Assembly (NCBI GenBank): GCA_949300375.1
Contig: CASGEB010000004.1
Coordinates: 101 to 64,100 of the forward strand
Source of the DNA: an uncultured Pseudomonadota bacterium
GTDB lineage: Bacteria > Pseudomonadota > Alphaproteobacteria > RF32 > CAG-239
Length of the DNA stretch: 64,000 nucleotides
Direction of reading: 5' to 3'
Shown piece by piece: positions 1 to 64,000 of the stretch (positions within the stretch are counted from its first letter, which is position 1; each line of letters starts with the position of its first letter). The translations under genes were made by a program, and so were the position numbers. Below the pieces are notes generated by a model that saw only the letters and a program-made list of their open reading frames with translations, made no database searches and had not been told where the DNA came from.

Positions 1-603
1 TGGGTGGCAGCCGATTCTTGCATCATAATAGTCTTCGTACTTGCTCTCAGACGAAGACCAATACGCATCCTTTTCTTGCAGCTTAGGTTGGTCTATCTTC
101 CCCAGAGCTGTTTGAATAACGCCAAGATTTTTAAATATATTGACCAATTCGTCTTTGCTGGGCAAAAAAGCCTCACCGGCTCTGACCCCATCGAAGTCAT
201 ATTTTTCACACCACTCAGCGGCTTCTGCACAAGTTTCATGCGCTTGAGCCTCTTTCAAAAGCAAATAAGTATTATCTTTACCACTTTTGTTAGAAGCGCT
301 GGCATAAAACGAATGATCTTTCATCCACATTAAACCAGTTGTTTCCCGCAACCCGAGAACCAAACCGTGCTTTCCACTTTTATCAACCCAGCCGACAATC
401 CCGGAAATCTGTTTTTCTGGAAGGACATCTGCCGAAATCGTCCTGTCAGAATAAAAATACATTCCAGGACGAATAATATCAACTGAATTTGCTTTTTCAG
501 ATTGAATGGAATTTTGGCCAAAATACGTAATAACCTCTTCTGCCGTCAAATTAAAACTTTCTGCAGCGGCAGCTACCGCTTTTAATTTTTCATTTTTCTC
601 CAT
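1..603 (-). CDS. DUF1566/Lcl C-terminal-like domain protein, 3' end runs off the window
   Basis: My own translation from the ATG at 603-601 stays open to base 1 (201 codons). It is absent from the ORF track because there is no stop in the window. The AFLPSKDEL...AYWSSSE pattern resembles the DUF1566 signature; family call is from memory only. Confidence 0.45.
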   Translation of the reverse strand, partial: MEKNEKLKAVAAAAESFNLTAEEVITYFGQNSIQSEKANSVDIIRPGMYFYSDRTISADVLPEKQISGIVGWVDKSGKHGLVLGLRETTGLMWMKDHSFYASASNKSGKDNTYLLLKEAQAHETCAEAAEWCEKYDFDGVRAGEAFLPSKDELVNIFKNLGVIQTALGKIDQPKLQEKDAYWSSSESKYEDYYDARIGCHP

Positions 604-824
604 AATTATAAAGTTAAAGTTTAAGTTAATAATTCTTATAAAGTATATAAAATATATCAAACCTATGGATTTTTGTCAACGACAAAATAGACAAATATGT
701 AAAAATCCTGCCGTTCTCTTCGCAAATATGGATTATGCATCTTGCCCCAATAAGTTTACCGCCGCGATTGCCGTTTTAGATACGCCAATACCACTACCGT
801 AACCTCCGAAAGAAGAAAAAACAC

Positions 825-853
825 TTGACAGCTTGTAATCTATAGTTTACAAT
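825..853 (+). promoter_or_regulatory. sigma70-type promoter with embedded operator-like inverted repeat upstream of the toxin-antitoxin pair
   Basis: TTGACA (825-830), 17-nt spacer, TACAAT (848-853). The spacer and -10 contain the inverted repeat TTGTAA..TTACAA. The toxin ATG lies 23 nt downstream. Confidence 0.5.
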
Positions 854-875
854 CTTATATAAAGAAAGGGAAACA

Positions 876-1166
876 ATGTATAGCATTATCAAAACAGAAT
901 ACTTTGAAAAATGGCAAGCCAGCCTTAAAGATACCAACGCTAAAGCCAGAATAAACGTACGTATCAGGCGCATGGAAACCGGAATGCTTGGAGATATCAA
1001 GCCCGTTGGCGAGGGAGTTTCTGAGGCAAGAATACACTATGGAGCCGGTTATCGTCTTTATTTCTGCCAGCGCGGTGATGTTGTAATAGTTTTGCTTTGC
1101 GGTGGCGATAAATCAAGCCAAAGCAAAGATATTGAAATTGCAAAGGAGTTAAAGAGATGTCTGTAA
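876..1166 (+). CDS. RelE/ParE-superfamily toxin (HigB-like addiction module killer protein)
   Basis: 96 aa. The KARINVRIRRME.G..GD.KPVGEGVSEARIHYGAGYRLYF pattern is typical of the addiction-module killer family. Toxin-first order and a 10-nt overlap with the HTH antitoxin. Confidence 0.8.
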   Translation: MYSIIKTEYFEKWQASLKDTNAKARINVRIRRMETGMLGDIKPVGEGVSEARIHYGAGYRLYFCQRGDVVIVLLCGGDKSSQSKDIEIAKELKRCL

Positions 1167-1474
1167 AAATTACCAAAGAAGATTGCAAACTGAGTAAATG
1201 GGACGTTGTTGACCACCTTGATAGCGAGGAGGCCATTGCCGCCTATTTAGAGGCAGCCGCAGAAGAAAACGATCCTGAATTTATGGTTCACGTCATCAAC
1301 GATATTGCCCGTGCCCGCGGCATGAATGAACTGGCAAAAAAAATGGGAGTTACCCGCGAGGGACTTTACAAATCCTTAAACGGCAGCACTAAACCCCGTT
1401 TTGAAACAATTTGCAAAGCCCTTAACGCGCTTGGTTTCCAAATAACCATTAAAACCCTTAAAAGTGAGGCTTAA
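1157..1474 (+). CDS. HigA-like addiction module antidote protein (HTH)
   Basis: 105 aa. The DPEFMVHVINDIARARGMNELAKKMGVTREGLYKSL helix-turn-helix is typical of the antidote family. Overlaps the toxin stop. Confidence 0.8.
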   Translation: MSVKITKEDCKLSKWDVVDHLDSEEAIAAYLEAAAEENDPEFMVHVINDIARARGMNELAKKMGVTREGLYKSLNGSTKPRFETICKALNALGFQITIKTLKSEA

Positions 1475-1704
1475 GAGTTTTTGCAAAGTTCCAGTTCCTG
1501 CCGCAGCTTATCAATCCCGCCGATCCATTCCCAAGTTGCCGGATATTCTTCTGCAGTCGCATTTTTGAACTCGTCAGCAACTGCCACACCGGCAACCGGG
1601 TATGTCGGGCAAAACTCATAATTGACCTGCACGCATTTTGTCGAGCCGCCTGTCGCGATTATCGTTAGGGCGACTAAAGGCTCTATAATTGCCGCTAATG
1701 GCAA
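1471..1704 (-). CDS. hypothetical small protein (doubtful)
   Basis: 77-codon ORF with a TTG start directly preceded by an in-frame TAA. No SD seen and no recognisable motif. Confidence 0.15.
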   Translation of the reverse strand: MPLAAIIEPLVALTIIATGGSTKCVQVNYEFCPTYPVAGVAVADEFKNATAEEYPATWEWIGGIDKLRQELELCKNS

Positions 1705-1803
1705 TTATCTCGGAAAAGCATCGGCATCACTAATCAATCTGTTTGAAATAAACAATGAAAATAACCCTGTCTAAATGTTATATGTAAAATTTTCACCCTA
1801 TTT

Positions 1804-1834
1804 GCCCCGTAAATTCGGGGCTTTTCTTTTATTT
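1804..1834 (+). terminator. rho-independent terminator-like hairpin with no annotated upstream plus-strand gene
   Basis: GCCCCG-taaatt-CGGGGC followed by TTTTCTTTTATTTT. Confidence 0.5.
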
Positions 1835-1879
1835 TCATTAATTAACTTTATCTCAAAATTGAGGACAAATTCACAAAAC

Positions 1880-1919
1880 AGATAAAACAAAAGGCTCTGC
1901 AATTTCTTACAAAGCCTTT
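1880..1919 (-). terminator. terminator downstream of tRNA-fMet
   Basis: Stem AAAGGCT (1890-1896) / AGCCTTT (1913-1919), followed on the minus strand by TTGTTTTAT. Confidence 0.55.
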
Positions 1920-1929
1920 ATTTTCCAAC

Positions 1930-2006
<77 letters not shown>

Positions 2007-2140
2007 ATAAAATAAAATCCAACATTTTTCTGAAAGACAGTGCATACATACGCTCTTTTCTCTCTGTTGTCAAGCTAAAATTTTGCAAAACTTTTCGAAA
2101 TTTCCGGTTTTTTATAATTATCCGATAATTTTCTGTTTTA

Positions 2141-2209
2141 TCAAAAAAACAAAGAAATCAGCACCGCAAAAACAAAAACGGCCAGAACAACCCCGTGCCA
2201 CCACTTCAT
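2141..2209 (-). CDS. 22-aa hydrophobic mini-protein (MKWWHGVVLAVFVFAVLISLFF)
   Basis: GGAGAAAAAG lies directly before the ATG. Single predicted TM helix. Sits immediately after another mini-ORF. Confidence 0.3.
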   Translation of the reverse strand: MKWWHGVVLAVFVFAVLISLFF

Positions 2210-2220
2210 CTTTTTCTCCG

Positions 2221-2301
2221 TTAATTAAAAAATGCCAAAGCCAAAATAAGCAGCAATAAGACAATGCCGAAAAATATTTTGTGTTTTCTTTCCATTGTCA
2301 T
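2221..2301 (-). CDS. 26-aa hydrophobic mini-protein (MTMERKHKIFFGIVLLLLILALAFFN)
   Basis: This is the 3' part of the 83-aa track ORF. Only this part looks protein-like (charged N-terminus plus one TM helix). Confidence 0.25.
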   Translation of the reverse strand: MTMERKHKIFFGIVLLLLILALAFFN

Positions 2302-2416
2302 TTTCTCATCTCTGTTATTACTCATTGAATCAAATAATCCCGAATTTATATATATCAACAAATACTGATTGATTTTCCGGCACCATCGTGTTAAAACCAA
2401 AACAAAAGGGGATAAA

Positions 2417-2626
2417 ATGGCAGATACGGAGCTTGAAGAGCGGTTGATAAACATTGAAATGGCGCTGGCCAATCAGGAACGCGTCATAGAAGATTTGAAC
2501 CAGGTGGTTATTGAGCAGGGACGCCGTCTGGATTATTTGCAGAAACAAAATCAATATCTTCTGGAAAATATAGGTACAGAGGCCGTCAAACCGTTAAGCG
2601 AAGAAACGCCCCCGCCGCATTATTAA
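2417..2626 (+). CDS. slyX: SlyX family protein
   Basis: Start moved to the internal ATG after AAAAGGGG. Coiled-coil [23 protein letters not shown] and a C-terminal PPPHY are typical of SlyX. Confidence 0.8.
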
Positions 2627-2639
2627 AGCAAAGGACAAA

Positions 2640-3311
2640 ATGCAGATGGATGAAAACGCTCTTTTCAAGTTAACGCACGGGCTTTATGTTTTAGGAACAA
2701 CGGACGGCGCCCGTTTTGTCGGCAGCATTGTCGATGCCGTTATGCAGGTTGCCCACAAGCCGTTTGTCCTGGCGCTTTCCTGCGGAAACCAGAGCTATAC
2801 CAAATCCTGTCTTCATCCGGACAAAGAGTTTTCCCTTTCCGTTCTCGGAAAAAACGCTGATCCTTTTATTGTGGCAAATTTCGGTTTTCAAAGCAGCCGC
2901 GACGTCAACAAATGGGATAATGTCGATTTTGAGGAACAGGATGGACTGCCCTACTTGCAAAATACGCTGGCAGGTATTAAATGTAAGATAATTCAGGAAA
3001 TTGCCTTTGAAAGCAATACGCTGTTTCTGGCAGAAGTTTTGGACTGCTATGTCGGTACCGGGGATGGCGAGCCTTTAACCTACAATGATTACCGCAGCTA
3101 TTACAAAAGCGGGGTAATTAAAGTTTTTAATGAACAAAAAGACCGAATGAAAGGAAAACATATGACGGAAGAAAAGAAAAACAATGGCAAAAAATGGGTT
3201 TGCACGGTATGCGGCTATGTCTATGACGGAGATGTTCCTTTTGAAGATCTGCCGGATGACTGGGTTTGTCCGTTGTGCGGCGTAGATAAAAGTTTTTTTG
3301 AACTTCAGTAA
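2640..3311 (+). CDS. flavin reductase-like domain fused to a C-terminal rubredoxin (Hrb-like)
   Basis: The N-terminal ~160 aa resemble the flavin reductase-like fold. The C-terminus [13 protein letters not shown]...[15 protein letters not shown] has two CxxC rubredoxin knuckles. Confidence 0.75.
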
Positions 3312-3312
3312 C

Positions 3313-3344
3313 AAAGAGGAGGCTTTACAGCCTCCTCTTTGTTT
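3313..3344. terminator. bidirectional terminator between convergent genes
   Basis: AAAGAGGAGGC-tttaca-GCCTCCTCTTT, flanked by an A-run and a T-run. Confidence 0.6.
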
Positions 3345-3353
3345 CCCTGCCGT

Positions 3354-4802
3354 TTAGCCGACGGAGCCTTCAAGTGTAATGTTGATAAGCTTGGCCGCCT
3401 CAATGGCAAATTCCATCGGCAGTTGTTGCATAACTTCTTTGCAAAAACCGTTAACAATCAGGCTCACGGCCTCTTCCTGTCCGATTCCCCGCTGCATACA
3501 ATAAAAAAGCTGCTCGTCGCTGATTTTGGACGTCGTCGCCTCGTGTTCAATACAGGCGGTTTTATTACGGTTTTCAATATACGGCACGGTGTGCGATCCG
3601 CAAGTTGTGCCGATAAGCAGACTGTCGCATTGCGAATAGTTGCGGGCATGGCTGGCTTTGGGAGCAACTCTGACCAGGCCGCGGTATGTCTGATTGGAAA
3701 AACCGGCGGAAATCCCTTTGGATATAATTTTTGAAGTAGTATTTTTGCCAATATGAATCATCTTTGTACCGGTATCGGCTTGTTGTTTGTTGTTGGTAAT
3801 GGCAACCGAATAGAACTCGCCGACCGAATTGTCGCCCTGCAAAACGCAGGACGGATATTTCCAGGTAACGGCCGATCCGGTTTCTACCTGCGTCCAGGAG
3901 ATTTTAGCATTATCGCCGCGGCAGGCCGCCCGCTTGGTAACAAAGTTATAAACACCGCCTTTGCCGTCTTTGTCGCCGGGATACCAGTTCTGAACGGTGG
4001 AATATTTAACTTCGGCGTCTTTGTTGACCACAATCTCCACAATGGCGGCATGCAGCTGATTTTCATCACGCTGCGGCGCTGTGCAGCCTTCCAGATAAGA
4101 CACATAACTTTCATCATCGGCAATAATCAAAGTACGCTCAAATTGCCCGGTATTCTTGGCATTGATGCGAAAATAAGTCGAAAGCTCCATCGGACAGCGT
4201 ACGCCTTTTGGAATATAAACAAACGATCCATCGGTAAATACGGCCGAGTTCAGACAGGCAAAAAAATTGTCGGTGTAAGGAACAACGGAACCGAGATATT
4301 TCTGCACCAGCTCGGGATGTTCTTTCACGGCCTCGGAGATGGAGCAGAAAATAATCCCCTGTTCGGCCAGTTTGGCGCGATAAGTCGTGGCAACCGAAAC
4401 GCTGTCAAACACGGCGTCCACAGCCACCACGCCGGCCAAGGCCTCTTGTTCTTTCAGCGGAATGCCGAGCTTGGAATAAGTATCCAACAGCTCGGGATCA
4501 ACGTCGTCCAGGCTTTTCGGCGCGGCTTTTTGCACCGGCGCGGAGTAATAATACAAATCCTGATAATCAATCTTGTCATAAGCCAGTTTTGCCCAGGTCG
4601 GTTCGGTCATCGTCTGCCAGAATTCAAAAGCTTTCAGCCGCCGGTCGAGCAGCCATTCCGGTTCGCCTTTCTTTGCGGAAATCAGCCGGATAATATCGGC
4701 GTTTAATCCTTTTGGCGCCGTATCGGCTGCAATATCGGTTACAAAGCCGTATTTATATTTATCGCCGCTCTCATCAATGATTTGTGTCTGTTTATCGTTC
4801 AT
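3354..4802 (-). CDS. sufB: Fe-S cluster assembly protein SufB
   Basis: 482 aa with full-length resemblance to SufB (KYKYGF..., ...[21 protein letters not shown]...). Confidence 0.95.
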
Positions 4803-6618
4803 TTTTATTCCAAACTTTCCTTAGGGTTTGCTTCCCGCCGTCTAAGATGTTAAATTTTGCAAACGCCACACTTTTAGCATAAAACGGATTCAATGACAAG
4901 CTTTTTGCCACTTCTCTGCAGTATTCCCGGTTTCCCGGCAAAGCAAGATATTCAAATTTTTTCAAATGCAAAAAAATTTTTGTTTTTTCAAGCAGGGATA
5001 GCTTTCTTGTTTTTAATAGCCTTTCCGTTTCCTGAAGTGTCATTTTCTGATGCTTCTCCGGCTGACGGCAAACATAGTCGTCGTTAATATCCGAATAAAC
5101 AGGGAATTTCTTTTTTAAATAGTCAAACTTTTTCTTATATTCCAGTGAGTTTTTAAAAAGATGCCCGACATAAGCCGAAGCTTTGACCGGTGTTTTTTCT
5201 TTAAGTCCGTTAATATAGTCATTAAGTGGTTCGGTATAAGCGTTTTCGATTCTAAAACTCTCTAAATCGGCCATAAAAACGGCAAAATCTTTTGGGCTGC
5301 TGCGCAAAATCTTATTACGGTGCATCGTCCGGATAATGTTTCTGGATTTGGGATGTGCTGGGTCGCTTTGTCCGAGTTTTTCCAGACAGTCCTTGCAAAA
5401 AATATGCATTTGGTTCATATCGGAAACAGCATCGTTAAGAAAGGTGTATGTTAACTCAAAAGCTTCCGGCGTCAGAATATTTTTCGGGTGCAATATATGG
5501 CAGACCGGATTAAAGTTAAAAAGGGGGCTTTTTGAAGAAAATGTCGATGACCGGATTGATTTTTTCAAAAGCGTCATAATCCTGCTGCTCAATTCCGGAG
5601 CGCGCAAAGCTGTCAAGAAAAGTATTCCGGTATATTCAAAAGGCAAATTTCCGGCATTTTCATAAAAAGGCAAAAGTTTTTCAACCAATGCCGGACGTTT
5701 GGATAAAGCTGCCGATAAAAGAACAAAAACACCGCGGTGCTTTTGTTTGAGCGATTCTTTAGCCATATTCTGCAGTGTCTTTGCCGCCGGCAGCAAAAAA
5801 TCAGGGCGGTTATCGGGCATAGCGCAAACAAACTCAATGGCTTTTTGAGCGGAATAAGAGAAATAATCGTCGTGATAAAGTTTCTGTACAACGGGAGAAT
5901 TTTTTTCTTCCGTGGCGAAAAGAGCCATTTCCCGAGCCCGGTTATCAGAGATTTTTCTGATCTCTTTTTTAAAATCGTCCATAATATTTTTGGTCGGCGT
6001 TTGTCTGGAAACGGTCGTCTCCTGCGAAGCCAGAAGATAATCGCTGAAAATGTTTATACAAGCTTCATTTCGAAGGTTTTTATCAATAAAAGTCTGGGTA
6101 ACGGCTTTAACAAAAGGATTATTTTTTTTATAGCGGATGTTTGCCAAAGCCGTTCCGATAACTTTGGCGCTCTTTGTCGGATTCTTGTCGTGTTTGATAA
6201 AATCGCAAGTCAGCTTGGCACGGATGTCAGATTCATAACACCAGCCGTCTGCCAACGCCGTTATATGCGCAAGGGAAAACTTGTCGGGATACTCGGATAC
6301 CGGCGGCAAAATAATCTGCGAAAGTTCTTTGCCCTGATTGGCGCAGCAAATGGCTTCCTGCAAATATTGCGAAAAAGCGGGGGACTCGGCGGCAATAAAA
6401 TCAAAAATTTTTTTATATTCGCTAAAATTATCGGCCACATAAAGGCTTTTGCTTTTGGCAAAATCAAAAATATCTTTTAAGACAATGCCGGCGCGAAAAT
6501 CTTTCAGGATATTCAGCGCCTTTTGCGATTCTCTCCACCCCAGAATATGAAAAATAACACATTTTGCGTCCTGTCCGAGCAAATTGCTGTTTTCAACGTC
6601 ATTTTTTAAATTTTGCAC
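4792..6618 (-). CDS. hypothetical 608-aa protein, overlaps the sufB start by 11 nt
   Basis: Long ORF with no motif I recognise. Helical and Lys-rich. Confidence 0.6.
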
Positions 6619-6725
6619 ATCTTTCTCCTTAAGCCGGAAGTTATTAAGATACTCCCGAAATGCGGGAAATCAAGCTTTTTCTGAATGTAAACAAAAATTA
6701 ACTATCTTATGCTAGGACTTAAAAT

Positions 6726-7676
6726 ATGAAAAAGTTTGTGCTTTTGACATTGATAATGGTGATATTAAGCGGCTGTTCTTATGACAGCGGCCGTATTCGG
6801 CTGTTTAACTACAATCTTTGGGGCGGCCCCGCGCCGTCTTCGGTTGTTGTTCAAAAGGGCGATACGCTTTACAGCATCTCCCGCCGCTATGACCTGCCTT
6901 TGCGCGAGATTATCGAATTAAACGGCTTAAAACCGCCCTATAGTCTGCGTATCGGACAGGTTGTGCGCCTGCCGAGCGCCCGCTACCATATTGTTGCCAA
7001 AGGCGATACATTATACAATATTTCCAAACGTTATAATGTAAATATCAATTCGCTGAGCAAGGCCAATGACCTCCGTCCGCCCTATACTTTGGCCGTCGGA
7101 CAACGCCTGCAGCTTCCGGACAGTATCGTCGGCGGAGAAACCCAGGTTGCTTCCGTTTCTCAGTCTTCGGGACGCAAAGCGCAGACGCCGAAAAAGACAA
7201 CGTCAAGAGCAGCATCTTCTTCTAAAACAGTCAAAAAGAAAACCGCGACAACAAAAACAAAAGTGGCCAAAAACACTTATACGCCGCCGTCTAAAAACCG
7301 CAAAAGCAAATTCCTCTGGCCGGTAAAAGGCCCCGTCGTATCAAATTTCGGGCCGATTGCCAAAGGCCGGAACAACGACGGCATTAATATCAAAGCCGCC
7401 AAGGGAACGGCAGTCCGCGCCGCAGACAAAGGAACGGTTGCTTATGCCGGCAACGAGCTGAAAGGCTTTGGCAATCTGATTTTGATAAAGCATGATGACG
7501 GCTGGGTAACGGCTTATGCCCATAATGAAAAAATATTGGTTAAAAAGGGTCAGCGCGTTGCCCGCGGAGAAAAAATATCAACAGTCGGAACAACCGGGGG
7601 CGTTGTTTCGCCGCAGCTGCATTTTGAAATCCGCCAGGGCAAAAAGGCCGTTAATCCAAAATCTTATTTAGGCTGA
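6726..7676 (+). CDS. nlpD: NlpD-like lipoprotein: 2x LysM plus degenerate LytM (M23) domain
   Basis: Lipobox LSGC. Two LysM repeats (GDTLYSISRRY..., GDTLYNISKRY...). C-terminal M23 fold with NDGINI in place of HxxxD and QLHFEI in place of HxH. Confidence 0.8.
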   Translation: MKKFVLLTLIMVILSGCSYDSGRIRLFNYNLWGGPAPSSVVVQKGDTLYSISRRYDLPLREIIELNGLKPPYSLRIGQVVRLPSARYHIVAKGDTLYNISKRYNVNINSLSKANDLRPPYTLAVGQRLQLPDSIVGGETQVASVSQSSGRKAQTPKKTTSRAASSSKTVKKKTATTKTKVAKNTYTPPSKNRKSKFLWPVKGPVVSNFGPIAKGRNNDGINIKAAKGTAVRAADKGTVAYAGNELKGFGNLILIKHDDGWVTAYAHNEKILVKKGQRVARGEKISTVGTTGGVVSPQLHFEIRQGKKAVNPKSYLG

Positions 7677-7895
7677 AAATCCTCTTGCAAAATCTTTTTT
7701 GTTGCTTTGATATCAGAACTGCAGCCGGAAGACCGGTTGAGGAAGTTCCAAAAGTAACGATGAAAATAATTTTTATAAAAAGAAATAAGAAACAAAAGAA
7801 TGTCGAAAATTTTGAATTTTTCTATTTTTATGGTTGAGAAAAGTGTTATTTGGTGTATAGTAAGCACGCAAAATTTTGATAAATAGGAGAAAAAA

Positions 7896-8294
7896 ATGTT
7901 CATTAGTGATGCTTTTGCTCAGGTTTCCGGAGCGGCTGCCCCGACGGGTTCAATGGCCGGAACAATTATCCAGCTTGGTTTAATCTTTTTGATTTTTTAT
8001 TTTCTGCTGATTCGTCCGCAGCAAAAAAAGATTAAGCAGCACGAGGCGATGGTTAGCGCTTTGAAAAAAGGCGACCATATCATCACCGGCGGCGGAATCT
8101 ATGCAAAAGTTGTTAAAGCTGATGATCCGATGGATTTGACCGTTGAAATCGCCGATGGCATTAATATTGTCATCAACCGCGCCACGGTACGCGAAGTTTT
8201 AACGGCAGAACTGCTGAAAGCCGCTCTTGAGGCTAAGTCAAAAATGCTTGATAAGGCGGCAAATTCCAATAAAAAGACCAAAAAACAAAATTAA
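7896..8294 (+). CDS. yajC: preprotein translocase subunit YajC
   Basis: FLIFYFLLIRPQQKK...GDHIITGGGIYAKV motif. Sits upstream of secDF. Confidence 0.9.
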   Translation: MFISDAFAQVSGAAAPTGSMAGTIIQLGLIFLIFYFLLIRPQQKKIKQHEAMVSALKKGDHIITGGGIYAKVVKADDPMDLTVEIADGINIVINRATVREVLTAELLKAALEAKSKMLDKAANSNKKTKKQN

Positions 8295-8309
8295 AAGGCG
8301 GCGATAGAT

Positions 8310-9860
8310 ATGTATAAATTGTCACGAACCAGAATAATGATTATTATCGGCATCTGCCTTTTGGGAGTTTTCTTTTCTATTCCCAACCTGATGCCGGGCA
8401 AAGCGGCCTCGCTTCCGTCTTGGTGGCAGCCGGTAAACTTGGGTCTTGATTTGCAAGGCGGCTCCAATCTGCTTTTGGAAGTCAAAATCAGCGATGTCTT
8501 AAAAGAACGGATGGATCTGATAGAAGACAGTGTCCGCCAGACGCTGCGCGAGAATAAGATTCGTTATCAAAGCTTAAAGGCGACGCCGGAAAATGTTCAG
8601 GTCAAGATTGAAAATCTGAACTCCCGCAACAAGGCTGCGTCTTTGTTCCGCAAATTGGATCGGGATTATGAAGTGACTGAAACAGCCGACGGAACCTTGA
8701 CAATCGCATACAGCGACGTTGCCTTAAATGCGTTAAAAAGCAAAGTCGTTGACCAGTCTATTGAAATTGTCCGCCGCCGTATTGATGAACTGGGTACCAA
8801 AGAACCGGTAATCCAGCGTCAGGGTGTAGACCGGATAGTCGTTCAGCTGCCCGGATTGCAAAATCCCGAATATGTCAAAACGCTGTTGGGCAAGACGGCC
8901 AAGTTGAGTTTTCATCTTGTCGACAGCCGCAGTTCTGCAACGGATGCCCGCCGCGGGATGATTTCCAACGCCTCTAAACTGGTTAAGGGAACGGAAGGCG
9001 AAACCTATGTTCTGGGGCGCAAAGCCATTGTTTCCGGAGAACATCTTGTTGATGCTCAGGCAACTTTCCAGGAAGGTGAGCCTGTTGTCAGTTTCAAATT
9101 TGATACAACCGGTGGCAAAAAGTTTGGTGAAGTGACCAAAAACAATATCGGCGAACGCCTGGCAATCGTTTTGGATAACGAGGTCATCTCCGCCCCGACA
9201 ATCCAAAGCGCCATTTTGGGCGGCAGTGGCATCATCAGCGGCAGCTTTACGGTAAAATCTGCCAATGACCTGGCTTTGCTGTTGCGCTCCGGGGCTTTGC
9301 CTGCGCCGTTGGAAGTTTTGGAAGAACGGACGGTCGGTGCCGGATTGGGCGCAGATTCTATCCGGGCCGGTGAAATTGCCTGCGTTATCGGATTGGTTGC
9401 CGTTGTTGCCTTTATGATTGCGGCTTACGGCTTGTTCGGCATTTTTACGACGGTTGCCGTCTTTACCAACCTGTTCTTAATGCTGGGCATTTTGAGCCTG
9501 ATTGGCGCAACGCTGACTTTGCCGGGAATTGCCGGTATCATCCTGACCATCGGTATGGCCGTGGATGCCAATGTTTTGATTTTTGAGCGGATGAGAGAAG
9601 AGGTTAAAGCCGGCCGCACGCCGCGTGATGCTGCCGATGCCGGATTTACCGAGGCCTGGACGACGATTGTGGATTCCAACCTTACGACTTTGGTTGCCGC
9701 AATTGTCTTGTTCTATTTTGGAACCGGTCCTGTACGCGGATTCGCCGTAACGCTGGCAATCGGTATAGCAACATCAATGTTTACGTCGGTAACCGTTACC
9801 CGCGTTATCATTTCCACCTGGCTGAACAAGGCCAGACCGACCAAACTGCCGATTATGTAA
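8310..9860 (+). CDS. secD: protein translocase subunit SecD
   Basis: 516 aa with LGLDLQGG, a periplasmic domain and a C-terminal 6-TM block typical of SecD. Confidence 0.95.
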   Translation: MYKLSRTRIMIIIGICLLGVFFSIPNLMPGKAASLPSWWQPVNLGLDLQGGSNLLLEVKISDVLKERMDLIEDSVRQTLRENKIRYQSLKATPENVQVKIENLNSRNKAASLFRKLDRDYEVTETADGTLTIAYSDVALNALKSKVVDQSIEIVRRRIDELGTKEPVIQRQGVDRIVVQLPGLQNPEYVKTLLGKTAKLSFHLVDSRSSATDARRGMISNASKLVKGTEGETYVLGRKAIVSGEHLVDAQATFQEGEPVVSFKFDTTGGKKFGEVTKNNIGERLAIVLDNEVISAPTIQSAILGGSGIISGSFTVKSANDLALLLRSGALPAPLEVLEERTVGAGLGADSIRAGEIACVIGLVAVVAFMIAAYGLFGIFTTVAVFTNLFLMLGILSLIGATLTLPGIAGIILTIGMAVDANVLIFERMREEVKAGRTPRDAADAGFTEAWTTIVDSNLTTLVAAIVLFYFGTGPVRGFAVTLAIGIATSMFTSVTVTRVIISTWLNKARPTKLPIM

Positions 9861-9871
9861 GGATAAGAAAA

Positions 9872-10810
9872 ATGAGAATTTTTAGTTGGATTACCAAAGA
9901 TACGAACATAAATTTTATGGGCGCCAAAAAACTGACTTACGGCATTTCTATCGTCAGCTTTGTCTTGTCGGTTGCTTTGATTGCCGTTAAAGGCTTTAAT
10001 TTCGGCATTGATTTTTCCGGTGGTATTTTGATGGAGATAAAAAGCGAACAGCCTTTTAATTTGACAGAAGTCAGAAACAAACTGGAAAGCGTTAATATCG
10101 GCGAAGTTAATTTGCAGACAATCGGTGATAAAGGGGACGAATTGATGGTTCGTGCCGAGGCGGACAATCTGGATGAAGAAGCGCAGCGCATTGCCGTCAA
10201 AAACATTAAAGATGTTTTGGGAAGCGATGTTGAATATCGCCGGATTGAGACCGTTGGGCCTCAGGTCGGTAATGAGCTGAAAATTGCCGGCGCCGTAGCT
10301 TCATTGATTGCGATACTTGCAATCTCCGCTTATATTTGGGTGCGGTTTGAGTGGCAGTTTGCTCTTGGCGCGCTGCTTGGATTGTTCCACGATGTTGTCA
10401 TCACGCTGGGGCTGCTTTCACTTTTTGATATGGACTTTAGCCTGACAACCATTGCGGCGATTCTGACGCTGGCCGGTTATTCGGTAAACGATACTGTGGT
10501 AACTTATGACCGTATCAGGGAAAATCTGCGCAAATTTACCAAGATGCCGCAGGAAGCGCTGTTGAACAAAAGTATTAACGATATTTTTTCCAGAACGTTG
10601 TTAACTGGTCTGAGTACCATCTTTGCCGCCTTGTCTCTGCTGATTTTTGGCGGAGACACGCTGCGCAGCTTTTCGTTCACCATCGTTTGGGGCGTTGTTG
10701 TCGGAACATATTCTTCAATTTATGTTTCGGCCGTTATCCTGAACTTGTTCGACTTGCGCAAAACGCAGGAAGCCGCTAAAAACGTCAACCCGTTTGGCAA
10801 TGTTGAATAA
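9872..10810 (+). CDS. secF: protein translocase subunit SecF
   Basis: 312 aa with GIDFSGG and a C-terminal TM block. Follows secD. Confidence 0.95.
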   Translation: MRIFSWITKDTNINFMGAKKLTYGISIVSFVLSVALIAVKGFNFGIDFSGGILMEIKSEQPFNLTEVRNKLESVNIGEVNLQTIGDKGDELMVRAEADNLDEEAQRIAVKNIKDVLGSDVEYRRIETVGPQVGNELKIAGAVASLIAILAISAYIWVRFEWQFALGALLGLFHDVVITLGLLSLFDMDFSLTTIAAILTLAGYSVNDTVVTYDRIRENLRKFTKMPQEALLNKSINDIFSRTLLTGLSTIFAALSLLIFGGDTLRSFSFTIVWGVVVGTYSSIYVSAVILNLFDLRKTQEAAKNVNPFGNVE

Positions 10811-10828
10811 AAAGGTCTGATTTATCCC

Positions 10829-10872
10829 ACGGCGGAAATAAGGTTTTTCCTTATATTCCGCCGTTTTTTTAT
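10829..10872 (+). terminator. terminator after secF
   Basis: ~15-bp stem ACGGCGGAAATAAGG / CCTTATATTCCGCCGT followed by TTTTTTT. Confidence 0.7.
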
Positions 10873-10927
10873 TTTGCTGTTGAAAAACGCAAAAGTCTGT
10901 GCTACATCATTATTATGATTTGAAACC

Positions 10928-11302
10928 ATGGATGTTGTAATGATTATTGATGGTAACAATAAAAAACAAAGAAGCATATTAACAAATAAATGTTTCTATC
11001 AGACAACCGCAAAAATTATGCATGACTTTGAACAAAAAGGCTATGCAAACTCGGCCGACGAAACTTTAAAAGTCATCTCTGCCTATCATGAAATCGTCAA
11101 GAAAAAATCCCGCAATCATTATAATAATGACTATAACGCAGCTTTTCAAAAAATAGATGAAGCGATTGACAGCCTTGCTAACAAAGTCTTTTATGATTAT
11201 GATAAAAAACGCCATGATGTTGCCTACCGGTCTTTTGAAGAGTTTGACTATGTAGGCGCCATCGTCAACCGGCAGCTCTCTAAAAAAAGCAGCCTGTCTT
11301 AA
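10928..11302 (+). CDS. hypothetical protein (124 aa)
   Basis: ORF only; no recognised motif. Confidence 0.4.
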   Translation: MDVVMIIDGNNKKQRSILTNKCFYQTTAKIMHDFEQKGYANSADETLKVISAYHEIVKKKSRNHYNNDYNAAFQKIDEAIDSLANKVFYDYDKKRHDVAYRSFEEFDYVGAIVNRQLSKKSSLS

Positions 11303-11426
11303 AAATTCTTCGTCATCTTTCTTTTTTCAATTTATGGCAATAAGTCAATTAAAGCGTTTGCCAATCTTCATAGAATATCCTATAAAATAACTATTACAAT
11401 TCTTGAACTTTTATAAAGGACGAGCC

Positions 11427-12404
11427 ATGAAAAAAATTTCATTAATCGGATGTGGGCGCTGGGGAACGTTTTTGGGCTGGTATGCCGGAAATTATGCCGG
11501 GTTTGAGCAGGTTGATATGTATGATATCCCGACTTCTCCGAATTTTATCGAACTTCGGGATACGCGTAAGAATGCTTATCTTAAACTTTCTGACAATATG
11601 GTGCTGCACGAGGACGTGGCAGAAGTTTTGAAAAATGATATTATAATCATTTCAATCGGCTGCCAGCATCTCCGGTCTCTGGCGCGCCAACTGAACGGTT
11701 ACGATTTGTCGGGCAAGACCTTTCTTTTGGCGATGAAAGGCTTGGAAGAACCGAGTGCCAAAACCCTGCAGCAGGTATTTCAGGAAGAAATCAAACAAAA
11801 TATTCACGTCGCGATTATTGTCGGCCCCGGCCATGTTCAGGATTATATGAAAGGCGTTCCGTCCTGTGCGGTAATTGACAGTTATGAGCCCGAAACCAAA
11901 GACCGGCTGATTAAGCTTCTGTCCAGCAATCTGATTCGTTTTTATTATGGAACGGATATGGTTGGCAATCAAATCGGTGCCGCTCTGAAAAATGTTGTCG
12001 GCATCGCCGCCGGCATTCTGGACGGGCTGGAATGGTATGGGCTGAAAGGGGCGCTGATGGCCAGAGCGCCGATAGAAGTCGGCCGTTTTATCAAGCATTT
12101 CGGCGGCAATCCGCAAAATGCTTACGGTCTGGCTCACTTGGGCGACTATGAGGCCACTTTGTTCTCCCCGCACAGCCATAACCGCAAATTCGGCGAAATG
12201 TTTGCCAAAGGGGAGAATTTCGGCAAGCTGGCAGAAGGCGTGGCTACATTAAAAGCCGTAAAACTGATTGCCGACGAGCAGGGTATTGATATGCCGATTT
12301 GTCAGGCGCTGTATAAAGCGGTATATGAAAAAGCCGATATTAAAGAAGTTTTAAAATCAATGTTTGAAAGAAATTTGAAAAGCGAATTTGATATAATTTG
12401 TTAA
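11427..12404 (+). CDS. gpsA: NAD(P)H-dependent glycerol-3-phosphate dehydrogenase, divergent
   Basis: Start moved to the ATG after AAAGGA. Has IGCGRWGT Rossmann, NQIGAALKNVVGIAAG and GDYEATLFSPHSHNRKFG motifs. Confidence 0.8.
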   Translation: MKKISLIGCGRWGTFLGWYAGNYAGFEQVDMYDIPTSPNFIELRDTRKNAYLKLSDNMVLHEDVAEVLKNDIIIISIGCQHLRSLARQLNGYDLSGKTFLLAMKGLEEPSAKTLQQVFQEEIKQNIHVAIIVGPGHVQDYMKGVPSCAVIDSYEPETKDRLIKLLSSNLIRFYYGTDMVGNQIGAALKNVVGIAAGILDGLEWYGLKGALMARAPIEVGRFIKHFGGNPQNAYGLAHLGDYEATLFSPHSHNRKFGEMFAKGENFGKLAEGVATLKAVKLIADEQGIDMPICQALYKAVYEKADIKEVLKSMFERNLKSEFDIIC

Positions 12405-12419
12405 AGAAAAATGCCGGGG

Positions 12420-13088
12420 TTAATCTCCGGCATTTTCTGCATTATGGTCGAGCATTTCCTGACGGTCATAAATTTCTTCAAAAACCGTAATGGCTTCCGT
12501 GCAGTCTTTGACCAGTTTCTGCCGGGTTTCCGGATGGTCGTTGTCATTAATGATTTTGCGCAAAATTTCCATTTCCTGCGCCTGCATGGCCGGATTCTCT
12601 TCAATCAGTTCTCCTGTCAGTTTCTGATATTTTTGATTGGCAATCCGAAGAATATCTATGCCGCCGGCTTCGTTTCCGGCATCATATTGCGACAAAAACA
12701 GCAAATTGGCGCAAAGGGCGTATTGATCTTTAAGCTCGGTAAAGCCGAGAATGCTTTGCGGTTCTTCGCTGTTTTCTTGAACTTCCGCATTTTCGCGTTG
12801 TGCCGGCAAATTCTTTTCAGGCAAAGAATTTCTGCTGATTGTATATCCGATTAAAGCCAGAAGGGCAATTACGGCCGCGATAATATAAATTTCGTAAGGT
12901 TTTAACTTTATTGGCGCCGGCTCGGCATTTATCTTCGGCTGGTCTGCCAAAAAAGTCTTTTCCTTTTCCGTTGTCTGAGCATTATCGGCTGCCGGTGTTG
13001 TTTGGGGCGTGTCCTTTAACCGGGAATTCTTATTGTGCCGCGTTGTTTTTCCTTTTTTCTGAGTCTTTTTTGCTGTATTTTCTGCCAT
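12420..13088 (-). CDS. hypothetical single-pass membrane protein with basic N-terminus
   Basis: 222 aa, one TM helix (IYIIAAVIALLALIGY), no recognised domain. Confidence 0.5.
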   Translation of the reverse strand: MAENTAKKTQKKGKTTRHNKNSRLKDTPQTTPAADNAQTTEKEKTFLADQPKINAEPAPIKLKPYEIYIIAAVIALLALIGYTISRNSLPEKNLPAQRENAEVQENSEEPQSILGFTELKDQYALCANLLFLSQYDAGNEAGGIDILRIANQKYQKLTGELIEENPAMQAQEMEILRKIINDNDHPETRQKLVKDCTEAITVFEEIYDRQEMLDHNAENAGD

Positions 13089-13293
13089 TATGATTTTCCT
13101 CGCCTGATTGGATTTTCTGTTTCAATCTATCGCGGAATTTTCCGGGAATCAATAGGGAAGCGTTTTGTGCAATACGAAATTTTTAATGCTGCAAAATTAT
13201 ACATACTTGATTATACTTTCTGACATTCTGAATTTGCATTAATTTGAAATTAATCTAAAATCAAGCGCAAATTTAATCTTAGAGGACTGCATA

Positions 13294-13968
13294 ATGATGA
13301 AAAAGTATTTTTTGTCGCCGCTTTTTATGCCGGTGTTTATATTGCTTTTATGGTTGCTTATACAAGATTTCGTTTGGGCTTTTTTTCCGGATTCCTTGCC
13401 GGCAATTGCGCAGGATGGCGGTTTGATTGAGCATTGCACGCATTCCTTATATGTGTTGATGCTGCTTTCATTTATTTTATGCTATAAAGATTTTTCCCGC
13501 AACCGGAGCGATTATTTCGCTTTTGTCTTTTTAGGAATTTGCGCCTTTTTAAGAGAGGCGGGAATACAGCATCACTTAACCAGCCATGACACGACGCCGT
13601 TTAAGTCGCGTTTCTTCACCAATCCCGCCAATCCTTTGGAAGAAAAAATCCTTTTTGGGTTTGTTTTATTGGTCATCTTTGGAATAATCGCCTGGCTGGC
13701 CGTAAAATATGCCCGTTTTCTGGTAAATTCCTTTTTGAAGTTTCGGTTAATCGGCTGGTCTGCCGCCGTTTTGTGCACAATGCTGGTTCTTTCCAAATTT
13801 GTAGACCGTTTCCCGGCAAATTTCCGGCACTATACCGGAGAATATTTAAATCCGGAAATAAGAAACAACCTGATGCTGATTGAAGAAACCGGTGAAATGC
13901 TGCTGCCGCTGATTGCCACAATTTTTCTGCTGCAGTATCATCTGTTGCAAAAGCAGCGTAAGGATTAG
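13294..13968 (+). CDS. hypothetical polytopic membrane protein
   Basis: 224 aa with about 6 hydrophobic helices. Confidence 0.5.
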   Translation: MMKKYFLSPLFMPVFILLLWLLIQDFVWAFFPDSLPAIAQDGGLIEHCTHSLYVLMLLSFILCYKDFSRNRSDYFAFVFLGICAFLREAGIQHHLTSHDTTPFKSRFFTNPANPLEEKILFGFVLLVIFGIIAWLAVKYARFLVNSFLKFRLIGWSAAVLCTMLVLSKFVDRFPANFRHYTGEYLNPEIRNNLMLIEETGEMLLPLIATIFLLQYHLLQKQRKD

Positions 13969-15908
13969 TCCCGCCCGCTGCTGCGGGAAAGGTCAATCCC
14001 TTTTTTCCTCATATCCTTCAGCAGCATATCAAAATCTCGGCGCAGCGGATCTGTAGCTTCCAGCTCTTTGCGGTAACGGGCGCCGATATCGCTGGAAGCT
14101 TCTTTATATTGGGTGAGGTTTTGCAGCGCTTTCATGCAGTTTCCTGAAGCAATGCCGGCAATTCTTTCAAGCTTTTGTTGCTCAATATCGTCAAAAGTGG
14201 AAGATTTAAAATCTTCGCTGTAAGAACTGTCTGGGTCAGAGAAAATAAACTTTGCCTGCAAACGGTTTTTCTCGGCAATTTTTCTGTATTTTTCCATCAG
14301 CCCGAACATATTTCTGTTTTGTCTGCCCGCAATATTTTGATAAGCTTGTCGTATTGTCGGGGCGTGAAAAACTTGCGTAAGATAAAAATGATCAAATTCC
14401 GCTGCCGGGAACTCTGCCGCCGGACTGTCGGTCAATTCGTTAAACTTCAAAATTTCATAACATAGCGGGGTTTTATAAAAGCCGCATTGTTCTTCAAAAC
14501 TCATATCATTAAGATACCGCTGAGCCTTTTGGTCTGCCCAGTTGATAAAATCAATTTCTTGCGGTGCAATGCCGATCTCTCTATCCGCCATTTTGTCTTC
14601 AAATTTCCGGTTAAATCCGTTCAGCAGCTTCTGCAGCGCCTCGCCCGGAACATATTTGCTGTTCTCAATCTCATCAACCAACGACTGCGTTTCAGCTTGA
14701 ACTTTGGGACATTTTCCTCTGCTTTGCTGCATATTTTTTTGCAACCGTCGTAAAATAACAATATTGCTCTCTGAAATTTCCTTTTTATCTCTGCTTTTAT
14801 AAGTAATAACCTTGTCATAACTTTGAAGCTCGAGTGCGGCGTTGCTTTTTCCCAGAGCTTTGATAATTTTATCTGTCGGTGCATTGCCGCGGTTGTCATA
14901 AAAAGCAACCATTTGGTCGATAATTTCATTAACGCCGCGGATTTCATCATGAATCAAATCCCGCAGTCCGCCGTATGTACGGCTCAGGGCAATGCCGTCC
15001 TGCCGGTTGCTTTGAAAAATATCAAAATCCGTAGCCGGAAGCTCTCTGGCGATTGTTCGCAGTTCGTGAATATTTCCCGGTGTAACTCGGCTGGTATAAG
15101 CCTGATAAGTATAATCTCCGATTCCGTAGGTATGGTTTTGCGTCCCGTACATATTGGTCTGTTTGCAAAACAGCGAGTCCGGATTGGCGAGCGCTTCCGG
15201 CAGCACATTATGCACCAGTCCGTGATAAGTTGTTTCGCTCAAACGCTGTGAGCGGTCGGAATAAATTGTATAAAAGGCGGAGTTAAGCGTTTTTAACAAA
15301 GGGGTGTCAACCTTGTGCGCCAACATTTCCTGCAGATATTTTAGCTGCATGGCTTTAAAATTGCGGCTGTTTTCATAATCCACGCTATAAACGTTTCTTA
15401 AAAGGGGGGAGATTTCCTCGGCGTCATCATCCCGATTGGCAAATTTATTCAGAATGGATAAGGCATTTTCAAAAACTATCTCCGGTTTTTCGGGACATAA
15501 AAAATCGGCACATTTGGAAACGCCGGGCAAAATTTCGCCGGACAAGTCTCTGTAACTTTCGTCAAAATGATATTTTTGCTGCAATTCTCTGTAAATTTTT
15601 GAATATGTCAGACAACGGCTGATTAGTTCTTTATCATCTGAGTTGATTAAGGCCAGATAAGTGTTGCAGCCGCCAAAAGTACAAATATCTCTGTTGGAAA
15701 TTGGCTCTTTTCTAAAGAAATCTTCAAACCCCAGATTATAAAGAATTTTCGCAGTTTTTTCCGAAAACAGGGCGCATTCGGTTTTTTCTTCATATCCAAA
15801 GGAATCCGGATTTATGTCAGAATAAAAATAGTTTCGGGCAATATGGCGGACAATCTCATCCATCCCGTTATTCTGCCAGTTTTGTAAAGCTTCTTGTCGC
15901 GAAATCAT
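13965..15908 (-). CDS. hypothetical 647-aa protein
   Basis: Long ORF with no recognised motif. Confidence 0.6.
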   Translation of the reverse strand: MISRQEALQNWQNNGMDEIVRHIARNYFYSDINPDSFGYEEKTECALFSEKTAKILYNLGFEDFFRKEPISNRDICTFGGCNTYLALINSDDKELISRCLTYSKIYRELQQKYHFDESYRDLSGEILPGVSKCADFLCPEKPEIVFENALSILNKFANRDDDAEEISPLLRNVYSVDYENSRNFKAMQLKYLQEMLAHKVDTPLLKTLNSAFYTIYSDRSQRLSETTYHGLVHNVLPEALANPDSLFCKQTNMYGTQNHTYGIGDYTYQAYTSRVTPGNIHELRTIARELPATDFDIFQSNRQDGIALSRTYGGLRDLIHDEIRGVNEIIDQMVAFYDNRGNAPTDKIIKALGKSNAALELQSYDKVITYKSRDKKEISESNIVILRRLQKNMQQSRGKCPKVQAETQSLVDEIENSKYVPGEALQKLLNGFNRKFEDKMADREIGIAPQEIDFINWADQKAQRYLNDMSFEEQCGFYKTPLCYEILKFNELTDSPAAEFPAAEFDHFYLTQVFHAPTIRQAYQNIAGRQNRNMFGLMEKYRKIAEKNRLQAKFIFSDPDSSYSEDFKSSTFDDIEQQKLERIAGIASGNCMKALQNLTQYKEASSDIGARYRKELEATDPLRRDFDMLLKDMRKKGIDLSRSSGRD

Positions 15909-15970
15909 AAATAGGCTCCTGCCGGTTGCTGTTCATTTCACTATATCACAAAGCGATTCTATGAACAAGA

Positions 15971-16000
15971 AAAAACAGCCTGTCCGAACAGGCTGTTTTT
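15971..16000 (-). terminator. terminator downstream of tRNA-Val
   Basis: AAAAACAGCCTGT-ccgaa-CAGGCTGTTTTT, a perfect palindromic hairpin. Confidence 0.7.
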
Positions 16001-16006
16001 AAGAAT

Positions 16007-16081
<75 letters not shown>

Positions 16082-16237
16082 GTCAATATCCAAGATATAT
16101 AAAGGATGAAAATTAAAAAGGCAAGAAAATTTTTTATAAAAATTAAAATTGCCGTCAAAATATGCCCTCGTTTGGCTTTTTTATAAGCTTTGTTATCAAA
16201 AATTTAATGATTTTTTGCCATAATATCCACTCAAACA

Positions 16238-17143
16238 ATGAAAGGACTGGATGTGGCCGTAAAAAAACTGGATTTCAAAGTAGACTATTCCAAGCTTAAA
16301 ATCTTTACCGAATACAATACCAAAGATTTTGTGTATCCGGTTGTTTTGTCTTCGCCGCACAGCGGTAACGACTTTCCGGCTGAATTTTTGGCGCATAGCT
16401 GTCTGGAGGAAAACGAACTCCGGATGTCGGAAGATTGTTTTGTCGATGAATTGGTACGCGGAGCGTCCGATGCCGGAATGCCGATGATTGCCATGAATAT
16501 TCCCCGGACGTTTATTGATGTCAACCGCGACAAAATTGAAATTGACGATACAATGTATTTCAACCATCCCCAGCCGCAAAACAATGCCGGGGGCAGCCGC
16601 CGTTGCCGGGTCGGTTTAGGCGTTATTCACCGCATCGTCGCCCAGAACAAAAATATTTATGACGGTTTGCTTTCTTATGATGAGGTTCAGGAACGCATAA
16701 AAAACGTATATGATGTTTATCATAAAAGGTTAAAACAGCTGGTAGACCGCTGTACCAAAAAATTCGGTTTCTGCCTTTTGGTAGACTGTCATTCCATGCC
16801 GTCTAAAATCTGCCGGATTATGGCGGAAGAGCGCCCGGTGGAATTTTGCCTTTGCACGCTTTTTGATGAAAGCTGCCCGCCGCGCATATCCTCCCGGTTG
16901 TATGAGGCGCTTGCCAAAGACGGCTACCGGGTGGAATATAACCGTCCTTACGCCGGCGCTTATATAACTTTTAATTATTGTCAGCCAAGAAAAAATATCT
17001 ATACATTGCAATTAGAGATAAACAGGCGTCTTTATATGGATGAAAATGTGTATAAAAAAACAAAGAATTTTCAAAAAGTTAGTGATGACGTCTGCGAGTC
17101 CCTGACGGCTCTGGGAAAATTTTTGCTAGACTCTCCGAAATAA
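16238..17143 (+). CDS. N-formylglutamate amidohydrolase family protein
   Basis: VVLSSPHSGNDFP...IPRTFIDVNRD matches the FGase family pattern. Confidence 0.7.
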   Translation: MKGLDVAVKKLDFKVDYSKLKIFTEYNTKDFVYPVVLSSPHSGNDFPAEFLAHSCLEENELRMSEDCFVDELVRGASDAGMPMIAMNIPRTFIDVNRDKIEIDDTMYFNHPQPQNNAGGSRRCRVGLGVIHRIVAQNKNIYDGLLSYDEVQERIKNVYDVYHKRLKQLVDRCTKKFGFCLLVDCHSMPSKICRIMAEERPVEFCLCTLFDESCPPRISSRLYEALAKDGYRVEYNRPYAGAYITFNYCQPRKNIYTLQLEINRRLYMDENVYKKTKNFQKVSDDVCESLTALGKFLLDSPK

Positions 17144-17379
17144 TAATGCTATAAACACCCTTGTTTTTAAGCTTATCTTGTTTATATGGTAAGCGTTAAG
17201 TTGCTTTATTTTGTATATTGCATGCCGCTCGTTTGATATGTTTGCGGCGTTATAGATAACAAATAGGAGTTTATACTTAAATTTTTTTAACCAACCTCAA
17301 AATAGATAGTATAAATTAAGTTTACATCATGCCGTTAGCAGATTGAAATTGGCTGCATTGCCGCAGACGAAGGATATTT

Positions 17380-18174
17380 GTGGCGTTTTGGGGGAGAAGA
17401 GGGATACGTTTGAGCGTGTCAAAGTTTTTAATGTTTTTTTTAATTGTGCTGATGTTGATTCAGCCCGTACAGGCAAAAGCCGTTGAAAAAGCTGTTGCTG
17501 ACGATGCGATTGCCTGCCTGAACGCCACCACTAAATTAGAAGAAAAATACCAGATTAAAGAACATTTGCTGACCACAATCTCCAGTGTCGAAACGGGGCG
17601 TTGGAACGCAAAAATGCAGCAGAGCCTCGCCTGGCCCTGGACTGTCAACTCCCAAGGAAAGGGAACTTATTACAAAACCAAAGCCGAAGCAATTCAAGCC
17701 GTTAAAAAACTTCAGGCGCAGGGCGTCAGAAGCATAGATGTCGGCTGTATGCAGATTAATCTGGCTTATCATCCGGATGCTTTCAAAAATCTTGAAGAGG
17801 CTTTCGATCCGTATAAAAACGCCGAATATGCCGCAAAATTTTTGAAAAACTTATATGAAAGCCGCGACAACGATTGGATTAAAGCCGCAATGGCTTATCA
17901 TTCCAGCGTTCCTAAAAAGGCTTTGCGTTACAAAAACAAATTGGTGTCTGCTTACGAAAAAGTAAAACAGGCGCATAATACAATGGAACTTAAAAAATTG
18001 GCATCAATGGCCGAACCTGATGGCAAACAGTTGAAAAAGATTGCGCGCAAAAGCTCTTCAGGACTTCGCCCTGTTCCTGCAAATGCCGAACGTGAGGCTC
18101 GTCTGATTGCAGACTCCAAGGCCTGGCGTGAAGCAAAGCTGGAAGAATACCGCCAAAACAAAAATATTAGATAG
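17380..18174 (+). CDS. lytic transglycosylase (SLT domain) with signal peptide
   Basis: ISSVETGRW...WPWTVNSQGKG...IDVGCMQINLAYH is typical of alphaproteobacterial SLT proteins. Start codon uncertain. Confidence 0.75.
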   Translation: MAFWGRRGIRLSVSKFLMFFLIVLMLIQPVQAKAVEKAVADDAIACLNATTKLEEKYQIKEHLLTTISSVETGRWNAKMQQSLAWPWTVNSQGKGTYYKTKAEAIQAVKKLQAQGVRSIDVGCMQINLAYHPDAFKNLEEAFDPYKNAEYAAKFLKNLYESRDNDWIKAAMAYHSSVPKKALRYKNKLVSAYEKVKQAHNTMELKKLASMAEPDGKQLKKIARKSSSGLRPVPANAEREARLIADSKAWREAKLEEYRQNKNIR

Positions 18175-18186
18175 AAAACAAGGATT

Positions 18187-19719
18187 GTGAACGGGTGTAA
18201 GGATATAGGCCTGTATTGGCAGCCTCTCGGCGGCAATAATGTTGACCAGATAAGCGGCCATTGCTACAGATATATTGATTGCACCCGTTCTGCATCCGGA
18301 TTGCGGACTTGCAGCATTCTTGTCGATGTCGGAAAATACGATAACTATTCGGCTCTCGGCGTTCCCTGTGCCGATACGGCCGTTCCGGATATCCGCGGAT
18401 TTTTGCCGCCTTCTTCTCAGGCGGTTTCCGCAGTTTTTATCACGCATTCCCATCCCGATCATTTAAATGGTCTGGCGCATTATCTGAAACTCGGCTATTG
18501 TTTTCCGCCGGTTTATATGAGCCGTTATACCCGGATGATTTTTGAAGACCTGCTGAAAGATTTTGGAATACCTTCTTCGGCCTGTCCGCCGATTGTGGAG
18601 ATTCGTCCGCGCGATGTTATAACAATCGGCAGTATGACAATCGAAGCCGTTGCGGCCTCGCATACTTGTTTTGATTCTCTCGGCTTTATCATAAAATCAA
18701 CAAACGGAACGGTTTATCATACCGGAGATTTCAAAGCCGACGACAGCATTTATTTCCGCCGCCCGACGGATTTTTCTCGTTTGGCGGAGTTGTCTGGAAA
18801 AGTTGATTGTATGGTTGCCGATTGCTGCCGCCTGATGGATGACGGTCTTGCCCCGAAAGAGAGCGATACTTTCAAGAAAATGGTAGAGCTGGTGTGCAAA
18901 AGCGGCAAGTCTAAAATATTTATTCCGGTCTATCCGACCCATCCCGAAATGTATGTCATAGCATTTCTGGCGGCCTTAAAGCTCAAAAAGAATGTTGTCT
19001 TTTACGGCACGCGCGATTTTTATATCTACCTCAATCTGATGATAGAATACGGTCTGGATTTTAGAAAGCTGGCAAAAAAACGGATAAAAGTTATTTATCA
19101 TCCTGATTTCGGCTTGGAAGAATTGGGCGACAATTATGTGGTTATCGGAACATATAACCATATCGGGCGTGAGTTTTCCATCTGCCGGAAAGACAGCTTT
19201 GCCGTTATCACGGCCAGAACGTTTTTCAACCCGTTGCGCGGACAATTAAACCTGCATGGCATCAAATTCGCCAGCGTCATTGAGGAGCCGCTTTTGCAGG
19301 GTTACGGCCACGGTTTTCTCGGCGATATCGTAAAAATGAGCAATATTTTGCAGGCGCCGCTGTTAATTCCAACCCACTGTCCGGCCTATGTAACGGATTA
19401 TTTTCGGGAACTGGCGCCGCTGCTGGGTATAAAACTGATAAGCCGGACGCCGTTAAACGGCAATATTTTCAAAATTTCAAACCGGGAATGTGTAAAAATC
19501 GCCGACAGCGTTGCGAAATGGCTGGTCGTTAGTTATGATAACCCCGCCCGAAAATTGACCGAAGTTGCGCAAAAACCGACGTCCGGCCTGGGATTTTTAA
19601 AAAGAACCATCAGCCGGAAACGATGCCAAAGGAAGTTCAAAATAATTCGGCACCGGTTGGAGAAGGAAATCTGTAATGCTGAAAAAACTCAAAAAAGACT
19701 ATCTGATTCGCAGCTATGA
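18187..19719 (+). CDS. metallo-beta-lactamase fold hydrolase, divergent RNase J-like
   Basis: HSHPDH (HxHxDH) motif. N-terminal PLGG...ILVDVG and the length are consistent with the RNase J architecture. GTG start. Confidence 0.55.
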   Translation: MNGCKDIGLYWQPLGGNNVDQISGHCYRYIDCTRSASGLRTCSILVDVGKYDNYSALGVPCADTAVPDIRGFLPPSSQAVSAVFITHSHPDHLNGLAHYLKLGYCFPPVYMSRYTRMIFEDLLKDFGIPSSACPPIVEIRPRDVITIGSMTIEAVAASHTCFDSLGFIIKSTNGTVYHTGDFKADDSIYFRRPTDFSRLAELSGKVDCMVADCCRLMDDGLAPKESDTFKKMVELVCKSGKSKIFIPVYPTHPEMYVIAFLAALKLKKNVVFYGTRDFYIYLNLMIEYGLDFRKLAKKRIKVIYHPDFGLEELGDNYVVIGTYNHIGREFSICRKDSFAVITARTFFNPLRGQLNLHGIKFASVIEEPLLQGYGHGFLGDIVKMSNILQAPLLIPTHCPAYVTDYFRELAPLLGIKLISRTPLNGNIFKISNRECVKIADSVAKWLVVSYDNPARKLTEVAQKPTSGLGFLKRTISRKRCQRKFKIIRHRLEKEICNAEKTQKRLSDSQL

Positions 19720-20407
19720 ATGTGATAAAAACGGCGAGCTGCGCTTAATCACGTTAATGAATATTTTTCAGGACATTGCCGACAATCATATTGCAGATAT
19801 GGGACTCGGACTGGATTACTGCCGGGAACAGGGACTTGCCTGGGTTGGGACGAATTATCATATTCACATCGGCCGCCTGCCGAAATTTCATGAAAAAATC
19901 ACGGTTCTGACCTGGCCGTCGGCAGAAAAGAAACTGGGGAAAATACGGGATTTTATTGTGGCTGACAGCCGCGGAGAAAATATCATAACGGCTTCCAGCC
20001 AGTGGCTTCTGATAGATTTTCACAAAAAACGCCCGCTTGTTTCCCGGGAAGGGCTGCCGGCATATCAGGTTATTCCCGAACGGGCGCTGCAGACTGATTT
20101 CCCGAAAATAGCCGATGTTTTGCGTGTTGATTGCCGGATGGAGTTCAACGTCCGCTTTGACGATATCGATTTCAACAAGCATGTGAACAATGCCGTCTAT
20201 CCGTTATGGGCGGCAGAGGCCGTCGGAACGGGTTTTCGCACCGCCCACACGCCGGAAGAAATTGAAATTGCATTTGAAAAAGAGTGCCGCTTGGGAGAAA
20301 AGGTTATTGTCGAAACCGAACGCGACAGACAGATATCGCTGCACCGCATTTGCTCCCTGAATGACGGGCGCGAACTGGCTCGTGTAAAGATTGCTTGGAA
20401 AATGTAA
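19676..20407 (+). CDS. acyl-ACP thioesterase family protein
   Basis: Double hot-dog pattern: YLIRSYECD...LAWVGTNYHI... and FNKHVNNAVY. Confidence 0.75.
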   Translation: MLKKLKKDYLIRSYECDKNGELRLITLMNIFQDIADNHIADMGLGLDYCREQGLAWVGTNYHIHIGRLPKFHEKITVLTWPSAEKKLGKIRDFIVADSRGENIITASSQWLLIDFHKKRPLVSREGLPAYQVIPERALQTDFPKIADVLRVDCRMEFNVRFDDIDFNKHVNNAVYPLWAAEAVGTGFRTAHTPEEIEIAFEKECRLGEKVIVETERDRQISLHRICSLNDGRELARVKIAWKM

Positions 20408-20462
20408 AAAAATACTCTATATATAAAACTAAAGTTACAAAATCAAAATTAGAGAGAAGAAA

Positions 20463-21218
20463 ATGACGCCGCTTTTGGAAATTGAAGATTTGCACGCCCG
20501 CGTTGGCGATAAGGAAATTATTAAAGGCTTTAACCTGACGATAAATGAAGGCGAGGTTCACGCCGTTATGGGGCCGAACGGCGCCGGAAAATCCACCTTG
20601 TCTTATGTATTGACCGGCAAGCCCGGATATGAAATTACTTCCGGTTCCGTACGTTTTAAGGGAAAAGATTTAACTGCTATGTCAACGGAAGAGCGCGCCC
20701 GGGAAGGCATTTTTCTCTGTATGCAGTATCCGGTTGAGATTCCCGGTGTGCCGACCGCTACTTTTCTGAAACATGCCGTCAATGCCGTGCGCAAGCACCA
20801 AAATCTGCCGGAAATGGATACGTTTGAATTTTTAAAGCTGGTTCGGGAAGAAGGGCAAAAACTCGGAATTGGCAATGAGATGATAAAACGTCCGGTTAAC
20901 GTCGGTTTTTCCGGCGGAGAAAAGAAAAGGCTGGAAACGCTCCAAATGTCAATCTTAAAACCCGACTTGTCGATTCTGGATGAGGCCGATTCCGGATTGG
21001 ATATTGATGCGCTGAAAGTCGTTGCCGGCGGGGTCAACGCTCTGCGTGACGGCAAACGTTCAATGCTGGTTATTACCCATTATCAGCGCCTGCTGAACTA
21101 TATTGTTCCGGATTATGTCCATATTTTTGCCGACGGACGCATCGTTAAATCTGGTGATAAAAATCTGGCGCTGGAGCTGGAAGAAAAGGGCTATGCCGAT
21201 TTTGTGAGAGAAAAATAA
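20463..21218 (+). CDS. sufC: Fe-S cluster assembly ATPase SufC
   Basis: Walker A GPNGAGKST, signature FSGGEKKR, Walker B ILDEADSGLD. Confidence 0.95.
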   Translation: MTPLLEIEDLHARVGDKEIIKGFNLTINEGEVHAVMGPNGAGKSTLSYVLTGKPGYEITSGSVRFKGKDLTAMSTEERAREGIFLCMQYPVEIPGVPTATFLKHAVNAVRKHQNLPEMDTFEFLKLVREEGQKLGIGNEMIKRPVNVGFSGGEKKRLETLQMSILKPDLSILDEADSGLDIDALKVVAGGVNALRDGKRSMLVITHYQRLLNYIVPDYVHIFADGRIVKSGDKNLALELEEKGYADFVREK

Positions 21219-22501
21219 TGCCGGGATTGCTGCAAGATAAAAAACTTTTCGGGGAAGATATCCCCTGGCTTTGCGCTCTGCGTGAAAAAGGCGCCGAGAT
21301 TTTCCGGCGCTTGGGCGTCCCGGGCGCAAAAGTGGAAGACTGGAAATATACCAAGCCCCGGATTTTGAACGCGGACGACTTTGTTTTGCCTGAAATGCCG
21401 GCCGCGCATGAATGTTCCTGCGGCTGCCGGCATCATGACGGAGAAGACTGCTGCTGCAAACAAAACTTGCCTTTTGAGGCTTATCAGATTCGTTTTGAAA
21501 ACGGCTTTTGGCAGCATGAACACAATCATTTGCCGGAAGGCGTTACGGTTTTGCCGCTGGATGAAGCAATTGCCGATAATGAAATCTGCCGCCGCTGGCT
21601 GGGAAAAATCGCCGATATGGAAAACGCGCCTTTTGCCGCTTTGAATACGGCTTATTTGGAAAACGGCGTCTTTGTCTGTGTTGAGCGCGGTGTAAAGCTG
21701 GACAAGCCTCTGGCCATAATCAGCCATACCTGCGCCGGAGAGGGCAATCTGTTTTATAACCTGCGCAATCTGATTGTTTTGGAAAACGGTGCTGAGGCGG
21801 AAATTGTCGAATATTTCCGTTATTCCGGCATTGAAAAATCCCGTTATTTTACCAATATCGTAAATGAGATTATGGTCGGCAAGAACGCTCAGCTGCGGCA
21901 TTATAAGCTGCAGGACGAGGCTTTTAAGGCCGCGCATGTGTCTTTGTCTGCCGTTCAGGTCAAAGCCGGCGGAAAGTATCATCATTTCTGCCTGCAAAAA
22001 GGAGCCGATTTGGGACGGGACGAAGTCCGGGTAAAATTATTGGATAAAGGGGCGGAAACCAGCGTCGACGCCGCTTACAAAATGTCAGGCTGGGCAACGC
22101 TGGATACAACGACGCTGATTGAGCATATTTCCCCGGAAACATATTCAGAACAATTGGTAAAAGGCGTTGTGGACGGTGAGGCAAAAGGCGTATTCCAAGG
22201 CAAAATCCACATTGCGCCGAACGCGGTTCATACGGAAGGAAGACAGCTGCATAAGGCGCTGTTGCTGTCGGATACGGCGGAAATCGACTGTAAGCCGGAG
22301 CTTGAAATTTTTGCCGATGATGTGAAATGTTCGCACGGTGCAGCCAGCGGAGAACTGGATGAAGAGCAGTTGTTTTATATGCGCTCCCGCGGAATAGACG
22401 AGGATGAAGCCCGACGGATTTTGGTTGAGGCTTTTCTTGACGACGTTTTGTTGAAAGTAGATTCGGAATCTGTCCGCAGCTGGCTGAAAGCTATGCTCTG
22501 A
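21218..22501 (+). CDS. sufD: Fe-S cluster assembly protein SufD with a Cys/His-rich N-terminal insert
   Basis: C-terminal beta-helix pattern (...CSHGAASGELDEEQLFYMRSRGI...). Start overlaps the sufC stop. Confidence 0.9.
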   Translation: MPGLLQDKKLFGEDIPWLCALREKGAEIFRRLGVPGAKVEDWKYTKPRILNADDFVLPEMPAAHECSCGCRHHDGEDCCCKQNLPFEAYQIRFENGFWQHEHNHLPEGVTVLPLDEAIADNEICRRWLGKIADMENAPFAALNTAYLENGVFVCVERGVKLDKPLAIISHTCAGEGNLFYNLRNLIVLENGAEAEIVEYFRYSGIEKSRYFTNIVNEIMVGKNAQLRHYKLQDEAFKAAHVSLSAVQVKAGGKYHHFCLQKGADLGRDEVRVKLLDKGAETSVDAAYKMSGWATLDTTTLIEHISPETYSEQLVKGVVDGEAKGVFQGKIHIAPNAVHTEGRQLHKALLLSDTAEIDCKPELEIFADDVKCSHGAASGELDEEQLFYMRSRGIDEDEARRILVEAFLDDVLLKVDSESVRSWLKAML

Positions 22502-22523
22502 TTTTAAGAATAAGGAAAAAGTT

Positions 22524-23738
22524 ATGTACGATGTATATAAAATTCGTCGGGATTTTCCGGTATTGGCACAAAAAATAAACGGCAAACCGAATACTTTTCT
22601 CGATTCCGCGGCTTCGGCGCAAAAGCCCCAGTGTGTCATTGATACCATAACCCGCCTTTATTCGACTTGCTATGCCAATGTCCACCGCGGCGCTTATTAT
22701 CTGTCCGAGCATATGACGCAGGAATATGAAAACGCCCGTAAAATTGTGCAAAAGTTTATTAATGCCGCTGACAGCCGGGAAATTATTTTTACCCGCAACG
22801 CCACGGAATCAGTCAATTTGGTTGCCGCCTGCTGGGGACGGAAATTCTTAAAACCGGGAGATGAAATCTTAATCTCCCAGGCCGAACATCACGCCAATCT
22901 GATACCGTGGCAAATGGTTGCGGCCGAAACCGGCGCCGTCTTGAAAGTTTTTAAAATCGGTGATGACGGCAGTTATCTGGAAGAAGAATATTTAAAGCTG
23001 CTCGGCCCGCAAACCAAAATAGTTGCCGTAACCGCAATGTCCAACGTGCTGGGAACGGTTTTCCCGGTGAAAAAAATGGCGGAGCAGGCGCATAAAGCCG
23101 GTGCCGTAATTCTGGTTGATGCTTGCCAGGCTGTTGTCCATCAGGCATTGGATGTTCAGACGGCGGATTGCGATTTTCTTGCTTTTTCCGGACACAAAAC
23201 TTACGGTCCCAGCGGCATAGGCGTTTTGTACGGCAAATATAAACTGCTCGATTCGATGCCGCCTTATCAGTTCGGCGGCGATATGGTTGAAGAAGTAACT
23301 TATGAAAAAACAACCTTTGACGAAGTTCCCGCCCGTTTTGAGGCAGGAACGCCTGCAATGGTGCAAGCCATCGGCCTGGGGCGCGCTTTGCAGTATATGG
23401 CAGATTTGGGAATGGAAAACATTACGGCGCACGAAACGGAACTGACGGCTTATGCTCACAGCCGTTTTGGGGAAATCGGCGGATTTAAGGAAATCGGCAC
23501 GGCAGAAGGCAAGGGCGGTGTTTTTTCTTTTGTTTTGGAAGGGATTCATCCGCAGGATGTTGCCTTTATTCTGGATAAGGAAGGCGTATCTGTCCGCACC
23601 GGACACCATTGCGCCCAGCCGCTGGTGGAAAGGATGGGATACACGTCGCTGGCTCGTGCTTCTTTGGGACTTTATTCCACCAGGGAAGACATTGATATTT
23701 TTATCAACGCTTTGCAAAAAGCAAAGACTTTCTTTTAA
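22524..23738 (+). CDS. sufS: cysteine desulfurase SufS
   Basis: FSGHKTYGPSGIG (PLP lysine) and RTGHHCAQP (catalytic Cys loop). Confidence 0.95.
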   Translation: MYDVYKIRRDFPVLAQKINGKPNTFLDSAASAQKPQCVIDTITRLYSTCYANVHRGAYYLSEHMTQEYENARKIVQKFINAADSREIIFTRNATESVNLVAACWGRKFLKPGDEILISQAEHHANLIPWQMVAAETGAVLKVFKIGDDGSYLEEEYLKLLGPQTKIVAVTAMSNVLGTVFPVKKMAEQAHKAGAVILVDACQAVVHQALDVQTADCDFLAFSGHKTYGPSGIGVLYGKYKLLDSMPPYQFGGDMVEEVTYEKTTFDEVPARFEAGTPAMVQAIGLGRALQYMADLGMENITAHETELTAYAHSRFGEIGGFKEIGTAEGKGGVFSFVLEGIHPQDVAFILDKEGVSVRTGHHCAQPLVERMGYTSLARASLGLYSTREDIDIFINALQKAKTFF

Positions 23739-23818
23739 CGTGAATAATTATTGCGCTCCGGCTTGTTTTATTAATAAACTTGTCTTATAAAAGAAACAGG
23801 TTTAGTAAAGGGATAAGT

Positions 23819-24253
23819 ATGTCTGAAGAAAAAGAAAACGCCCTGACGGCGGAAGATGCGGAAAAACAGCTGTTGGCCGCAATGGCGGAACAGATGAAAC
23901 TTCTTGATTTTGTGGCAAAAGCCGGAAATCCGCTGCCTGAAGGGGAAAAGCCTGCCTCTCGCGAAGATGTTGTCGCAGCGTTAAAAACCGTTTCCGATCC
24001 GGAAATTATGATAAACGTCTGGGATATGGGACTGATTTACAATATTGATATCAGAGAAAACGGCAATGTTTTTATTGAAATGACGGTAACCGCGCCGACT
24101 TGTCCGGTCGCCGGCGTTTTGCCGGAACAGGCGGCGGAAGCTGTTGCCGCAGTCAAAGGTGTCGGAGAAGTCGAGGTCAAGTTGGTTTGGGAACCGGCTT
24201 GGACTTTTGAACGGATGAGCGACGAAGCGAAGATGATGTTTGAAATGTTTTAG
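23819..24253 (+). CDS. sufT: SufT-like DUF59 Fe-S assembly protein
   Basis: Start moved to the ATG after AAGGGATAAG. DPEIMINVWDMGLIY...MTVTAPTCP is the DUF59 signature. Confidence 0.8.
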   Translation: MSEEKENALTAEDAEKQLLAAMAEQMKLLDFVAKAGNPLPEGEKPASREDVVAALKTVSDPEIMINVWDMGLIYNIDIRENGNVFIEMTVTAPTCPVAGVLPEQAAEAVAAVKGVGEVEVKLVWEPAWTFERMSDEAKMMFEMF

Positions 24254-24261
24254 GAGGGGCT

Positions 24262-25125
24262 ATGGCAGAAAAGGTTTTATATCTAAAAGAACCTGAAGCA
24301 GGCAGCGTTTACTATCTTCTTTCTCCGCAAAAAGTAGACCGGGCGCTGGCGGAAAACGAAACCTTTTGCATCCGTCTGCCGCACAGCCCAAGAGATAAAG
24401 ATAAGCCTTTGGTTGCCGTGATTCTCGGATTGGAAAAAAACGACTACGCCATTGATAAAAATTACGTTAAAGCCCTGCTTGCCGCCGGTGCCGACCTGAC
24501 GTTTATCCATTATGAAGATGTCGATTCCCAGCTGGAATATTTAAAACCTGATGCTTTCCTGCTGCCGGGCGGATGTTTTGACTCTCCCGCCGAATTTTAT
24601 CGGGAACCGGAACGCCTGCCGCCGGAACACAGCCTCAGCCCGCGCTCATTGGCTTATATTTATGCCATTGATTATGCCAATGAAAACCAAACGCCGGTAT
24701 TGGGAATTTGCGCCGGATTTCAGATGCTTGCCGGAATGGCCGGCGCCAAAATGTATGCCTGTCTGAAAGATGAGCTGCCGGGCGCGCTGCCGCATAAAGA
24801 ACCAAAAGACAAAATAGCCCACGATGTTGCCGTTGTTCCGGACAGCCGGCTGCATAAATTGGCGGGAACGGAAAAGCTGAGCGTCAATTCTGTGCATAGC
24901 GAAGGCGTTATTAACGATTCGTCGGCGCTGGAAGGGCTGCGGATTGTTGCGGTTTCTCCCGATAATCTGGCCGAGGCGGTTGAAGCCCCAGGCGGACGTT
25001 TTGTTCTCGGCGTACAGTGGCATCCAGAATATTTGTATCAAAAAGATAAAGCCGCCGCCGCATTATTTGAAGAATTAGTAAAAGCGGCCAAAGATTATAA
25101 AGAGAAAAAAGATGACAATAGATGA
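24262..25125 (+). CDS. class I glutamine amidotransferase / gamma-glutamyl hydrolase (peptidase C26-like)
   Basis: GICAGFQML (nucleophile Cys) and GVQWHPEY (His/Glu). Confidence 0.75.
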   Translation: MAEKVLYLKEPEAGSVYYLLSPQKVDRALAENETFCIRLPHSPRDKDKPLVAVILGLEKNDYAIDKNYVKALLAAGADLTFIHYEDVDSQLEYLKPDAFLLPGGCFDSPAEFYREPERLPPEHSLSPRSLAYIYAIDYANENQTPVLGICAGFQMLAGMAGAKMYACLKDELPGALPHKEPKDKIAHDVAVVPDSRLHKLAGTEKLSVNSVHSEGVINDSSALEGLRIVAVSPDNLAEAVEAPGGRFVLGVQWHPEYLYQKDKAAAALFEELVKAAKDYKEKKDDNR

Positions 25126-25522
25126 GTTGATTGAAAATTTTGATTTGTTGGACGATTGGGAAGATAAATACCGCTATATCATTGATCTGGGCTCCCGGAT
25201 GAAGCCACTGCCGGAAAATCTGAAGACCGATGACTGGAAAGTCCACGGTTGTCAGTCGCAGGTTTGGCTGGTGCCGTCGGTTACGATGGAAAACGGGCAG
25301 AAGTATCTGGACTTCCAGGGCGACAGCGATGCGGCGATTGTAAGGGGAATTGTGGCGATAATCCTGATAATTTTTGCACATAAAACGCCGCGGGAAATTA
25401 AAGAAATTGCAGTTGAAAATATTTTTGCTAAACTGGGATTGCAAGACCATCTGAGTCCCAGCCGCCGCAACGGCCTGGCTTCAATGGCCGAAAAAATCCG
25501 CTGGTATGCCGCGACATTATAA
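25112..25522 (+). CDS. sufE: cysteine desulfuration protein SufE
   Basis: DWEDKYRYIIDLG...VHGCQSQVWL motif. Confidence 0.9.
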   Translation: MTIDELIENFDLLDDWEDKYRYIIDLGSRMKPLPENLKTDDWKVHGCQSQVWLVPSVTMENGQKYLDFQGDSDAAIVRGIVAIILIIFAHKTPREIKEIAVENIFAKLGLQDHLSPSRRNGLASMAEKIRWYAATL

Positions 25523-25531
25523 GGGTTAAAA

Positions 25532-26734
25532 ATGAACATTCACGAGTATCAGGCCAAAAAAATCTTAAACCAGTACGGGATAAATATTCCGAAAGGAGGA
25601 ATAGCCTATACGCCGTCGGAAGCCAGAAACGTGGCCGCCAAAGTCTCGTTTCGCGGGCCGTGGATGCTCAAATCCCAAATCCAGTCCGGCGCGCGCAACC
25701 GGGGGCATTTTCTTGAGAAAAAAGCCGGCAGGGGCGGCGGGATAAGGCTGATAAAACATCGGCGCGAAATTGCCCGTGAAGCGGAAAAAATGCTTGGTTC
25801 CACGCTGGTTACCGAACAAACCGGGCCGAAAGGAAAATTGGTCAGCCGCCTGTATGTTGAAGCCTATTGCAAAGTCAGCCGCATTTTTTATGCCGGGTTG
25901 GTCATTGACCGGATGATTCCTGCGGTAACGCTGCTGATTGCCGAGGTTAGTCCGGAAAATATAACCGGAGTGGCGCTTGAACATCCTGAAAAAATCTTAA
26001 AAATTCAGCTTGATTTGGATAAAGGGGCTTCTCCGTCCCAAATTCATAAGGTGATGTCTTTTCTGAACCTGAAACCCCGCAGCGCCCGTAGTTTGGAAAC
26101 ATTTATCAACGGGATGCACAAAGCTTTTAAGGATTATGACGCGACAATGATTGAGGTAACGCCGGTTGGCGTTTTGCGCAGCGGCGAGCTGATTGCTTTG
26201 GACGCCAAAATGTCTTTTGATAAAAACGGCCTTTACCGCCATCCGGAAATCCGCCGGTTGGAAGATGAGTATGAAGAAGACGATTATGAAATCCAGGCCA
26301 AAAAATTCGGATTTAATTATAGTGAGTTTGACGGCAATATCGGCTGCATTGTCAACGGCGACGGTATTGCGCTGGCCGCTATGGATTTGTTGCGCTCCAA
26401 GGGGTTCGGAACGGCTTGCTTTTTGAACGTCAAAGGCGGCGTCGATAAAGAAAAAATCGCTTCCGGCATAAAAATAATTATGACCAATCCGCGCGTTGAG
26501 GGAATATTGATTAACATTCTCGGCGGTTTTCTGCGGTGCAACCTGATTGCCGAGGGGATTATTTCTGCCGCGCATGATGTCGGGCTGAATGTGCCGCTGG
26601 TTGTCCGTTTTGAAGGGACGAACAAAGACGAGGCCAAAGAGATTCTGGAGCATTCAAAATTGCCGCTGGTAATTGCCAATGATATGCAGGAAGCGGTAGA
26701 TACGCTGATAAAAGCCGTAGAGGAGAGCGATTAA
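25532..26734 (+). CDS. sucC: succinyl-CoA synthetase beta-subunit homologue, motifs degenerate
   Basis: MNIHEYQAKK..., DAKMSFD and NIGCIVNGDGIALAAMD are present. The canonical FLDVGGGA is FLNVKGGV and NIFGGIxRCD is NILGGFLRCN. Confidence 0.75.
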   Translation: MNIHEYQAKKILNQYGINIPKGGIAYTPSEARNVAAKVSFRGPWMLKSQIQSGARNRGHFLEKKAGRGGGIRLIKHRREIAREAEKMLGSTLVTEQTGPKGKLVSRLYVEAYCKVSRIFYAGLVIDRMIPAVTLLIAEVSPENITGVALEHPEKILKIQLDLDKGASPSQIHKVMSFLNLKPRSARSLETFINGMHKAFKDYDATMIEVTPVGVLRSGELIALDAKMSFDKNGLYRHPEIRRLEDEYEEDDYEIQAKKFGFNYSEFDGNIGCIVNGDGIALAAMDLLRSKGFGTACFLNVKGGVDKEKIASGIKIIMTNPRVEGILINILGGFLRCNLIAEGIISAAHDVGLNVPLVVRFEGTNKDEAKEILEHSKLPLVIANDMQEAVDTLIKAVEESD

Positions 26735-27622
26735 ATGTCGATTTTGGTTGATAAAAATTCCCGGGTTCTTTGTCAGGGCATTACTGGTACTCAGGCAACT
26801 TTCCATATCCGGCGTTCGTTGGATTACGGAACAAACGTTGTCGCCGGCGTAACCCCCGGAAAAGGCGGAAACACCCACCTGGGTCTGCCGGTTTTTAATA
26901 CGGTAAAAGAGGCTGTGGCTGAAACCGGTGTAAACTCAAGCGTTATGTATGTTCCTGCCCGTTCGGTCAAAGATGCCGTGCGGGAGGCGGCGGAAGCTGA
27001 ATTGGAACTGGTTGTCTGCATTGCCGACGGTGTTCCGATCCGCGATATGATAGAGATAAAAAATATCTTAAAAGGCAGCCGGACGAAGCTAATCGGCCCG
27101 AACACGCCGGGCATCATCACGCCGGGAGCCGCAAGACTGGGAATTTTTCCGGAAAACATTCATCGTCCCGGCCGTATCGGCATTGTATCGCGCTCATCGA
27201 CCCTGACTTATGAGGCCGTGGTAGAAACCAAACGCGCCGGTATGGGACAGTCAACGGTTATCGGTTTGGGCGATGATATGATATTTGGTATAGACTTTGT
27301 TGATGTTTTGGAACGTTTTATGGCTGATGATGAAACGGATGCCGTGGTGATGATTGGAGCTTTGGGCGGAACGTTTGAAGAAAACGCCGCGGAATATTAT
27401 CGGTCTTTAAAACACAAAAAGCCGATTATCGGCTTTGTGGCAGGAGAAGCTGTGCCTTTCGGGCATAAAATGGGATATGCCGGCGATATCATTACCAAAG
27501 GGCGCATTTCAGTTCAGGACAAAAAAGATGCCATGAATGCGGCCGGAATAACGGTTGTCAATCATATTAACGCCATTCATGAAAAATTGTCGGAATTGGC
27601 AGGAACTGCGGCTTTAAAATGA
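26735..27622 (+). CDS. sucD: succinyl-CoA synthetase alpha-subunit homologue lacking the catalytic histidine
   Basis: CQGITGTQATFH, GVTPGKGG and SRSSTLTYE are present. The canonical MGHAGAI is KMGYAGDI (TAT codon at 27476-27478). Confidence 0.75.
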   Translation: MSILVDKNSRVLCQGITGTQATFHIRRSLDYGTNVVAGVTPGKGGNTHLGLPVFNTVKEAVAETGVNSSVMYVPARSVKDAVREAAEAELELVVCIADGVPIRDMIEIKNILKGSRTKLIGPNTPGIITPGAARLGIFPENIHRPGRIGIVSRSSTLTYEAVVETKRAGMGQSTVIGLGDDMIFGIDFVDVLERFMADDETDAVVMIGALGGTFEENAAEYYRSLKHKKPIIGFVAGEAVPFGHKMGYAGDIITKGRISVQDKKDAMNAAGITVVNHINAIHEKLSELAGTAALK

Positions 27623-28335
27623 ATATTTGGCAGAAAATTTTAAATTCCGTTTTACCGCCGCGTTGTATCTTGTGTGGAAAGATATTAAATGAAGAAGAGG
27701 GGCTGTGTCCGGAGTGTTTTAATGAAATAAACTTTATTTCCCGGCCTTACTGTGCCAGATGCGGCCGCCCGTTTGCCGAGGCGCCGTCTGATGGAAAGCT
27801 GCTTTGCCCGTCCTGTGTAAAAGGCGATGGAATGCCCTTTCGTATGTGCCGGTCGGCTTTTCATTATGACGATGCTTCCAAGAATCTGATATTGGGGCTC
27901 AAGTTTATGGACAAGACGGAAAACGCCGGCGTTTTGGCGCGTTTTTTGTTTCAGGCCGGACGCGATATTTGGACGGCTGGGGCAGATTTGTTGCTTCCTG
28001 TTCCGCTGCATTACACCCGGTTAATAAAACGCCGTTACAATCAGTCGGCTTTTTTGGCCGGAGAACTGGAAAAACTGGTGCTGGTGCCGGTTGATTACAA
28101 TTCTGTCGTCAGACACAAAAAGACCCGCCCGCAGGTTGAATTTTCCGGGCATGAGCGGGTCAAAAACGTCAAGGGGGCATTTTGTGTCCGCCATCCGGAA
28201 CAAATACGCGGTAAAAAGATTGTCCTGATTGACGATGTAATGACAACCGGTTCGACGCTAAAGGAATGTGCGCTGGTTTTGCAAAAATCCGGAGCTTCTT
28301 CGGTTGATGCCCTAACGGTAGCAAGGGTTTGTTAG
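27619..28335 (+). CDS. comF: ComF family phosphoribosyltransferase-domain protein
   Basis: N-terminal CxxC...CxxC zinc ribbon pairs and the PRT motif IVLIDDVMTTGSTL. Confidence 0.8.
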   Translation: MNIWQKILNSVLPPRCILCGKILNEEEGLCPECFNEINFISRPYCARCGRPFAEAPSDGKLLCPSCVKGDGMPFRMCRSAFHYDDASKNLILGLKFMDKTENAGVLARFLFQAGRDIWTAGADLLLPVPLHYTRLIKRRYNQSAFLAGELEKLVLVPVDYNSVVRHKKTRPQVEFSGHERVKNVKGAFCVRHPEQIRGKKIVLIDDVMTTGSTLKECALVLQKSGASSVDALTVARVC

Positions 28336-28345
28336 AGAGAGAAAA

Positions 28346-29746
28346 ATGCATAAATTAATCAGTCAAAAAGCGGTGCTTGTTTTGTTATTGGCGGTTTTTG
28401 TCGGCGGTTATTCCAGTCTGTCATTGGAACTGATAGTTCTGCGCCAGCTGAGCAGCTTTGTCGGCACCACGACCATTACGGTTTCTATTGTTATGGGTTC
28501 TTTTCTGGCTTTTATGTCCTGGGGCTATTACAAAGGTTCGGTTGAAAGCGTAAGTCGTTTCAGCTTGCGCAATCAGGCCGCCACTGATTTTCTGATTATT
28601 GCGCTGCTGGTTGTTTTGGCGTCTTCTTATATTCTGATAGATATTTATTTTATTGCATTCAATAAAGCCGGCATAACGTCAAACATCATCCAAACGGCGT
28701 TATATTCTTTGCTGTTTTTGTCTTACGGGCCTTATCTCTTTGGCAAAATAACCGCCATGTTGAGCCGATATCTGCACTATCGGGATACAAACTTTACCGG
28801 CAAAATTATGGCAGTGGATACAATCGGCTCTGTTCTGGGTTCTTTATTGACCACTTTGATAATTATGCCGTTTGTCGGCGTCAATCATACCATAGTCGTT
28901 GTGGTGGCGATTACGCTGGCCGCCGCCTGCTTTTTAGCGCGCCGCCGCAATTATGTTGCAATTCTGACAATCCTTCTGGCCGCGGTATTGTTTAATCAGG
29001 ACAAATTATTAAAAGATGCCTACGGGATTATTGAGAATAACGCCGTTGCCACGGTCGGCGTTCATGAAACGGACAACGGAAAGTCCAGGCTTTTGGTTAT
29101 CAACGGCTCTATGTCGTCCAAAATTTCAAAAGAACATAATCTGAATTTTTCATACATCAATTTTATTAATGACAATTTTATCCGGACGATTCCAAAAGAT
29201 AAAACAAAAGACATTTTGGTTATCGGGGCTGGTGGTTTTACGGTCGGCGTTGACGACGCGCGCAATAATTATATCTATGTTGATGTTGATAAAAATCTGA
29301 AAAGTATTACCGAAGAAAACTTCTTGAAAAAAAAGCTCGGCTCCAATAAAAAATTTGTTGTTCAGGATGCCAATCAGTTTTTAAAAGAAAGCCGGCATAA
29401 ATACGATATAATTGTACTCGATACTTATTCTTCCCTCCAATATATTCCGATGGAGTTGGTAACGAGAGAGTATTTTGAACGCGCTAAAAATAATTTGAAA
29501 GAAGGCGGCATCTTGCTGTTAAACGCGATTGTTTCTCCGAATTTCGGTGATGATTTTGCTATGAATTTGGACAATACGCTGCGTTCTGTTTTCAAAAACA
29601 ATCTGCGTTCACAGGTCGTCAGATATTTCGATGCCTGGAAAAAGGGAACCCGCGGCAATGTGGTTTATGTATATTATAACCGTCCAAATTCCGGAAAAGT
29701 TTACACCATAAACAAAAATCCGTCATTTTATGATTATCAGATGTAA
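28346..29746 (+). CDS. membrane-anchored spermidine synthase-like methyltransferase-fold protein
   Basis: About 7 N-terminal TM helices, then ILVIGAGGFTVG and YDIIVLD motifs of the aminopropyltransferase fold. Confidence 0.55.
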   Translation: MHKLISQKAVLVLLLAVFVGGYSSLSLELIVLRQLSSFVGTTTITVSIVMGSFLAFMSWGYYKGSVESVSRFSLRNQAATDFLIIALLVVLASSYILIDIYFIAFNKAGITSNIIQTALYSLLFLSYGPYLFGKITAMLSRYLHYRDTNFTGKIMAVDTIGSVLGSLLTTLIIMPFVGVNHTIVVVVAITLAAACFLARRRNYVAILTILLAAVLFNQDKLLKDAYGIIENNAVATVGVHETDNGKSRLLVINGSMSSKISKEHNLNFSYINFINDNFIRTIPKDKTKDILVIGAGGFTVGVDDARNNYIYVDVDKNLKSITEENFLKKKLGSNKKFVVQDANQFLKESRHKYDIIVLDTYSSLQYIPMELVTREYFERAKNNLKEGGILLLNAIVSPNFGDDFAMNLDNTLRSVFKNNLRSQVVRYFDAWKKGTRGNVVYVYYNRPNSGKVYTINKNPSFYDYQM

Positions 29747-29800
29747 AAGTAAAAATATAAATATGTAAAAAATGCGGGCAACTCCGTATTTATAAAAAAC

Positions 29801-29835
29801 AAAAAAACTGTCCTCTTTGCGGGGACAGTTTTTTC
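29801..29835. terminator. bidirectional terminator at the core/island boundary
   Basis: A-run, ACTGTCC...GGGACAGT hairpin, T-run. Confidence 0.6.
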
Positions 29836-29851
29836 AAATAACCGACTGGCT

Positions 29852-30676
29852 TTATTTTTTATCAAGTTTGGCCGGGATGGAAAGAATTGCCCGGGCAATA
29901 TCGATTGTAAAATAATAGCCGATGAATGAGACATACCCAAACAGCGGAAGCAGCGCGCCGCAAACGGCATAAGCAACAATTCCGGCTTCCAGGTTAATCT
30001 CGCCGATATAATGATATTTAACAAACATCATCGCAATCAAATCATAAGAGGCAAAAATCATACAGCCGCAGAAGATGAGCGGAATGATTTTCAGGGAGCC
30101 TTTGGCGAAAAATGTCAGTAAGCCGATAAATTCTTCCCCGGCGGAAATGTTTTTTACAATTTCGATATTGAGCGTTTCCGGTTTCATTGCCATTGCCATC
30201 CAATATTCGCAAATAACAAAAATAGCAATGCCGGAAATAAGGAAGTGAAGGCTGCTGGCTTTTATTGAAATAATCAGGCCGCCGATTAGGGCGATAATGC
30301 CGAAGATGCCTGCTGCCAAAGCCAGAACTTCTAAAACAGCGGTTGAAGACAACTTTGCCGGCGTGTTATGAATCAACGTATTAAGGCAGGGGATGGTTTT
30401 GGCTGCAATATACTGAAAAACAATTGTTACAAACAAGCCGCCAATCCCGGCCGTCAAAACATAAAATGTACTCAGGGCATTGTATTTTAATACAAAAACA
30501 ATCGCAACCAGCAAAGACATCACGGCAATAAAATACATCAATGCCAAACCGGTTTTGGCAAACCACTTTTCATTTTGTTCCAAAAAATTATTATAAGTGG
30601 TTTTTTTCAGCCAGCTGAAAAAACGGTCAATCAGCGAGGCTGTATAAAGTCCGTCATTCTTTACGCTTTTGGTCAT
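29852..30676 (-). CDS. hypothetical polytopic membrane protein
   Basis: 274 aa with about 7 hydrophobic helices. Confidence 0.5.
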   Translation of the reverse strand: MTKSVKNDGLYTASLIDRFFSWLKKTTYNNFLEQNEKWFAKTGLALMYFIAVMSLLVAIVFVLKYNALSTFYVLTAGIGGLFVTIVFQYIAAKTIPCLNTLIHNTPAKLSSTAVLEVLALAAGIFGIIALIGGLIISIKASSLHFLISGIAIFVICEYWMAMAMKPETLNIEIVKNISAGEEFIGLLTFFAKGSLKIIPLIFCGCMIFASYDLIAMMFVKYHYIGEINLEAGIVAYAVCGALLPLFGYVSFIGYYFTIDIARAILSIPAKLDKK

Positions 30677-30804
30677 AATTATCCTCCGTAATAGTTAGCG
30701 CTATGCCGATAGCATAAAGATTTTATGCAAAAATTAAAAGCAAAAAAAAACATATTGGGCAAAAATATATAAGCCGTTTATTGTCAAATCAGAAACAAGT
30801 GCGG

Positions 30805-30841
30805 AAAACAAGAAAATCCCCATCCTCTGAGGAGGATGGGG
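30805..30841 (-). terminator. terminator after the 620-aa gene
   Basis: CCCCATCCTC-tgag-GAGGATGGGG 10-bp stem. A T-rich tract follows on the minus strand. Confidence 0.65.
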
Positions 30842-30849
30842 AGGAGAGA

Positions 30850-32712
30850 TTATTTAGAAAGCTCCTGCTTTTTGGCAAACATTTTTTGCAGCAACTTCTG
30901 TTTATTGTTGCGGAAGCTCTCTTTAGGAAACTCAATTGGCTCTTTTTCCGCATTATTCAACTGCGATTTTGCCAATTTTTGCATTAATTTATCATCTAAA
31001 TACTCATAAGGAGAATGGGGTTTTGCCAAAGTAAGATTCTTATTGTTAAGGTAAGCCTCAACGCCTTTGGACAAATTGATTTTAACCCAGTTTTTTCCGT
31101 AGGCAAGCGCGAGCCCGTCGTTTGAGAGTCGGGCCACGGGGCGTATTTTGCCTTCTTCATTTTTGACCATATATTCCATACCGTCATTTTCATACACAAT
31201 ATATTTGCTGTTCTTGTCGGCAGAATATTTGATCTTATCCGCCTGAAATAAAGGCGTTTCCATTTTGGTATCAGAAGCTTCATAAACGCTGAATTTTTCT
31301 TCACCGTCCTTTTTGGCTGCAAAAAAATCTTGAGCAACAGCGGCAACTTCTTTAAGCCCGTTTATTTGAGAGCCGTCTCTCAAGTCCACAACACGATTCT
31401 GTTTTTCAAACTGCCCAAAATTTGAGATTGTGTTTGTTACATTTACCAGAGCGTTGCAGGTAACCCCGCTAATATACCCCCGGCCATAATCATTATTGAA
31501 ATCTAATATTTTAATATTTTTTTCGTTATCAACAAAGCACCCTGTAAACGCCTCTGTCCCTGAATTATAAAAGGTTCCGTATCTTGTTTTCTCTTCTGGT
31601 TGATATTTTAAATATTTTTCAAACCATTCTTCATTAGACATTTTAGAACTGGACAATTCCGTAATACCGTCTTTAGTAACGGAATATGTGTCTACCGTAC
31701 CATATTTGAGTCTTTCTATAAGAAGATTTTTTCCATCCGTTTGAATGATGTCCCGTTCATTAATATAACCAATGTCTGTTTTCTTTCCGGAACGGGTATC
31801 TTCTGCCCAGACAAAAGAATAGTAGTATCCATCACTATCCTTGTCATTCAGCTCTTGGCAATAAACCTCATAATTGCCGAATTTAACAGCGGGAATATCA
31901 TCATTATAATATTCGTCATCGTTTTCTTCTTCATATTCATAAAGAGGTTCGTTTTGTTCTCCCATATAGCGTAGTTTATTATTTTCGAATTTATAATATT
32001 CGGTTATTTCTTGAGAAGCACCTTCAAGCCCTTCATCCATATCATAGCTGGAAGACAGAACTTTTTCTCTATCGTCATACGAAATAGACGGATAGCGGCC
32101 ATATTTTTTATCAAAGGTCATCAGCAAGTCAAGACCATCGTCTTTAGCCTGATAAATACCGATTAAATTTTTATCTTCCCCGCCGCTGACTTCTAAAAGG
32201 CCGTCCTGAAACAAATATACAGAATGACTGGAATCGAATTTCTTAACGGTTTTCAATTCTCTGTTTTTATCCAGTTTCATAATAAATGTTGATGAATTTT
32301 TATTTCTCATTACAAAAACACCATCTGCATAATAAATAGAATTTCTATCCCCGAAATTAGCCCAGTATCGTCTGGATGTTGCTAATACCTTAGGCGATTC
32401 TTTGCTGGTATCAACATATTGCTTTATTGTAGAATCTTTTGTTTGCACAGCTACAGTAGCAATTTTGTTTATATTATCTTTTCGCAAAACAATACCTTGG
32501 TATTTTTTACCTCTTTTAGAAACAAGATCAATAGTTTCAACAGGTTCATCTGCATAATATATGCCTTGTTTGTTCTTCTTTTTATTTTCATCTCTCAGCT
32601 GTTTGCTTTTTAGATAGTGTTCCACTTCCGATGTGCTGGCTCCGAATGTCTGTTCTGAGTTTCCTTCTTGTTCCAATTTGCTGTCAATTTCTGACTGAGA
32701 CAATTTTGACAT
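30850..32712 (-). CDS. hypothetical 620-aa acidic, beta-rich protein
   Basis: Start moved to the ATG preceded by GAGGAG (the track starts at an upstream TTG). No recognised domain. Confidence 0.6.
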   Translation of the reverse strand: MSKLSQSEIDSKLEQEGNSEQTFGASTSEVEHYLKSKQLRDENKKKNKQGIYYADEPVETIDLVSKRGKKYQGIVLRKDNINKIATVAVQTKDSTIKQYVDTSKESPKVLATSRRYWANFGDRNSIYYADGVFVMRNKNSSTFIMKLDKNRELKTVKKFDSSHSVYLFQDGLLEVSGGEDKNLIGIYQAKDDGLDLLMTFDKKYGRYPSISYDDREKVLSSSYDMDEGLEGASQEITEYYKFENNKLRYMGEQNEPLYEYEEENDDEYYNDDIPAVKFGNYEVYCQELNDKDSDGYYYSFVWAEDTRSGKKTDIGYINERDIIQTDGKNLLIERLKYGTVDTYSVTKDGITELSSSKMSNEEWFEKYLKYQPEEKTRYGTFYNSGTEAFTGCFVDNEKNIKILDFNNDYGRGYISGVTCNALVNVTNTISNFGQFEKQNRVVDLRDGSQINGLKEVAAVAQDFFAAKKDGEEKFSVYEASDTKMETPLFQADKIKYSADKNSKYIVYENDGMEYMVKNEEGKIRPVARLSNDGLALAYGKNWVKINLSKGVEAYLNNKNLTLAKPHSPYEYLDDKLMQKLAKSQLNNAEKEPIEFPKESFRNNKQKLLQKMFAKKQELSK

Positions 32713-32740
32713 CTTCGTTCTCCTCTTCAATAATCAAAAA

Positions 32741-33020
32741 CCACCTTAAGAAGGTGGTCGGAGAGTTCGTAAATCATATTGAGTCAGATGATTCTCTAAG
32801 TTTTTAAAACAATGCCGCCAATTGCATGGCATTGTTTCTGAACATATACTTAGAGCTCCCCGACCATGGACGCGTCACATGATCAAGGGGATATACGCTG
32901 TCTTGGTTGCGCACTCAAGACAACTAAGCGGTGTATATCCAACACCGGACTCAATATGAGGACTTACGACAGTCCCGTACCTTCTTAGGTACTGAAGTAC
33001 AAATAACATTTGTACAACAC
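32741..33020. other. GC-enriched, hairpin-dense inverted-repeat region containing a tRNA-Thr-like fragment (candidate structured RNA or relic recombination site)
   Basis: Hairpins at 32741-57, 32807-37, 32858-90, 32900-21, 32977-92 and 32997-33015. Long-range complementarity of 32768-85 with 32948-68. The 11-mer GGACTTACGAC (32960-70) is identical to tRNA-Thr 46780-90. Confidence 0.4.
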
Positions 33021-33273
33021 TTATAGTAATATCATAATTTTTACAAATAGTAAATATATTTTTTGACGAAATAAGAAATAATTGTCTAACAAAGACTAAA
33101 AGCTCACCCCGGATTCAATAGGGGCGTATGGTGTTAAATGTCTGTAATAGCTTAATTTTTTTATAAAGTTTTATGGACAGAAAGTTTGGGCAAAATAAAG
33201 AATAAAAAACTTGCCTTTTTAAATAAATATGATATATCTTTACGCAAACGTCAAATTATTAAATAATACAATT

Positions 33274-33801
33274 ATGAAATCAGAAAAATTATTAAAAACC
33301 ATTCGTTCTGTTAGTGGAACAAAAGTTTTGCTTGAACCTTTTTCTTTTGCCAGATTGGAAGAATTTTACCGGCTTTACCAGAACTCCCGCCATAAATGGG
33401 AAAAATTTCTGACATTGCATTTTAATACAATCGGAAACGCCGGGACATGGATTTCCCAACAAACCCTGCTTGATTTTTTTATCGGATTTTTCATCATTGA
33501 AAAAAGCAGCGGCAAGATAGTTGGCTTTATTTCTGGTGACGAATTCGAGGATAAGGGTATCTCCAGAACAAGAGCCATCGGCATAGAATACGAAGGAAAA
33601 GGATATGCCTATGAGGCGTCAAAGCTGTTTGAACGTCTTGTTAAAGATGCCGGATATCCGGCAATCATATGCTTTTGTGATGAAGAAAACGAGCGTAATA
33701 AAAAATTGCTGTTAAGGGACGGTTTTGTCAAAATTTCCAAAGAAAAGCTTGAATGTTCGTCAGCGTCTGTGATATTGGGAATTTATACAAAAATGTTATA
33801 A
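33274..33801 (+). CDS. GNAT family N-acetyltransferase
   Basis: IGIEYEGKGYAYEASKLF (motif A) ...LLLRDGF. Start moved to an internal ATG. Confidence 0.65.
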   Translation: MKSEKLLKTIRSVSGTKVLLEPFSFARLEEFYRLYQNSRHKWEKFLTLHFNTIGNAGTWISQQTLLDFFIGFFIIEKSSGKIVGFISGDEFEDKGISRTRAIGIEYEGKGYAYEASKLFERLVKDAGYPAIICFCDEENERNKKLLLRDGFVKISKEKLECSSASVILGIYTKML

Positions 33802-33803
33802 TT

Positions 33804-33839
33804 AAAAAAAGCCGCAGAGAAAACTGCGGCTTTTTTTTT
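33804..33839 (+). terminator. terminator
   Basis: GCCGCAG-agaaaa-CTGCGGC followed by T9. Confidence 0.7.
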
Positions 33840-34001
33840 GTCTGTATGCGGTATGGTTATTTTGATAAAAAGCTAAATTTTTAAATAAAACATAGATGCA
33901 GAAGTTAAATTTGTCAAATTTTGTACTTGACTTGTTAGAAAAAATAAAATACAATAAGCACCGTAAAAGATATTATTGTTTAACTTTAAAATATAAAAAT
34001 T

Positions 34002-34496
34002 ATGGAAGCTATTATTTCAGATTTAATCGTTGGAGTCAAAATTTTGGGCATCGCAGCAATTTTGGCTATCTTTGTTTTAGGTATTTTTTTCTTCTTTTTC
34101 CGCCTGTTTGGGTACTCTTCGAGTGAATATTTTCACCATTATGGTATGAAAGACGAATGGGAAGAAAGACGGGAAATATTAAGTCATAGTTTGCGCAATG
34201 CCTGTGAAGCGGATAATGTCCGGCGGGCTGCGATACTTCTGATCCGGGGGGCAGATCCCAATAATACCAATGATTGGTACGGCCAAACGATACTGGAGAG
34301 TTCTCACAGCGAATCGATGAAAAAGCTTTTGCGGGCTTTTGGTGGCAAAACGCGGGCAGAACTTGAGGCTGCAAAAAAAGCGGCAAGAGCAAAAGCTGCA
34401 AAATTGTCTCCCGAAGAACGCGAAGAAAAAAGTATGAAATTTGTTAATAGGCTTTTGTCTGTTAAAAAAGTGTTCTTTTGGACAAAAAGTGCCTGA
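34002..34496 (+). CDS. membrane-anchored ankyrin-repeat-like protein
   Basis: N-terminal TM helix. NACEADNVRRAAILLIRGADPNNTNDWYGQTILE fits the ANK consensus (..LL..GADpN..d..G.T.L). Confidence 0.45.
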   Translation: MEAIISDLIVGVKILGIAAILAIFVLGIFFFFFRLFGYSSSEYFHHYGMKDEWEERREILSHSLRNACEADNVRRAAILLIRGADPNNTNDWYGQTILESSHSESMKKLLRAFGGKTRAELEAAKKAARAKAAKLSPEEREEKSMKFVNRLLSVKKVFFWTKSA

Positions 34497-34500
34497 TATA

Positions 34501-34537
34501 AAAGCGTTTCTCTGTTTAGAGAAACGCTTTTTTTTAT
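34501..34537 (+). terminator. terminator
   Basis: AAAGCGTTTCTC-tgtttag-GAGAAACGCTTT followed by TTTTTT. Confidence 0.7.
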
Positions 34538-34693
34538 AATATTATAATATTTATCATAAAGCGGCTAATAAGGCTCTATTGGCGGGCGTGGTTAAAATTG
34601 TATTTTTTTGTGCATTTTGGCTATTGTATTCTTCAAAAAAATATGATACATTAAAAAATGTAAACAATATTATTAACTTAAAACACAAAACTT

Positions 34694-35536
34694 ATGGAAA
34701 AGATTATTATTAGAGACCAGTTTGGTCATGGCATCGCAGCGGTAAATTTTGCAAAGGCTTTTGGTGTAACAGGTATCATTCTTCCGAAAAAAGACAATAA
34801 GGAAGATTTTGAAGCCGAGTCTTCCAAAATTTTTGATATCCTGTCATTCTTCTCTGGGAACCTGGAAACAGTTCCTTTTGAAGAACGCGAAAAAGCCGAA
34901 GCGGAAGGATGGGATGTCATCGCCGAGCTGAAGGCAGGAACCTTGCCGGATGAGGTTTGGGATAAATTTGCAACTTCGCAATTAATCCCGCAGTTTACCG
35001 AGGGATTGCCCGAATATAAAGGAATGCTGCCGGGAAGTGTCCTGTTTATACCGCAAAAGCTCATCAGCGATGGCGAATGTGGTGTTACGGCTGCGCAGCA
35101 GTCTGTAAATCCTCAGGTGTTCGCTTTCCTGAAGGAGGCTGGTGTGCCGTTGGTTTTAGGCCAGCACTTCCACAAAGTAAACGACTTGTCGGCCGTTCAA
35201 AATCTGGCAAAGGATTTCAACCTTTACGTTCCCGGAATGACTGAGAATAATGAAGTGTTTGGAATCCGCGGCGTTGCCCACGAGAAATATTACAATATGT
35301 ATAAATCTCTGAAGGCATCAGTCGGAATTGCCGGAACGCATACCTGGATTCTGCTGACAATGTTCCCGGACACGCCTCAAGTCATCCTTTATAATAAAAA
35401 GGGTGTGGAACGCTGGGAAGCGATTGAAGCAGCCTACCGGAAAAATGGCAAGAACATCATCACCATCGGTTTTGATGAAGAAACCAACATGGGTGAACTT
35501 GCCAAAAAAATAGAAGACGCTTATAAGTCTTTGTAA
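34694..35536 (+). CDS. hypothetical protein (280 aa)
   Basis: ORF with its own terminator. No confident motif; there is only a weak GT-B-like stretch, VGIAGTHTWILL. Confidence 0.5.
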   Translation: MEKIIIRDQFGHGIAAVNFAKAFGVTGIILPKKDNKEDFEAESSKIFDILSFFSGNLETVPFEEREKAEAEGWDVIAELKAGTLPDEVWDKFATSQLIPQFTEGLPEYKGMLPGSVLFIPQKLISDGECGVTAAQQSVNPQVFAFLKEAGVPLVLGQHFHKVNDLSAVQNLAKDFNLYVPGMTENNEVFGIRGVAHEKYYNMYKSLKASVGIAGTHTWILLTMFPDTPQVILYNKKGVERWEAIEAAYRKNGKNIITIGFDEETNMGELAKKIEDAYKSL

Positions 35537-35556
35537 AGATTTTTAAGTTGTCTTTA

Positions 35557-35592
35557 GAAGAGCCGTCATTTTTGGCGGCTCTTTCTTTTTTA
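35557..35592. terminator. bidirectional terminator
   Basis: AGAGCCG-tcatttttgg-CGGCTCT followed by a T-rich run. Confidence 0.6.
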
Positions 35593-36879
35593 TAAAGATA
35601 CCCGGTTCAGTACGGCTTCGGCAAAAACTTTCAACGGGTTCGACAAAACGGCCGGTCTGAGGTTTTGCGGCTCAAGTTCCATATAGCAGGCAAGTTTTAC
35701 AAATTCTTCAAAATCCAAAGCATATTTGGGCGTCATCAGCTGAAACATATTCAGGGTATCCGGCCGGATGCTTTTGTTTATATGAATACCGTTGGCGCTG
35801 ATTGCCGTCGGGATACCGGCGCTTAAGGTCTCGCAGCAGGAAAAACTGTCGACGGTATGAACGGCCAGAGTATTGTCAAAACCTAAAACAGCCGGATAAA
35901 TATTGCCGATTTGCCGGTGTGCGGAAAATTCGGATTCAAATTTCCCGGAGTATATACGCCATTTTGCCCTTTCTGCGTCCGTTTGGGCAATGTGCTTGCA
36001 ATTATGAAAAATGATATCTGGGTGCAGTTTGGCTTTTTCATACAGATAGTCTGTAACATCGTTAGGCGTGCGCGGCCCGTTGACAATTATAATGCCGTAT
36101 TGATGGCGCGCGAGAGAAACGCAGTGTTCAAACAAAGTTTGCGCGTAATTAACATCAAAAATAATCTCGCTCCCTTCGGTGCGTCCACCCAGACAGATAA
36201 CGGCTTTTTTCTTTTTCTTTAATATGTTTTGCAACTTACATATGTGAGCCGCGGCATTATCCGCCCTCGAAGAACGGGAAAGTATGTCCTCAAGTTCTTT
36301 TTTCTTTTTCGCCACATTTTCTTTGCTGAAAGAATGAATAATGCCGATGGTGATTAAGACTTTCTTGCGCAGTTTTTTATTTTGCAGCAGCCGGACGCGT
36401 ATGGGAAAACTCAGCATATGCTTGGGAACGTTAATAAAATCAATATACTTATAATTATGCAGTTTGCTGCTCAAAACAACGGTTAAAATATTTCCCAGTT
36501 GATGCAGTTTATAATATTCTTTTACAATACGGCATATTGTATCGGCATTAATGTTTGGAAAAGGGCTTTCAGTAAGATTATAGGGCGTCAGAAAAACGCG
36601 GGGAACCGGTTGCATATGTTCAAACCGGTCGTCTAATATGGAAAATATTTGTGCGCGGAACTTTTTATAGCTGTTGAAATTGGAATAACATAGGGATTTT
36701 GGCAAATCTTTGGCATCGTCAATGCCTTGCGGCAGCAGCAAACATTTGTCGGCGGGACAATCTGAACCGGCTTTTTGATGAATGGCGTTAATTGCCCCGA
36801 TTAATTGGTTGCGATACCCGGTATAGGAAGTGTCAAATGCAAAAGCGATGATATCGGACTTTGCCCTTTGGGTCATCAT
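35590..36879 (-). CDS. ELM1/DUF1022-like putative glycosyltransferase-fold protein
   Basis: N-terminal FDTSYTGYRNQLIGAINA, central VICLGGRTEGS...IIVNGPRTP and C-terminal VHTVDSFSCCETLSAGIP resemble the ELM1 family pattern as I remember it. Confidence 0.35.
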   Translation of the reverse strand: MMTQRAKSDIIAFAFDTSYTGYRNQLIGAINAIHQKAGSDCPADKCLLLPQGIDDAKDLPKSLCYSNFNSYKKFRAQIFSILDDRFEHMQPVPRVFLTPYNLTESPFPNINADTICRIVKEYYKLHQLGNILTVVLSSKLHNYKYIDFINVPKHMLSFPIRVRLLQNKKLRKKVLITIGIIHSFSKENVAKKKKELEDILSRSSRADNAAAHICKLQNILKKKKKAVICLGGRTEGSEIIFDVNYAQTLFEHCVSLARHQYGIIIVNGPRTPNDVTDYLYEKAKLHPDIIFHNCKHIAQTDAERAKWRIYSGKFESEFSAHRQIGNIYPAVLGFDNTLAVHTVDSFSCCETLSAGIPTAISANGIHINKSIRPDTLNMFQLMTPKYALDFEEFVKLACYMELEPQNLRPAVLSNPLKVFAEAVLNRVSL

Positions 36880-37560
36880 CTAATATTCCTTTCGATCTGC
36901 GTTATTAAGAAAAAATGAGGCGCACCAATAGAGTTTGCTTAAAAGATTATCTGTGTTGATTTGATGTTTTTCTTTAAAATCCTGCATTTTTAAGACAATA
37001 GATATGTCAATGTTAATGTCCGCCTTTAAGAGCGACAGCATCTTGATAAAACTGGACAGGATAACGGTATTATGAAGGCTGGCGGCATGAAACCGGTATT
37101 TCTTCCCCGGATTTGGCAAATGCAAAGAAATGGTGTTGTTAAGATAATCGGTCTGAATATCCAGTCCCAGATAACCTAAAGTCCGGATGTCTTTATACAT
37201 GGTGTCGCTATTCATCTGCAGCAGGCGCAAAACATAAATCGCGGCGGTGCCGAAGAAAAAATAAGGACGATAAGAAATCGAGGCTTGTTTAAAATCATGA
37301 ACTTTAAAAACGGCTTGCAGCGGATAACAGCTATCATCACATCCTTCAACTCCCATAAGGGCGGCAAATAATAGAAAATATTTATTTTCTTTTTCCGGTT
37401 TAATCAGAATAACTTTATTTTTGCTGTTGGCCTTAATTAGTTTTCTGACATCCTGCAGAATGCTTTTAAAATCTATTTTATCCGGTGTTTTAAGGGAATA
37501 AATAGGATAACTTTCTCCGCAAAAAATATTGCCTTCATTTTCATCAAAAATTATTTCCAT
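36880..37560 (-). CDS. hypothetical protein (226 aa), abuts the ELM1-like gene
   Basis: Its stop codon is directly adjacent to the downstream start. No motif. Confidence 0.5.
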   Translation of the reverse strand: MEIIFDENEGNIFCGESYPIYSLKTPDKIDFKSILQDVRKLIKANSKNKVILIKPEKENKYFLLFAALMGVEGCDDSCYPLQAVFKVHDFKQASISYRPYFFFGTAAIYVLRLLQMNSDTMYKDIRTLGYLGLDIQTDYLNNTISLHLPNPGKKYRFHAASLHNTVILSSFIKMLSLLKADINIDISIVLKMQDFKEKHQINTDNLLSKLYWCASFFLNNADRKEY

Positions 37561-37797
37561 ATTTAATCCTTTTGTTTATAGGGTGTTTGAATACTAAATT
37601 TTATTAATAAAGGCATAATAGTCCTCTCCTTGTTAATAAAACATTAATCCTGCGGCAGAATTTGAAAAATTGTAAAACCGGATGCCGAAACCGGCAAATA
37701 GATTTATCGGGTTTTTAGCAATTTTTCTTGACAAAATTGCCTCTTTGTTTATTGTTGCGTTTAACAAATTATATTATTAATCTAAATTTTATCTATT

Positions 37798-38637
37798 ATG
37801 AAAAATCTGTTATTTTTATTGTTTGCCGTGCTCATCTTGAGTTCTTGCCATGAAATAAAAGGCAATTTTTATTTGGAAAACAGCGGAAAGATAGAAAGAA
37901 TTGAAAACGCGGAAAATGTTGTCATTAATGGAAACAGCTATCTGATTGATGGCGGCGTTGAAGATTGGCTTTCCGGCGAAAAATTAAACGTTGGAGATTC
38001 TGTCGGCGTTTATGTTAGCAAAGAAAAGGTTTGCCTTTCAAAAAATGATTGTGTTCAGGCCGTGCCGTTAATCAAAAGATTATCTTTTTCTTTTCGGGGG
38101 ATAAATCATACTTATAAGGAAGTTCTGGTTTGGTCTCTTATGGCAGGCATGGTTCTGTCTCTTATCTTGAGTTATTTGTTTGAAAAAACAAAAGATGACG
38201 GTATAGAGTGGTGGATGACCGTATGTACGGTACGATGTATGGCTCTCGCTCTGTTTGGGGCGTCGGTTTTTGGTCTTTTTGCCCCTTCGGTTGAATACGA
38301 TGGATATAAGAAAGTTGATAAAGTTACCGCGCAACTCATTACCATTTCCGGACAGAATTATCTTCAGGGAAAAATCAGTGCTTCGGGAACAAGTGTTAAA
38401 GCCGGAAAGAGCTATTACATTTATAGCTTTGGCGATAAATATTATTTTATTGATTCGGATTCCGGTTTTCGCAATGCTTCACAGCCTGAAGCATTTGCAG
38501 AAATTGTAAATAAAAGAATTGACAAAACCGCCTGGATTTATACCGGTATATTTGGCTTTGTCCTTTTGCTCTTGTATCTTCGCGGTATTGATATAACCTC
38601 GGATTTTGATAAGATTGGAGCATATGTCCCAACATAA
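37798..38637 (+). CDS. hypothetical lipoprotein with central TM helices
   Basis: Lipobox LSSC, about 3 internal TM helices and 1 C-terminal TM helix. Confidence 0.5.
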   Translation: MKNLLFLLFAVLILSSCHEIKGNFYLENSGKIERIENAENVVINGNSYLIDGGVEDWLSGEKLNVGDSVGVYVSKEKVCLSKNDCVQAVPLIKRLSFSFRGINHTYKEVLVWSLMAGMVLSLILSYLFEKTKDDGIEWWMTVCTVRCMALALFGASVFGLFAPSVEYDGYKKVDKVTAQLITISGQNYLQGKISASGTSVKAGKSYYIYSFGDKYYFIDSDSGFRNASQPEAFAEIVNKRIDKTAWIYTGIFGFVLLLLYLRGIDITSDFDKIGAYVPT

Positions 38638-38676
38638 GCGAGGAATATTTTGATCCGCATGGCTGGTAAAAAGTTT

Positions 38677-38710
38677 AGGGATTGGAAAGCAATTTTCCAA
38701 TCCCTTTTTG
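38677..38710 (+). terminator. terminator
   Basis: AGGGATTGGAAA-gcaa-TTTTCCAATCCCT followed by TTTT. Confidence 0.7.
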
Positions 38711-38841
38711 TATCCGGAAAACCACGGGCTTATGAAGCAATGTCCCAAACGGGTAGGTAGCGAAAATGAGCATTAAGCTTGGTGAACAGATTATAAGCAT
38801 ATGCATTCGTAAAACATTTTTGTCATATAAACAGCTCAATC

Positions 38842-39450
38842 TTACAATAGTTTATGAATGTCATATTCGTCATAGCCTTCATAATAATAACTGACATTAA
38901 TGCCTTTCATAAAGATTTCCCGTTCATCAATTTTATCTGTTAGGGCATTTTTTAAGAGATGTTTTATTTCAATATCTTTAACAGGGCTTCTTTCCATTGC
39001 TGATAAATAGTCTTCTTTATCGATTTTATTCCAATCAACAACTTGTTTAATTTCTTTTTTTAATATTAAATCCAGCCAAATCCTTGTTGCGCGGCCGTTT
39101 CCTTCTTGGAAAGGGTGGGCAATATTCATTTCAACATATTTTTCAACAATTTCATCAAAGGTTGACTGAGGCATTTTATCTATATGTTTTAGGGCTTGTG
39201 CCAAATACATCACCGGAGCAAATCTGAAGTTTCCTTTTGATATGTTGACGTCGCGCATTTTTCCTGCAAAATCATAAATATCTTCAAACAAATACTTATG
39301 AATCTGTTTTAATCCGGCAAACGTCCCGGCCTTTATCTGATTGATTTTACCACTGTCAAAAAGCTTTTTGGCCTTTTCTTTGCTAAGCTTTTCTTCAATC
39401 TTATTCAATTCAATTTGATTGGTAATATTCAATTTATTTTCTAAAACCAT
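38842..39450 (-). CDS. fic: Fic family protein (AMPylase-type), class III with C-terminal inhibitory motif
   Basis: Canonical [12 protein letters not shown] (HxFx[D/E]GNGRxxR). C-terminal SYYYEG fits the inhibitory (S/T)xxxE(G/N) motif. Confidence 0.85.
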
Positions 39451-39494
39451 TATAAATCATCTTTCATAAAAATGCATGATGCTTTTATAATAAT

Positions 39495-39617
39495 ATAAAA
39501 TTGCTAAAATTTACATAATAAAATCAAATTGCCGGCGCTCCCGATTGTTGTTGTCCTAAGATAAAGCAATTATCGAACCGAGGATTATGAGGATTTTAAA
39601 GACTTGGGTGGGAAAAT
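39495..39617. repeat. cassette-boundary module, copy A (degenerate)
   Basis: Shares TTGCTAAAATTT with copy B, and GCAATTATCGAACCGAGGATTATGAGGATTTTAAAGACTTGGGTGGGAAAAT with the right ends of B, D and E. Confidence 0.6.
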
Positions 39618-39796
39618 GGAGATGTTTGAGGATAGTGTCAATAAAGACTTTGCTATTGAAAGTGGTATGATGTCAGATCTGAAGCCTGTTTTACCGTAAC
39701 TTATGATCTGATGGATGCAGATAACAGCTCGTTTGTTTCTTTGGCCAACGATACGGCATATAATGTCAAAGGCGAAACTCTCGACTATTTCGGCAC

Positions 39797-40228
39797 TCAG
39801 TAAAAACCACAGTCACTACAGGAACTAACAGGACAGACGCAAAGGCAAGGGGATATAATCTCAGAAATGTGTGAAGATAAGAACAAAAGAAATAACATAA
39901 AAATAATTACGCAAATACGTTTGGCAATAATATACTCTCTTTTGTCTGTTCTTTTTTTGGAAAATTTTAAAACCAATAAAACAAGTAAAGAAACGGAAAA
40001 CAAGCCCAAAAGTAATACATACCAAAACTCATAACTGGAAAAACATATTATATAATATGAGAGATACTTTTGCGAAAGAGCAAAAATCAAAAAGGTTACG
40101 CAAATACGTTTGACAATAATATACACTTTCCCGCCCATTCTTTTTTTTGAAAAGTTTAAAACTGGCAATGCAGCAAAAGAAACTAAAAGAAATCCTAAAT
40201 AAAATCCTGAAAATAAAATATCAGTCAT
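39797..40228 (-). CDS. hypothetical membrane protein with internal tandem duplication
   Basis: LNFSKKRMGGKVYIIVKRICV... is repeated as LKFSKKRTDKREYIIAKRICV.... The DNA repeat TTACGCAAATACGTTTG.CAATAATATAC is seen at about 39910 and 40096. Confidence 0.45.
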   Translation of the reverse strand: MTDILFSGFYLGFLLVSFAALPVLNFSKKRMGGKVYIIVKRICVTFLIFALSQKYLSYYIICFSSYEFWYVLLLGLFSVSLLVLLVLKFSKKRTDKREYIIAKRICVIIFMLFLLFLSSHISEIISPCLCVCPVSSCSDCGFY

Positions 40229-40340
40229 CCTACACTCACTTCCGCCATATAAAATAATACAAATATACTGCCCCTATCTATTGAAAAGTCAAGTTAAAAT
40301 ATCAATATTTAACACCTTTGAGCTGCTCAAATTTTTTCAG

Positions 40341-40385
40341 TCAATTTTATCGGACAGGGATTAGAACAATAAAAAGCTTGGTTTT
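40341..40385. repeat. solo right-end fragment of the module (copy B')
   Basis: TCAATTTTATCGGACAGGG...AAGCTTGG matches GCAATTATCGGACAGC...AAGCTTTTG of copy E. Confidence 0.45.
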
Positions 40386-40399
40386 TTAGCGTTCGCTCT

Positions 40400-40580
40400 A
40401 AAAGTCCGATAAGTTGCTAAAATTTGTTCTTTTAAAAATTCTCAAAATCGGACTAGCTGAAAGGTTTGGAATACATACAAAAAAAGCACCTCAAAAGGTG
40501 CGTTCTTAAAAATGGTGCGCGATACTGTGCAATTATCGGACTAATGAATATGACGATTTTAAAGGCTTGGGTAGGAAAAT
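40400..40580. repeat. cassette-boundary module, copy B
   Basis: AAAAGTCCGATAA (40400-), AAAATCGGACT (40447-54), hairpin GCACCTcaaaAGGTGC (40486-501), AAAAATGGTGCGC...GCAATTATCGGACT (40535-42), ...GTAGGAAAAT. Confidence 0.85.
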
Positions 40581-40769
40581 GGAGTTGTTTGATTGTGGCA
40601 TTAACAAATCAAATTTACTACTGGCATAATATTTTCAGACAGCCGCATCTTATTTTATAAAACTGAACAGTTGTATAAATTTTTAAAATAAACATTGACA
40701 ACAAAAACTTTTAACAGTATATTTTATAAAATCTGACATATGTACAATTATTTAAAATAGGAGGGTGTT

Positions 40770-42023
40770 GTGAAAATTGAAAGAACAAATTACCTTACTC
40801 AACTAATCAACAAAAAACACAACGGATTAGTTAAAATAGTTAGTGGAATAAGACGCTGTGGTAAATCCTATTTATTGTTTCAACTTTTCAAGCAACATTT
40901 GCTGGATGAAGGGGTTTCTGAAAAAAGAATCGTTACTTTGGCTTTAGACGACTATCCAAATATAAAATATCGTCAGCCAGATGAATGTTATAACTATGTC
41001 AAATCACATATCATTGATTCTGAAATGCATTATTTGTTATTAGATGAAGTTCAGCTAATGGATAATTTTTCAGATGTTTTAAATGGCTTTTTACACATTG
41101 AAAATTTAGATGTATATGTAACCGGAAGCAATTCTAAATTTTTATCTACCGACATTGTAACGGAATTTAGAGGCAGAGGAGATGAAATCAGGGTTTATCC
41201 TCTCAGTTTTGCAGAATTCTTTTCTGTTTATGAAGGATCTTGGACTGATGCATGGAAAGAATATTATACTTATGGTGGTATGCCTATGATTTTATCTCGT
41301 CAAACAGATGAGGAAAAGCGGAAGTATTTACAGTCTTTATTTACTGAAACATATATTCAAGATATCAAAGACCGGCATAATATCCGTAATGATGAAGAAC
41401 TAGAAGAATTAATAAATATTTTAGCTTCAGATATTGGTTGCTTAGTAAATCCGTTAATATTAACCAATACTTTTAAGAGCGTAAAAAAACTAGATATTTC
41501 AGCACCAACAGTTAAAAACTATATTGATTATTTGCAAGATTCTTTTTTAATTAGTAATGCGTTGCGTTATGACATTAAAGGTAAAAAGTATATAAACACT
41601 CCATCTAAATACTATTTTACTGATTTAGGATTACGAAATTCGCGTTTACGATTTAGGCAAACAGAAGAAAGCCATATCATGGAAAATATAATCTATAATG
41701 AATTGAAAATTCGTGGCTGTGATGTTGACGTTGGAGAGGTTCTTATTAAAGAAAAACAAGCCAATAATACATACATTAACAAAAAAACAGAAGTTGATTT
41801 TGTAGTAAACTGCGGTTACAAAAAATATTATATTCAATCAGCCTTACAAATGCCAACAAAAGCAAAAGAAACTCAAGAAAAACGCTCGTTATTAAAAATA
41901 GGTGATTCATTTAAAAAAATAATTATTGTAAAAGATGATGTGGCGACCTATCAAGATGATGACGGTATTTTAATTTTAGGGTTAAAAGAATTTTTGTTAA
42001 ATCCTAATTGCTTGGATATATAA
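40770..42023 (+). CDS. AAA-type ATPase of the COG1373 / DUF4143 family
   Basis: GTG start after AGGAGG. Walker A GIRRCGKS, Walker B LLLDEVQ. The C-terminal part has the DUF4143-like pattern. Confidence 0.7.
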   Translation: MKIERTNYLTQLINKKHNGLVKIVSGIRRCGKSYLLFQLFKQHLLDEGVSEKRIVTLALDDYPNIKYRQPDECYNYVKSHIIDSEMHYLLLDEVQLMDNFSDVLNGFLHIENLDVYVTGSNSKFLSTDIVTEFRGRGDEIRVYPLSFAEFFSVYEGSWTDAWKEYYTYGGMPMILSRQTDEEKRKYLQSLFTETYIQDIKDRHNIRNDEELEELINILASDIGCLVNPLILTNTFKSVKKLDISAPTVKNYIDYLQDSFLISNALRYDIKGKKYINTPSKYYFTDLGLRNSRLRFRQTEESHIMENIIYNELKIRGCDVDVGEVLIKEKQANNTYINKKTEVDFVVNCGYKKYYIQSALQMPTKAKETQEKRSLLKIGDSFKKIIIVKDDVATYQDDDGILILGLKEFLLNPNCLDI

Positions 42024-42126
42024 TTTCTTAGTAAGTTTGAAGAGATATTAATCTGTATTATGGAAGATATTAAATTGCCACAATAAAATACAGCTGACTT
42101 TCAAGCCAACTGTATTTTCATCAAAT

Positions 42127-42489
42127 TTAGAATAAGATTTTCTTTTTAAGACAGTATTGCAACCATCTGTACACTCTCCAAGGATGTGCAACAGCTTCAT
42201 GACAAATGTAAAATGAGAACCAAAAAATTGCATACTCTGCTTGAACCTCTGGTGGAAGATCTGTATTTTCGACAGTTTGAACAAAATCATAATTAGATTG
42301 TCTGTCATAATAGTCCTGACGTTTCGTATTATTCAGATCTTCAACTCCAAACAAAGCTATGTTCTTCTTTACACTGTTTAGGTTGCGTGCTTCTTCTATG
42401 AAATCATAAATCTGCTCTCTCGTTAAAATAACGGGGCAGCTCCTTTTGATAGCGTCTATGACATACGCTCTATTAATAACACTTTCCAT
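42127..42489 (-). CDS. hypothetical protein (120 aa)
   Basis: ORF only. Confidence 0.4.
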   Translation of the reverse strand: MESVINRAYVIDAIKRSCPVILTREQIYDFIEEARNLNSVKKNIALFGVEDLNNTKRQDYYDRQSNYDFVQTVENTDLPPEVQAEYAIFWFSFYICHEAVAHPWRVYRWLQYCLKKKILF

Positions 42490-42564
42490 AATTATAAGAT
42501 TTTATAAATAATAATTCTATTTGTGGACAGATTATATATAAAAACTTTAAAAGTAAAGAGATAA

Positions 42565-42750
42565 AAAAGTCCGATAATTCTTTCAAAACTATCATTATAA
42601 AAAACTCAAAAATCGGACTTTGTAAGCATTTGTTTAAAAATAAAAAATCCACCACTCGGGCGGAATTCTTAAAAATGGTGCGCTTTTGCTGTGCAGTTAT
42701 CGGACTAATTAATATGAGGATTTACAAGTATTTTCGAGAAAATTAAAGAT
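42565..42750. repeat. cassette-boundary module, copy C
   Basis: It has the same three GTCCGAT/ATCGGAC motifs (42569-75, 42612-19, 42699-706). Its internal hairpin TCCACCACTCGGGCGGA is of the type found next to the real tRNA. Confidence 0.85.
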
Positions 42751-42770
42751 TTTAAGGGAAATATGCAAAC

Positions 42771-43802
42771 TTAACTATTTTGCTTCTCATTTTGATACAT
42801 TCTTAAAGTGCTTAAATCAACTTTAGACATATTATAAGTTGGTTTATATGGTGGTTTTGTATCGTGGGCTTTTAGCCTATTACGCAAGTTTTCAATTCTT
42901 TTTGATATTTCATCCCTTGTGTTGTAAAGTTTTTGTTCTTTTACTGAGATACGATAATCGCCCCAAGTCATTTCATTAGCGCTCTCTGGTGCTGTTCTCT
43001 TGTTTGTGTCCGGATCATATACTATTTCCCCCCTGAGCTTGGACACGTTCATATCTCTAATAGGTTCTTGTGAACAATATTTAATGGGAATATCCGAGGT
43101 ATGCAACAAAGTTCCATTTATATTTATATTATCTTGGTTTGATGCAACAGCTTGTACTAATTTATCATAATTATTTTTGTATGAGGGGGACTTAGAACAT
43201 AGATAATCATTTATAGCTTGAGTTCTATAAGAGTTATTTGCATTTGTGCTGTCTACTTTTTCTATAATTTTTTGCCCAGATGAATTGGTATACTCAATTA
43301 TTGGGCACTTAGTTTCATTATCCCATCCAAGTTTATTAACAATGTTTTTTTCACCTAAAGAGTTTTCTGTCTCGAAATTTACATTAGCATTAAACTCATT
43401 CTTTTGAGCTTCCCAAAAATCTAAAAATATTGATCTGTTTCTTCCTCTCTTTATATTGGGATGTTGTTCATTATCTAACTGCCAAGCTGGATATTTTATA
43501 GTATCCTTTTTTACAGGAATTTCTATTTTAAGGGCCTCATTATTTTTAAGTCTAATATCAATACCAAAGTTTTTCATAGCCCACTCTGCATCAGCCGCAA
43601 CAAGTAAAGAGCAATAATACTTGTTAGCCTTGCCTTCACTAGTCCAACAATAAAAACCCTTACTTTGTCCACCATACCCATTACCTTGCTCAGGAACAAT
43701 TCCTTTTGCTAAGAACTGATTAGTTTTTTCCTCTGAAGCATCTCTTGATATATGATAAAATTTTAAATACTCATCATCCATTATACGACCTTTGCATCCC
43801 AT
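42771..43802 (-). CDS. PARP-like (H-Y-E class) ADP-ribosyltransferase domain protein with unknown C-terminal region
   Basis: N-terminus LKFYHISRD...FLAKGIVPEQ...GYGGQSKGFYCWTSEGKANKYYC aligns by eye with PARP1 LLWHGSR...ILSQGLRIAP...[21 protein letters not shown]. The H-to-Y spacing is an identical 34 residues. A later KNEF is a candidate for the catalytic Glu. The start may be the second ATG (43781). Confidence 0.5.
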   Translation of the reverse strand: MGCKGRIMDDEYLKFYHISRDASEEKTNQFLAKGIVPEQGNGYGGQSKGFYCWTSEGKANKYYCSLLVAADAEWAMKNFGIDIRLKNNEALKIEIPVKKDTIKYPAWQLDNEQHPNIKRGRNRSIFLDFWEAQKNEFNANVNFETENSLGEKNIVNKLGWDNETKCPIIEYTNSSGQKIIEKVDSTNANNSYRTQAINDYLCSKSPSYKNNYDKLVQAVASNQDNININGTLLHTSDIPIKYCSQEPIRDMNVSKLRGEIVYDPDTNKRTAPESANEMTWGDYRISVKEQKLYNTRDEISKRIENLRNRLKAHDTKPPYKPTYNMSKVDLSTLRMYQNEKQNS

Positions 43803-43864
43803 ATATTATAGTAATTTATAACATTCTTGTAATATTACAAAAATATAATTTATTCGTGCAAAAA

Positions 43865-44662
43865 TTACCGACAATTTTCCTTTAATTTTTTATTTCGTAA
43901 CATTGCCTCTTTAGCATCTTCCGTTTGGCTTTTTGCAATTTTCCTATTCTTTTCAGTTATTTCGCCTGTCCTGCTATTCCCTGTTTTGCCTAAATCGTCT
44001 TTAGATAAACCAATTTCTTCAAAGCCCGAAGATAGTGATTTGGTTTTAAGTTCTAACGGATCAATATTACTGTTTTTTATTCTTTTTCTGAGTTCTGCAA
44101 TTTTTTGTAAGCTCTTATCAGCATATTCAATTAAACCTGTTTCAGGATTAAAGTCTAGTTCGGGCTTTTTATTATCATCGCTTCTCTTTTGATTTGATTT
44201 TTGTTGCTCAAGATCATCGAAATTAAAGTTCGCAAAAGCATTAAAATCAGGTACACTTTCTTTAAATAAGAAATTGTCTTTTTTTCCGCCTTTAAATAAT
44301 TTTTCCAAATTTTCAAGTGTCGGTTCAAAATATTTTATTCCGGGTTGTCCTGGATTATCGCTGTTAAAGCCACAATGTTCATAAAAAGAGCCAGCACCCC
44401 ATGTGGCATGAACGACTATGCGTCCTTCACATCCCATTTGTTGTGATAACTCATAGCATTTTTGCAACCCGGCGCGTCCGTAACCATTTCTTTGGAAGGT
44501 TCCAAAGCCATCAATTTCTAAGACAGATTTATCTTTCCAAGTATCTGGACACAGAAAACCATTATATTGAGGATGGATTGAAATATTACAAATTCCAACC
44601 TTTGTCTCTCCCTCAAACATGTCATATGCAAACATATTGCTAATATTAAGAGTATCTACCAT
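43865..44662 (-). CDS. GNAT-fold acetyltransferase-like protein with Lys/Glu-rich C-terminal tail
   Basis: FQRNGYGRAGLQKCYELS (motif A) ...FYEHCGF. Confidence 0.55.
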   Translation of the reverse strand: MVDTLNISNMFAYDMFEGETKVGICNISIHPQYNGFLCPDTWKDKSVLEIDGFGTFQRNGYGRAGLQKCYELSQQMGCEGRIVVHATWGAGSFYEHCGFNSDNPGQPGIKYFEPTLENLEKLFKGGKKDNFLFKESVPDFNAFANFNFDDLEQQKSNQKRSDDNKKPELDFNPETGLIEYADKSLQKIAELRKRIKNSNIDPLELKTKSLSSGFEEIGLSKDDLGKTGNSRTGEITEKNRKIAKSQTEDAKEAMLRNKKLKENCR

Positions 44663-44756
44663 TTATGAACCCTCCAATATATTTTATCATTTTTTTAGCT
44701 AAAATGAAACAATTTATTAAAATTAGTAAAATGCTTGGTTTTGTTGATTTTTTATT

Positions 44757-44940
44757 AAAAAGTCCGATAGGTTAGCTTAAAAGTGCTTTTATAAAAATCC
44801 TTAAAATCGGACTAGCTGAAAGGTTTGGAATACATACAAAAAAGCACCTCAAAAGGTGCGTTCTTAAAAATGGTGCGCTTTTGCTGTGCAATTATCGGAC
44901 TGAGGATTATGAGGATTTTAAGGATTGGAGTAGGAAAATT
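44757..44940. repeat. cassette-boundary module, copy D
   Basis: Motifs at 44762-68, 44806-13 and 44894-901. Hairpin at 44844-59. TGGTGCGCTTTTGCTGTGCAATTATCGGACT is identical to copy E. Confidence 0.9.
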
Positions 44941-44942
44941 AA

Positions 44943-45707
44943 CTATAATATTTGCCGTCTAATGTCTTTTTCATTTATTTGACAATATAAGTAAGATTCC
45001 TCCATAAATTGTATTATATTTTTAGACTTTATATAGAGAGAGGTTAACTCTTCAAGAATAATTTGATTATTTATTTTCATATCATAAAAATATTTATAAG
45101 CTGGTTTATTTTTATACTTTTCAGGATACATATTTCCAATATCTGTATTTTTCACAAAGGTATCTATGACCATTTCGCTTAAAATCCATTTTAAATTTGG
45201 TGCTTCATATTCAGACCAATCATCTTTAAAATGTTGTTTCCATATATAAAACCAAACAAAATGAATCATTTCATGAAGAGATGTTTTTAGAAAGTCAAGT
45301 TCATCCCCTGCCCAAGTAACAGAATAGCTTTGATGCCTGAGATTTCTGGGACATACGGGATTAAGAGAAACTTCTGCAATCATAGTATTAAAAAGATTGT
45401 CGCAATCAATACCATACACTTTTGTGTAAATATGATTTATTTTTTCTTTGTTTTCATTCCAAATTTTTTGGAAAATAAAACACTTTTTTTGTAAGTTTAT
45501 TTCAATTTTATCATAGATTTTTGATAATTCTGCCGTTAAATATTCTTTTCTTTCATTCCAAGCCATATTTAAACATTTTTTTTCGTCCAAAAAAGGATAA
45601 GCTTTGAATAAAGCTCCTCGCCAGTAAGCAGAAGTATCATCAGTTTGAAAATTCAAAATACTTGATAATGTGTCAATTTTATCCATTATTTTGACTGATA
45701 AGTCCAT
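44943..45707 (-). CDS. hypothetical HExxH-motif protein (putative zinc metallopeptidase)
   Basis: SLHEMIHFVW, with SEMVID 27 residues downstream as a possible third ligand. Confidence 0.45.
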   Translation of the reverse strand: MDLSVKIMDKIDTLSSILNFQTDDTSAYWRGALFKAYPFLDEKKCLNMAWNERKEYLTAELSKIYDKIEINLQKKCFIFQKIWNENKEKINHIYTKVYGIDCDNLFNTMIAEVSLNPVCPRNLRHQSYSVTWAGDELDFLKTSLHEMIHFVWFYIWKQHFKDDWSEYEAPNLKWILSEMVIDTFVKNTDIGNMYPEKYKNKPAYKYFYDMKINNQIILEELTSLYIKSKNIIQFMEESYLYCQINEKDIRRQIL

Positions 45708-45771
45708 TTATATATCTCCTTATTTCAAGTTGTGTGAGGATTGTATAGAATGCAATATGTAAAGTAAAGAT

Positions 45772-45953
45772 AAAAGTCCGATAATTCTTTCAAAATCATC
45801 AAATTAAAATTCTCAAAATCGGACTGAATGAAAGGCTTGGTTTATATAGCAAAAAAGCACCTCAAAAGGTGCTGCCTTAAAAATGGTGCGCTTTTGCTGT
45901 GCAATTATCGGACAGCTTTTTATGATGATTTTAAGCTTTTGAGTAGGAAAATT
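45772..45953. repeat. cassette-boundary module, copy E
   Basis: Motifs at 45776-82, 45818-25 and 45907-13. Hairpin at 45857-72. Confidence 0.9.
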
Positions 45954-45959
45954 TGAACT

Positions 45960-46571
45960 TTATATAAATCCATTTGCCGTTAAATAATCATAAATCTCAT
46001 CAGACATAATCTGATGCCCTTTAGCATTAGGATGAGTAGCATCTTTGTACAACTCTTTTAATTTGCGATTTTTCCATAAATTATATCGAGAGAAGAAAGC
46101 TATGTTGCGACTATCACAAATTTCTTTAATTATCTCATTATATCTTTCAACATCTGAATTATAACGAATGAGAGAAGCTTGTTCCGTATATCTTTCCTCA
46201 ACAACCGGAATTAGGTCTAAAACAACAATATTTGCTTTTGTTAAGGCTAAAATATCAAGGAGTTTATTCCAATACATTTTTCTAGCACCTTCAGAAAAAT
46301 CTAATTGCAAATCACTATCTTTGCGTCGTCTTAAGTCATTGATGCCGATATTTACCAGAATTAAGTCAAAATTTCTTGATAGCGTTTCACTAAATGCACG
46401 ATTAGTTGCATCGGCAACATTATCTCCGGATTGTGACATATTATTAAAAACATATTCACCTACGTGATGTGATAGTATCTTTTGAGCAAGTCTTGCAAAA
46501 TATCCTAAATTTTGTTCATCATAATATCCGTGAGCAATACTATCTCCAATCATGCCAATGTTTTTAACCAT
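45960..46571 (-). CDS. SGNH/GDSL family hydrolase
   Basis: Block I IGDSIAHG, block III GINDL, block V DATHPNAKGH. Confidence 0.8.
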   Translation of the reverse strand: MVKNIGMIGDSIAHGYYDEQNLGYFARLAQKILSHHVGEYVFNNMSQSGDNVADATNRAFSETLSRNFDLILVNIGINDLRRRKDSDLQLDFSEGARKMYWNKLLDILALTKANIVVLDLIPVVEERYTEQASLIRYNSDVERYNEIIKEICDSRNIAFFSRYNLWKNRKLKELYKDATHPNAKGHQIMSDEIYDYLTANGFI

Positions 46572-46647
46572 TTTCTTCTCCTTAACTTCATTTGTAATAA
46601 GTAAATACCTATAATTTTAAAAGGTCAAATATATTATTAATTTTACC

Positions 46648-46759
46648 AAAAAGTCCGATAAGTTGTTGAAAATTGCCTATTTTAAAATCTAAAAAATCGG
46701 ACTAAATAAATACTTGTTTAAAAACAAAAAATCCGCCACTTGGGCGGAAATATCAAAAA
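46648..46759. repeat. native downstream flank of tRNA-Thr, apparent template of the module (copy F)
   Basis: AAAAGTCCGATAAG (46653-59), AAAATCGGACT (46696-703) and terminator hairpin TCCGCCACTTGGGCGGA (46731-47). The third motif is the tRNA T-loop itself. Confidence 0.85.
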
Positions 46760-46834
46760 TGGTGCCGCTAGTAAGAATCGGACTTACGACCCCACCCTTA
46801 CCAAGGGTGTGCTCTACCACTGAGCTATAGCGGC
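46760..46834 (-). tRNA. tRNA-Thr (anticodon GGT) with atypical T-loop TCCGATT
   Basis: 75-nt cloverleaf folded by hand. Acceptor GCCGCTA/TAGCGGC, anticodon loop TTGGTAA, T-arm GTAAG-TCCGATT-CTTAC, encoded CCA. Confidence 0.85.
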
Positions 46835-46921
46835 GTTCGTTATTCTGTGAATGAAACATACATAAACATTTAAATAAAATCAAGTATGAATTATGCTAAA
46901 TACATAATTTTTTTTATAAAG

Positions 46922-47068
46922 AGAAAAAAATATGTCAGATAAATTTGAAAATAAAGACAAAAAGTCTTCCCAAACCCGCAAAGAGCAACGCTTTGAGCGA
47001 GAAGCCGCCGCTTTGCGGAAAAATCTTGAAAAACGCAAAAAACAACAGGAAGAACGTGAAAAACTCAA
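46922..47068 (+). CDS. 48-aa basic coiled-coil mini-protein
   Basis: MSDKFENKDKKSSQTRKEQRFEREAAALRKNLEKRKKQQEEREKLKKS. The ..AAALR.NL..RK.Q pattern recurs in small alphaproteobacterial proteins as I remember them. Too short for the ORF track. Confidence 0.4.
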
Positions 47069-47133
47069 AAAATCTTAGGTTTTAAAAGAATTTCACGATT
47101 CTACCGCAAAATAAAAATAACAAGGAGAATAAA

Positions 47134-47541
47134 ATGAAAAAAATTTTAAGCCTGATGCTCGGCACAATCTTTATGGCTGCCGCCTGCAGCAAAACAACGG
47201 CCGAAACTTTCACCGGCAAAGAATATAAATTGACGGGTACGGAACCCGGTGTCGAAATCACCTTAGGTTTTGCAGCCGATGAACCGCGGTATTTCGGAAA
47301 ATCGGCAATTAACCGCTACTTCGGAAATTATACGGCAGAGGAAGGCAAACTGGCATTGGGGCCGGCCGGTTCCACAATGATGGCCGGGCCGCAAGAACTA
47401 ATGGAGGCCGAGCAAAAATATCTTCGCACTCTCAGTGCGGCAAAAACCTATAAGTTAGAGGGCAAAAAACTGACAATTGAAACCACGGAAGGCCAGACGC
47501 TGGTCTTTGATGAAATCGGAACTGTTCCGGAAAATAAATAA
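47134..47541 (+). CDS. META domain (HslJ-like) lipoprotein
   Basis: Lipobox AAAC. ...INRYFGNYT...GPAGSTMMAG...E..YL..L is the META pattern. Confidence 0.75.
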   Translation: MKKILSLMLGTIFMAAACSKTTAETFTGKEYKLTGTEPGVEITLGFAADEPRYFGKSAINRYFGNYTAEEGKLALGPAGSTMMAGPQELMEAEQKYLRTLSAAKTYKLEGKKLTIETTEGQTLVFDEIGTVPENK

Positions 47542-47552
47542 GCAGATGAAAG

Positions 47553-47590
47553 AAAACCCGCTCTTAATTTTTTAAGAACGGGTTTTTTTT
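47553..47590. terminator. bidirectional terminator
   Basis: AACCCGCTCTTAA-tttt-TTAAGAACGGGTT, flanked by an A-run and a T-run. Confidence 0.65.
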
Positions 47591-48386
47591 AATTTACAGC
47601 GCTGTCGTTTTCAACCACAATGCCTTGAATCAATACAAATTCCGGCGTCTTTCCCTGAAAACTGTTATATTTTTTCATCAGTTCAATAGCCTGCGGGTCT
47701 TCTTTGGCCGGAGCAAAACGCGGCTGCGATGCATTTTTCTTCTGTGTCGGCTTAGCCTGGGCATTTATTTGAGCTTCCTGCTCTTTGTTCTTATCAACTT
47801 TAATTTCCTGCGGCGCCTTTAAGATTTTTTCCAAAATAGATTGGGTTTCTTTTGACCGGCGGTTGGTATAAACAATATTTTGCTTATTCGCCGGCAGAAT
47901 CTCAAGGATTTTTTCCAAATTCACGAGCTGCTTGTTTTTCTTAATCAGGTTAATATCATCCACCACCAGGATAGACACTTTGCTAAAATCGATTTTTCCG
48001 TCATCGGCAAGCTCCACCAGCAAGTCTGGCGAGCCGATAATAACGTTGGCCTCATTGTCAATGTCTTCGTCTTTGTCCTTAATGGTGGCCTCATTGATTT
48101 CGTGATATTTGTTAAAAATGGCCAACCGGTCGGAAACAACAACGGATTGTTCGGAATCCGGCGTAATGATTAAAATATTGTCAGCTTTTTTATTGCTGAT
48201 AATATCAATCAGCGGAAAAACATAAGAAGTCGTTTTGCCGCAACCCTGCGGTGCAATGGTAAACACGTCTTTTCCTTGCAAAATTGAAGGGATAACGTCG
48301 CTCTGAACGGTCGTCGCTTCCTGAATGCCGAACTCATCAATAGCCTGAAGCGTTTTTTCACTTAATCCTAAATCACGAAAATTCAT
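47589..48386 (-). CDS. DEAD-box helicase-like protein, RecA1 domain only, degenerate motifs
   Basis: Q-motif-like TTVQ and motif I APQGCGKT. Motif II is VVDD instead of DEAD, and the SAT position reads YTN. There is no second RecA domain; the C-terminus is low complexity. Confidence 0.6.
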   Translation of the reverse strand: MNFRDLGLSEKTLQAIDEFGIQEATTVQSDVIPSILQGKDVFTIAPQGCGKTTSYVFPLIDIISNKKADNILIITPDSEQSVVVSDRLAIFNKYHEINEATIKDKDEDIDNEANVIIGSPDLLVELADDGKIDFSKVSILVVDDINLIKKNKQLVNLEKILEILPANKQNIVYTNRRSKETQSILEKILKAPQEIKVDKNKEQEAQINAQAKPTQKKNASQPRFAPAKEDPQAIELMKKYNSFQGKTPEFVLIQGIVVENDSAVN

Positions 48387-48477
48387 TTTATTTCTTCTTT
48401 AAAGTTCTGGTTAATTTTTATTTTTTAGATATTATTTAGTTTATATCGGATAGTCAACTTCTAAATGGGAGAAAAAT

Positions 48478-49026
48478 ATGTTAATCAAAAAAGACGCTTC
48501 ACTTTTGCTGATTATTGACGTACAGGAGCGCCTGGCGCCGGCCATGGACAACCCGAGGGAAGTCATTAACGGCTGCGCGGATTTAATCGGAGTCGCCAAA
48601 CGGCTGGAAATCCCGTTTATCATAACCGAACAATATCCCAAAGGTTTGGGGCGGACGATGGTCGATTTACGGAAAGAAGCCGGGGATGATGCCTGTTATT
48701 ATGAAAAGCTCGAATTTTCCTGCGCCTGCAACAGCGGAATTTATGACGAGATAAAAAAATGCGGCAAAAAACAGATTATTCTCGCCGGCATTGAAACCCA
48801 TATCTGCATTTTGCAAACGGCGCTCCATCTGCAGGAACTCGGATACGAGGTTTTTGTTGTGGCCAATGCCTGTTCGTCCCGCAAGCCGACGCAGAATATT
48901 ATGGCCTTGCAGCGGCTGATGCGCAACGGGGTGGATGTCGTAACATCAGAAATGGTCTTCTTTGAATGGCTGGAAAAGGCCGGTTCTGATGTTTTTAAAG
49001 AAATCAGCCGCCGCTATATCGTTTAA
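48478..49026 (+). CDS. isochorismatase family cysteine hydrolase
   Basis: LLLIIDVQE...ILAGIETHICILQTAL pattern. Confidence 0.75.
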   Translation: MLIKKDASLLLIIDVQERLAPAMDNPREVINGCADLIGVAKRLEIPFIITEQYPKGLGRTMVDLRKEAGDDACYYEKLEFSCACNSGIYDEIKKCGKKQIILAGIETHICILQTALHLQELGYEVFVVANACSSRKPTQNIMALQRLMRNGVDVVTSEMVFFEWLEKAGSDVFKEISRRYIV

Positions 49027-49181
49027 CAGGAACGGTAATTATAATATAGCACGGTCTTAACCCGATGCCCTGTCCTTCAAAGCACCTTGTCATTTACAAA
49101 ATCTGTCGGAGCAACGCGGTCTCTGAGGCAGCAAACAAAACAATCGCTGCCGATGTTCAGCCGCGCCTGCCGAGCAGGTGG

Positions 49182-49209
49182 ATTCTCGGGTCAAGCCCGA
49201 GAATGACAC
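49182..49209. repeat. palindromic element of the GSSPRMT type
   Basis: ATTCTCGGG-tcaag-CCCGAGAAT-GACA. Its translation gives the ...LGSSPRMT... pseudo-peptide familiar from repeats in Rickettsiales-like genomes. Confidence 0.5.
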
Positions 49210-49454
49210 AGAATAAACAAGCCATTCGGAGATGGCAGGAGACGTGGACACCGCTCCGAAACAACTCTTCGGAATAACATCAAGACTACTATAACACATC
49301 AAAGCTTATATGTCAACTGTTATTGAAAAATAGGGCGGAATTTTCTGATAACGCGGCAAATTTTGAAAAGGACTGAAATAGCTTTCCTTTTCCCTTGAAT
49401 TCGGCTTAAGCCTTATTATCTATAACGCAGATAAATTTCAATAAGGCCGGAAAA

Positions 49455-50612
49455 ATGCAGGATAAACAAGAAAAAAAGACATATTGGGGGCTGTTGCTGA
49501 TTATTATCATAGCCGCGGCAGCTGCTTTTTATTTTTATCATAAAGAAACCGAACGGAACAAAAAGGCCAAAGCGCTTTCTTCGCCGGAAATCGTCTTAAA
49601 CGTTATGCCGGCCCGGGCAGAAAAAATCACGGTTGACAATTCTTACATCGGTTACGTTACGCCGATAAATTCTGTTGCCGTAACGCCGTATATCAGCGGA
49701 TTTTTGGAAGATATTATGGTTGCCGGCGGGCAGGAGGTCGAACAGGGCGATACATTGGTTGTCATCCAACAAGACGAATATAAAGCCAATCTGAATATGG
49801 CGCAGGCAAAACTGCTGCAAACCAAAGCAGATTATGCCAATGCTGCGCTTTATTACAAAAGAATGCGCGAAGCCGGAACAAAAATCATTTCCAAAACCGA
49901 ACTTGACAATGCCAAGGCGCAGTATCTGACATCGAAGGCAGCCGTTGCCGAAGCGCAGGCCAGCGTAGCTTTGGCCAAAGTAAATTATGATTATACGGTT
50001 ATCCAGGCGCCGATATCGGGAATTGTCGGCGATGTCAGTTTAAGCCGGGGGGATTATGTTTCTCCGTCTTCCCAGCCGCTGTTTACCATTATCCAATATG
50101 ATCCGATTCGCGTTGTCTTTTCTCTGACCGACAAAGAATATCTTAATGAAATGGCGCGCAATCCGCGGCAGCCTTTTGCCAATGAAAAAATAACGCTCCG
50201 TCTGGCCAATGGTAAGATTTATGACCAAAACGGACAATACAAATATATGGGAAACGAGCTGGATAAGCCGACAAGCTCAATTTCTGTTTACGCCGACTTT
50301 GCCAATCCCTCGCGTGAACTGGTGGCCAATGCTTATGTTGATGTGCTGGTTGAAAAGACATACGACGATGTTGTCCGTGTCCGCCAGAGCTATGTGATTT
50401 TGGAAAACAAAGGAAGTTATGTATACACCGTCCGAAACGGCGGATTAAACAAAAAGGCCGTTGAAATCGTAACGGTTTCCGGCAATGACTATCTGCTCAA
50501 AAACACCTTTGCGCCGGAAGAATATATTGTTATTGACAAAGTCGGCAGAATAGCGCCGGGACAAAAAATAAAAACCCGTTTGCCCGGGGTGCCGGCAGAG
50601 GAGAAGAAATAA
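49455..50612 (+). CDS. RND efflux periplasmic adaptor (membrane fusion protein)
   Basis: N-terminal TM helix, lipoyl/hairpin/beta-barrel pattern (..[17 protein letters not shown]...[11 protein letters not shown]..). First gene of a 3-gene efflux operon. Confidence 0.85.
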
Positions 50613-53600
50613 TGTTTTCGGAATATTTTATCGACCGCCCGCGTTTTGCCGCCGTTATTTCCGTAATTATGGTTCTGGTCGGGCTTTTGGCGATTCTGGT
50701 TCTGCCGGTTTCGCAATATCCTGAAATTACGCCGCCGCAGATTGTTGTCAGTACGACTTACCCCGGCGCCAATGCCAAAGTTTTGGTCGATACGGTGGCG
50801 ATTCCGATAGAAAACGAGTTAAACGGCGTGGAAAATATGCTTTATATGTCTTCCTCCTCGGATGACAACGGTTCTTATCAACTGACCATCACCTTTGACA
50901 TCGGCACCAACCCGGATATTGCGCAGGTTCAGGTTGAAAACCGCCTGCAGCAGGTAAATTCGCAGCTGCCGGCGCTGGTTGTCCAAGAAGGTATCAGCGT
51001 AGAAACAAGATCAAGCAACTTGTTGGCTATGCTGATTTTGCGCTCGCCCAATCGGACATATAATGATTTGTTTTTAAGCAATTTTGCCTATGAGAATATC
51101 CAAAACCCGCTGGCGCGTATCAAAGGCGTCGGCGATGTGCAGATATACGGTCCGCAATATAGTATGCGCATTTGGCTGAATACGGAAAAAATCTCCGCCC
51201 TCGGGTTGGACAGCACAGATGTTGTGAATGCGATTGAAAGTCAGAATGTTCAGGCTTCAATCGGTGAAATCGGCGCTGCGCCGAGCCGGCCGGATACCGC
51301 GGTTGTAATGTCTTTGACCGCCAAGGGGCTTTTGGACAGCGTGGAAGATTTTGAAAATATCGTCATCACAACTTCGGCCGACGGCGGAATCATCCGGCTG
51401 AAAGATATTGCCCGGATTGAGCTGGGCGCCGATAATTATAGTATGAACGCTCATTTTGACAACGCTCCTGCCGTCGTCGTCGGCCTGAGCCAGACGCCGA
51501 ACTCAAATTCTCTGGATATTATGAAGAATGTCGAAAAAGAAATCGCCAATCTCAAAAAGGCCTTTCCGGAAGATATGGAGTTTGCCGTCGCATACGATTC
51601 GACAAACTATGTCCGGGCATCAATAGAGAGCATCTTGGAAACGCTGATAATTACCTTTTCCCTCGTTGTGCTGGTTACCTATGTTTTTCTGCAGCGAGCC
51701 AAAACGACGCTGATTCCGCTGATAACCATTCCGGTTTCTCTGGTGGCGACCTTTGCCGTCATTTATGCGCTCGGTTTTGATATTAACATTTTAACGCTGT
51801 TTGCCATGATTTTGGCCATTGGCCTGGTGGTGGATGATGCGATTATCGTGGTAGAACGCGTCCAATACCTTATGCTCAATGAAAAATTGGATTCCAAAAG
51901 CGCGGCAGTCAAAGCCATGCAGCAGATTGCCAGTGCCATTGTGGCCACCACCTTTGTTTTGCTGTCGATTTTTATACCGGTCGGACTGATGGCGGGCATT
52001 ACCGGAAAGATATATCAGCAGTTTGCGGTAACGATTGCCACCTCCGTAACCTTCTCGGCATTTAACGCGCTGACGCTGAGTCCGGCATTGTGTTCCATTT
52101 TCTTAAAAGGCGACGACGGCACGACGAACAACCGTTTTTTTGTCTGGTTTAATGACCTGATTACTTTTCTGCGTGATAAGTATGTTGCCGTTGTCGGATA
52201 TTTTTCAAGTTATCTGAAATTGACCTCCGCGATTGTGCTGGGAACAATCGCCGTCGTCGTCCTGACTTTTGCCGGCACGGCCACGTCTTTTATTCCGGAA
52301 GAAGACCAGGGGATTATTTTTACCAATATCCAACTCCGCAACACGGCCACCATCAACCAGACCAATGATTTGCTGGACAAGCTCGGACAAGAGGTTTTGC
52401 AGGAAGACGGCGTTGAATATTTCATTTCCGTTGCCGGCTATTCGCTTTTGGGCGGCGGCGGGGAAAATGTTGCTCTCGGAGTTATCGGGCTTGCGCCGTG
52501 GAACGAACGGACGTCTGAAAACTTGTCAATGGAAAGCATCACCGGCCGCCTGACTGAGAAATACGGCAAAAATGACAATGCTGAAATAAACTTTTTTGCC
52601 CCGCCGTCGATTCCGGGCATCGGCAGCGCCAACGGTCTGACTTTTGAACTGCTTGCAATTCAAAACAGTCTGACGCCGGCCGATTTGTTTAATAAAATGG
52701 AAGAATTTCTGGCTCATCTGAACCGTTCTCCGGAAATGTCTTATGCCTTTTCAACCTTCACGGCCGATACGCCGCATATATTTCTGGATATAGACCGCAC
52801 CAAGCTGGAGGCTTACAACGTGCCGGTTTCCAGTCTGTTCACGGCTTTGCAAAACAATCTCGGTTCCCGTTATATCAACAATATTACGCTGAACGGTCAG
52901 GTCAACAAGGTCATTATCCAGGCCGACTACCAGTATCGTCAAAATCTCCGCAATGTTGAAAATATGTATGTCCGTTCTCAAAAGGGAGATTTGGTCAAAA
53001 TAAAGAGTTTTGCCACGGTCAGCACTGAAATTTCTCCGGATATTATCTACCGTTACAATCAGTATACGTCGGCCTCGGTTACGGCTCAGTCTGCCTCCGG
53101 CGTCAGTACCGGCACGGCCATTGATGCCATTCGCAGTTTGGCTTCTCAAACATTAGGGCAGCATTATAGTGTTGCCTGGACGGGATTGAGCCTTCAGGAA
53201 GTCGAAGCCGCCGGTTTGGCAGAAATATTAATTGCGCTGGCATTGGTCTTTTGCTATCTGTTTCTCGTTGCACTGTATGAAAGCTGGATGCTTGCCTTTT
53301 CGGTAATGTTTTCAACGGTGTTCGGAATTTTGGGCGCTTTAATCGGTCTGCATCTGATGGGGCAGTCGCTGAGTATATATGCCCAGCTCGGGTTGATTAT
53401 GTTAATCGGGCTGGCGGCCAAAAACGCGATTCTGATTGTTGAATTTACTAAAGCTTACCGCGATGATGGTGCCACGATTCTCGAGGCTGCCAAGAAAGGG
53501 GCGGAAGAACGGTTCCGGGCGGTGTTAATGACGGCTTTAACTTTTATTCTGGGCGTATTTCCGATGGTCATCGCCACCGGAGCCGGAGCTTCGAGCCAGA

Positions 53601-53812
53601 TTGCCATTGGGACGTCGGTCTTTTTCGGCATGATAGCCGCAACTTTGGTAGGAATTGTTTTTATTCCGGCTTTGTTTGCCGTTTTTGAGAGTATTAAAGA
53701 ATGGTCGGACGGCGGAAAAGAAGAGGAAAGACTGATTGCTGAAAATCAAAAAAGCGGAGGCAATTTAGGCATCAGCCTTGATGATGCGCCGGAGCAGGGA
53801 GGTGCAAAATGA
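50612..53812 (+). CDS. RND family efflux permease (AcrB/MexB-like)
   Basis: 1066 aa. [13 protein letters not shown] start and 12-TM/2-loop architecture with ...VDDAIIVVE.... Confidence 0.95.
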
Positions 53813-55278
53813 AAAAAAGCGTAAGTCTTGGACTGTTGGCCGTCTTGCTGTCTTCTTGCACGGTCGGGCCGGATTATCACCGCCCGCAGATTTACAGGGA
53901 TGAAGAAATCTCCAGGAATCTTGGTTTGAATCCGTCCGAAAAAATGCCGATATCCAAAGACTGGCATACTCAGTTTAACGACCCGGTGTTAAATGAACTG
54001 GTTGCCCTGAGCCTGAAAGACAGTCCGGATGTCAAAATCGCCGTTCAGAAACTTCGTCAGGCCAGAAACGAGTTTGACATTAATGCTTTCAACTATTTTC
54101 CGATGATAGACGTTGACGGCAGTTATCATTATAACAAGCCGAGCCGTAAAATCGGCTATACGATAGACACGGATTATTATCAGACCGGATTGGACGCCTC
54201 ATGGGAACTGGATATCTGGGGCGGCGGCCGTCGTCTGACCGAAAGCCGGCAGGCATTGCTGAAAGCCGCAGCGGCAGATTTGGATAACGTATATGTCAGC
54301 CTGGCTGCTGAAACGGCTTCGGATTATATCTCACTGCGCAGCTTGCAGGTACAGTTAAAAATTGCCGAACAAAACTTGGAACTGCAGCAAAAAATTTATG
54401 ACATTGTAAAGCGTAAAAATCAGGTCGGGCTGGAAGACGATGTTGCGCTGAACCAGGCCGAATATGCCATTGAGACAACAAAGACCCTTATCCCGGACTT
54501 GCAGCAGAACATATTGGAAGCGCGCAATGCTTTGGCCATTTTGACCGGACGACTGCCCGGACAGTTGGATGATTTGCTGTCTGACCGAAAAAACAATTTG
54601 GTGCGCAAACGTTTTCGTTTTGATTTGGACAATATTTATAAACAGCCGGCTTCCGTCATCCGCCTCCGTCCGGATGTTCGCGCGGCTGAACAGCAGTTGA
54701 TAGCGCAAAATGCTTTGGTCGGACAGGAAATTTCCAAACTGTTTCCGAATGTCAGTTTGAGCGGATTTTTGGGCTTTCAGGCATTGGAAGTCTCGGGGCT
54801 GGTCGGCAGCAAAACCTTTATGTACAGCTACTCGCCGGCGATAACGCTGCCGCTGCTGCACTGGGGGCAGCTGCAAAATCAGGTCGAACTGCAGAAAAAT
54901 GTAACATTGGAATATTTTTATCATTATCAAAACAGCATTTTAACCGCCGCGGAAGAAATCAAAAATTCCATGAGCGCCATCGGCAGCGAATATAAGAAAA
55001 ATCTTTCTGCTTACGGCGCGGCGGCTTCCCAGCGGAAAGTAACGGCAATGACTTTGGAAAAATATAAGCGCGGGCTGATAGAGTTTAATGATGTTCTGAC
55101 AGCCGAACAAAATCTGCTGAGCGCCCAAAACAATCTTGCCGCCAGCAACGGAAAAATCTATCAGAACATTATTGCCTATTACAAAGCCGTGGGAGGAGGA
55201 TATGCTAAGGACGCGCCGGAATTTTGCTCGCTTTACAAATCGTCATTGTTGAACGGAACGCCCTGTAAGGCTCTTTGA
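53809..55278 (+). CDS. RND efflux outer-membrane factor lipoprotein (NodT/OprM family)
   Basis: Lipobox LSSC followed by TVGPDYHRP. Overlaps the permease stop. Confidence 0.9.
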
Positions 55279-55715
55279 GGCTTATAAACATAGATATTGG
55301 TAATTTCCGGAATATTGGTTGTTCTGTGTTCATAACCGCGTTTTTCCATACATCGGCGATATTTGCGCGGGCTGATGTTTTCATCGTCACGCAACGAATT
55401 GACAATCAAAGGCTGGGCATTCCAGTACGGAACATAAGTCGCCCAGATTCCTCTTTCGGAGTGCCAGTCGGCTCGGATATTGAGCTTTGCTTCTTCCGAA
55501 TAAAAATAATTGCTGAAATCCGGCATCAAAACCCAGTCTTCGGCCGCCCGCAAACATTCGGAATGGTCGCTGGCAAATTTTTGAACGCCGGTATTTTTTC
55601 TTTCCCAGTGATAAATAACCTGCCCCTGCGGATCATCACTGTAAAAGATTCCGCAGGCGCCCAGTTCCAAAATAAGGCACAAAGAAAAAACAATTTTTCT
55701 GATTGTCATCGGCAT
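55233..55715 (-). CDS. hypothetical lipoprotein
   Basis: Start moved to the ATG after AGGAAAA, 5 nt past the GST stop. Lipobox LGAC. Confidence 0.5.
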   Translation of the reverse strand: MPMTIRKIVFSLCLILELGACGIFYSDDPQGQVIYHWERKNTGVQKFASDHSECLRAAEDWVLMPDFSNYFYSEEAKLNIRADWHSERGIWATYVPYWNAQPLIVNSLRDDENISPRKYRRCMEKRGYEHRTTNIPEITNIYVYKPQRALQGVPFNNDDL

Positions 55716-55719
55716 TTTC

Positions 55720-56385
55720 CTAAAAGTCCAGGTTTGCATAATGTTTTGCCGCCAAAATTCCTTTAACGCTGTCTTTAAGAATATCTTTGAAAGACGGGCG
55801 GGATTTGATTTTGGAATACCAAAGTTTGGCATTGCGGTAGTTTTCCCACGGAACGTCGCCGAGATAATCCAGAATAGACAACTGTGCGCTGGCGCTGATG
55901 TCGGCTAAAGAAAACATCTCTCCGCCGACATAATTGCGTCTTTCGCACAGCCAATCCAGATATTCCATATGAAAATTAAGGTTGTTAATCCCGGTTTTCA
56001 GACGGCGGGAATCCGGCGCCAGGCCTTGTCCGAAACGTTTATGCGCTTTTTCAACTACCACATTTTTATAAACGTCGTTATAAAATTTGATGTCGAACCA
56101 TTCGCATAACCGGCGCACTTCTGCGCGTTGTTCGGCATTATCCGGCAGCAGCCGCACTTCTTTGTCGGCATCTTCCAAAAATTCGGATATGGCGTAATTT
56201 CCGGAAATAACTTTCCCGTCATTGATAAATATCGGAAGCTCTCCTGCCGGATTCAGCTTAAAAACGTCGGGAGACATATTCCACGGTTCTTCTTCTTTCA
56301 ATACAAAGAGCATTTTTTTCTCGCTCATGGCAATCCGGATTTTGCGTGAAGCCGGAGAAAACGGATGATGTATTAAAAGAACCAT
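55720..56385 (-). CDS. glutathione S-transferase family protein
   Basis: N-terminal thioredoxin-like SPASRKIR...NPAGELP...SGNYAISEFL plus a helical C-domain. Confidence 0.75.
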   Translation of the reverse strand: MVLLIHHPFSPASRKIRIAMSEKKMLFVLKEEEPWNMSPDVFKLNPAGELPIFINDGKVISGNYAISEFLEDADKEVRLLPDNAEQRAEVRRLCEWFDIKFYNDVYKNVVVEKAHKRFGQGLAPDSRRLKTGINNLNFHMEYLDWLCERRNYVGGEMFSLADISASAQLSILDYLGDVPWENYRNAKLWYSKIKSRPSFKDILKDSVKGILAAKHYANLDF

Positions 56386-56472
56386 TTTACAACCTCTGAA
56401 TTTCCCAATTTAACCTGATTATAAATTTTAGTCATTAGAATAAAAAGGTCAAGTCCGGAAACCGGTTTTTGA

Positions 56473-57333
56473 TTATTTTGTGTACATCGGCGGCGTAACG
56501 CTGTTGTTCATAATTTCAAACTGGTGGATAACATTCAGCAGTCGTTTTTTAAACTTTTCCTGCACATCCTGCCTTTCCAGATATTTTCCCAGCCGCCCGA
56601 TAAGAAATTTGCGGTCTTCCGAAACTTTTGAGACGCCGATAAAAACGGGAATGTCCCAGATGATTTGCTTTGAAAATACCACATAATTGCGCAGTCCGAG
56701 CTTTGAGGCCTCAATCAGTCCGGTATAATAGCCGGTAAAAACATAATCGATTTCTTTGGTAAAAAGCTTTTTGAACAATTCGTTCGGATCCCTGATTTTG
56801 ATAACGTCGTAGTCTTTCATCTGTTCGGTTACGAAATCGCTCAAAATTTCTTTTTCCAAAATAGCGCCTTTAAGTTTTTTCACATCTTCCAAAGATTTAA
56901 TCTCATTGCGCCGGCCGGGCAGGGTCATCAGCGTAATCGGATTAGATACCGGCGCAGGCAAAACATAGTCAAGGCCGGAATAGAGCTTGGAGTCATGATA
57001 CATGCCGAGCAAAACGTCAATATCGCCGCTTCGCACTTCTCGGATAATGCTGTTATAATCGGTCAGATGGTCAAGATAAACCACATTGGCGTTATTTTCT
57101 TTTGCAAAATCATCTAAAAGCTCCTGAAAAAGATATTCCCGGCGGCCGGCCTGTTTCTTGTTGTCTTGGTCGATTTGGGTGATTCCGTAGCCAAATGGCG
57201 GATAATCGGGAAAACCGGCCGCTGTGATTTCCCGTTCTTTCTTTGTTTCGCTGAAGTTGACCAAAGCAGTGGCATTTTGTGCGGAAAACAACATCAAAAA
57301 AGCGGCCAGTAGGATTTTTTTGGGATTGTTCAT
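56473..57333 (-). CDS. periplasmic substrate-binding protein (family 3 SBP-like)
   Basis: Signal peptide, ...FPDYPPFGY... and two-lobe length. There are no adjacent permease or ATPase genes. Confidence 0.5.
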   Translation of the reverse strand: MNNPKKILLAAFLMLFSAQNATALVNFSETKKEREITAAGFPDYPPFGYGITQIDQDNKKQAGRREYLFQELLDDFAKENNANVVYLDHLTDYNSIIREVRSGDIDVLLGMYHDSKLYSGLDYVLPAPVSNPITLMTLPGRRNEIKSLEDVKKLKGAILEKEILSDFVTEQMKDYDVIKIRDPNELFKKLFTKEIDYVFTGYYTGLIEASKLGLRNYVVFSKQIIWDIPVFIGVSKVSEDRKFLIGRLGKYLERQDVQEKFKKRLLNVIHQFEIMNNSVTPPMYTK

Positions 57334-57433
57334 ATTTATTCCTTTAAAAAATGAAGAAAAACATATATATCATAAATCATATTCTATACAATTAATATTA
57401 AAAAAGATTTTATTTTAATAGGTCAGGTGAAAA

Positions 57434-57802
57434 ATGAACGAATCCGATCAGTATTCCAGCAATGAGATGCATTCATTGTCGCAATCGGAGTTGGAGAGCC
57501 GTGCGCTTATCAATACGGCTTCCAAACTTAATTATATCAGAGAACATTGGGAAGAAGGAAAAGCAGGCCTTGACGAGGCGCTGGATAAAAACCGCAAGCT
57601 GTGGACGATTATTGCCTCGGCAATGAAAGAAGACGATTGCCCCCAGCCGGAAGAAGTCCGTCAGAATATTTTGAATCTTTCAATTTTTATTTTTAAGCGG
57701 ACGATGGATATTTTAAGCGATCCGAAACCGGAAAGCCTGAGAGTCCTGATTGATATTAATATGAATTTGGCCAAAGGGTTAAATCACAAAGCCTCGGATT
57801 AA
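57434..57802 (+). CDS. flaF: flagellar biosynthesis regulator FlaF
   Basis: SELESRAL...ALDKNRKLWTIIASAM...PEEVRQNILNLSIFIFKRT...LIDINMNLAKGL aligns along its length with Caulobacter FlaF as I remember it. Confidence 0.8.
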   Translation: MNESDQYSSNEMHSLSQSELESRALINTASKLNYIREHWEEGKAGLDEALDKNRKLWTIIASAMKEDDCPQPEEVRQNILNLSIFIFKRTMDILSDPKPESLRVLIDINMNLAKGLNHKASD

Positions 57803-57866
57803 AACATCCAAAGCCGGTCTTAAATATGCAAAAGTGATGTTTTCAGGCTTTTTTGCCGTTGAAAAT

Positions 57867-57897
57867 CAAAAAAGGGGGATTATTCCCCCTTTTTTTG
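57867..57897. terminator. bidirectional terminator
   Basis: AAAAAAGGGGGA-ttat-TCCCCCTTTTTTT. Confidence 0.7.
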
Positions 57898-57902
57898 TTG
57901 TT

Positions 57903-64000: not shown

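Follow-up and report, generated by a model that had tools for sequence, protein, structure and literature searches.

A sufE-linked SucCD derivative without the catalytic phospho-histidine in uncultured, mostly gut-associated Alphaproteobacteria

The closest described relative of the gene pair analysed here is SucCD, the succinyl-CoA synthetase of Escherichia coli (PDB 1JKJ/2SCU; NF001913, NF004230), in which the roles of His246-alpha, Glu208-alpha and Glu197-beta have been described: Glu208-alpha stabilises the phospho-histidine at site I, and Glu197-beta is its partner at the nucleotide site (PMC10342173). MtkAB (a malate-CoA ligase) and citryl-CoA synthetase or ATP-citrate lyase are detectable homologues of the pair, being SucCD paralogues with altered substrate specificity, and all keep the catalytic histidine that the pair lacks. 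This residue is likewise absent from the synthetase-like domains of the Pat/PatZ/PatA acetyltransferases, which belong to the same superfamily and are retained under selection; these histidine-less domains are inactive as ligases, and bind and sense acetyl-CoA (PMC8556138). FdrA (PDB 3DMY) is a further SucD-like protein of the superfamily, of unknown function. The searched literature yielded nothing relevant on a histidine-less SucCD, a succinyl-CoA synthetase pseudoenzyme or a link between SufE and this enzyme, nor on the metabolism of RF32/CAG-239-type gut Alphaproteobacteria, and contained no description of the clade reported below.

The window, meaning the whole 64-kb stretch of DNA that was analysed, contains a SucC-like beta gene adjacent to a SucD-like alpha gene, reproducing the two-gene architecture and domains of SucCD (Table 1), and an identical protein is encoded on four independent contigs. 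Both reading frames are intact and abut on the same strand, in line with the full-length, tightly coupled genes of a preliminary description made from this sequence. The proteins align with E. coli SucCD over their full length, at 52% identity for alpha and 37% for beta, and the fold of alpha is not in doubt, given this identity to a solved SucD. The ATP-grasp core, the Rossmann motif, SRSxTLTYE and GQST are all kept. A scan of 16-31 kb for promoters and terminators returned counts no higher than in shuffled sequence.

Table 1. Features of the locus, with positions in the window
Feature	Position	Strand	Remarks
sufC	20463-21218	+	
sufD-like	21218-22501	+	
sufS	22524-23738	+	
DUF59/SufT-like gene	23819-24253	+	
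Peptidase_C26/glutamine-amidotransferase-like gene	24262-25125	+	Between the sufT-like gene and sufE
sufE	25112-25522	+	136 aa; GCQS at the active site; 9 nt between its end and the start of beta
SucC-like beta subunit	25532-26734	+	400 aa; ATP-grasp_2 and Ligase_CoA domains (Pfam)
New invariant beta Cys, codon TGC	26417-26419	+	E. coli Asn285, window C296; ACFLNVKGG
TAA stop of beta	26732-26734	+	ATG of alpha directly after, from 26735
SucD-like alpha subunit	26735-27622	+	295 aa; CoA_binding and Ligase_CoA domains (Pfam)
Thr codon ACG for Cys123-alpha	27104-27106	+	GPNTPG; clade-invariant
Tyr248 codon TAT	27476-27478	+	E. coli SucD His246 position; lost phospho-histidine site
ComF-family gene	27619-28335	+	Double zinc ribbon and phosphoribosyltransferase domain; start overlaps the alpha stop (ATGA)

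Both subunits pass the equivalog cutoffs (NF001913, NF004230) by a small margin, at 397 bits against 370 for beta and 377 against 336 for alpha, whereas canonical alpha subunits score 463-467 bits; the beta subunit falls just under the cutoff of TIGR01016 (374.1 against 375.55), and divergent members of the clade fail the equivalog cutoffs altogether (alpha 293-324, beta 356-367). The other families are more remote: beta reaches 362 bits on the MtkA profile (NF010647), whose cutoff is 604, Citrate_synth_N gives 25 against 83, and there is a weak match to FdrA (E ~1e-3; 27.6 bits against 433), which is very distant and differs in architecture. There is weak direct similarity to the Pat-type structures 9isq and 9it0 (E ~8e-5). 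Pat-type domains are single-chain, ACD-type and fused to GNAT, whereas the window pair is a stand-alone SucC/SucD-type heterodimer, linked to sufE and much nearer in sequence to true succinyl-CoA synthetase, and a Pfam domain search found no GNAT domain in either protein.

The alpha subunit has lost the phospho-histidine. Searching PDB with phmmer aligns MGHAGAII of E. coli SucD with MGYAGDII of the window, bearing out the replacement of the catalytic histidine by tyrosine that was first noticed from the sequence. Position 246 (E. coli numbering) is tyrosine in the window and in 123/123 members of its subfamily, and histidine in all 80 canonical alpha sequences; the codon is TAT in each of eight relatives examined. 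The other alterations first reported in alpha also stood (GPNCPG to GPNTPG, SRSGTLTYE to SRSSTLTYE, GIGGDP to GLGDDM), except that for GEIGG to GALGG only the loss of glutamate holds generally, the alanine itself being confined to the window's lineage. Position 208 is Gln, Arg, Ala or His in the subfamily and Gly in a sister subfamily, against Glu in 80/80 canonical sequences. The changes listed for alpha are G20A, C123T, G154S, G179D, E208A and A249D, along with two lost glycines at the hinge of its swinging loop (G253K, G256I); T123, S154, D179 and D/E249 are new invariants of the clade at site I. The Rossmann GxxGxxA motif stays conserved across the clade, and the CoA-binding motifs of the window protein are mostly kept (GITGTQA, PGKGG, IADG and NTPG, for canonical GxxGxxG, PGKGG, ITEG and NCPG). 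A catalytic histidine shifted along the chain was considered and rejected: every member of the window's subfamily has His242 (in GHKMGY), but the more divergent proteins carry Tyr, Asp, Lys or Ala instead. With His246, Glu208 and the hinge glycines gone, the phospho-histidine relay is dismantled across the clade.

The beta subunit combines a retained ATP-grasp core with a rebuilt site I. The changes noted from the sequence were again found on alignment (FLDVGGGA to FLNVKGGV, NIFGGIVRCD to NILGGFLRCN), and the clade-specific substitutions are G53A, E107I, A266D, N285C, D288N, G290K, I322F and D326N, of which D266, C285, N288, K290, F322 and N326 are new invariants of site I, with the new Cys285 adjoining the new Asn288 and Lys290. 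Canonical Ala266 lies at the N-terminal end of the beta helix to which the phosphoryl group ordinarily binds, and the clade has Asp there. In the window protein the ATP-grasp core is kept as K47, R55, E110, E208 and D224 (its own numbering), and across the clade K46, R54, E99, E197, N199 and D213 (E. coli numbering) are conserved; N199T is restricted to the window's species. Glu197-beta is glutamate in 123/123 clade members, and also in the beta subunits that accompany a leucine-type alpha. Some ATP-site positions vary in the clade though canonically invariant (G55, E107, G129, G130, E134), G53A being fixed and E107 replaced by Ile or Val. K46, G53-R54-G55, E99, E107, N199 and D213 are the nucleotide and Mg residues of the UniProt/HAMAP annotation, Asn199-beta being a Mg ligand. 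The motif changes in alpha and beta go far beyond chance, since they fall at positions that are 95-100% invariant in the canonical sets of 80 alpha and 67 beta sequences. The insertion in the GGRGK region, by contrast, had been misread as degeneracy: loops of comparable length, 21-23 residues, occur in 5/67 canonical beta subunits with a histidine-bearing alpha partner, an example being HAGGRGKGKFKELAKDAKGGVRL.

The tyrosine at position 246 is not shared throughout the clade. An orthologous sister subfamily, with the same T123/S154/D179 signature and a locus structure like that of the window's subfamily, has L84, I17, V9, F5, M2, Y2 and S1 at this position among 120 clusters, with Leu, Ile or Val therefore accounting for 110/120. 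Since the site is rebuilt in the same way there, residue 246 is merely hydrophobic, which does not bear out the weight initially given to the tyrosine as a candidate for a new catalytic role. A phospho-tyrosine carrier was rejected on the phenylalanine of L155, and then on these 110 clusters. PGKGG, the loop for the CoA 3'-phosphate, is kept in the window's subfamily, while the sister subfamily has PNKxE/D and the loop is lost in P0317 and P0322. The nature of any ligand common to the clade is hence uncertain.

These substitutions belong to a large, selectively maintained family. At least 120 clusters share them for each subunit, at 73-95% identity in alpha and 71-98% in beta; members number in the hundreds, all full length, and both the clade signature and the synteny persist down to ~50% identity. 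Alpha and beta rank with the best-conserved genes at this locus, and are under strong purifying selection, with dN/dS against L094 of 0.023 for alpha and 0.034 for beta, and of 0.05-0.08 against L095 and L096. A simple neighbour-joining tree, built without support values, recovers a monophyletic clade with a long stem, lying outside the canonical SucD of alpha- and gammaproteobacteria. Its hosts are related low-GC alphaproteobacterial metagenome-assembled genomes, uncultured and mostly gut-associated (human, ruminant). No canonical sucCD was found in the 64-kb window or in any of ~50 clade loci, a search covering only a few percent of a genome, and the matches of a search of genome contigs were dominated by the canonical SucD of other taxa, L001 being the sole clade member among them.

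The genomic setting of the pair is similarly constant. All 38 clade loci with enough flanking sequence have sufE directly before beta, with gaps of ~30 nt or less or with overlaps; they come from ~17 lineages, between which SufS identity is only 62%. Every SufE copy at these loci carries the GCxS motif, and sufE remains with beta and alpha even where an inversion puts sufS on the other strand. The usual order is sufS, sufT-like, sufE, beta, alpha, comF: sufS and the sufT-like gene accompany the sufE-beta-alpha group in both subfamilies and are nearby in most loci, and comF directly follows alpha in 42/44, being missing in L099. The Peptidase_C26-like gene is restricted to near relatives of the window and stands outside this conserved core, and the neighbours beyond sufS and comF vary among lineages. 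Across the clade the pair consistently lies beside suf genes and in their orientation, unlike canonical sucCD, which sits with TCA-cycle genes; of 79 control loci with a canonical sucCD, spanning 1.34 Mb, none had SufE, SufS, SufT, SufB, SufD or ComF nearby.

With the phospho-histidine replaced, selection strong and sufE constantly adjacent, the pair very probably has a function other than the textbook succinyl-CoA synthetase reaction. The reading we favour, with a probability of about 0.6, is that it is a repurposed SucCD derivative without a phospho-enzyme intermediate, probably acting alongside SUF sulfur mobilisation. The pair, of SucCD descent, retains the fold, the two subunits and the tight gene coupling, with site I at the alpha/beta interface rebuilt around new invariant polar residues. 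Phosphate transfer between its two sites would be impossible, and without it the pair would not be a working succinyl-CoA synthetase. Nucleotide would presumably still be bound, with CoA-like or another ligand in the rebuilt pocket. As an accessory to SufE and SUF, it might be a metabolite-sensing regulator or adaptor, like the histidine-less domains of Pat, or an enzyme whose rebuilt site has acquired new chemistry. Retention of the ATP-grasp core and of Glu197-beta is also compatible with a protein that is still catalytically active. Should the genomes lack canonical sucCD yet depend on succinyl-CoA, DapD being one possible consumer, an activity like that of the synthetase might be required.

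The link to SUF is drawn from conserved gene order, which could reflect synteny inherited within one bacterial order. Unrelated housekeeping genes are often mixed in operons, the clade members all come from related low-GC alphaproteobacterial genomes, and neighbours beyond the conserved core differ by lineage; on these grounds, the pair may be a ligand sensor or scaffold unrelated to SUF, with sufE adjacency merely the gene order of one lineage. We regard this as possible but unlikely, as the adjacency is unbroken (38/38), tight, spread over ~17 lineages with divergent SufS, and outlasts inversions that part sufE from sufS. Alternatively, sufE, beta, alpha and often comF may form a novel ATP-grasp-driven sulfur-transfer or thiolation module descended from succinyl-CoA synthetase. 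Cys285-beta, in the rebuilt site where succinyl-phosphate was formerly linked with the CoA thiol, would take the persulfide of SufE and hand it to an acceptor resembling CoA or a nucleotide. The new invariant Cys, Lys, Asn and Asp at site I, the ATP-grasp core kept in both subfamilies, the adjoining SufE with its intact cysteine motif and the phosphoribosyltransferase-like ComF that usually comes next are all consistent with such a module; however, it is deduced purely from residues and gene order, the literature offered no precedent, and L099 has no ComF. This proposal is decidedly speculative, even when taken jointly with its alternative, that the same module controls the flow of SUF sulfur according to acyl-CoA or ATP.

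Two further explanations fare far worse. A working NDP-forming synthetase of succinyl-CoA or another acyl-CoA, with Tyr248 as the phosphoryl carrier, could draw on the retained ATP-grasp core and Glu197-beta, on the new Asp residues near the tyrosine as a general acid or base, and on both proteins exceeding the NCBIfam equivalog cutoffs. Yet Leu, Ile, Val or Phe takes the place of the tyrosine in the orthologous sister subfamily, where the signature is otherwise unchanged, Glu208-alpha and the swinging-loop hinge glycines are lost, and Asp replaces Ala266-beta at the phosphoryl-binding helix, such that a tyrosine carrier is highly improbable and, in light of the sister subfamily, essentially excluded. 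Early decay, which the preliminary description had left as an option beside a pseudoenzyme and changed chemistry (both still viable), or a sequencing or assembly error reading CAT as TAT, would be attractive from a single sequence alone, in which many canonical motifs are altered and even the Mg ligand Asn199-beta is Thr in the window's species. Both are excluded for practical purposes by the identical protein on independent contigs and by TAT in all relatives, and decay is refuted by substitutions fixed among hundreds of full-length proteins, dN/dS of 0.02-0.08 and synteny retained to ~50% identity.

Family-level conservation and the invariant linkage to sufE are the main findings, extending beyond the single sequence from which the pair was first described. 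Annotation pipelines name members of the window's subfamily 'succinate--CoA ligase' (SucC/SucD) in public metagenome-assembled genomes. Hence, through this naming and the passing of equivalog cutoffs, metabolic reconstructions will credit these gut Alphaproteobacteria with a step of the TCA cycle and of substrate-level phosphorylation, of which the proteins are almost certainly incapable. For enzyme evolution, the pair represents a core metabolic enzyme converted by dismantling its relay and rebuilding one active site while the other was half retained, making it a good system in which to study the origins of pseudoenzymes or new enzymes. That the pair is so constantly coupled to sufE points to an accessory of SUF sulfur mobilisation, not recognised so far, in anaerobic gut bacteria.

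A separate observation is that P0428, on a short contig, represents another histidine-less lineage.

The two genes form an intact, tightly coupled pair, as the preliminary description held: both are on the same strand, and the TAA of beta (SucC-like; 26732-26734) abuts the ATG of alpha (SucD-like) with zero gap. Both pass NCBIfam equivalog cutoffs, beta that of SucC (397 vs 370 bits) and alpha that of SucD (377 vs 336 bits), and alpha matches E. coli SucD end to end (phmmer against PDB, E = 1e-94). This alignment, which sets MGYAGDII against MGHAGAII, confirms the proposed Tyr opposite catalytic His246 (E. coli numbering) and pairs two further SucD residues, Glu208 and Cys123, with Ala and Thr, respectively. 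In succinyl-CoA synthetase (SCS), His246-alpha is phosphorylated during catalysis, and the phospho-His is stabilised at the two active sites by Glu208-alpha and Glu197-beta (PMC10342173). The altered positions are 95-100% invariant among canonical, His-bearing sequences from named genomes (80 alpha, 67 beta). The previously listed beta motif changes are also present; the GGRGK-region insertion, formerly read as degeneracy, occurs in 5/67 canonical beta and is therefore no sign of it.

So many altered motifs had suggested early decay, or a CAT misread as TAT, but neither survives comparison with relatives. The best 120 alpha clusters (73-95% identity) all carry T123, S154, D179, H242, K243, Y246 and D249, while the best 120 beta clusters (71-98% identity) have G53A, A266D, FLNVKGG and NILGGFLRCN in common. 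Exact copies of the window protein occur on four independent contigs, and the critical codon is TAT in every relative examined. Comparison with the relative L094 (95% identical) gives dN/dS of 0.023 (alpha) and 0.034 (beta), rising to 0.05-0.08 against relatives at 83-85% identity, ratios that are, if anything, overestimates, as dS is close to saturation. Few genes at the locus are as well conserved as alpha and beta. Hence the family-wide signature, the TAT in relatives and the low dN/dS exclude decay or error, leaving them a negligible probability, and the pair almost certainly represents a real family that is not decaying.

When 1.84 billion representative proteins were searched exhaustively, more divergent members came up, P0317 (61% identical) and P0322 (52%), which keep T123, S154, D179, Y246 and D249. 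Both lack His242, so the idea that the catalytic histidine had moved there was rejected. Scanning metagenomes gave a further 23 loci, many of them in human-gut assemblies, and the signature is present in every one; alpha identity to the query was at least 56% for clade-type and at most 53% for canonical proteins, with no intermediates. One relative, L155, has Phe at position 246, and as a query it retrieved a sister subfamily of 120 clusters with the common signature A20/T123/S154/D179/(D/E)249, in which residue 246 is Leu (84), Ile (17), Val (9), Phe (5), Met (2), Tyr (2) or Ser (1). Gene order at sister-subfamily loci is identical to the window's, and in their beta proteins the ATP-grasp core is likewise kept and the new residues of site I, the rebuilt site at the alpha/beta interface, are present. 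In a neighbour-joining tree, which carries no support values, the clade sits on a long stem outside canonical proteobacterial SucD; this could reflect acceleration instead of ancient paralogy. The representative search also contained other His-less SucD-like proteins (P0413, Phe; P0433, Gln; P0428 and P0373, Tyr; P0418, Asn), which fall outside the clade in the tree and lack T123/S154/D179. His seems to have been lost several separate times.

When clade and canonical residues are contrasted, both His246-alpha and Glu208-alpha of the phospho-relay are lost, and the hinge glycines of the swinging loop are replaced (G253 by K/N/Q, G256 by I/V). At site I, canonical invariants have been exchanged for new ones in alpha (C123T, G154S, G179D, A249D/E) and beta (A266D, N285C, D288N, G290K/R, I322F, D326N), implying a new constrained function rather than relaxation. 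The ATP-grasp core of beta persists (K46, R54, E99, E197, N199 and D213, each conserved at 98% or above); G53 has become a fixed Ala, with Ser in both sister-subfamily beta examined (n=2), and E107, G55, G129, G130 and E134 vary. The alpha Rossmann GxxGxxA is invariant across the clade, and the PGKGG loop is retained in the window's subfamily only. Roles of ATP- and CoA-site residues follow UniProt/HAMAP annotation and SCS structures from E. coli and pig. Asn199-beta, the ATP-grasp Mg ligand, is Thr only in the window's species (query and P0141) and Asn in the other 121/123 clade beta.

The window's gene order is sufC, sufD, sufS, DUF59/SufT-like, C26 amidotransferase-like, sufE, beta, alpha, comF and spermidine-synthase-like, all on the + strand, overlapping or separated by very short gaps. 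All 38 clade loci whose upstream sequence reaches far enough, spanning both subfamilies and roughly 17 distinct lineages, have sufE directly 5' of beta, and the GCxS cysteine motif is intact in every SufE copy. Usually sufS and the sufT-like gene are 5' of sufE; where an inversion places sufS on the other strand, sufE remains with beta-alpha. A ComF-family gene directly follows alpha in 42/44 clade loci. In L099, the most divergent Tyr-type lineage, the place of comF downstream of alpha is taken by an oppositely oriented gene of the ADP-dependent phosphofructokinase/glucokinase family (4264-5664, -). Homologues of SufE, SufS, SufT, SufB, SufD and ComF were found at none of 79 canonical sucCD control loci (1.34 Mb), and the window and the clade loci (~20 kb around each) contain no TCA-cycle gene and no further sucCD-like gene. 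The C26 insertion is limited to near relatives (L081, L082, L085-L088, L094, L096, L097) and evolves fast (53% identity where alpha has 83%). The SufB-like gene (3354-4802, -) is detached, ~16 kb off and on the strand opposite sufC-sufD-sufS, and L096 shares this layout, including the two genes heading the suf cluster.

Features at the locus and elsewhere (window positions unless a relative's locus is named)
Feature	Position	Strand	Remark
Flavin-reductase-like domain, C-terminal rubredoxin fusion	2640-3311	+	
Large ORF	4792-6618	-	608 aa; no Pfam match at E <= 1e-5
Large ORF	13965-15908	-	647 aa; no Pfam match at E <= 1e-5
Metallo-beta-lactamase-fold gene	18187-19719	+	heads suf cluster (18187-23738)
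Acyl-ACP thioesterase gene	19676-20407	+	heads suf cluster
Peptidase_C26/glutamine-amidotransferase-like gene	24262-25125	+	between SufT-like gene and sufE
Beta-like ORF	25532-26734	+	400 aa, intact; ATP-grasp_2 + Ligase_CoA (Pfam)
Beta residue 210 (E. coli Asn199), Thr	26159-26161		window's own species
Alpha-like ORF	26735-27622	+	295 aa, intact; CoA_binding + Ligase_CoA (Pfam)
Tyr codon TAT opposite His246	27476-27478	+	
Large ORF	30850-32730	-	626 aa; no Pfam match at E <= 1e-5
429-aa protein	35590-36879	-	weak Mito_fiss_Elm1 match (33.9 bits, cutoff 27)
Fic/ankyrin genes	38842-39450	-	
Fic/ankyrin genes, relatives	L085 2827-3435; L087; L088		
Fic/ankyrin genes, relatives	L085 1-1072; L096 18367-20043		
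AAA_14/DUF4143 ATPase	40770-42023		within low-GC stretch
tRNA gene	46763-46834	-	beside low-GC stretch

These results show that the pair is one of a SucCD-derived clade that is conserved, under selection, stripped of residues of the phospho-relay and fixed next to sufE. By the established mechanism of SCS, a long distance separates its two active sites, and the phospho-His of the swinging loop is their sole connection (PMC10342173). With Tyr, Leu or Phe in its place, a complex should therefore be unable to run the SCS reaction, and the clade very probably works without a phospho-enzyme relay. Tyr246 might suggest SCS running on Tyr-phosphate, but Leu, Ile, Val or Phe accompanies the rest of the signature in the sister subfamily, making position 246 merely hydrophobic across the clade. 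This all but eliminates a phospho-tyrosine carrier, and the reading is highly improbable.

Rather, two features favour a ligand-binding or catalytic function over a purely structural remnant: the ATP-grasp core that was kept and the polar residues newly invariant at site I. The nearest parallel comes from Pat/PatZ acetyltransferases, whose His-less synthetase-like domain is inactive as a ligase but binds and senses acetyl-CoA (PMC8556138). We favour, at a probability of about 0.6, a repurposed complex that would bind nucleotide and ligand and act with SufE/SUF sulfur mobilisation, chosen because the sufE coupling is invariant; the functional link to SUF, taken by itself, is tentative, at slightly under even odds. 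That the complex is a sensor or scaffold with no connection to SUF, its genes lying beside sufE through inherited synteny only, is unlikely given that invariant coupling. The Cys newly invariant at beta 285 could signify new sulfur-transfer chemistry, which we consider rather improbable.

The literature yielded no description of a His-less SucCD family and no SufE-SCS link. Alpha bit scores (~377 in the window's subfamily, 293-324 in divergent members, 463-467 in canonical proteins) straddle the curated cutoffs. The clade is systematically, and wrongly, named SCS in gut MAGs. It provides a clear natural case of a core enzyme whose active site was rebuilt, and its sufE coupling points to a possible unrecognised SUF-pathway accessory.

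Clade source records comprise 'Alphaproteobacteria bacterium' and 'Acetobacter sp.' MAGs, human-gut assemblies and the prefix XIEF21, presumably a ruminant-gut MAG study; these bacteria may belong to the GTDB order RF32. Flavin-reductase/rubredoxin fusions are typical of anaerobes, and Fic-domain and ankyrin-repeat genes, which several relatives also carry no more than ~10 kb from the locus, hint at a host-interacting lifestyle; together they fit anaerobic, host-associated bacteria. Elsewhere in the window, a stretch at 40000-47600 has a GC content of ~30%, against 42-49% in the remainder, and contains several ORFs without Pfam match; it looks like an acquired island.

Follow-up and report, generated by a model that had tools for sequence, protein, structure and literature searches.

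A multicopy structured RNA with two covarying alternative folds precedes diverse genes in uncultured gut Alphaproteobacteria

The locus and the extent of the RNA

The window, that is, the whole 64,000-nt stretch of DNA that was analyzed, contains a 280-bp region at 32741-33020 that stands out by its base composition. The initial annotation had placed this region upstream of a gene for a 620-aa protein and described it as GC enriched, and both points hold: its G+C content is 0.45-0.52 versus 0.19-0.36 in the A+T-rich flanks. The 620-aa open reading frame (ORF) is on the minus strand, so that the 280 bp in question lie upstream of it on that strand. The features on either side of the region are as follows.

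30850..32712, minus strand: 620-aa orphan ORF behind the leader (ORF call)
32710-32712, minus strand: ATG start codon of the 620-aa gene (sequence)
32720-32725, minus strand: ribosome-binding site (RBS), GAGGAG (sequence)
32733..32759, minus strand: intrinsic terminator, GACCACCUU-CUU-AAGGUGGUU then UUUGAUUAUU (terminator search)
33027..33055, minus strand: putative sigma70-type promoter, TTTACT, 17 nt, TG-n-TATTAC (read from the sequence)

The 620-aa protein had no match in Pfam, NCBIfam or PADLOC and, when used as a query, went unmatched in the 40 relatives searched. It is hydrophilic and rich in Lys, Glu, Asp and Asn, and no signal peptide was evident by inspection.

Against dinucleotide shuffles, the minus-strand fold (-118 kcal/mol) had a z score of -8.2 and the plus strand one of -9.2. 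Three features assign the RNA to the minus strand, namely the ORF, the U-tract and the conserved G-U pairs, which are numerous and many of which would become A-C mismatches if the opposite strand were transcribed. The minus-strand RNA comprises about 285 bases, from about 33020 to 32733, and its 3' end is the intrinsic terminator, located 8 nt before the RBS of the 620-aa ORF. The terminator hairpin (32759-32739) has 9 pairs followed by TTTGATTATT, as expected of an intrinsic terminator. With Rfam 15, no family matched the region at gathering thresholds, and only chance snoRNA and ctRNA matches were obtained for 32500-33400 at E <= 10. Thus, no known Rfam family explains the fold.

Transcription probably starts near 33020, as judged from the position of the putative promoter. 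This candidate was absent from the output of a consensus promoter scan of the window. Among homologues, the best -35/-10 match ended a median of 30 nt (interquartile range, 24-36) before the model start and was positionally concentrated, with promoter scores that barely exceeded those of shuffles. Another sigma70-like promoter near consensus (TTGACA, 17 nt, AATAAT; 11/12 matches) was seen at 32706-32734 on the plus strand; it lies at the first codons of the 620-aa gene and faces the leader in antisense orientation. This predicted promoter overlaps gene-specific sequence and is therefore probably a chance match, but it may give rise to an antisense RNA across the leader.

Distribution of the RNA family

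A BLAST search with the region gave partial matches in 20 of the 24 genomes of the same bacterial family, and twenty copies could be aligned over about 260 nt with long invariant blocks. A pattern scan of species-representative genomes yielded more than 120 loci, almost all of them in uncultured gut, rumen and faecal Alphaproteobacteria, with carriers including "Proteobacteria bacterium CAG:495", "Azospirillum sp. 51_20" and Candidatus Scatocola. A covariance model (R1; 255 positions, 60 pairs) was then used to count copies. R1 detected the RNA in 107 of the 121 genomes of the host family, at 1 to 16 or more copies each and about 500 matches in total. Shorter (about 175-230 nt) and G+C-richer forms were found in 13 other alphaproteobacterial families (150 sampled). 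Since the RNA was matched in relatives and the 620-aa protein in 0 of 40, the RNA is not tied to this particular gene.

A gene of some kind is nearly always present. An ORF of at least 45 aa followed on the same strand behind 148 of the 155 distinct copies, starting a median of 27 nt past the model match, and a terminator (a hairpin starting at the end of segment C, defined below, then at least 5 U in 8 nt) was present in 126 of the 155. The initial annotation had suggested a structured leader or noncoding RNA for the downstream gene; this suggestion is supported by the strand of the gene, the terminator before the RBS and the ORFs behind the homologous copies.

In some places two complete leaders form a tandem pair on one strand, separated by 68-95 nt (L047, 2504-2741 and 2809-3037; G113:C14:20989-21219 and 21314-21547). 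Tandem arrangements are familiar from riboswitches. In the 1.64-Mb genome to which the window belongs, R1 found a single copy of the RNA, inside an A+T-rich accessory island. The window copy may therefore be a recent import. At locus L192, in a complete 1.9-Mb alphaproteobacterial genome, a serine recombinase with a resolvase/invertase-type N terminus (2350-3018, minus strand) lies just past the lipoprotein gene behind a short-form leader, which suggests that this leader-gene unit is on a mobile or invertible segment.

A full-text literature search found no earlier description of this alphaproteobacterial RNA family. It is among the largest and best-covarying bacterial RNA families absent from Rfam, and its hosts are abundant but uncultured Alphaproteobacteria of the gut and rumen.

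Fold I

The elements of the RNA, from 5' to 3', are listed below. Segment B has two possible partners, segment A in the first fold (Fold I) and segment C in the second (Fold II).

32997..33015, minus strand: P0, 5' variable hairpin (folding; homologues have a hairpin of other sequence at the same position)
32977..32992, minus strand: P1, hairpin GUACC/GGUAC; covaries, with double changes at 5/5 pairs
32960..32975, minus strand: P2, hairpin GGACU-GUCGUA-AGUCC; 90% paired, with double changes; its loop forms PK1 and it holds the 11-mer that also occurs in tRNA-Thr
32948..32958, minus strand: P3, 5' strand of the long-range helix; all four Watson-Crick types occur about equally often at its six central pairs
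32929..32947, minus strand: P4, hairpin CGGUG...CACCG; 99% paired, with compensatory changes
32900..32921, minus strand: P5, variable hairpin; double changes at 6/6 pairs
32889-32896, minus strand: PK2, 3' strand (folding of the window copy)
32878-32888, minus strand: segment A, the 5' strand of P6 (folding; P6 is 98% paired)
32856..32868, minus strand: segment B (CAUGGUCGGGGAG); partner of A in Fold I (helix P6) and of C in Fold II
32794..32855, minus strand: P7 arm; 98% paired, with double changes at 8/8 pairs
32808-32836, minus strand: P7a, the inner hairpin of P7, a conserved internal arm
32788-32793, minus strand: AAUCAU hexamer, invariant
32775-32785, minus strand: P3, 3' strand, forming the long-range helix with 32948..32958
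32772-32777, minus strand: AUGAUU hexamer, invariant
32767..32772, minus strand: PK1, 3' strand UUACGA, partner of the P2 loop; 98-99% paired, with double changes at 4/5 pairs
32756..32765, minus strand: segment C (CUCUCCGACC); fully complementary to B over 10 nt

Fold I was supported by two alignments. Among 102 model-aligned copies, which had been chosen by two conserved blocks, 92.8% of the cells paired and compensatory changes were found at 57 of 70 pairs; among 73 distinct copies, which had not been chosen in that way, 94.0% of the cells paired and compensatory changes were found at 61 of 65 pairs. For comparison, 70-73% of the cells paired in shuffles and about 40% with slid partners. 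P3 and PK1 were the most freely covarying elements: among nine paralogues of one genome, P3 was different in each and the PK1 sequences varied too. The P2 of the window copy carries two compensatory pairs relative to the consensus. Covariation was weaker for PK2, in which the P4 loop GGAUAUAC can pair with its 3' strand (85% paired). Within P7, the conserved internal loop GUAUGUUCAG / UUAAAA(G) has invariant loop bases, AUGU-CA and AA.

All six hairpins that the initial annotation had listed are present, namely the terminator stem (32741-57), P7a (32807-37), P6 (32858-90), P5 (32900-21), P1 (32977-92) and P0 (32997-33015). The interrupted 18-bp complementarity between 32768-85 and 32948-68 is also real; it consists of P3 (11 bp) and PK1 (5-6 bp) and is among the best-supported pairings. 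Two labels of the initial annotation have to be replaced. The 32807-37 hairpin with TTTTAAAAA, which had been read as terminator-like, is the conserved arm P7a with an internal-loop strand, the actual terminator being at 32759-32736, and the "anticodon-arm-like" hairpin is P1 of the RNA family.

In Fold I, the more favourable state thermodynamically, P3 closes a multihelix junction containing P4, P5, P6 and P7, the P2 loop pairs with the bases just 3' of P3 (PK1), and segment A keeps segment B in helix P6. Because segment C is free in this fold, we propose that the terminator forms and that transcription halts before the RBS.

Fold II and the proposed switch

Segment B (GGUCGGGGAG) is complementary to A and, over 10 bp, to C. 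In an alignment that had been fitted to Fold I, 97.6% of the B:C helix was paired and 4 of its 10 pairs carried double changes. Compensations included GAUCGGGGAG with CUCUCCGAUC, GGUCGGGGUG with CACCCCGAUC and GGUCGGGGAA with UUCCCCGACC, and explicit B:C double changes occurred among the paralogues of one genome. In addition, the AAUCAU and AUGAUU hexamers, which lie on either side of the P3 3' strand, are complementary to each other. This hairpin was 93.1% paired in one alignment and 94.5% in the second, with compensatory changes, and neither alignment had been fitted to it. Since each of the two mutually exclusive folds covaries, both are under selection. The covariation analysis that the initial annotation had proposed thus supports not one fold but two.

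In Fold II, segment B would pair with segment C over 10 bp and thereby take two basal G-C pairs of the terminator stem, since the last two C's of segment C are the first two bases of that stem. The AAUCAU/AUGAUU hairpin would keep the P3 3' strand in its loop, and the outcome would be a three-way junction like the fold of sRNA-Xcc1 in Rfam. Fold II would thus act as the antiterminator, and RNA polymerase should read into the gene. Because B:C shares only two bases with the terminator stem, antitermination is a deduction rather than a demonstration.

For the window copy, the energy of Fold I was -116.5 kcal/mol and that of forced Fold II was -99.8 kcal/mol. As Fold I is favoured energetically, the default state is taken to be termination, and as it is more stable by about 17 kcal/mol, Fold II would need kinetic help or the help of a factor. 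We infer that the two folds switch termination, that the default is "off" and that the balance is shifted by a common signal. Such a signal might come from a small ligand or a protein, or from processing, and would act on the conserved unpaired bases. These invariant bases, namely the two hexamers (AAUCAU and AUGAUU) and the GUAUGUYCA/UAAAG internal loop of P7, might be bound by a factor that serves as the trigger; kinetic control during transcription and processing that cuts off the 5' half are further candidates.

Overall, it is fairly likely that the region encodes a bistable leader RNA that acts in cis and whose minus-strand transcription runs from about 33020 in the direction of the 620-aa gene. 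The probable role of this RNA is to determine whether RNA polymerase terminates ahead of the orphan gene. Alternatively, the functional product might be the terminated RNA itself. The two covarying alternative folds represent a concrete, testable switch.

Downstream genes, candidate signals and alternative readings

The proteins encoded downstream of 137 nonredundant copies were diverse, and most matched no family. Among those that did were GT2 glycosyltransferases (9 copies), SNase nucleases (7 copies), outer-membrane beta-barrels (6 copies), autotransporters, LysR regulators and XRE regulators (4 copies each), acyltransferases (3 copies) and EcoRI-type methylases (2 copies). No coherent ligand-linked pathway was found among the 137 proteins. 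The downstream genes are too heterogeneous to point to a ligand, and their diversity speaks against a metabolite-specific riboswitch and for a global or element-intrinsic signal. As the leader precedes cell-surface and accessory genes, its signal would be a master input for host interaction.

An RNA with its own promoter and a strong terminator could also be a stand-alone gene for a trans-acting small RNA (sRNA), with the ~285-nt product acting on other mRNAs or proteins and the proximity to a gene being incidental. Fold I is very stable, and Hfq is encoded in 5 of 5 genomes checked, both in keeping with this reading. Published precedents exist: sRNA-Xcc1 accumulates as an 88-nt RNA (PMC2996969), and the genes behind the abundant Brt RNAs of Bartonella are silent (PMC5387305). 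However, an ORF starts within about 27 nt of 148 of the 155 copies, always on the same strand, and a pure sRNA would have no use for a second conserved fold in competition with the terminator. Moreover, the only long single-stranded seed candidates, P3 and PK1, differ from copy to copy and are paired in cis. Thus, a purely trans-acting RNA is considered unlikely, although a role in trans and a role as a cis leader are not mutually exclusive.

If the RNA were a classical riboswitch sensing a global small-molecule signal, e.g., c-di-GMP, this would explain why many copies precede surface-protein genes. The large conserved junction, the pseudoknots, the invariant unpaired bases, the terminator/antiterminator platform, the tandem copies and a regulon rich in cell-surface genes all agree with this reading. 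It is opposed by the lack of a match to any Rfam riboswitch model, even at E <= 10, and by the lack of metabolic coherence in the gene set. In addition, the most conserved unpaired element, the P7 internal loop, is swapped for another loop in Xcc1-type relatives, and one distant member, L187, joins an alpha-type 5' half to an Xcc1-type loop. For c-di-GMP itself, the GEMM-I and GEMM-II models of Rfam gave no match. A search for GGDEF domains found none in two 100% complete genomes, G019 and G117, that each carry 15 to 16 or more copies of the RNA, which makes c-di-GMP unlikely as the trigger. A classical riboswitch is accordingly given a low probability, similar to that of the sRNA gene.

Two further observations concern these genomes. 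The genome of the window has three GGDEF domains, compared with none found in G019 and G117 (same family, genus g10), so that c-di-GMP signalling seems dispensable in part of this bacterial family. RfaH/LoaP-type antitermination by a NusG paralogue was also considered and rejected, as a search of five genomes found a single NusG gene in each.

The initial annotation had offered a DNA-level explanation as well, namely a decayed attachment site or tRNA-Thr-derived repeat at an old boundary of the island. The region does lie in an A+T-rich accessory island, and the window does contain exactly two copies of the 11-mer GGACTTACGAC, one at 32960 and the other within tRNA-Thr. The match is nevertheless not meaningful, with about eight 11-mer matches expected by chance for a 280-nt query against 128 kb (an arithmetic estimate). 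The 11-mer covers the P2 loop and 3' strand, where the PK1 bases are hypervariable and different in nearly every homologue, and the matching bases are not conserved in any homologue. The claimed homology to the cassette modules fared no better. When 32741-33020 was aligned with the cassette array at 39495-46900, the best local score was 25, compared with 25.1 +/- 2.3 for dinucleotide shuffles, 112 of 200 of which reached or exceeded the observed score, and the "module-like" stretch falls on the hypervariable P3 and is likewise conserved in none of the homologues. With similarity to tRNA-Thr and the modules at chance level, hypervariable matching bases, strand-specific conserved G-U pairs and hundreds of homologues elsewhere that do not adjoin a tRNA, a decayed attachment site is rejected as highly improbable.

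Relation to sRNA-Xcc1

The proposed cis-acting bistable leader has a distant counterpart in Rfam, sRNA-Xcc1 (RF02221). In earlier work, RACE was used to map sRNA-Xcc1 of Xanthomonas campestris, which was regarded as a trans-acting sRNA (PMC2996969); it is found upstream of symE in integron cassettes (bioRxiv 10.1101/2025.06.18.660453), and several copies are present in a Xylella island (PMC12189769).

The distant member L187 scored 38.3 bits over the full 87-position RF02221 model, compared with a gathering threshold of 53 bits, and 32500-33400 of the window gave no match to the model at E <= 10. In the alignment of L187, the outer stem of RF02221 is B:C, the first hairpin is P7 and the second is AAUCAU/AUGAUU. 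RF02221 therefore depicts Fold II. Its outer stem, GgCcGGggG/CccCCgGcC, corresponds to B:C, and the same architecture, a three-way junction in which a G/C-rich outer stem encloses two hairpins, was found in the window family with compensatory changes. The internal loop of P7 is different, being GUAUGUYCAR/UAAAG in the window family and AAUACAA/GAAAU in sRNA-Xcc1. R1 gave no matches when run on genuine Xcc1 loci, so the link rests on the architecture, on similar B, C and P2 sequences and on one intermediate member. From these similarities, common descent of the window family and sRNA-Xcc1 appears likely.

For a closer comparison, 30 Xcc1 loci (L213-L242) from a phylum-wide sample were used, 24 of which scored above the Rfam cut-off and 15 of which were inspected by eye. 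These loci share an unannotated 5' half that consists of a CTTGAC-type promoter, a GGGGC-loop-CCCC hairpin, a short variable strand and a hairpin with a U-run. As in the window family, the sequence upstream of the annotated 87 nt has a P2-like hairpin, with a loop matching the linker ahead of C, and a P3-like strand, which matches the hairpin 2 loop. This 5' half is unmentioned in the three reports cited above (PMC2996969, bioRxiv 10.1101/2025.06.18.660453 and PMC12189769), and a full-text literature search found no description of it.

When the variable segments of the Xcc1 loci were paired with their own upstream elements, the cognate energy was -23.3 kcal/mol versus -12.0 kcal/mol for noncognate pairs, and the cognate was the best of 26 in 18 cases. 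Pairing with both sides of the Shine-Dalgarno sequence of their own gene gave -17.8 versus -12.3 kcal/mol, with the cognate best in 14 of 26. Most Xcc1 loci have no terminator, and their variable segments are instead complementary to their own RBS region, whereas the alphaproteobacterial family, whose output would be the terminator, as a whole shows no such complementarity (cognate, -8.76 kcal/mol; noncognate, -8.21 kcal/mol), and k-mers shared between its leaders and RBS regions were no commoner than in permuted pairs. RBS complementarity was present in a few alphaproteobacterial copies, e.g., L184 and L194; the window copy ranked 13 of 155, which was not significant.

A broader possibility, to which we give somewhat less than even weight, is that the alphaproteobacterial leaders and sRNA-Xcc1 are two branches of one Proteobacteria-wide RNA device composed of a 5' mimic, a three-way-junction module and an output. 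The 5' mimic would be the P2 loop and the P3 5' strand, and the central module would be the annotated Xcc1. The copy-specific variable bases of this module would have as their partner the mimic or, where the locus is of the Xcc1 type, the ribosome-binding region of its own gene, and in gut Alphaproteobacteria a terminator would have replaced the original output. If so, sRNA-Xcc1 would not be primarily trans acting. It would be the core, processed or stable, of a self-contained switch acting in cis, with which mobile elements gate accessory, toxin-like and surface genes; this switch might work as an expression timer or as a sponge-antisense-target circuit. The link suggests that Xcc1, as studied in Xanthomonas and Xylella, makes up no more than the 3' half of a larger device that acts in cis. 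The mimic and RBS matches of Xcc1 are testable at once in these cultivable plant pathogens.

Comparison with known leader RNAs

For the Brt1-9 RNAs of Bartonella, abundant short leader transcripts were observed while the downstream gene was barely transcribed (PMC5387305), and riboswitch-like control of read-through was proposed (Tu et al. 2016, PMC5387305). To go by the published description, on which the likeness is based, the Brt RNAs resemble the window family in being alphaproteobacterial, multicopy and highly structured, at about 200 nt. They have their own promoter and a 3' terminator-like structure and lie directly upstream of the barely transcribed gene (PMC5387305). The Brt RNAs precede only XRE regulators (trp genes), whereas the window family precedes very diverse genes. 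The Brt RNAs are a precedent, in a cultivated alphaproteobacterium, for an abundant terminated leader in front of a silent gene.

Riboswitch and attenuator leaders, such as the lysine and T-box leaders, share with the window RNA a large junction-type structured domain upstream and the set of segments A, B and C plus a terminator with mutually exclusive A:B, B:C and C:terminator pairings. Both a structured domain and the mutually exclusive terminator/antiterminator pairings were found here. Unlike the lysine and T-box leaders, the window RNA has no identifiable ligand, tRNA or leader peptide, and its regulon is not metabolically coherent. Furthermore, its antiterminator state is not a simple hairpin but an elaborate, conserved three-way junction. 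We regard the element as a new, elaborate variant of the terminator/antiterminator leader, distantly related to sRNA-Xcc1, with a mechanism that we infer from covariation.

Follow-up and report, generated by a model that had tools for sequence, protein, structure and literature searches.

A probable tandem stack of integrase-less cassettes at a tRNA-Thr attachment site of a large serine recombinase family in uncultured gut Alphaproteobacteria

Organization of the array

The 64-kb stretch of DNA analyzed here, hereafter the window, carries a tRNA-Thr(GGT) gene at 46760–46834 on the minus strand (ARAGORN; 70 bits with Rfam), downstream of which lies an array of one- and two-gene units punctuated by five well-conserved modules of ~200 bp and one degenerate copy. 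A profile built from the module recovers the well-conserved copies at 46647–46784 (the tRNA end and its flank), 45769–45970, 44755–44955, 42560–42758, and 40395–40599, together with the left half of a degenerate copy at 39566–39631, and gives no further match in the 64 kb at E ≤ 1e-3. The repeated-module array that an initial annotation had described beside the tRNA gene is thus real, with its copies F, E, D, C, and B all recovered; its degenerate copy A, placed at 39495–39617, exists as well, but is recognizable only at 39566–39631.

Counted from the tRNA gene, units 1 to 5 follow one another on the minus strand, and units 1–4 each lie between two copies of an 8-bp core, GCACCATT, and lack a recombinase. 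As part of the attachment site, the tRNA gene provides the left (B) arm, with the T-loop word AGTCCGAT lying 11 nt 5′ of GCACCA. Core 0 (46758–46765, minus strand), composed of tRNA bases 71–76 plus 2 nt, forms the junction with unit 1 and reads KWCR* in the plus-strand frame, identical to the ending of the 514-aa integrated integrase forms discussed below. Unit 1 (45882–46757; 876 nt; core 45882–45889) comprises a P′-like arm with a terminator (46732–46748) and an inverted repeat of AGTCCGAT (46696–46703, minus; 46652–46659, plus), an SGNH/GDSL hydrolase gene (45960–46571), and an integrase-tail relic (~45890–45970); this SGNH unit, at 876–877 nt, occupies the second array position in the related loci L003 and L004. 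Unit 2 (44869–45881; 1013 nt; core 44869–44876) has its terminator at 45856–45873, its inverted repeat at 45818–45825 and 45775–45782, and a frameshifted integrase-tail relic, and carries a 254-aa ORF (44943–45707) without family assignment. Unit 3 (42674–44868; 2195 nt; core 42674–42681), with a terminator at 44844–44859, an inverted repeat at 44806–44813 and 44761–44768, and again an integrase-tail relic, encodes a GNAT-like protein of 265 aa (43865–44662), found in close relatives also as a one-gene, 1199-nt unit termed A, and a 343-aa ORF (42771–43802).

Unit 4 (40511–42673; 2163 nt; core 40511–40518; terminator 42648–42664; inverted repeat 42612–42619 and 42568–42575) pairs a 120-aa ORF (42127–42489) with an AAA_14/DUF4143 ATPase gene on the opposite strand (40770–42023), the latter belonging to the PADLOC candidate defense family PDC-S01. 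Its integrase-tail relic (40510–40599, plus strand) is the best preserved, translating as KWCAILCNYRTNEYDDFKGLGRKMELFD (module B). Unit 5 (39566–40510), the oldest recognizable one, possesses a terminator (40486–40501), an inverted repeat (40447–40454 and 40403–40410), an extension in which a fourth motif, TGTCCGAT, occupies 40349–40356 (formerly annotated as the solo fragment B′), and an internally duplicated membrane ORF of 143 aa (39797–40228); its integrase-tail relic, copy A (39566–39631), is degenerate and without an intact core. Beyond it lies a Fic segment (38841–39552, minus strand; NmFic-like; PADLOC PDC-S04), which terminates the array distally, and is conserved there, in 16 of 16 close relatives; in the window it is inverted. 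The cargo initially named stands for the SGNH/GDSL hydrolase, the GNAT-like protein, the AAA_14 + DUF4143 ATPase, and Fic, whereas the labels "HExxH" and "PARP-like ART" find no support in Pfam, NCBIfam, or PADLOC.

A scan of 40 window ORFs revealed no recombinase or transposase domain, and tblastn gave no match to a large serine recombinase (LSR) in the 64-kb window, in agreement with the earlier statement that it encodes no integrase or transposase. Consequently, the cassettes of the window are integrase-less, CIME- or SCC-like units, and the array is either mobilizable only with outside help or now fixed.

The word AGTCCGAT occurs 16 times in the window versus 1.1 expected, a count reached in none of 100 shuffles, and 14 of the 16 copies fall inside the array; the 36-mer AGTCCGATAATTGCACAGCAAAAGCGCACCATTTTT occurs three times at ≤1 mismatch versus 0 expected. 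The T-loop 8-mer had been assigned three times to each module, which does not extend to copy E: its site 1 reads TGTCCGAT, leaving two exact copies. The GC hairpins are as originally described, each scoring as a minus-strand intrinsic terminator, and they account for five of the six terminator matches within 38.8–46.9 kb. Promoter-like sites, which the cassettes had been credited with, are not enriched (44 observed vs. 40.5 expected).

Origin of the module

Judged by sequence colinearity, the module, read on the opposite strand, is the last ~70–100 codons of an LSR gene present in intact form in related metagenome loci, rather than a copy of the tRNA 3′ end and its flank, as had been proposed. 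The antisense 3′ ~210–300 nt of such a gene run colinear with each module; in these loci the gene encodes 514–551 aa and lies antisense directly after tRNA-Thr, and the 551-aa protein of locus L035 contains the Pfam domains Resolvase, Recombinase, and Zn_ribbon_recom. Nucleotide colinearity between intact attP regions and the modules takes in the B′ extension as well as the inverted repeat, which lies in codons KSPI and LSDC. By tblastn, integrase residues 511–535 match every module, and relics of the integrase occur at every intermediate length, from 20 to 374 aa and up to full length. What had been described as a tail with a pseudo-tRNA end corresponds to the P arm, codons 514 to stop, while the terminator and inverted repeat derive from codons ~466–513 and form the P′ side, whose first ~40 nt are in the cassettes now an intrinsic terminator. 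Copy F, formerly regarded as the tRNA gene's own flank, is the left arm of the first cassette and varies among strains with the same tRNA allele.

The attP of this LSR lies inside the last ~40 codons of its own gene, and in 400 LSR homologues the ORF runs across the core. In the integrase frame, GCACCATT encodes the residues K-W-C. The translation of module B, given above, can be compared with the native integrase tail, KWCAILCSYRTENYDEFKELTRKMELFED. Integrases of 543–548 aa possess the native tail, those of 526 aa end in KWC|RWQESDLRPRHYQ, and those of 514 aa end in KWC|R, the ending predicted for the tRNA allele of the window; the length classes thus fit the type of junction. In the wider family, homologues 40–50% identical likewise end in W(C/L) followed by antisense tRNA sequence. 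Intact LSR genes with an ORF over the core are plentiful in the same populations (their clusters reach 426 member sequences), integrase-bearing elements of >7–11 kb occupy the same site in L026 and L081, and a second serine recombinase of ~200 aa is present in L081/L082.

Recombination core and junctions

On the evidence of aligned junctions, the recombination core is the 8-bp GCACCATT, which spans the tRNA acceptor end, the discriminator, and CCA plus 2 nt, and not the T-loop word AGTCCGAT, at which the cassette boundaries had previously been drawn. Across ~100 related loci, identical cassettes occur at different array positions with their identity bounded exactly by this core: in differing contexts, identity breaks off at −2 to the left of CACCATT and at +7 to +12 to its right. 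Core-to-core length is constant for a given cargo, namely, 1491–1493 nt for c8-c6, 1467 for c21-c22 (three loci), 920 for c52 (three loci), and 876–877 for the SGNH unit. Junctions of the attL type, where the tRNA abuts an integrase body, are found in L026, L048, L049, L061, L071, L078, L079, and L081, attP with an intact integrase in L035, L009, L080, and L099, and attR-type junctions in L068. Among the related loci no truly empty attB was seen (L064 and L072 carry a 203-nt unit), nor was an excised circle observed.

Behind tRNA-Leu(TAA) and tRNA-Thr(CGT), which have different T-loops, the right arm is again the same, so that the element in common is GCACCA-TT. Left arms, in turn, place AGTCCGAT 11 nt from GCACCA in the tRNA versus 16–17 nt in the P arm. 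In serine integrases, the zinc-ribbon-domain (ZD) motif is common to attP and attB and is shifted by 5 bp, lying nearer the center in attB (PMC3783163). Given that the two spacings match this offset, AGTCCGAT is by analogy probably a protein-recognition word, a putative zinc-ribbon-domain motif of the LSR.

Comparison of 51 non-redundant right arms reveals near-invariance of the core, of the T-run, and of AGTCCGAT sites 2 and 3, these two sites having lain outside the search pattern, while the remainder has decayed. These two extra AGTCCGAT copies lie 60–105 bp from the core. Within 30 nt of the core, the cassette right arms exhibit no conservation except the hairpin and T-run, and a symmetric inverted AGTCCGAT was not found in them where a second half-site is expected.

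Whole-unit polymorphism among relatives

Sixteen close-relative contigs share the flanks of the window, at 95% or 90% identity to it and, inside each sub-lineage, 99.4–99.5% to one another. The arrays found in them are tRNA|A, tRNA|K|A, tRNA|D|A, tRNA|C, tRNA|M|C, and tRNA|N|C|G and differ by whole units, with the extra unit adjoining the tRNA; L052 and L070 exhibit the same pattern. The initial annotation had suggested that very small cargo units entered site-specifically, one after another, at tRNA-Thr and had named presence/absence polymorphism of single, exactly bounded cassettes in related strains among its checks; such polymorphism exists and supports the suggestion. In L035, L080, and L006/L039, cassettes and an integrase-bearing element occupy one site in tandem, in L035 and L080 as a cassette followed by an element with an intact integrase. 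The tRNA site has apparently been re-used with non-canonical right arms.

Growth at the tRNA end cannot be the sole process, since the SGNH unit of L003 is internal relative to L070. Furthermore, one and the same cargo occurs with more than one part-2 variant, the breakpoints falling within or next to the inverted repeat and not at the core, which implies that homologous recombination or gene conversion between modules also shapes the arrays.

Relation to known systems

The array in the window is probably made up of integrase-less integrative cassettes, stacked in tandem where an LSR family of uncultured gut Alphaproteobacteria has its attachment site. In this respect it resembles, by analogy and in miniature, SCCmec and other established tandem islands, tandem accretion at an LSR site being already known, and the initial view that no system with such a layout had been described gives way to two similar ones, the SCC-like cassettes (PMC11470126) and the Dehalococcoides ssrA islands (PMC3146451). 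In staphylococci, SCC/SCCmec composite islands with ccr-less "SCC-like" cassettes occupy the 3′ end of rlmH, and the LSRs CcrAB and CcrC excise tandem ccr-less cassettes (PMC11470126). Both systems combine tandem cassettes at one chromosomal LSR site, many without a recombinase, with repeated att sites as bounds and an enrichment of defense-type cargo. Excision by a neighboring cassette's LSR is a feature of SCC, whereas the present array is known by sequence comparison only. The SCC target is a protein gene and its units measure tens of kb; here, the target is a tRNA 3′ end, and each unit, of one or two genes and 0.9–2.9 kb, retains a 210–300-bp relic of the integrase gene, within whose ORF attP lies.

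In Dehalococcoides, tandem islands with and without an integration module share one LSR site at ssrA, and 15 islands without the module have been interpreted as cis-mobilizable elements (PMC3146451). As with these ssrA islands (DsiB/DsiA), multiple tandem units lie 3′ of a small-RNA gene, bounded by repeats of its 3′ end, with an LSR of ~540 aa on the reverse strand adjoining attL and a second serine recombinase of ~200 aa, here in L081/L082. However, those large islands insert in the tmRNA T-loop with a 20-bp direct repeat, whereas the miniaturized units described here, with their built-in terminator, insert at the acceptor/CCA end with an 8-bp core. For the CIMEs and tandem accretion of ICESt1/ICESt3 in Streptococcus thermophilus (Pavlovic et al., 2004, cited in PMC3146451), the likeness consists in integrase-less units that retain att sites and stand in tandem with an integrase-bearing element, together with which CIMEs can be mobilized. 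Tyrosine integrases act there on identical att cores and arm sites; the serine recombinase here would not be expected to use attL- or attP-like targets as substrates.

Integrons and CALINs likewise display ordered arrays of one-gene cassettes with a repeated structured element between them and new cassettes entering at one end, as apparently here. An integron was nevertheless rejected: IntI is absent from the window and from the flanks of about 100 related loci, and boundaries are GCACCATT and not GTTRRRY. The integron-like mechanism put forward earlier fares no better, given that the array has neither attI nor attC, that its cassettes are insulated by terminators and lie on either strand, and that the associated enzyme is a serine, not a tyrosine, recombinase, of whose gene the repeat is a relic.

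Alternative explanations

The arrays might have arisen by decay in situ, full-size integrase-bearing elements having integrated at the tRNA and then lost their integrase, such that the small units were never mobile. The relics of all lengths, the elements of >7–11 kb at the same site, and the degeneration of older modules (copy A) agree with this reading, which is nonetheless unlikely because the same small units (c8-c6 in at least six contexts, c21-c22, c52, c53, SGNH) recur across array positions and tRNA alleles with both ends unchanged and with lengths that vary by no more than 2 nt; independent deletions would not repeatedly remake the same junction of core and terminator arm. Alternatively, modules and tRNA may serve as homology anchors for RecA-dependent exchange after DNA uptake, with no site-specific enzyme acting today. 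The "minimal mobile elements" of Neisseria provide the model for such exchange, to which the mosaic distribution of part-2 variants over the cargos, its breakpoints near the inverted repeat being imprecise, the 70–90% mutual similarity of modules across ~200 bp, and the lack of a recombinase in the window would conform. Yet the tRNA/cassette and P arm/cassette junctions have only GCACCATT in common on the left, the breakpoint is nevertheless always −2/+7, and LSR genes crossing exactly that point abound in the same populations, which makes shuffling by homologous recombination alone quite improbable.

The reading of the initial annotation, in which either an integron-like platform with tRNA-derived hairpin sites at AGTCCGAT is served by an unidentified integrase or the module is a tRNA-derived MITE, draws on the strong over-representation of AGTCCGAT, the resemblance of sites 1 and 3 to terminal inverted repeats, the conservation of sites 2 and 3, and a few internal breakpoints at or beside the latter two. 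It is very hard to sustain: the homology of the module is with the end of an LSR gene and not with the tRNA, units are bounded by GCACCATT, modules also follow tRNAs with other T-loops, and neither IntI nor an attC-type GTTRRRY core is present. Nor is the module a genome-wide REP or MITE in the contigs compared: all window copies lie in the array, and those of related loci in same-orientation arrays that adjoin a tRNA wherever the flank is visible.

Proposed mechanism

For the stack of integrase-less cassettes, we envisage that the units arose by deletion from integrase-bearing elements, with an extended attP retained, and that they are inserted and removed by the LSR of another element, supplied in trans or, as L035 and L080 suggest, in cis through accretion with an integrase-bearing element. 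The target would consist of the tRNA arm, the core, and the P′-like arm of the previous cassette. If the tRNA-side half-site and core suffice for re-use, every insertion would preserve a target for the next one and displace older units away from the tRNA, with subsequent decay of their cores, as in copy A; the module hairpins would meanwhile terminate read-through from the tRNA and the upstream cassette. To our knowledge, canonical LSRs recombine only attP with attB. Since the proposed target is attL-like and the internal modules are attP-like, the enzyme would need an unusual tolerance for the right arm.

A more far-reaching version of this mechanism, which we offer tentatively and as a minority possibility, is an integron-like gene stacking by a serine integrase that needs only a tRNA half-site and GCACCATT, where integrase-less micro-cassettes with an attP of ~250 bp are captured and released in trans and a tail swap acts as a switch. 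Were it true, each insertion would regenerate a usable target, and the extended attP of ~250 bp would hold AGTCCGAT three times as a protein-binding word, once in the P arm and twice as an accessory word 60–105 bp off, within the integrase ORF and in three coding contexts. The integrases of SSV-type archaeal viruses and of integration-dependent immunity phages are tyrosine recombinases for which attP is likewise situated within a coding sequence and the target is a tRNA gene, and there as here, integration consequently alters the encoded protein. In the SSV type, integration splits the integrase gene; here, only the last 22–38 residues are swapped, KWC|native tail for KWC|R* or KWC|RWQESDLRPRHYQ*, and this C-terminal exchange could constitute a built-in switch of directionality or activity.

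Organization of the array

The array runs from tRNA-Thr(GGT) (46760-46834, minus strand) toward lower coordinates, where five well-conserved modules of ~200 bp and one degenerate copy separate units of one or two genes. The description of tRNA-anchored cassettes punctuated by a repeated module is borne out by the module profile, motif counts, and terminator scores. The 8-mer AGTCCGAT, a T-loop word of tRNA-Thr found at up to three sites (1-3) per module, has 16 occurrences in the window (1.1 expected), 14 of them within the array. A 36-nt module stretch is present three times with at most one mismatch, and in each module a GC hairpin with a T-run after it is scored as an intrinsic terminator on the minus strand, the module hairpins making up five of the six terminator-like matches in 38.8-46.9 kb. 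Copy A is recognizable over 39566-39631, the rest of its claimed extent falling away. The G+C content is 30-37% across ~30-47 kb versus 42-48% elsewhere.

Among 40 window ORFs scanned, none bears a recombinase or transposase domain, and a tblastn search of the window with the integrase described below returned short relics only. Rfam scans (gathering threshold for the window, E-value for three loci) retrieved tRNAs only, with no family for the module or for a 203-nt unit of related loci. Promoters belonging to the cargo genes themselves had been suggested, yet consensus scanning reveals no enrichment of promoter-like sites. PADLOC and NCBIfam place only the ATPase and Fic, leaving four ORFs without assignment and the labels "HExxH" and "PARP-like" without family support; candidates for defence or toxin roles include Fic and the PDC-S01 ATPase. 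A 143-aa membrane ORF (39797-40228, minus strand) contains an internal tandem duplication (39886-40010 vs. 40075-40199; 125 nt, 73% identity).

Low-G+C DNA extends past the recognizable array (30000-38800), encompassing a 626-aa ORF, a GNAT, an ELM1-like glycosyltransferase-like gene, and others. This region varies among relatives, some of which carry an ankyrin-repeat protein there. Modules are undetectable in it in the window even at E<=50, and it may represent older cargo whose sites have fully decayed.

Derivation of the modules

A search with a module-derived pattern recovered a single locus (L001, from an "uncultured Alphaproteobacteria" MAG) in GTDB representative genomes, too sparse a sample for comparison, and 73 loci in metagenome contigs, mostly of human gut, in which modules, tRNAs, and ORFs were mapped. 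In these related loci, an ORF that recurs on the opposite strand overlaps modules and tRNA ends. Its full-length form in L035, of 551 aa, bears Resolvase, Recombinase, and zinc-ribbon-recombinase domains and is therefore a large serine recombinase (LSR), so that the enzyme class associated with the array is that of the serine recombinases, a point on which the earlier suggestion of an integron-like platform is wrong. The domain boundaries are those of Pfam, because a PDB sequence search returned nothing at E<=1e-3. Neither the module pattern nor the LSR matched the viral collection, and a phage origin finds no support.

The initial annotation had read the module as a copy of the tRNA 3′ end and its flank. 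Its "tail plus pseudo-tRNA 3′ end" instead corresponds to the antisense of the integrase gene's final codons: reverse-complementing GCACCATTT gives AAATGGTGC (Lys-Trp-Cys), and the codons that follow encode AILC(D/N/S)YRT(E/N).Y(E/D)(E/D)FK.... On the plus strand, module B still translates as KWCAILCNYRTNEYDDFKGLGRKMELFD, modules C, D, and E hold the same integrase relic with a 1-nt frameshift, and tblastn aligns integrase residues 511-535 with each of the modules. Relics of every size occur across the loci, from about 20 aa through 60, 117, 129, 153, 203, and 374 aa to the complete protein. At ~85-130 nt from the core, intact genes hold the inverted repeat AGTCCGAT...ATCGGACT, which translates as ...KSPI...LSDC..., and the sequence past it matches the B′ extension, which carries a fourth motif in unit 5. 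As the right half is integrase-derived too, the module is what remains of the 3′ ~210-300 nt of the integrase gene and no copy of the tRNA end.

The crossover site

Units are bounded by GCACCATT, an 8-bp core made up of the tRNA acceptor end with its CCA and a further 2 nt, and not by AGTCCGAT, at which crossover had been placed. This core is common to all four junction types: attL, where the tRNA is followed by the integrase body (L026, L048, L049, L061, L071, L078, L079, L081); an attP-type, where the integrase tail meets the integrase body in an intact gene (L035, L009, L080, L099); an attR-type, where the tail is followed by another unit or a native-looking terminator (e.g., L068); and the tRNA followed by a cassette. 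The lengths of integrase homologues track the junction. Those of 543-548 aa have the native tail, the 526-aa class ends in KWC/RWQESDLRPRHYQ and a stop, which is antisense tRNA, and the 514-aa class ends in KWC/R and a stop, exactly the ending encoded by the window's tRNA allele (TAGCGGCACCA). The same ...W(C/L)/antisense-tRNA ends recur in homologues as distant as 40% identity, and the family is therefore broad. It also uses several tRNA genes, since the same right arm follows tRNA-Leu(TAA) (L044, 3413-3615) and tRNA-Thr(CGT) (L051, 3858-4049), both ending in GCACCA; the T-loops of these two tRNAs differ, and the shared element is therefore the acceptor/CCA end rather than AGTCCGAT.

Two loci considered as empty attB sites, L064 and L072, were rejected, as a core-bounded 203-nt unit follows the tRNA. 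Such gene-less units of 203-207 nt (L064, 186-389; L015, 2034-2237; L036, 10159-10366; L069, 678-885; and after the tRNA in L072) open with a native-looking terminator, have a strong predicted secondary structure (MFE -73 kcal/mol for 211 nt), and close with 19 nt that truly duplicate the tRNA-Thr 3′ end (ATTCTTACTAGCGGCACCA). Each may be a scar left behind when another integrative element was present, or may be a gene for a small RNA.

The T-loop word and its sites

Serine integrases recognize a 7-8-bp motif through their zinc-ribbon domain in both attP and attB, positioned 5 bp closer to the center in attB (PMC3783163). The word AGTCCGAT lies 11 nt upstream of GCACCA in the tRNA and 16-17 nt upstream in the P arm (the integrase-tail side of the core), a spacing on the left arms that would fit this 5-bp rule. 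On the right arms, no inverted AGTCCGAT was found at the distance expected of a symmetric second half-site; integrase-type P′ arms have only a weak ATCGAAC/ATCAAAC ~26-28 nt out, and cassette arms show no conservation there. Sites 2 and 3 (~60 and ~105 nt from the core), which lie outside the search pattern used to collect the right arms, are conserved like the core in 51 non-redundant right arms, in which the loop and terminator segments have decayed. The integrase encodes this word in three ways, as KSPI (sense) and as LSD and YRT in two different frames; these three coding contexts for one DNA word indicate a constraint that would act at the DNA level. Sites 2 and 3 may serve for accessory binding, or may act as an operator or a promoter.

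Position 55 of tRNA is almost universally U (pseudouridine 55). The T-loop of tRNA-Thr(GGT) reads UCCGAUU, with C at this position, while tRNA-Met and tRNA-Val in the window are canonical (TTCAAAT and TTCGATC). Every tRNA-Thr(GGT) allele in the related loci keeps C55, and through this base the T-loop comes to read AGTCCGAT, the word that recurs at the 3′ end of the integrase gene.

Cassettes as discrete units

The core-to-core length is fixed for a given cargo across contexts: 1491-1493 nt for the cargo cluster pair c8-c6, 1467 nt for c21-c22 (three loci), 920 nt for c52 (three loci), and 876-877 nt for the window's SGNH unit. The c8-c6 unit adjoins the tRNA in L070 and L003 and the integrase tails of three different cassettes in L052, L056, and L068, and in all comparisons identity starts right after G/CACCATT and stops right after the next CACCATT. 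In a systematic pairwise walk between differing contexts, the first mismatch relative to CACCATT falls at -2 on its left side and at +7 to +12 on its right; ungapped breakpoint walking yields false internal "breakpoints" at indels, and only those confirmed by eye were interpreted. The SGNH hydrolase (100% protein identity) is unit 1 in the window and unit 2 in L003, on a different tRNA allele. Exact boundaries and recurrence in differing contexts thus back the earlier proposal of serial site-specific accretion of very small units.

One cargo can be linked to varying versions of "part 2", the terminator and inverted-repeat side of the module, with breakpoints in or beside the inverted repeat and away from the core, which resembles the outcome of homologous exchange between modules or of their gene conversion. 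Part 2 is mosaic relative to cargo between window 46640-46757, L003 (1586-1760), and L070 (338-460), and in the window's SGNH unit a c8-c6 terminator segment is joined at site 2 to an SGNH-type inverted repeat. Unit A of the close relatives has two different part-2 variants (L085 vs. L088) despite flanks 99.4% identical.

Strain polymorphism

Near-identical variants of the isochorismatase gene located 1.7 kb from the tRNA identified 16 contigs flanked as the window is: one flank reads isochorismatase-DEAD-META-tRNA, and the other Fic...spermidine-synthase-like. The identity of these flanks to the window is 95% or 90%, and among contigs of one sub-lineage it is 99.4-99.5%. All 16 carry a tRNA-anchored array ending at the Fic unit, and they differ in whole units, the presence/absence of single cassettes that the initial annotation had proposed to look for among related strains. 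Written as core-bounded units, the arrays read tRNA/A, tRNA/K/A, tRNA/D/A, tRNA/C, tRNA/M/C, and tRNA/N/C/G; L052 (tRNA/c203/c8c6) and L070 (tRNA/c8c6) follow the same pattern. In five independent cases the extra unit adjoins the tRNA, which fits insertion at the tRNA-borne core. However, this cannot be the only process, because the SGNH unit is internal in L003 relative to L070.

In the window, the Fic segment (38841-39552) has the opposite orientation to the tRNA from that seen in all 16 close relatives. An additional EamA-like gene occupies 37798-38637, and the degenerate module that follows Fic in relatives is missing here. Downstream of the array, murA is found in most loci (L014, L052, L070, and others), and in some (L042, L071, L080) it lies directly upstream of the tRNA, inverted; the window neighborhood is without murA, and its c38-c58-c30 block (25.1-27.6 kb) runs in the opposite orientation to that in L058. 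The tRNA and its array appear to be a breakpoint of chromosomal rearrangements.

Proposed mechanism and relation to known systems

We propose that integrative elements of uncultured gut Alphaproteobacteria encode an LSR whose attP lies inside its own last ~40 codons, such that integration at GCACCATT, at the end of tRNA-Thr, swaps the C-terminal tail of the integrase. The cassettes, of 0.9-2.9 kb, would be deletion derivatives that lost the integrase and kept both sides of an extended attP, and we infer that they enter and leave as units at GCACCATT through the action of an LSR from elsewhere. The enzyme could be supplied in trans, or in cis by accretion with an integrase-bearing neighbor; L035 and L080 directly display the order tRNA, cassette, intact integrase. 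At the start of the right arm, ~40 nt have been remodelled into a putative terminator, as expected if each newcomer must stop the tRNA transcript and insulate its cargo. Observation covers the sequence homology, the junctions, the behavior of the units, and the polymorphism among strains; LSR catalysis on these cassettes, the way in which they are mobilized, and termination at the hairpins are deduced.

One-gene cassette stacking is, in other bacteria, the function of integrons. An integron is ruled out here, as the array is without IntI, attC, or a GTTRRRY boundary, and a dispersed MITE was likewise rejected, all module copies in the window lying in the array. The closest functional analogues of the proposed LSR-driven accretion are two: the tandem SCC-like cassettes that Ccr LSRs excise from rlmH (PMC11470126) and, in Dehalococcoides, tandem ssrA islands, in which a reverse-strand ~540-aa LSR and a ~200-aa serine recombinase lie beside attL and 15 islands are without integration modules (PMC3146451). 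Accretion and cis-mobilizable elements, as concepts, carry over to the present arrays. A 198-aa small serine recombinase (Resolvase plus HTH_7) beside the LSR in L081 (8980-9576) and L082 (935-1531) recalls the pairs CcrA/CcrB and DsiA/DsiB; next to the LSR of L035, L080, and L099, such a gene is either missing or not in view. In contrast to SCC and the ssrA islands, the target here is a tRNA CCA end with an 8-bp core, attP lies within the integrase ORF, the units are miniaturized to one gene, each with a long integrase relic and a built-in terminator, and an attL-like target is apparently re-used. Canonical LSRs do not recombine attL-like targets. The most novel interpretation would be a self-regenerating platform on which a serine integrase stacks cassettes, aided by accessory sites and switched by the swap of its C terminus; we consider it less likely than not.

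The puzzling "tRNA-mimic" repeat is accounted for as an integrase-gene relic, and a widespread LSR family of uncultured gut Alphaproteobacteria is defined, with integration at tRNA CCA ends and attP within its own ORF, of which we found no prior characterization; full-text literature searches returned no description of an LSR with this arrangement. The arrays show an apparent repeated re-use of one serine-recombinase site for stacking one-gene cassettes. In the accepted view, LSR sites are simple 40-50-bp sites with strict attP × attB selectivity. A relaxed right-arm requirement and accessory AGTCCGAT sites, if real, would extend this picture and might be of use in iterative genome engineering.

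Integrase relics also mislead annotation, several database ORF calls joining a relic and a cargo gene. The gene calls P0045, P0049, P0052, P0059, P0060, and P0063 fuse integrase relics with Fic, NERD, DNA methylase, and restriction-enzyme domains, and are probably annotation artefacts arising from the modules' open antisense frame.
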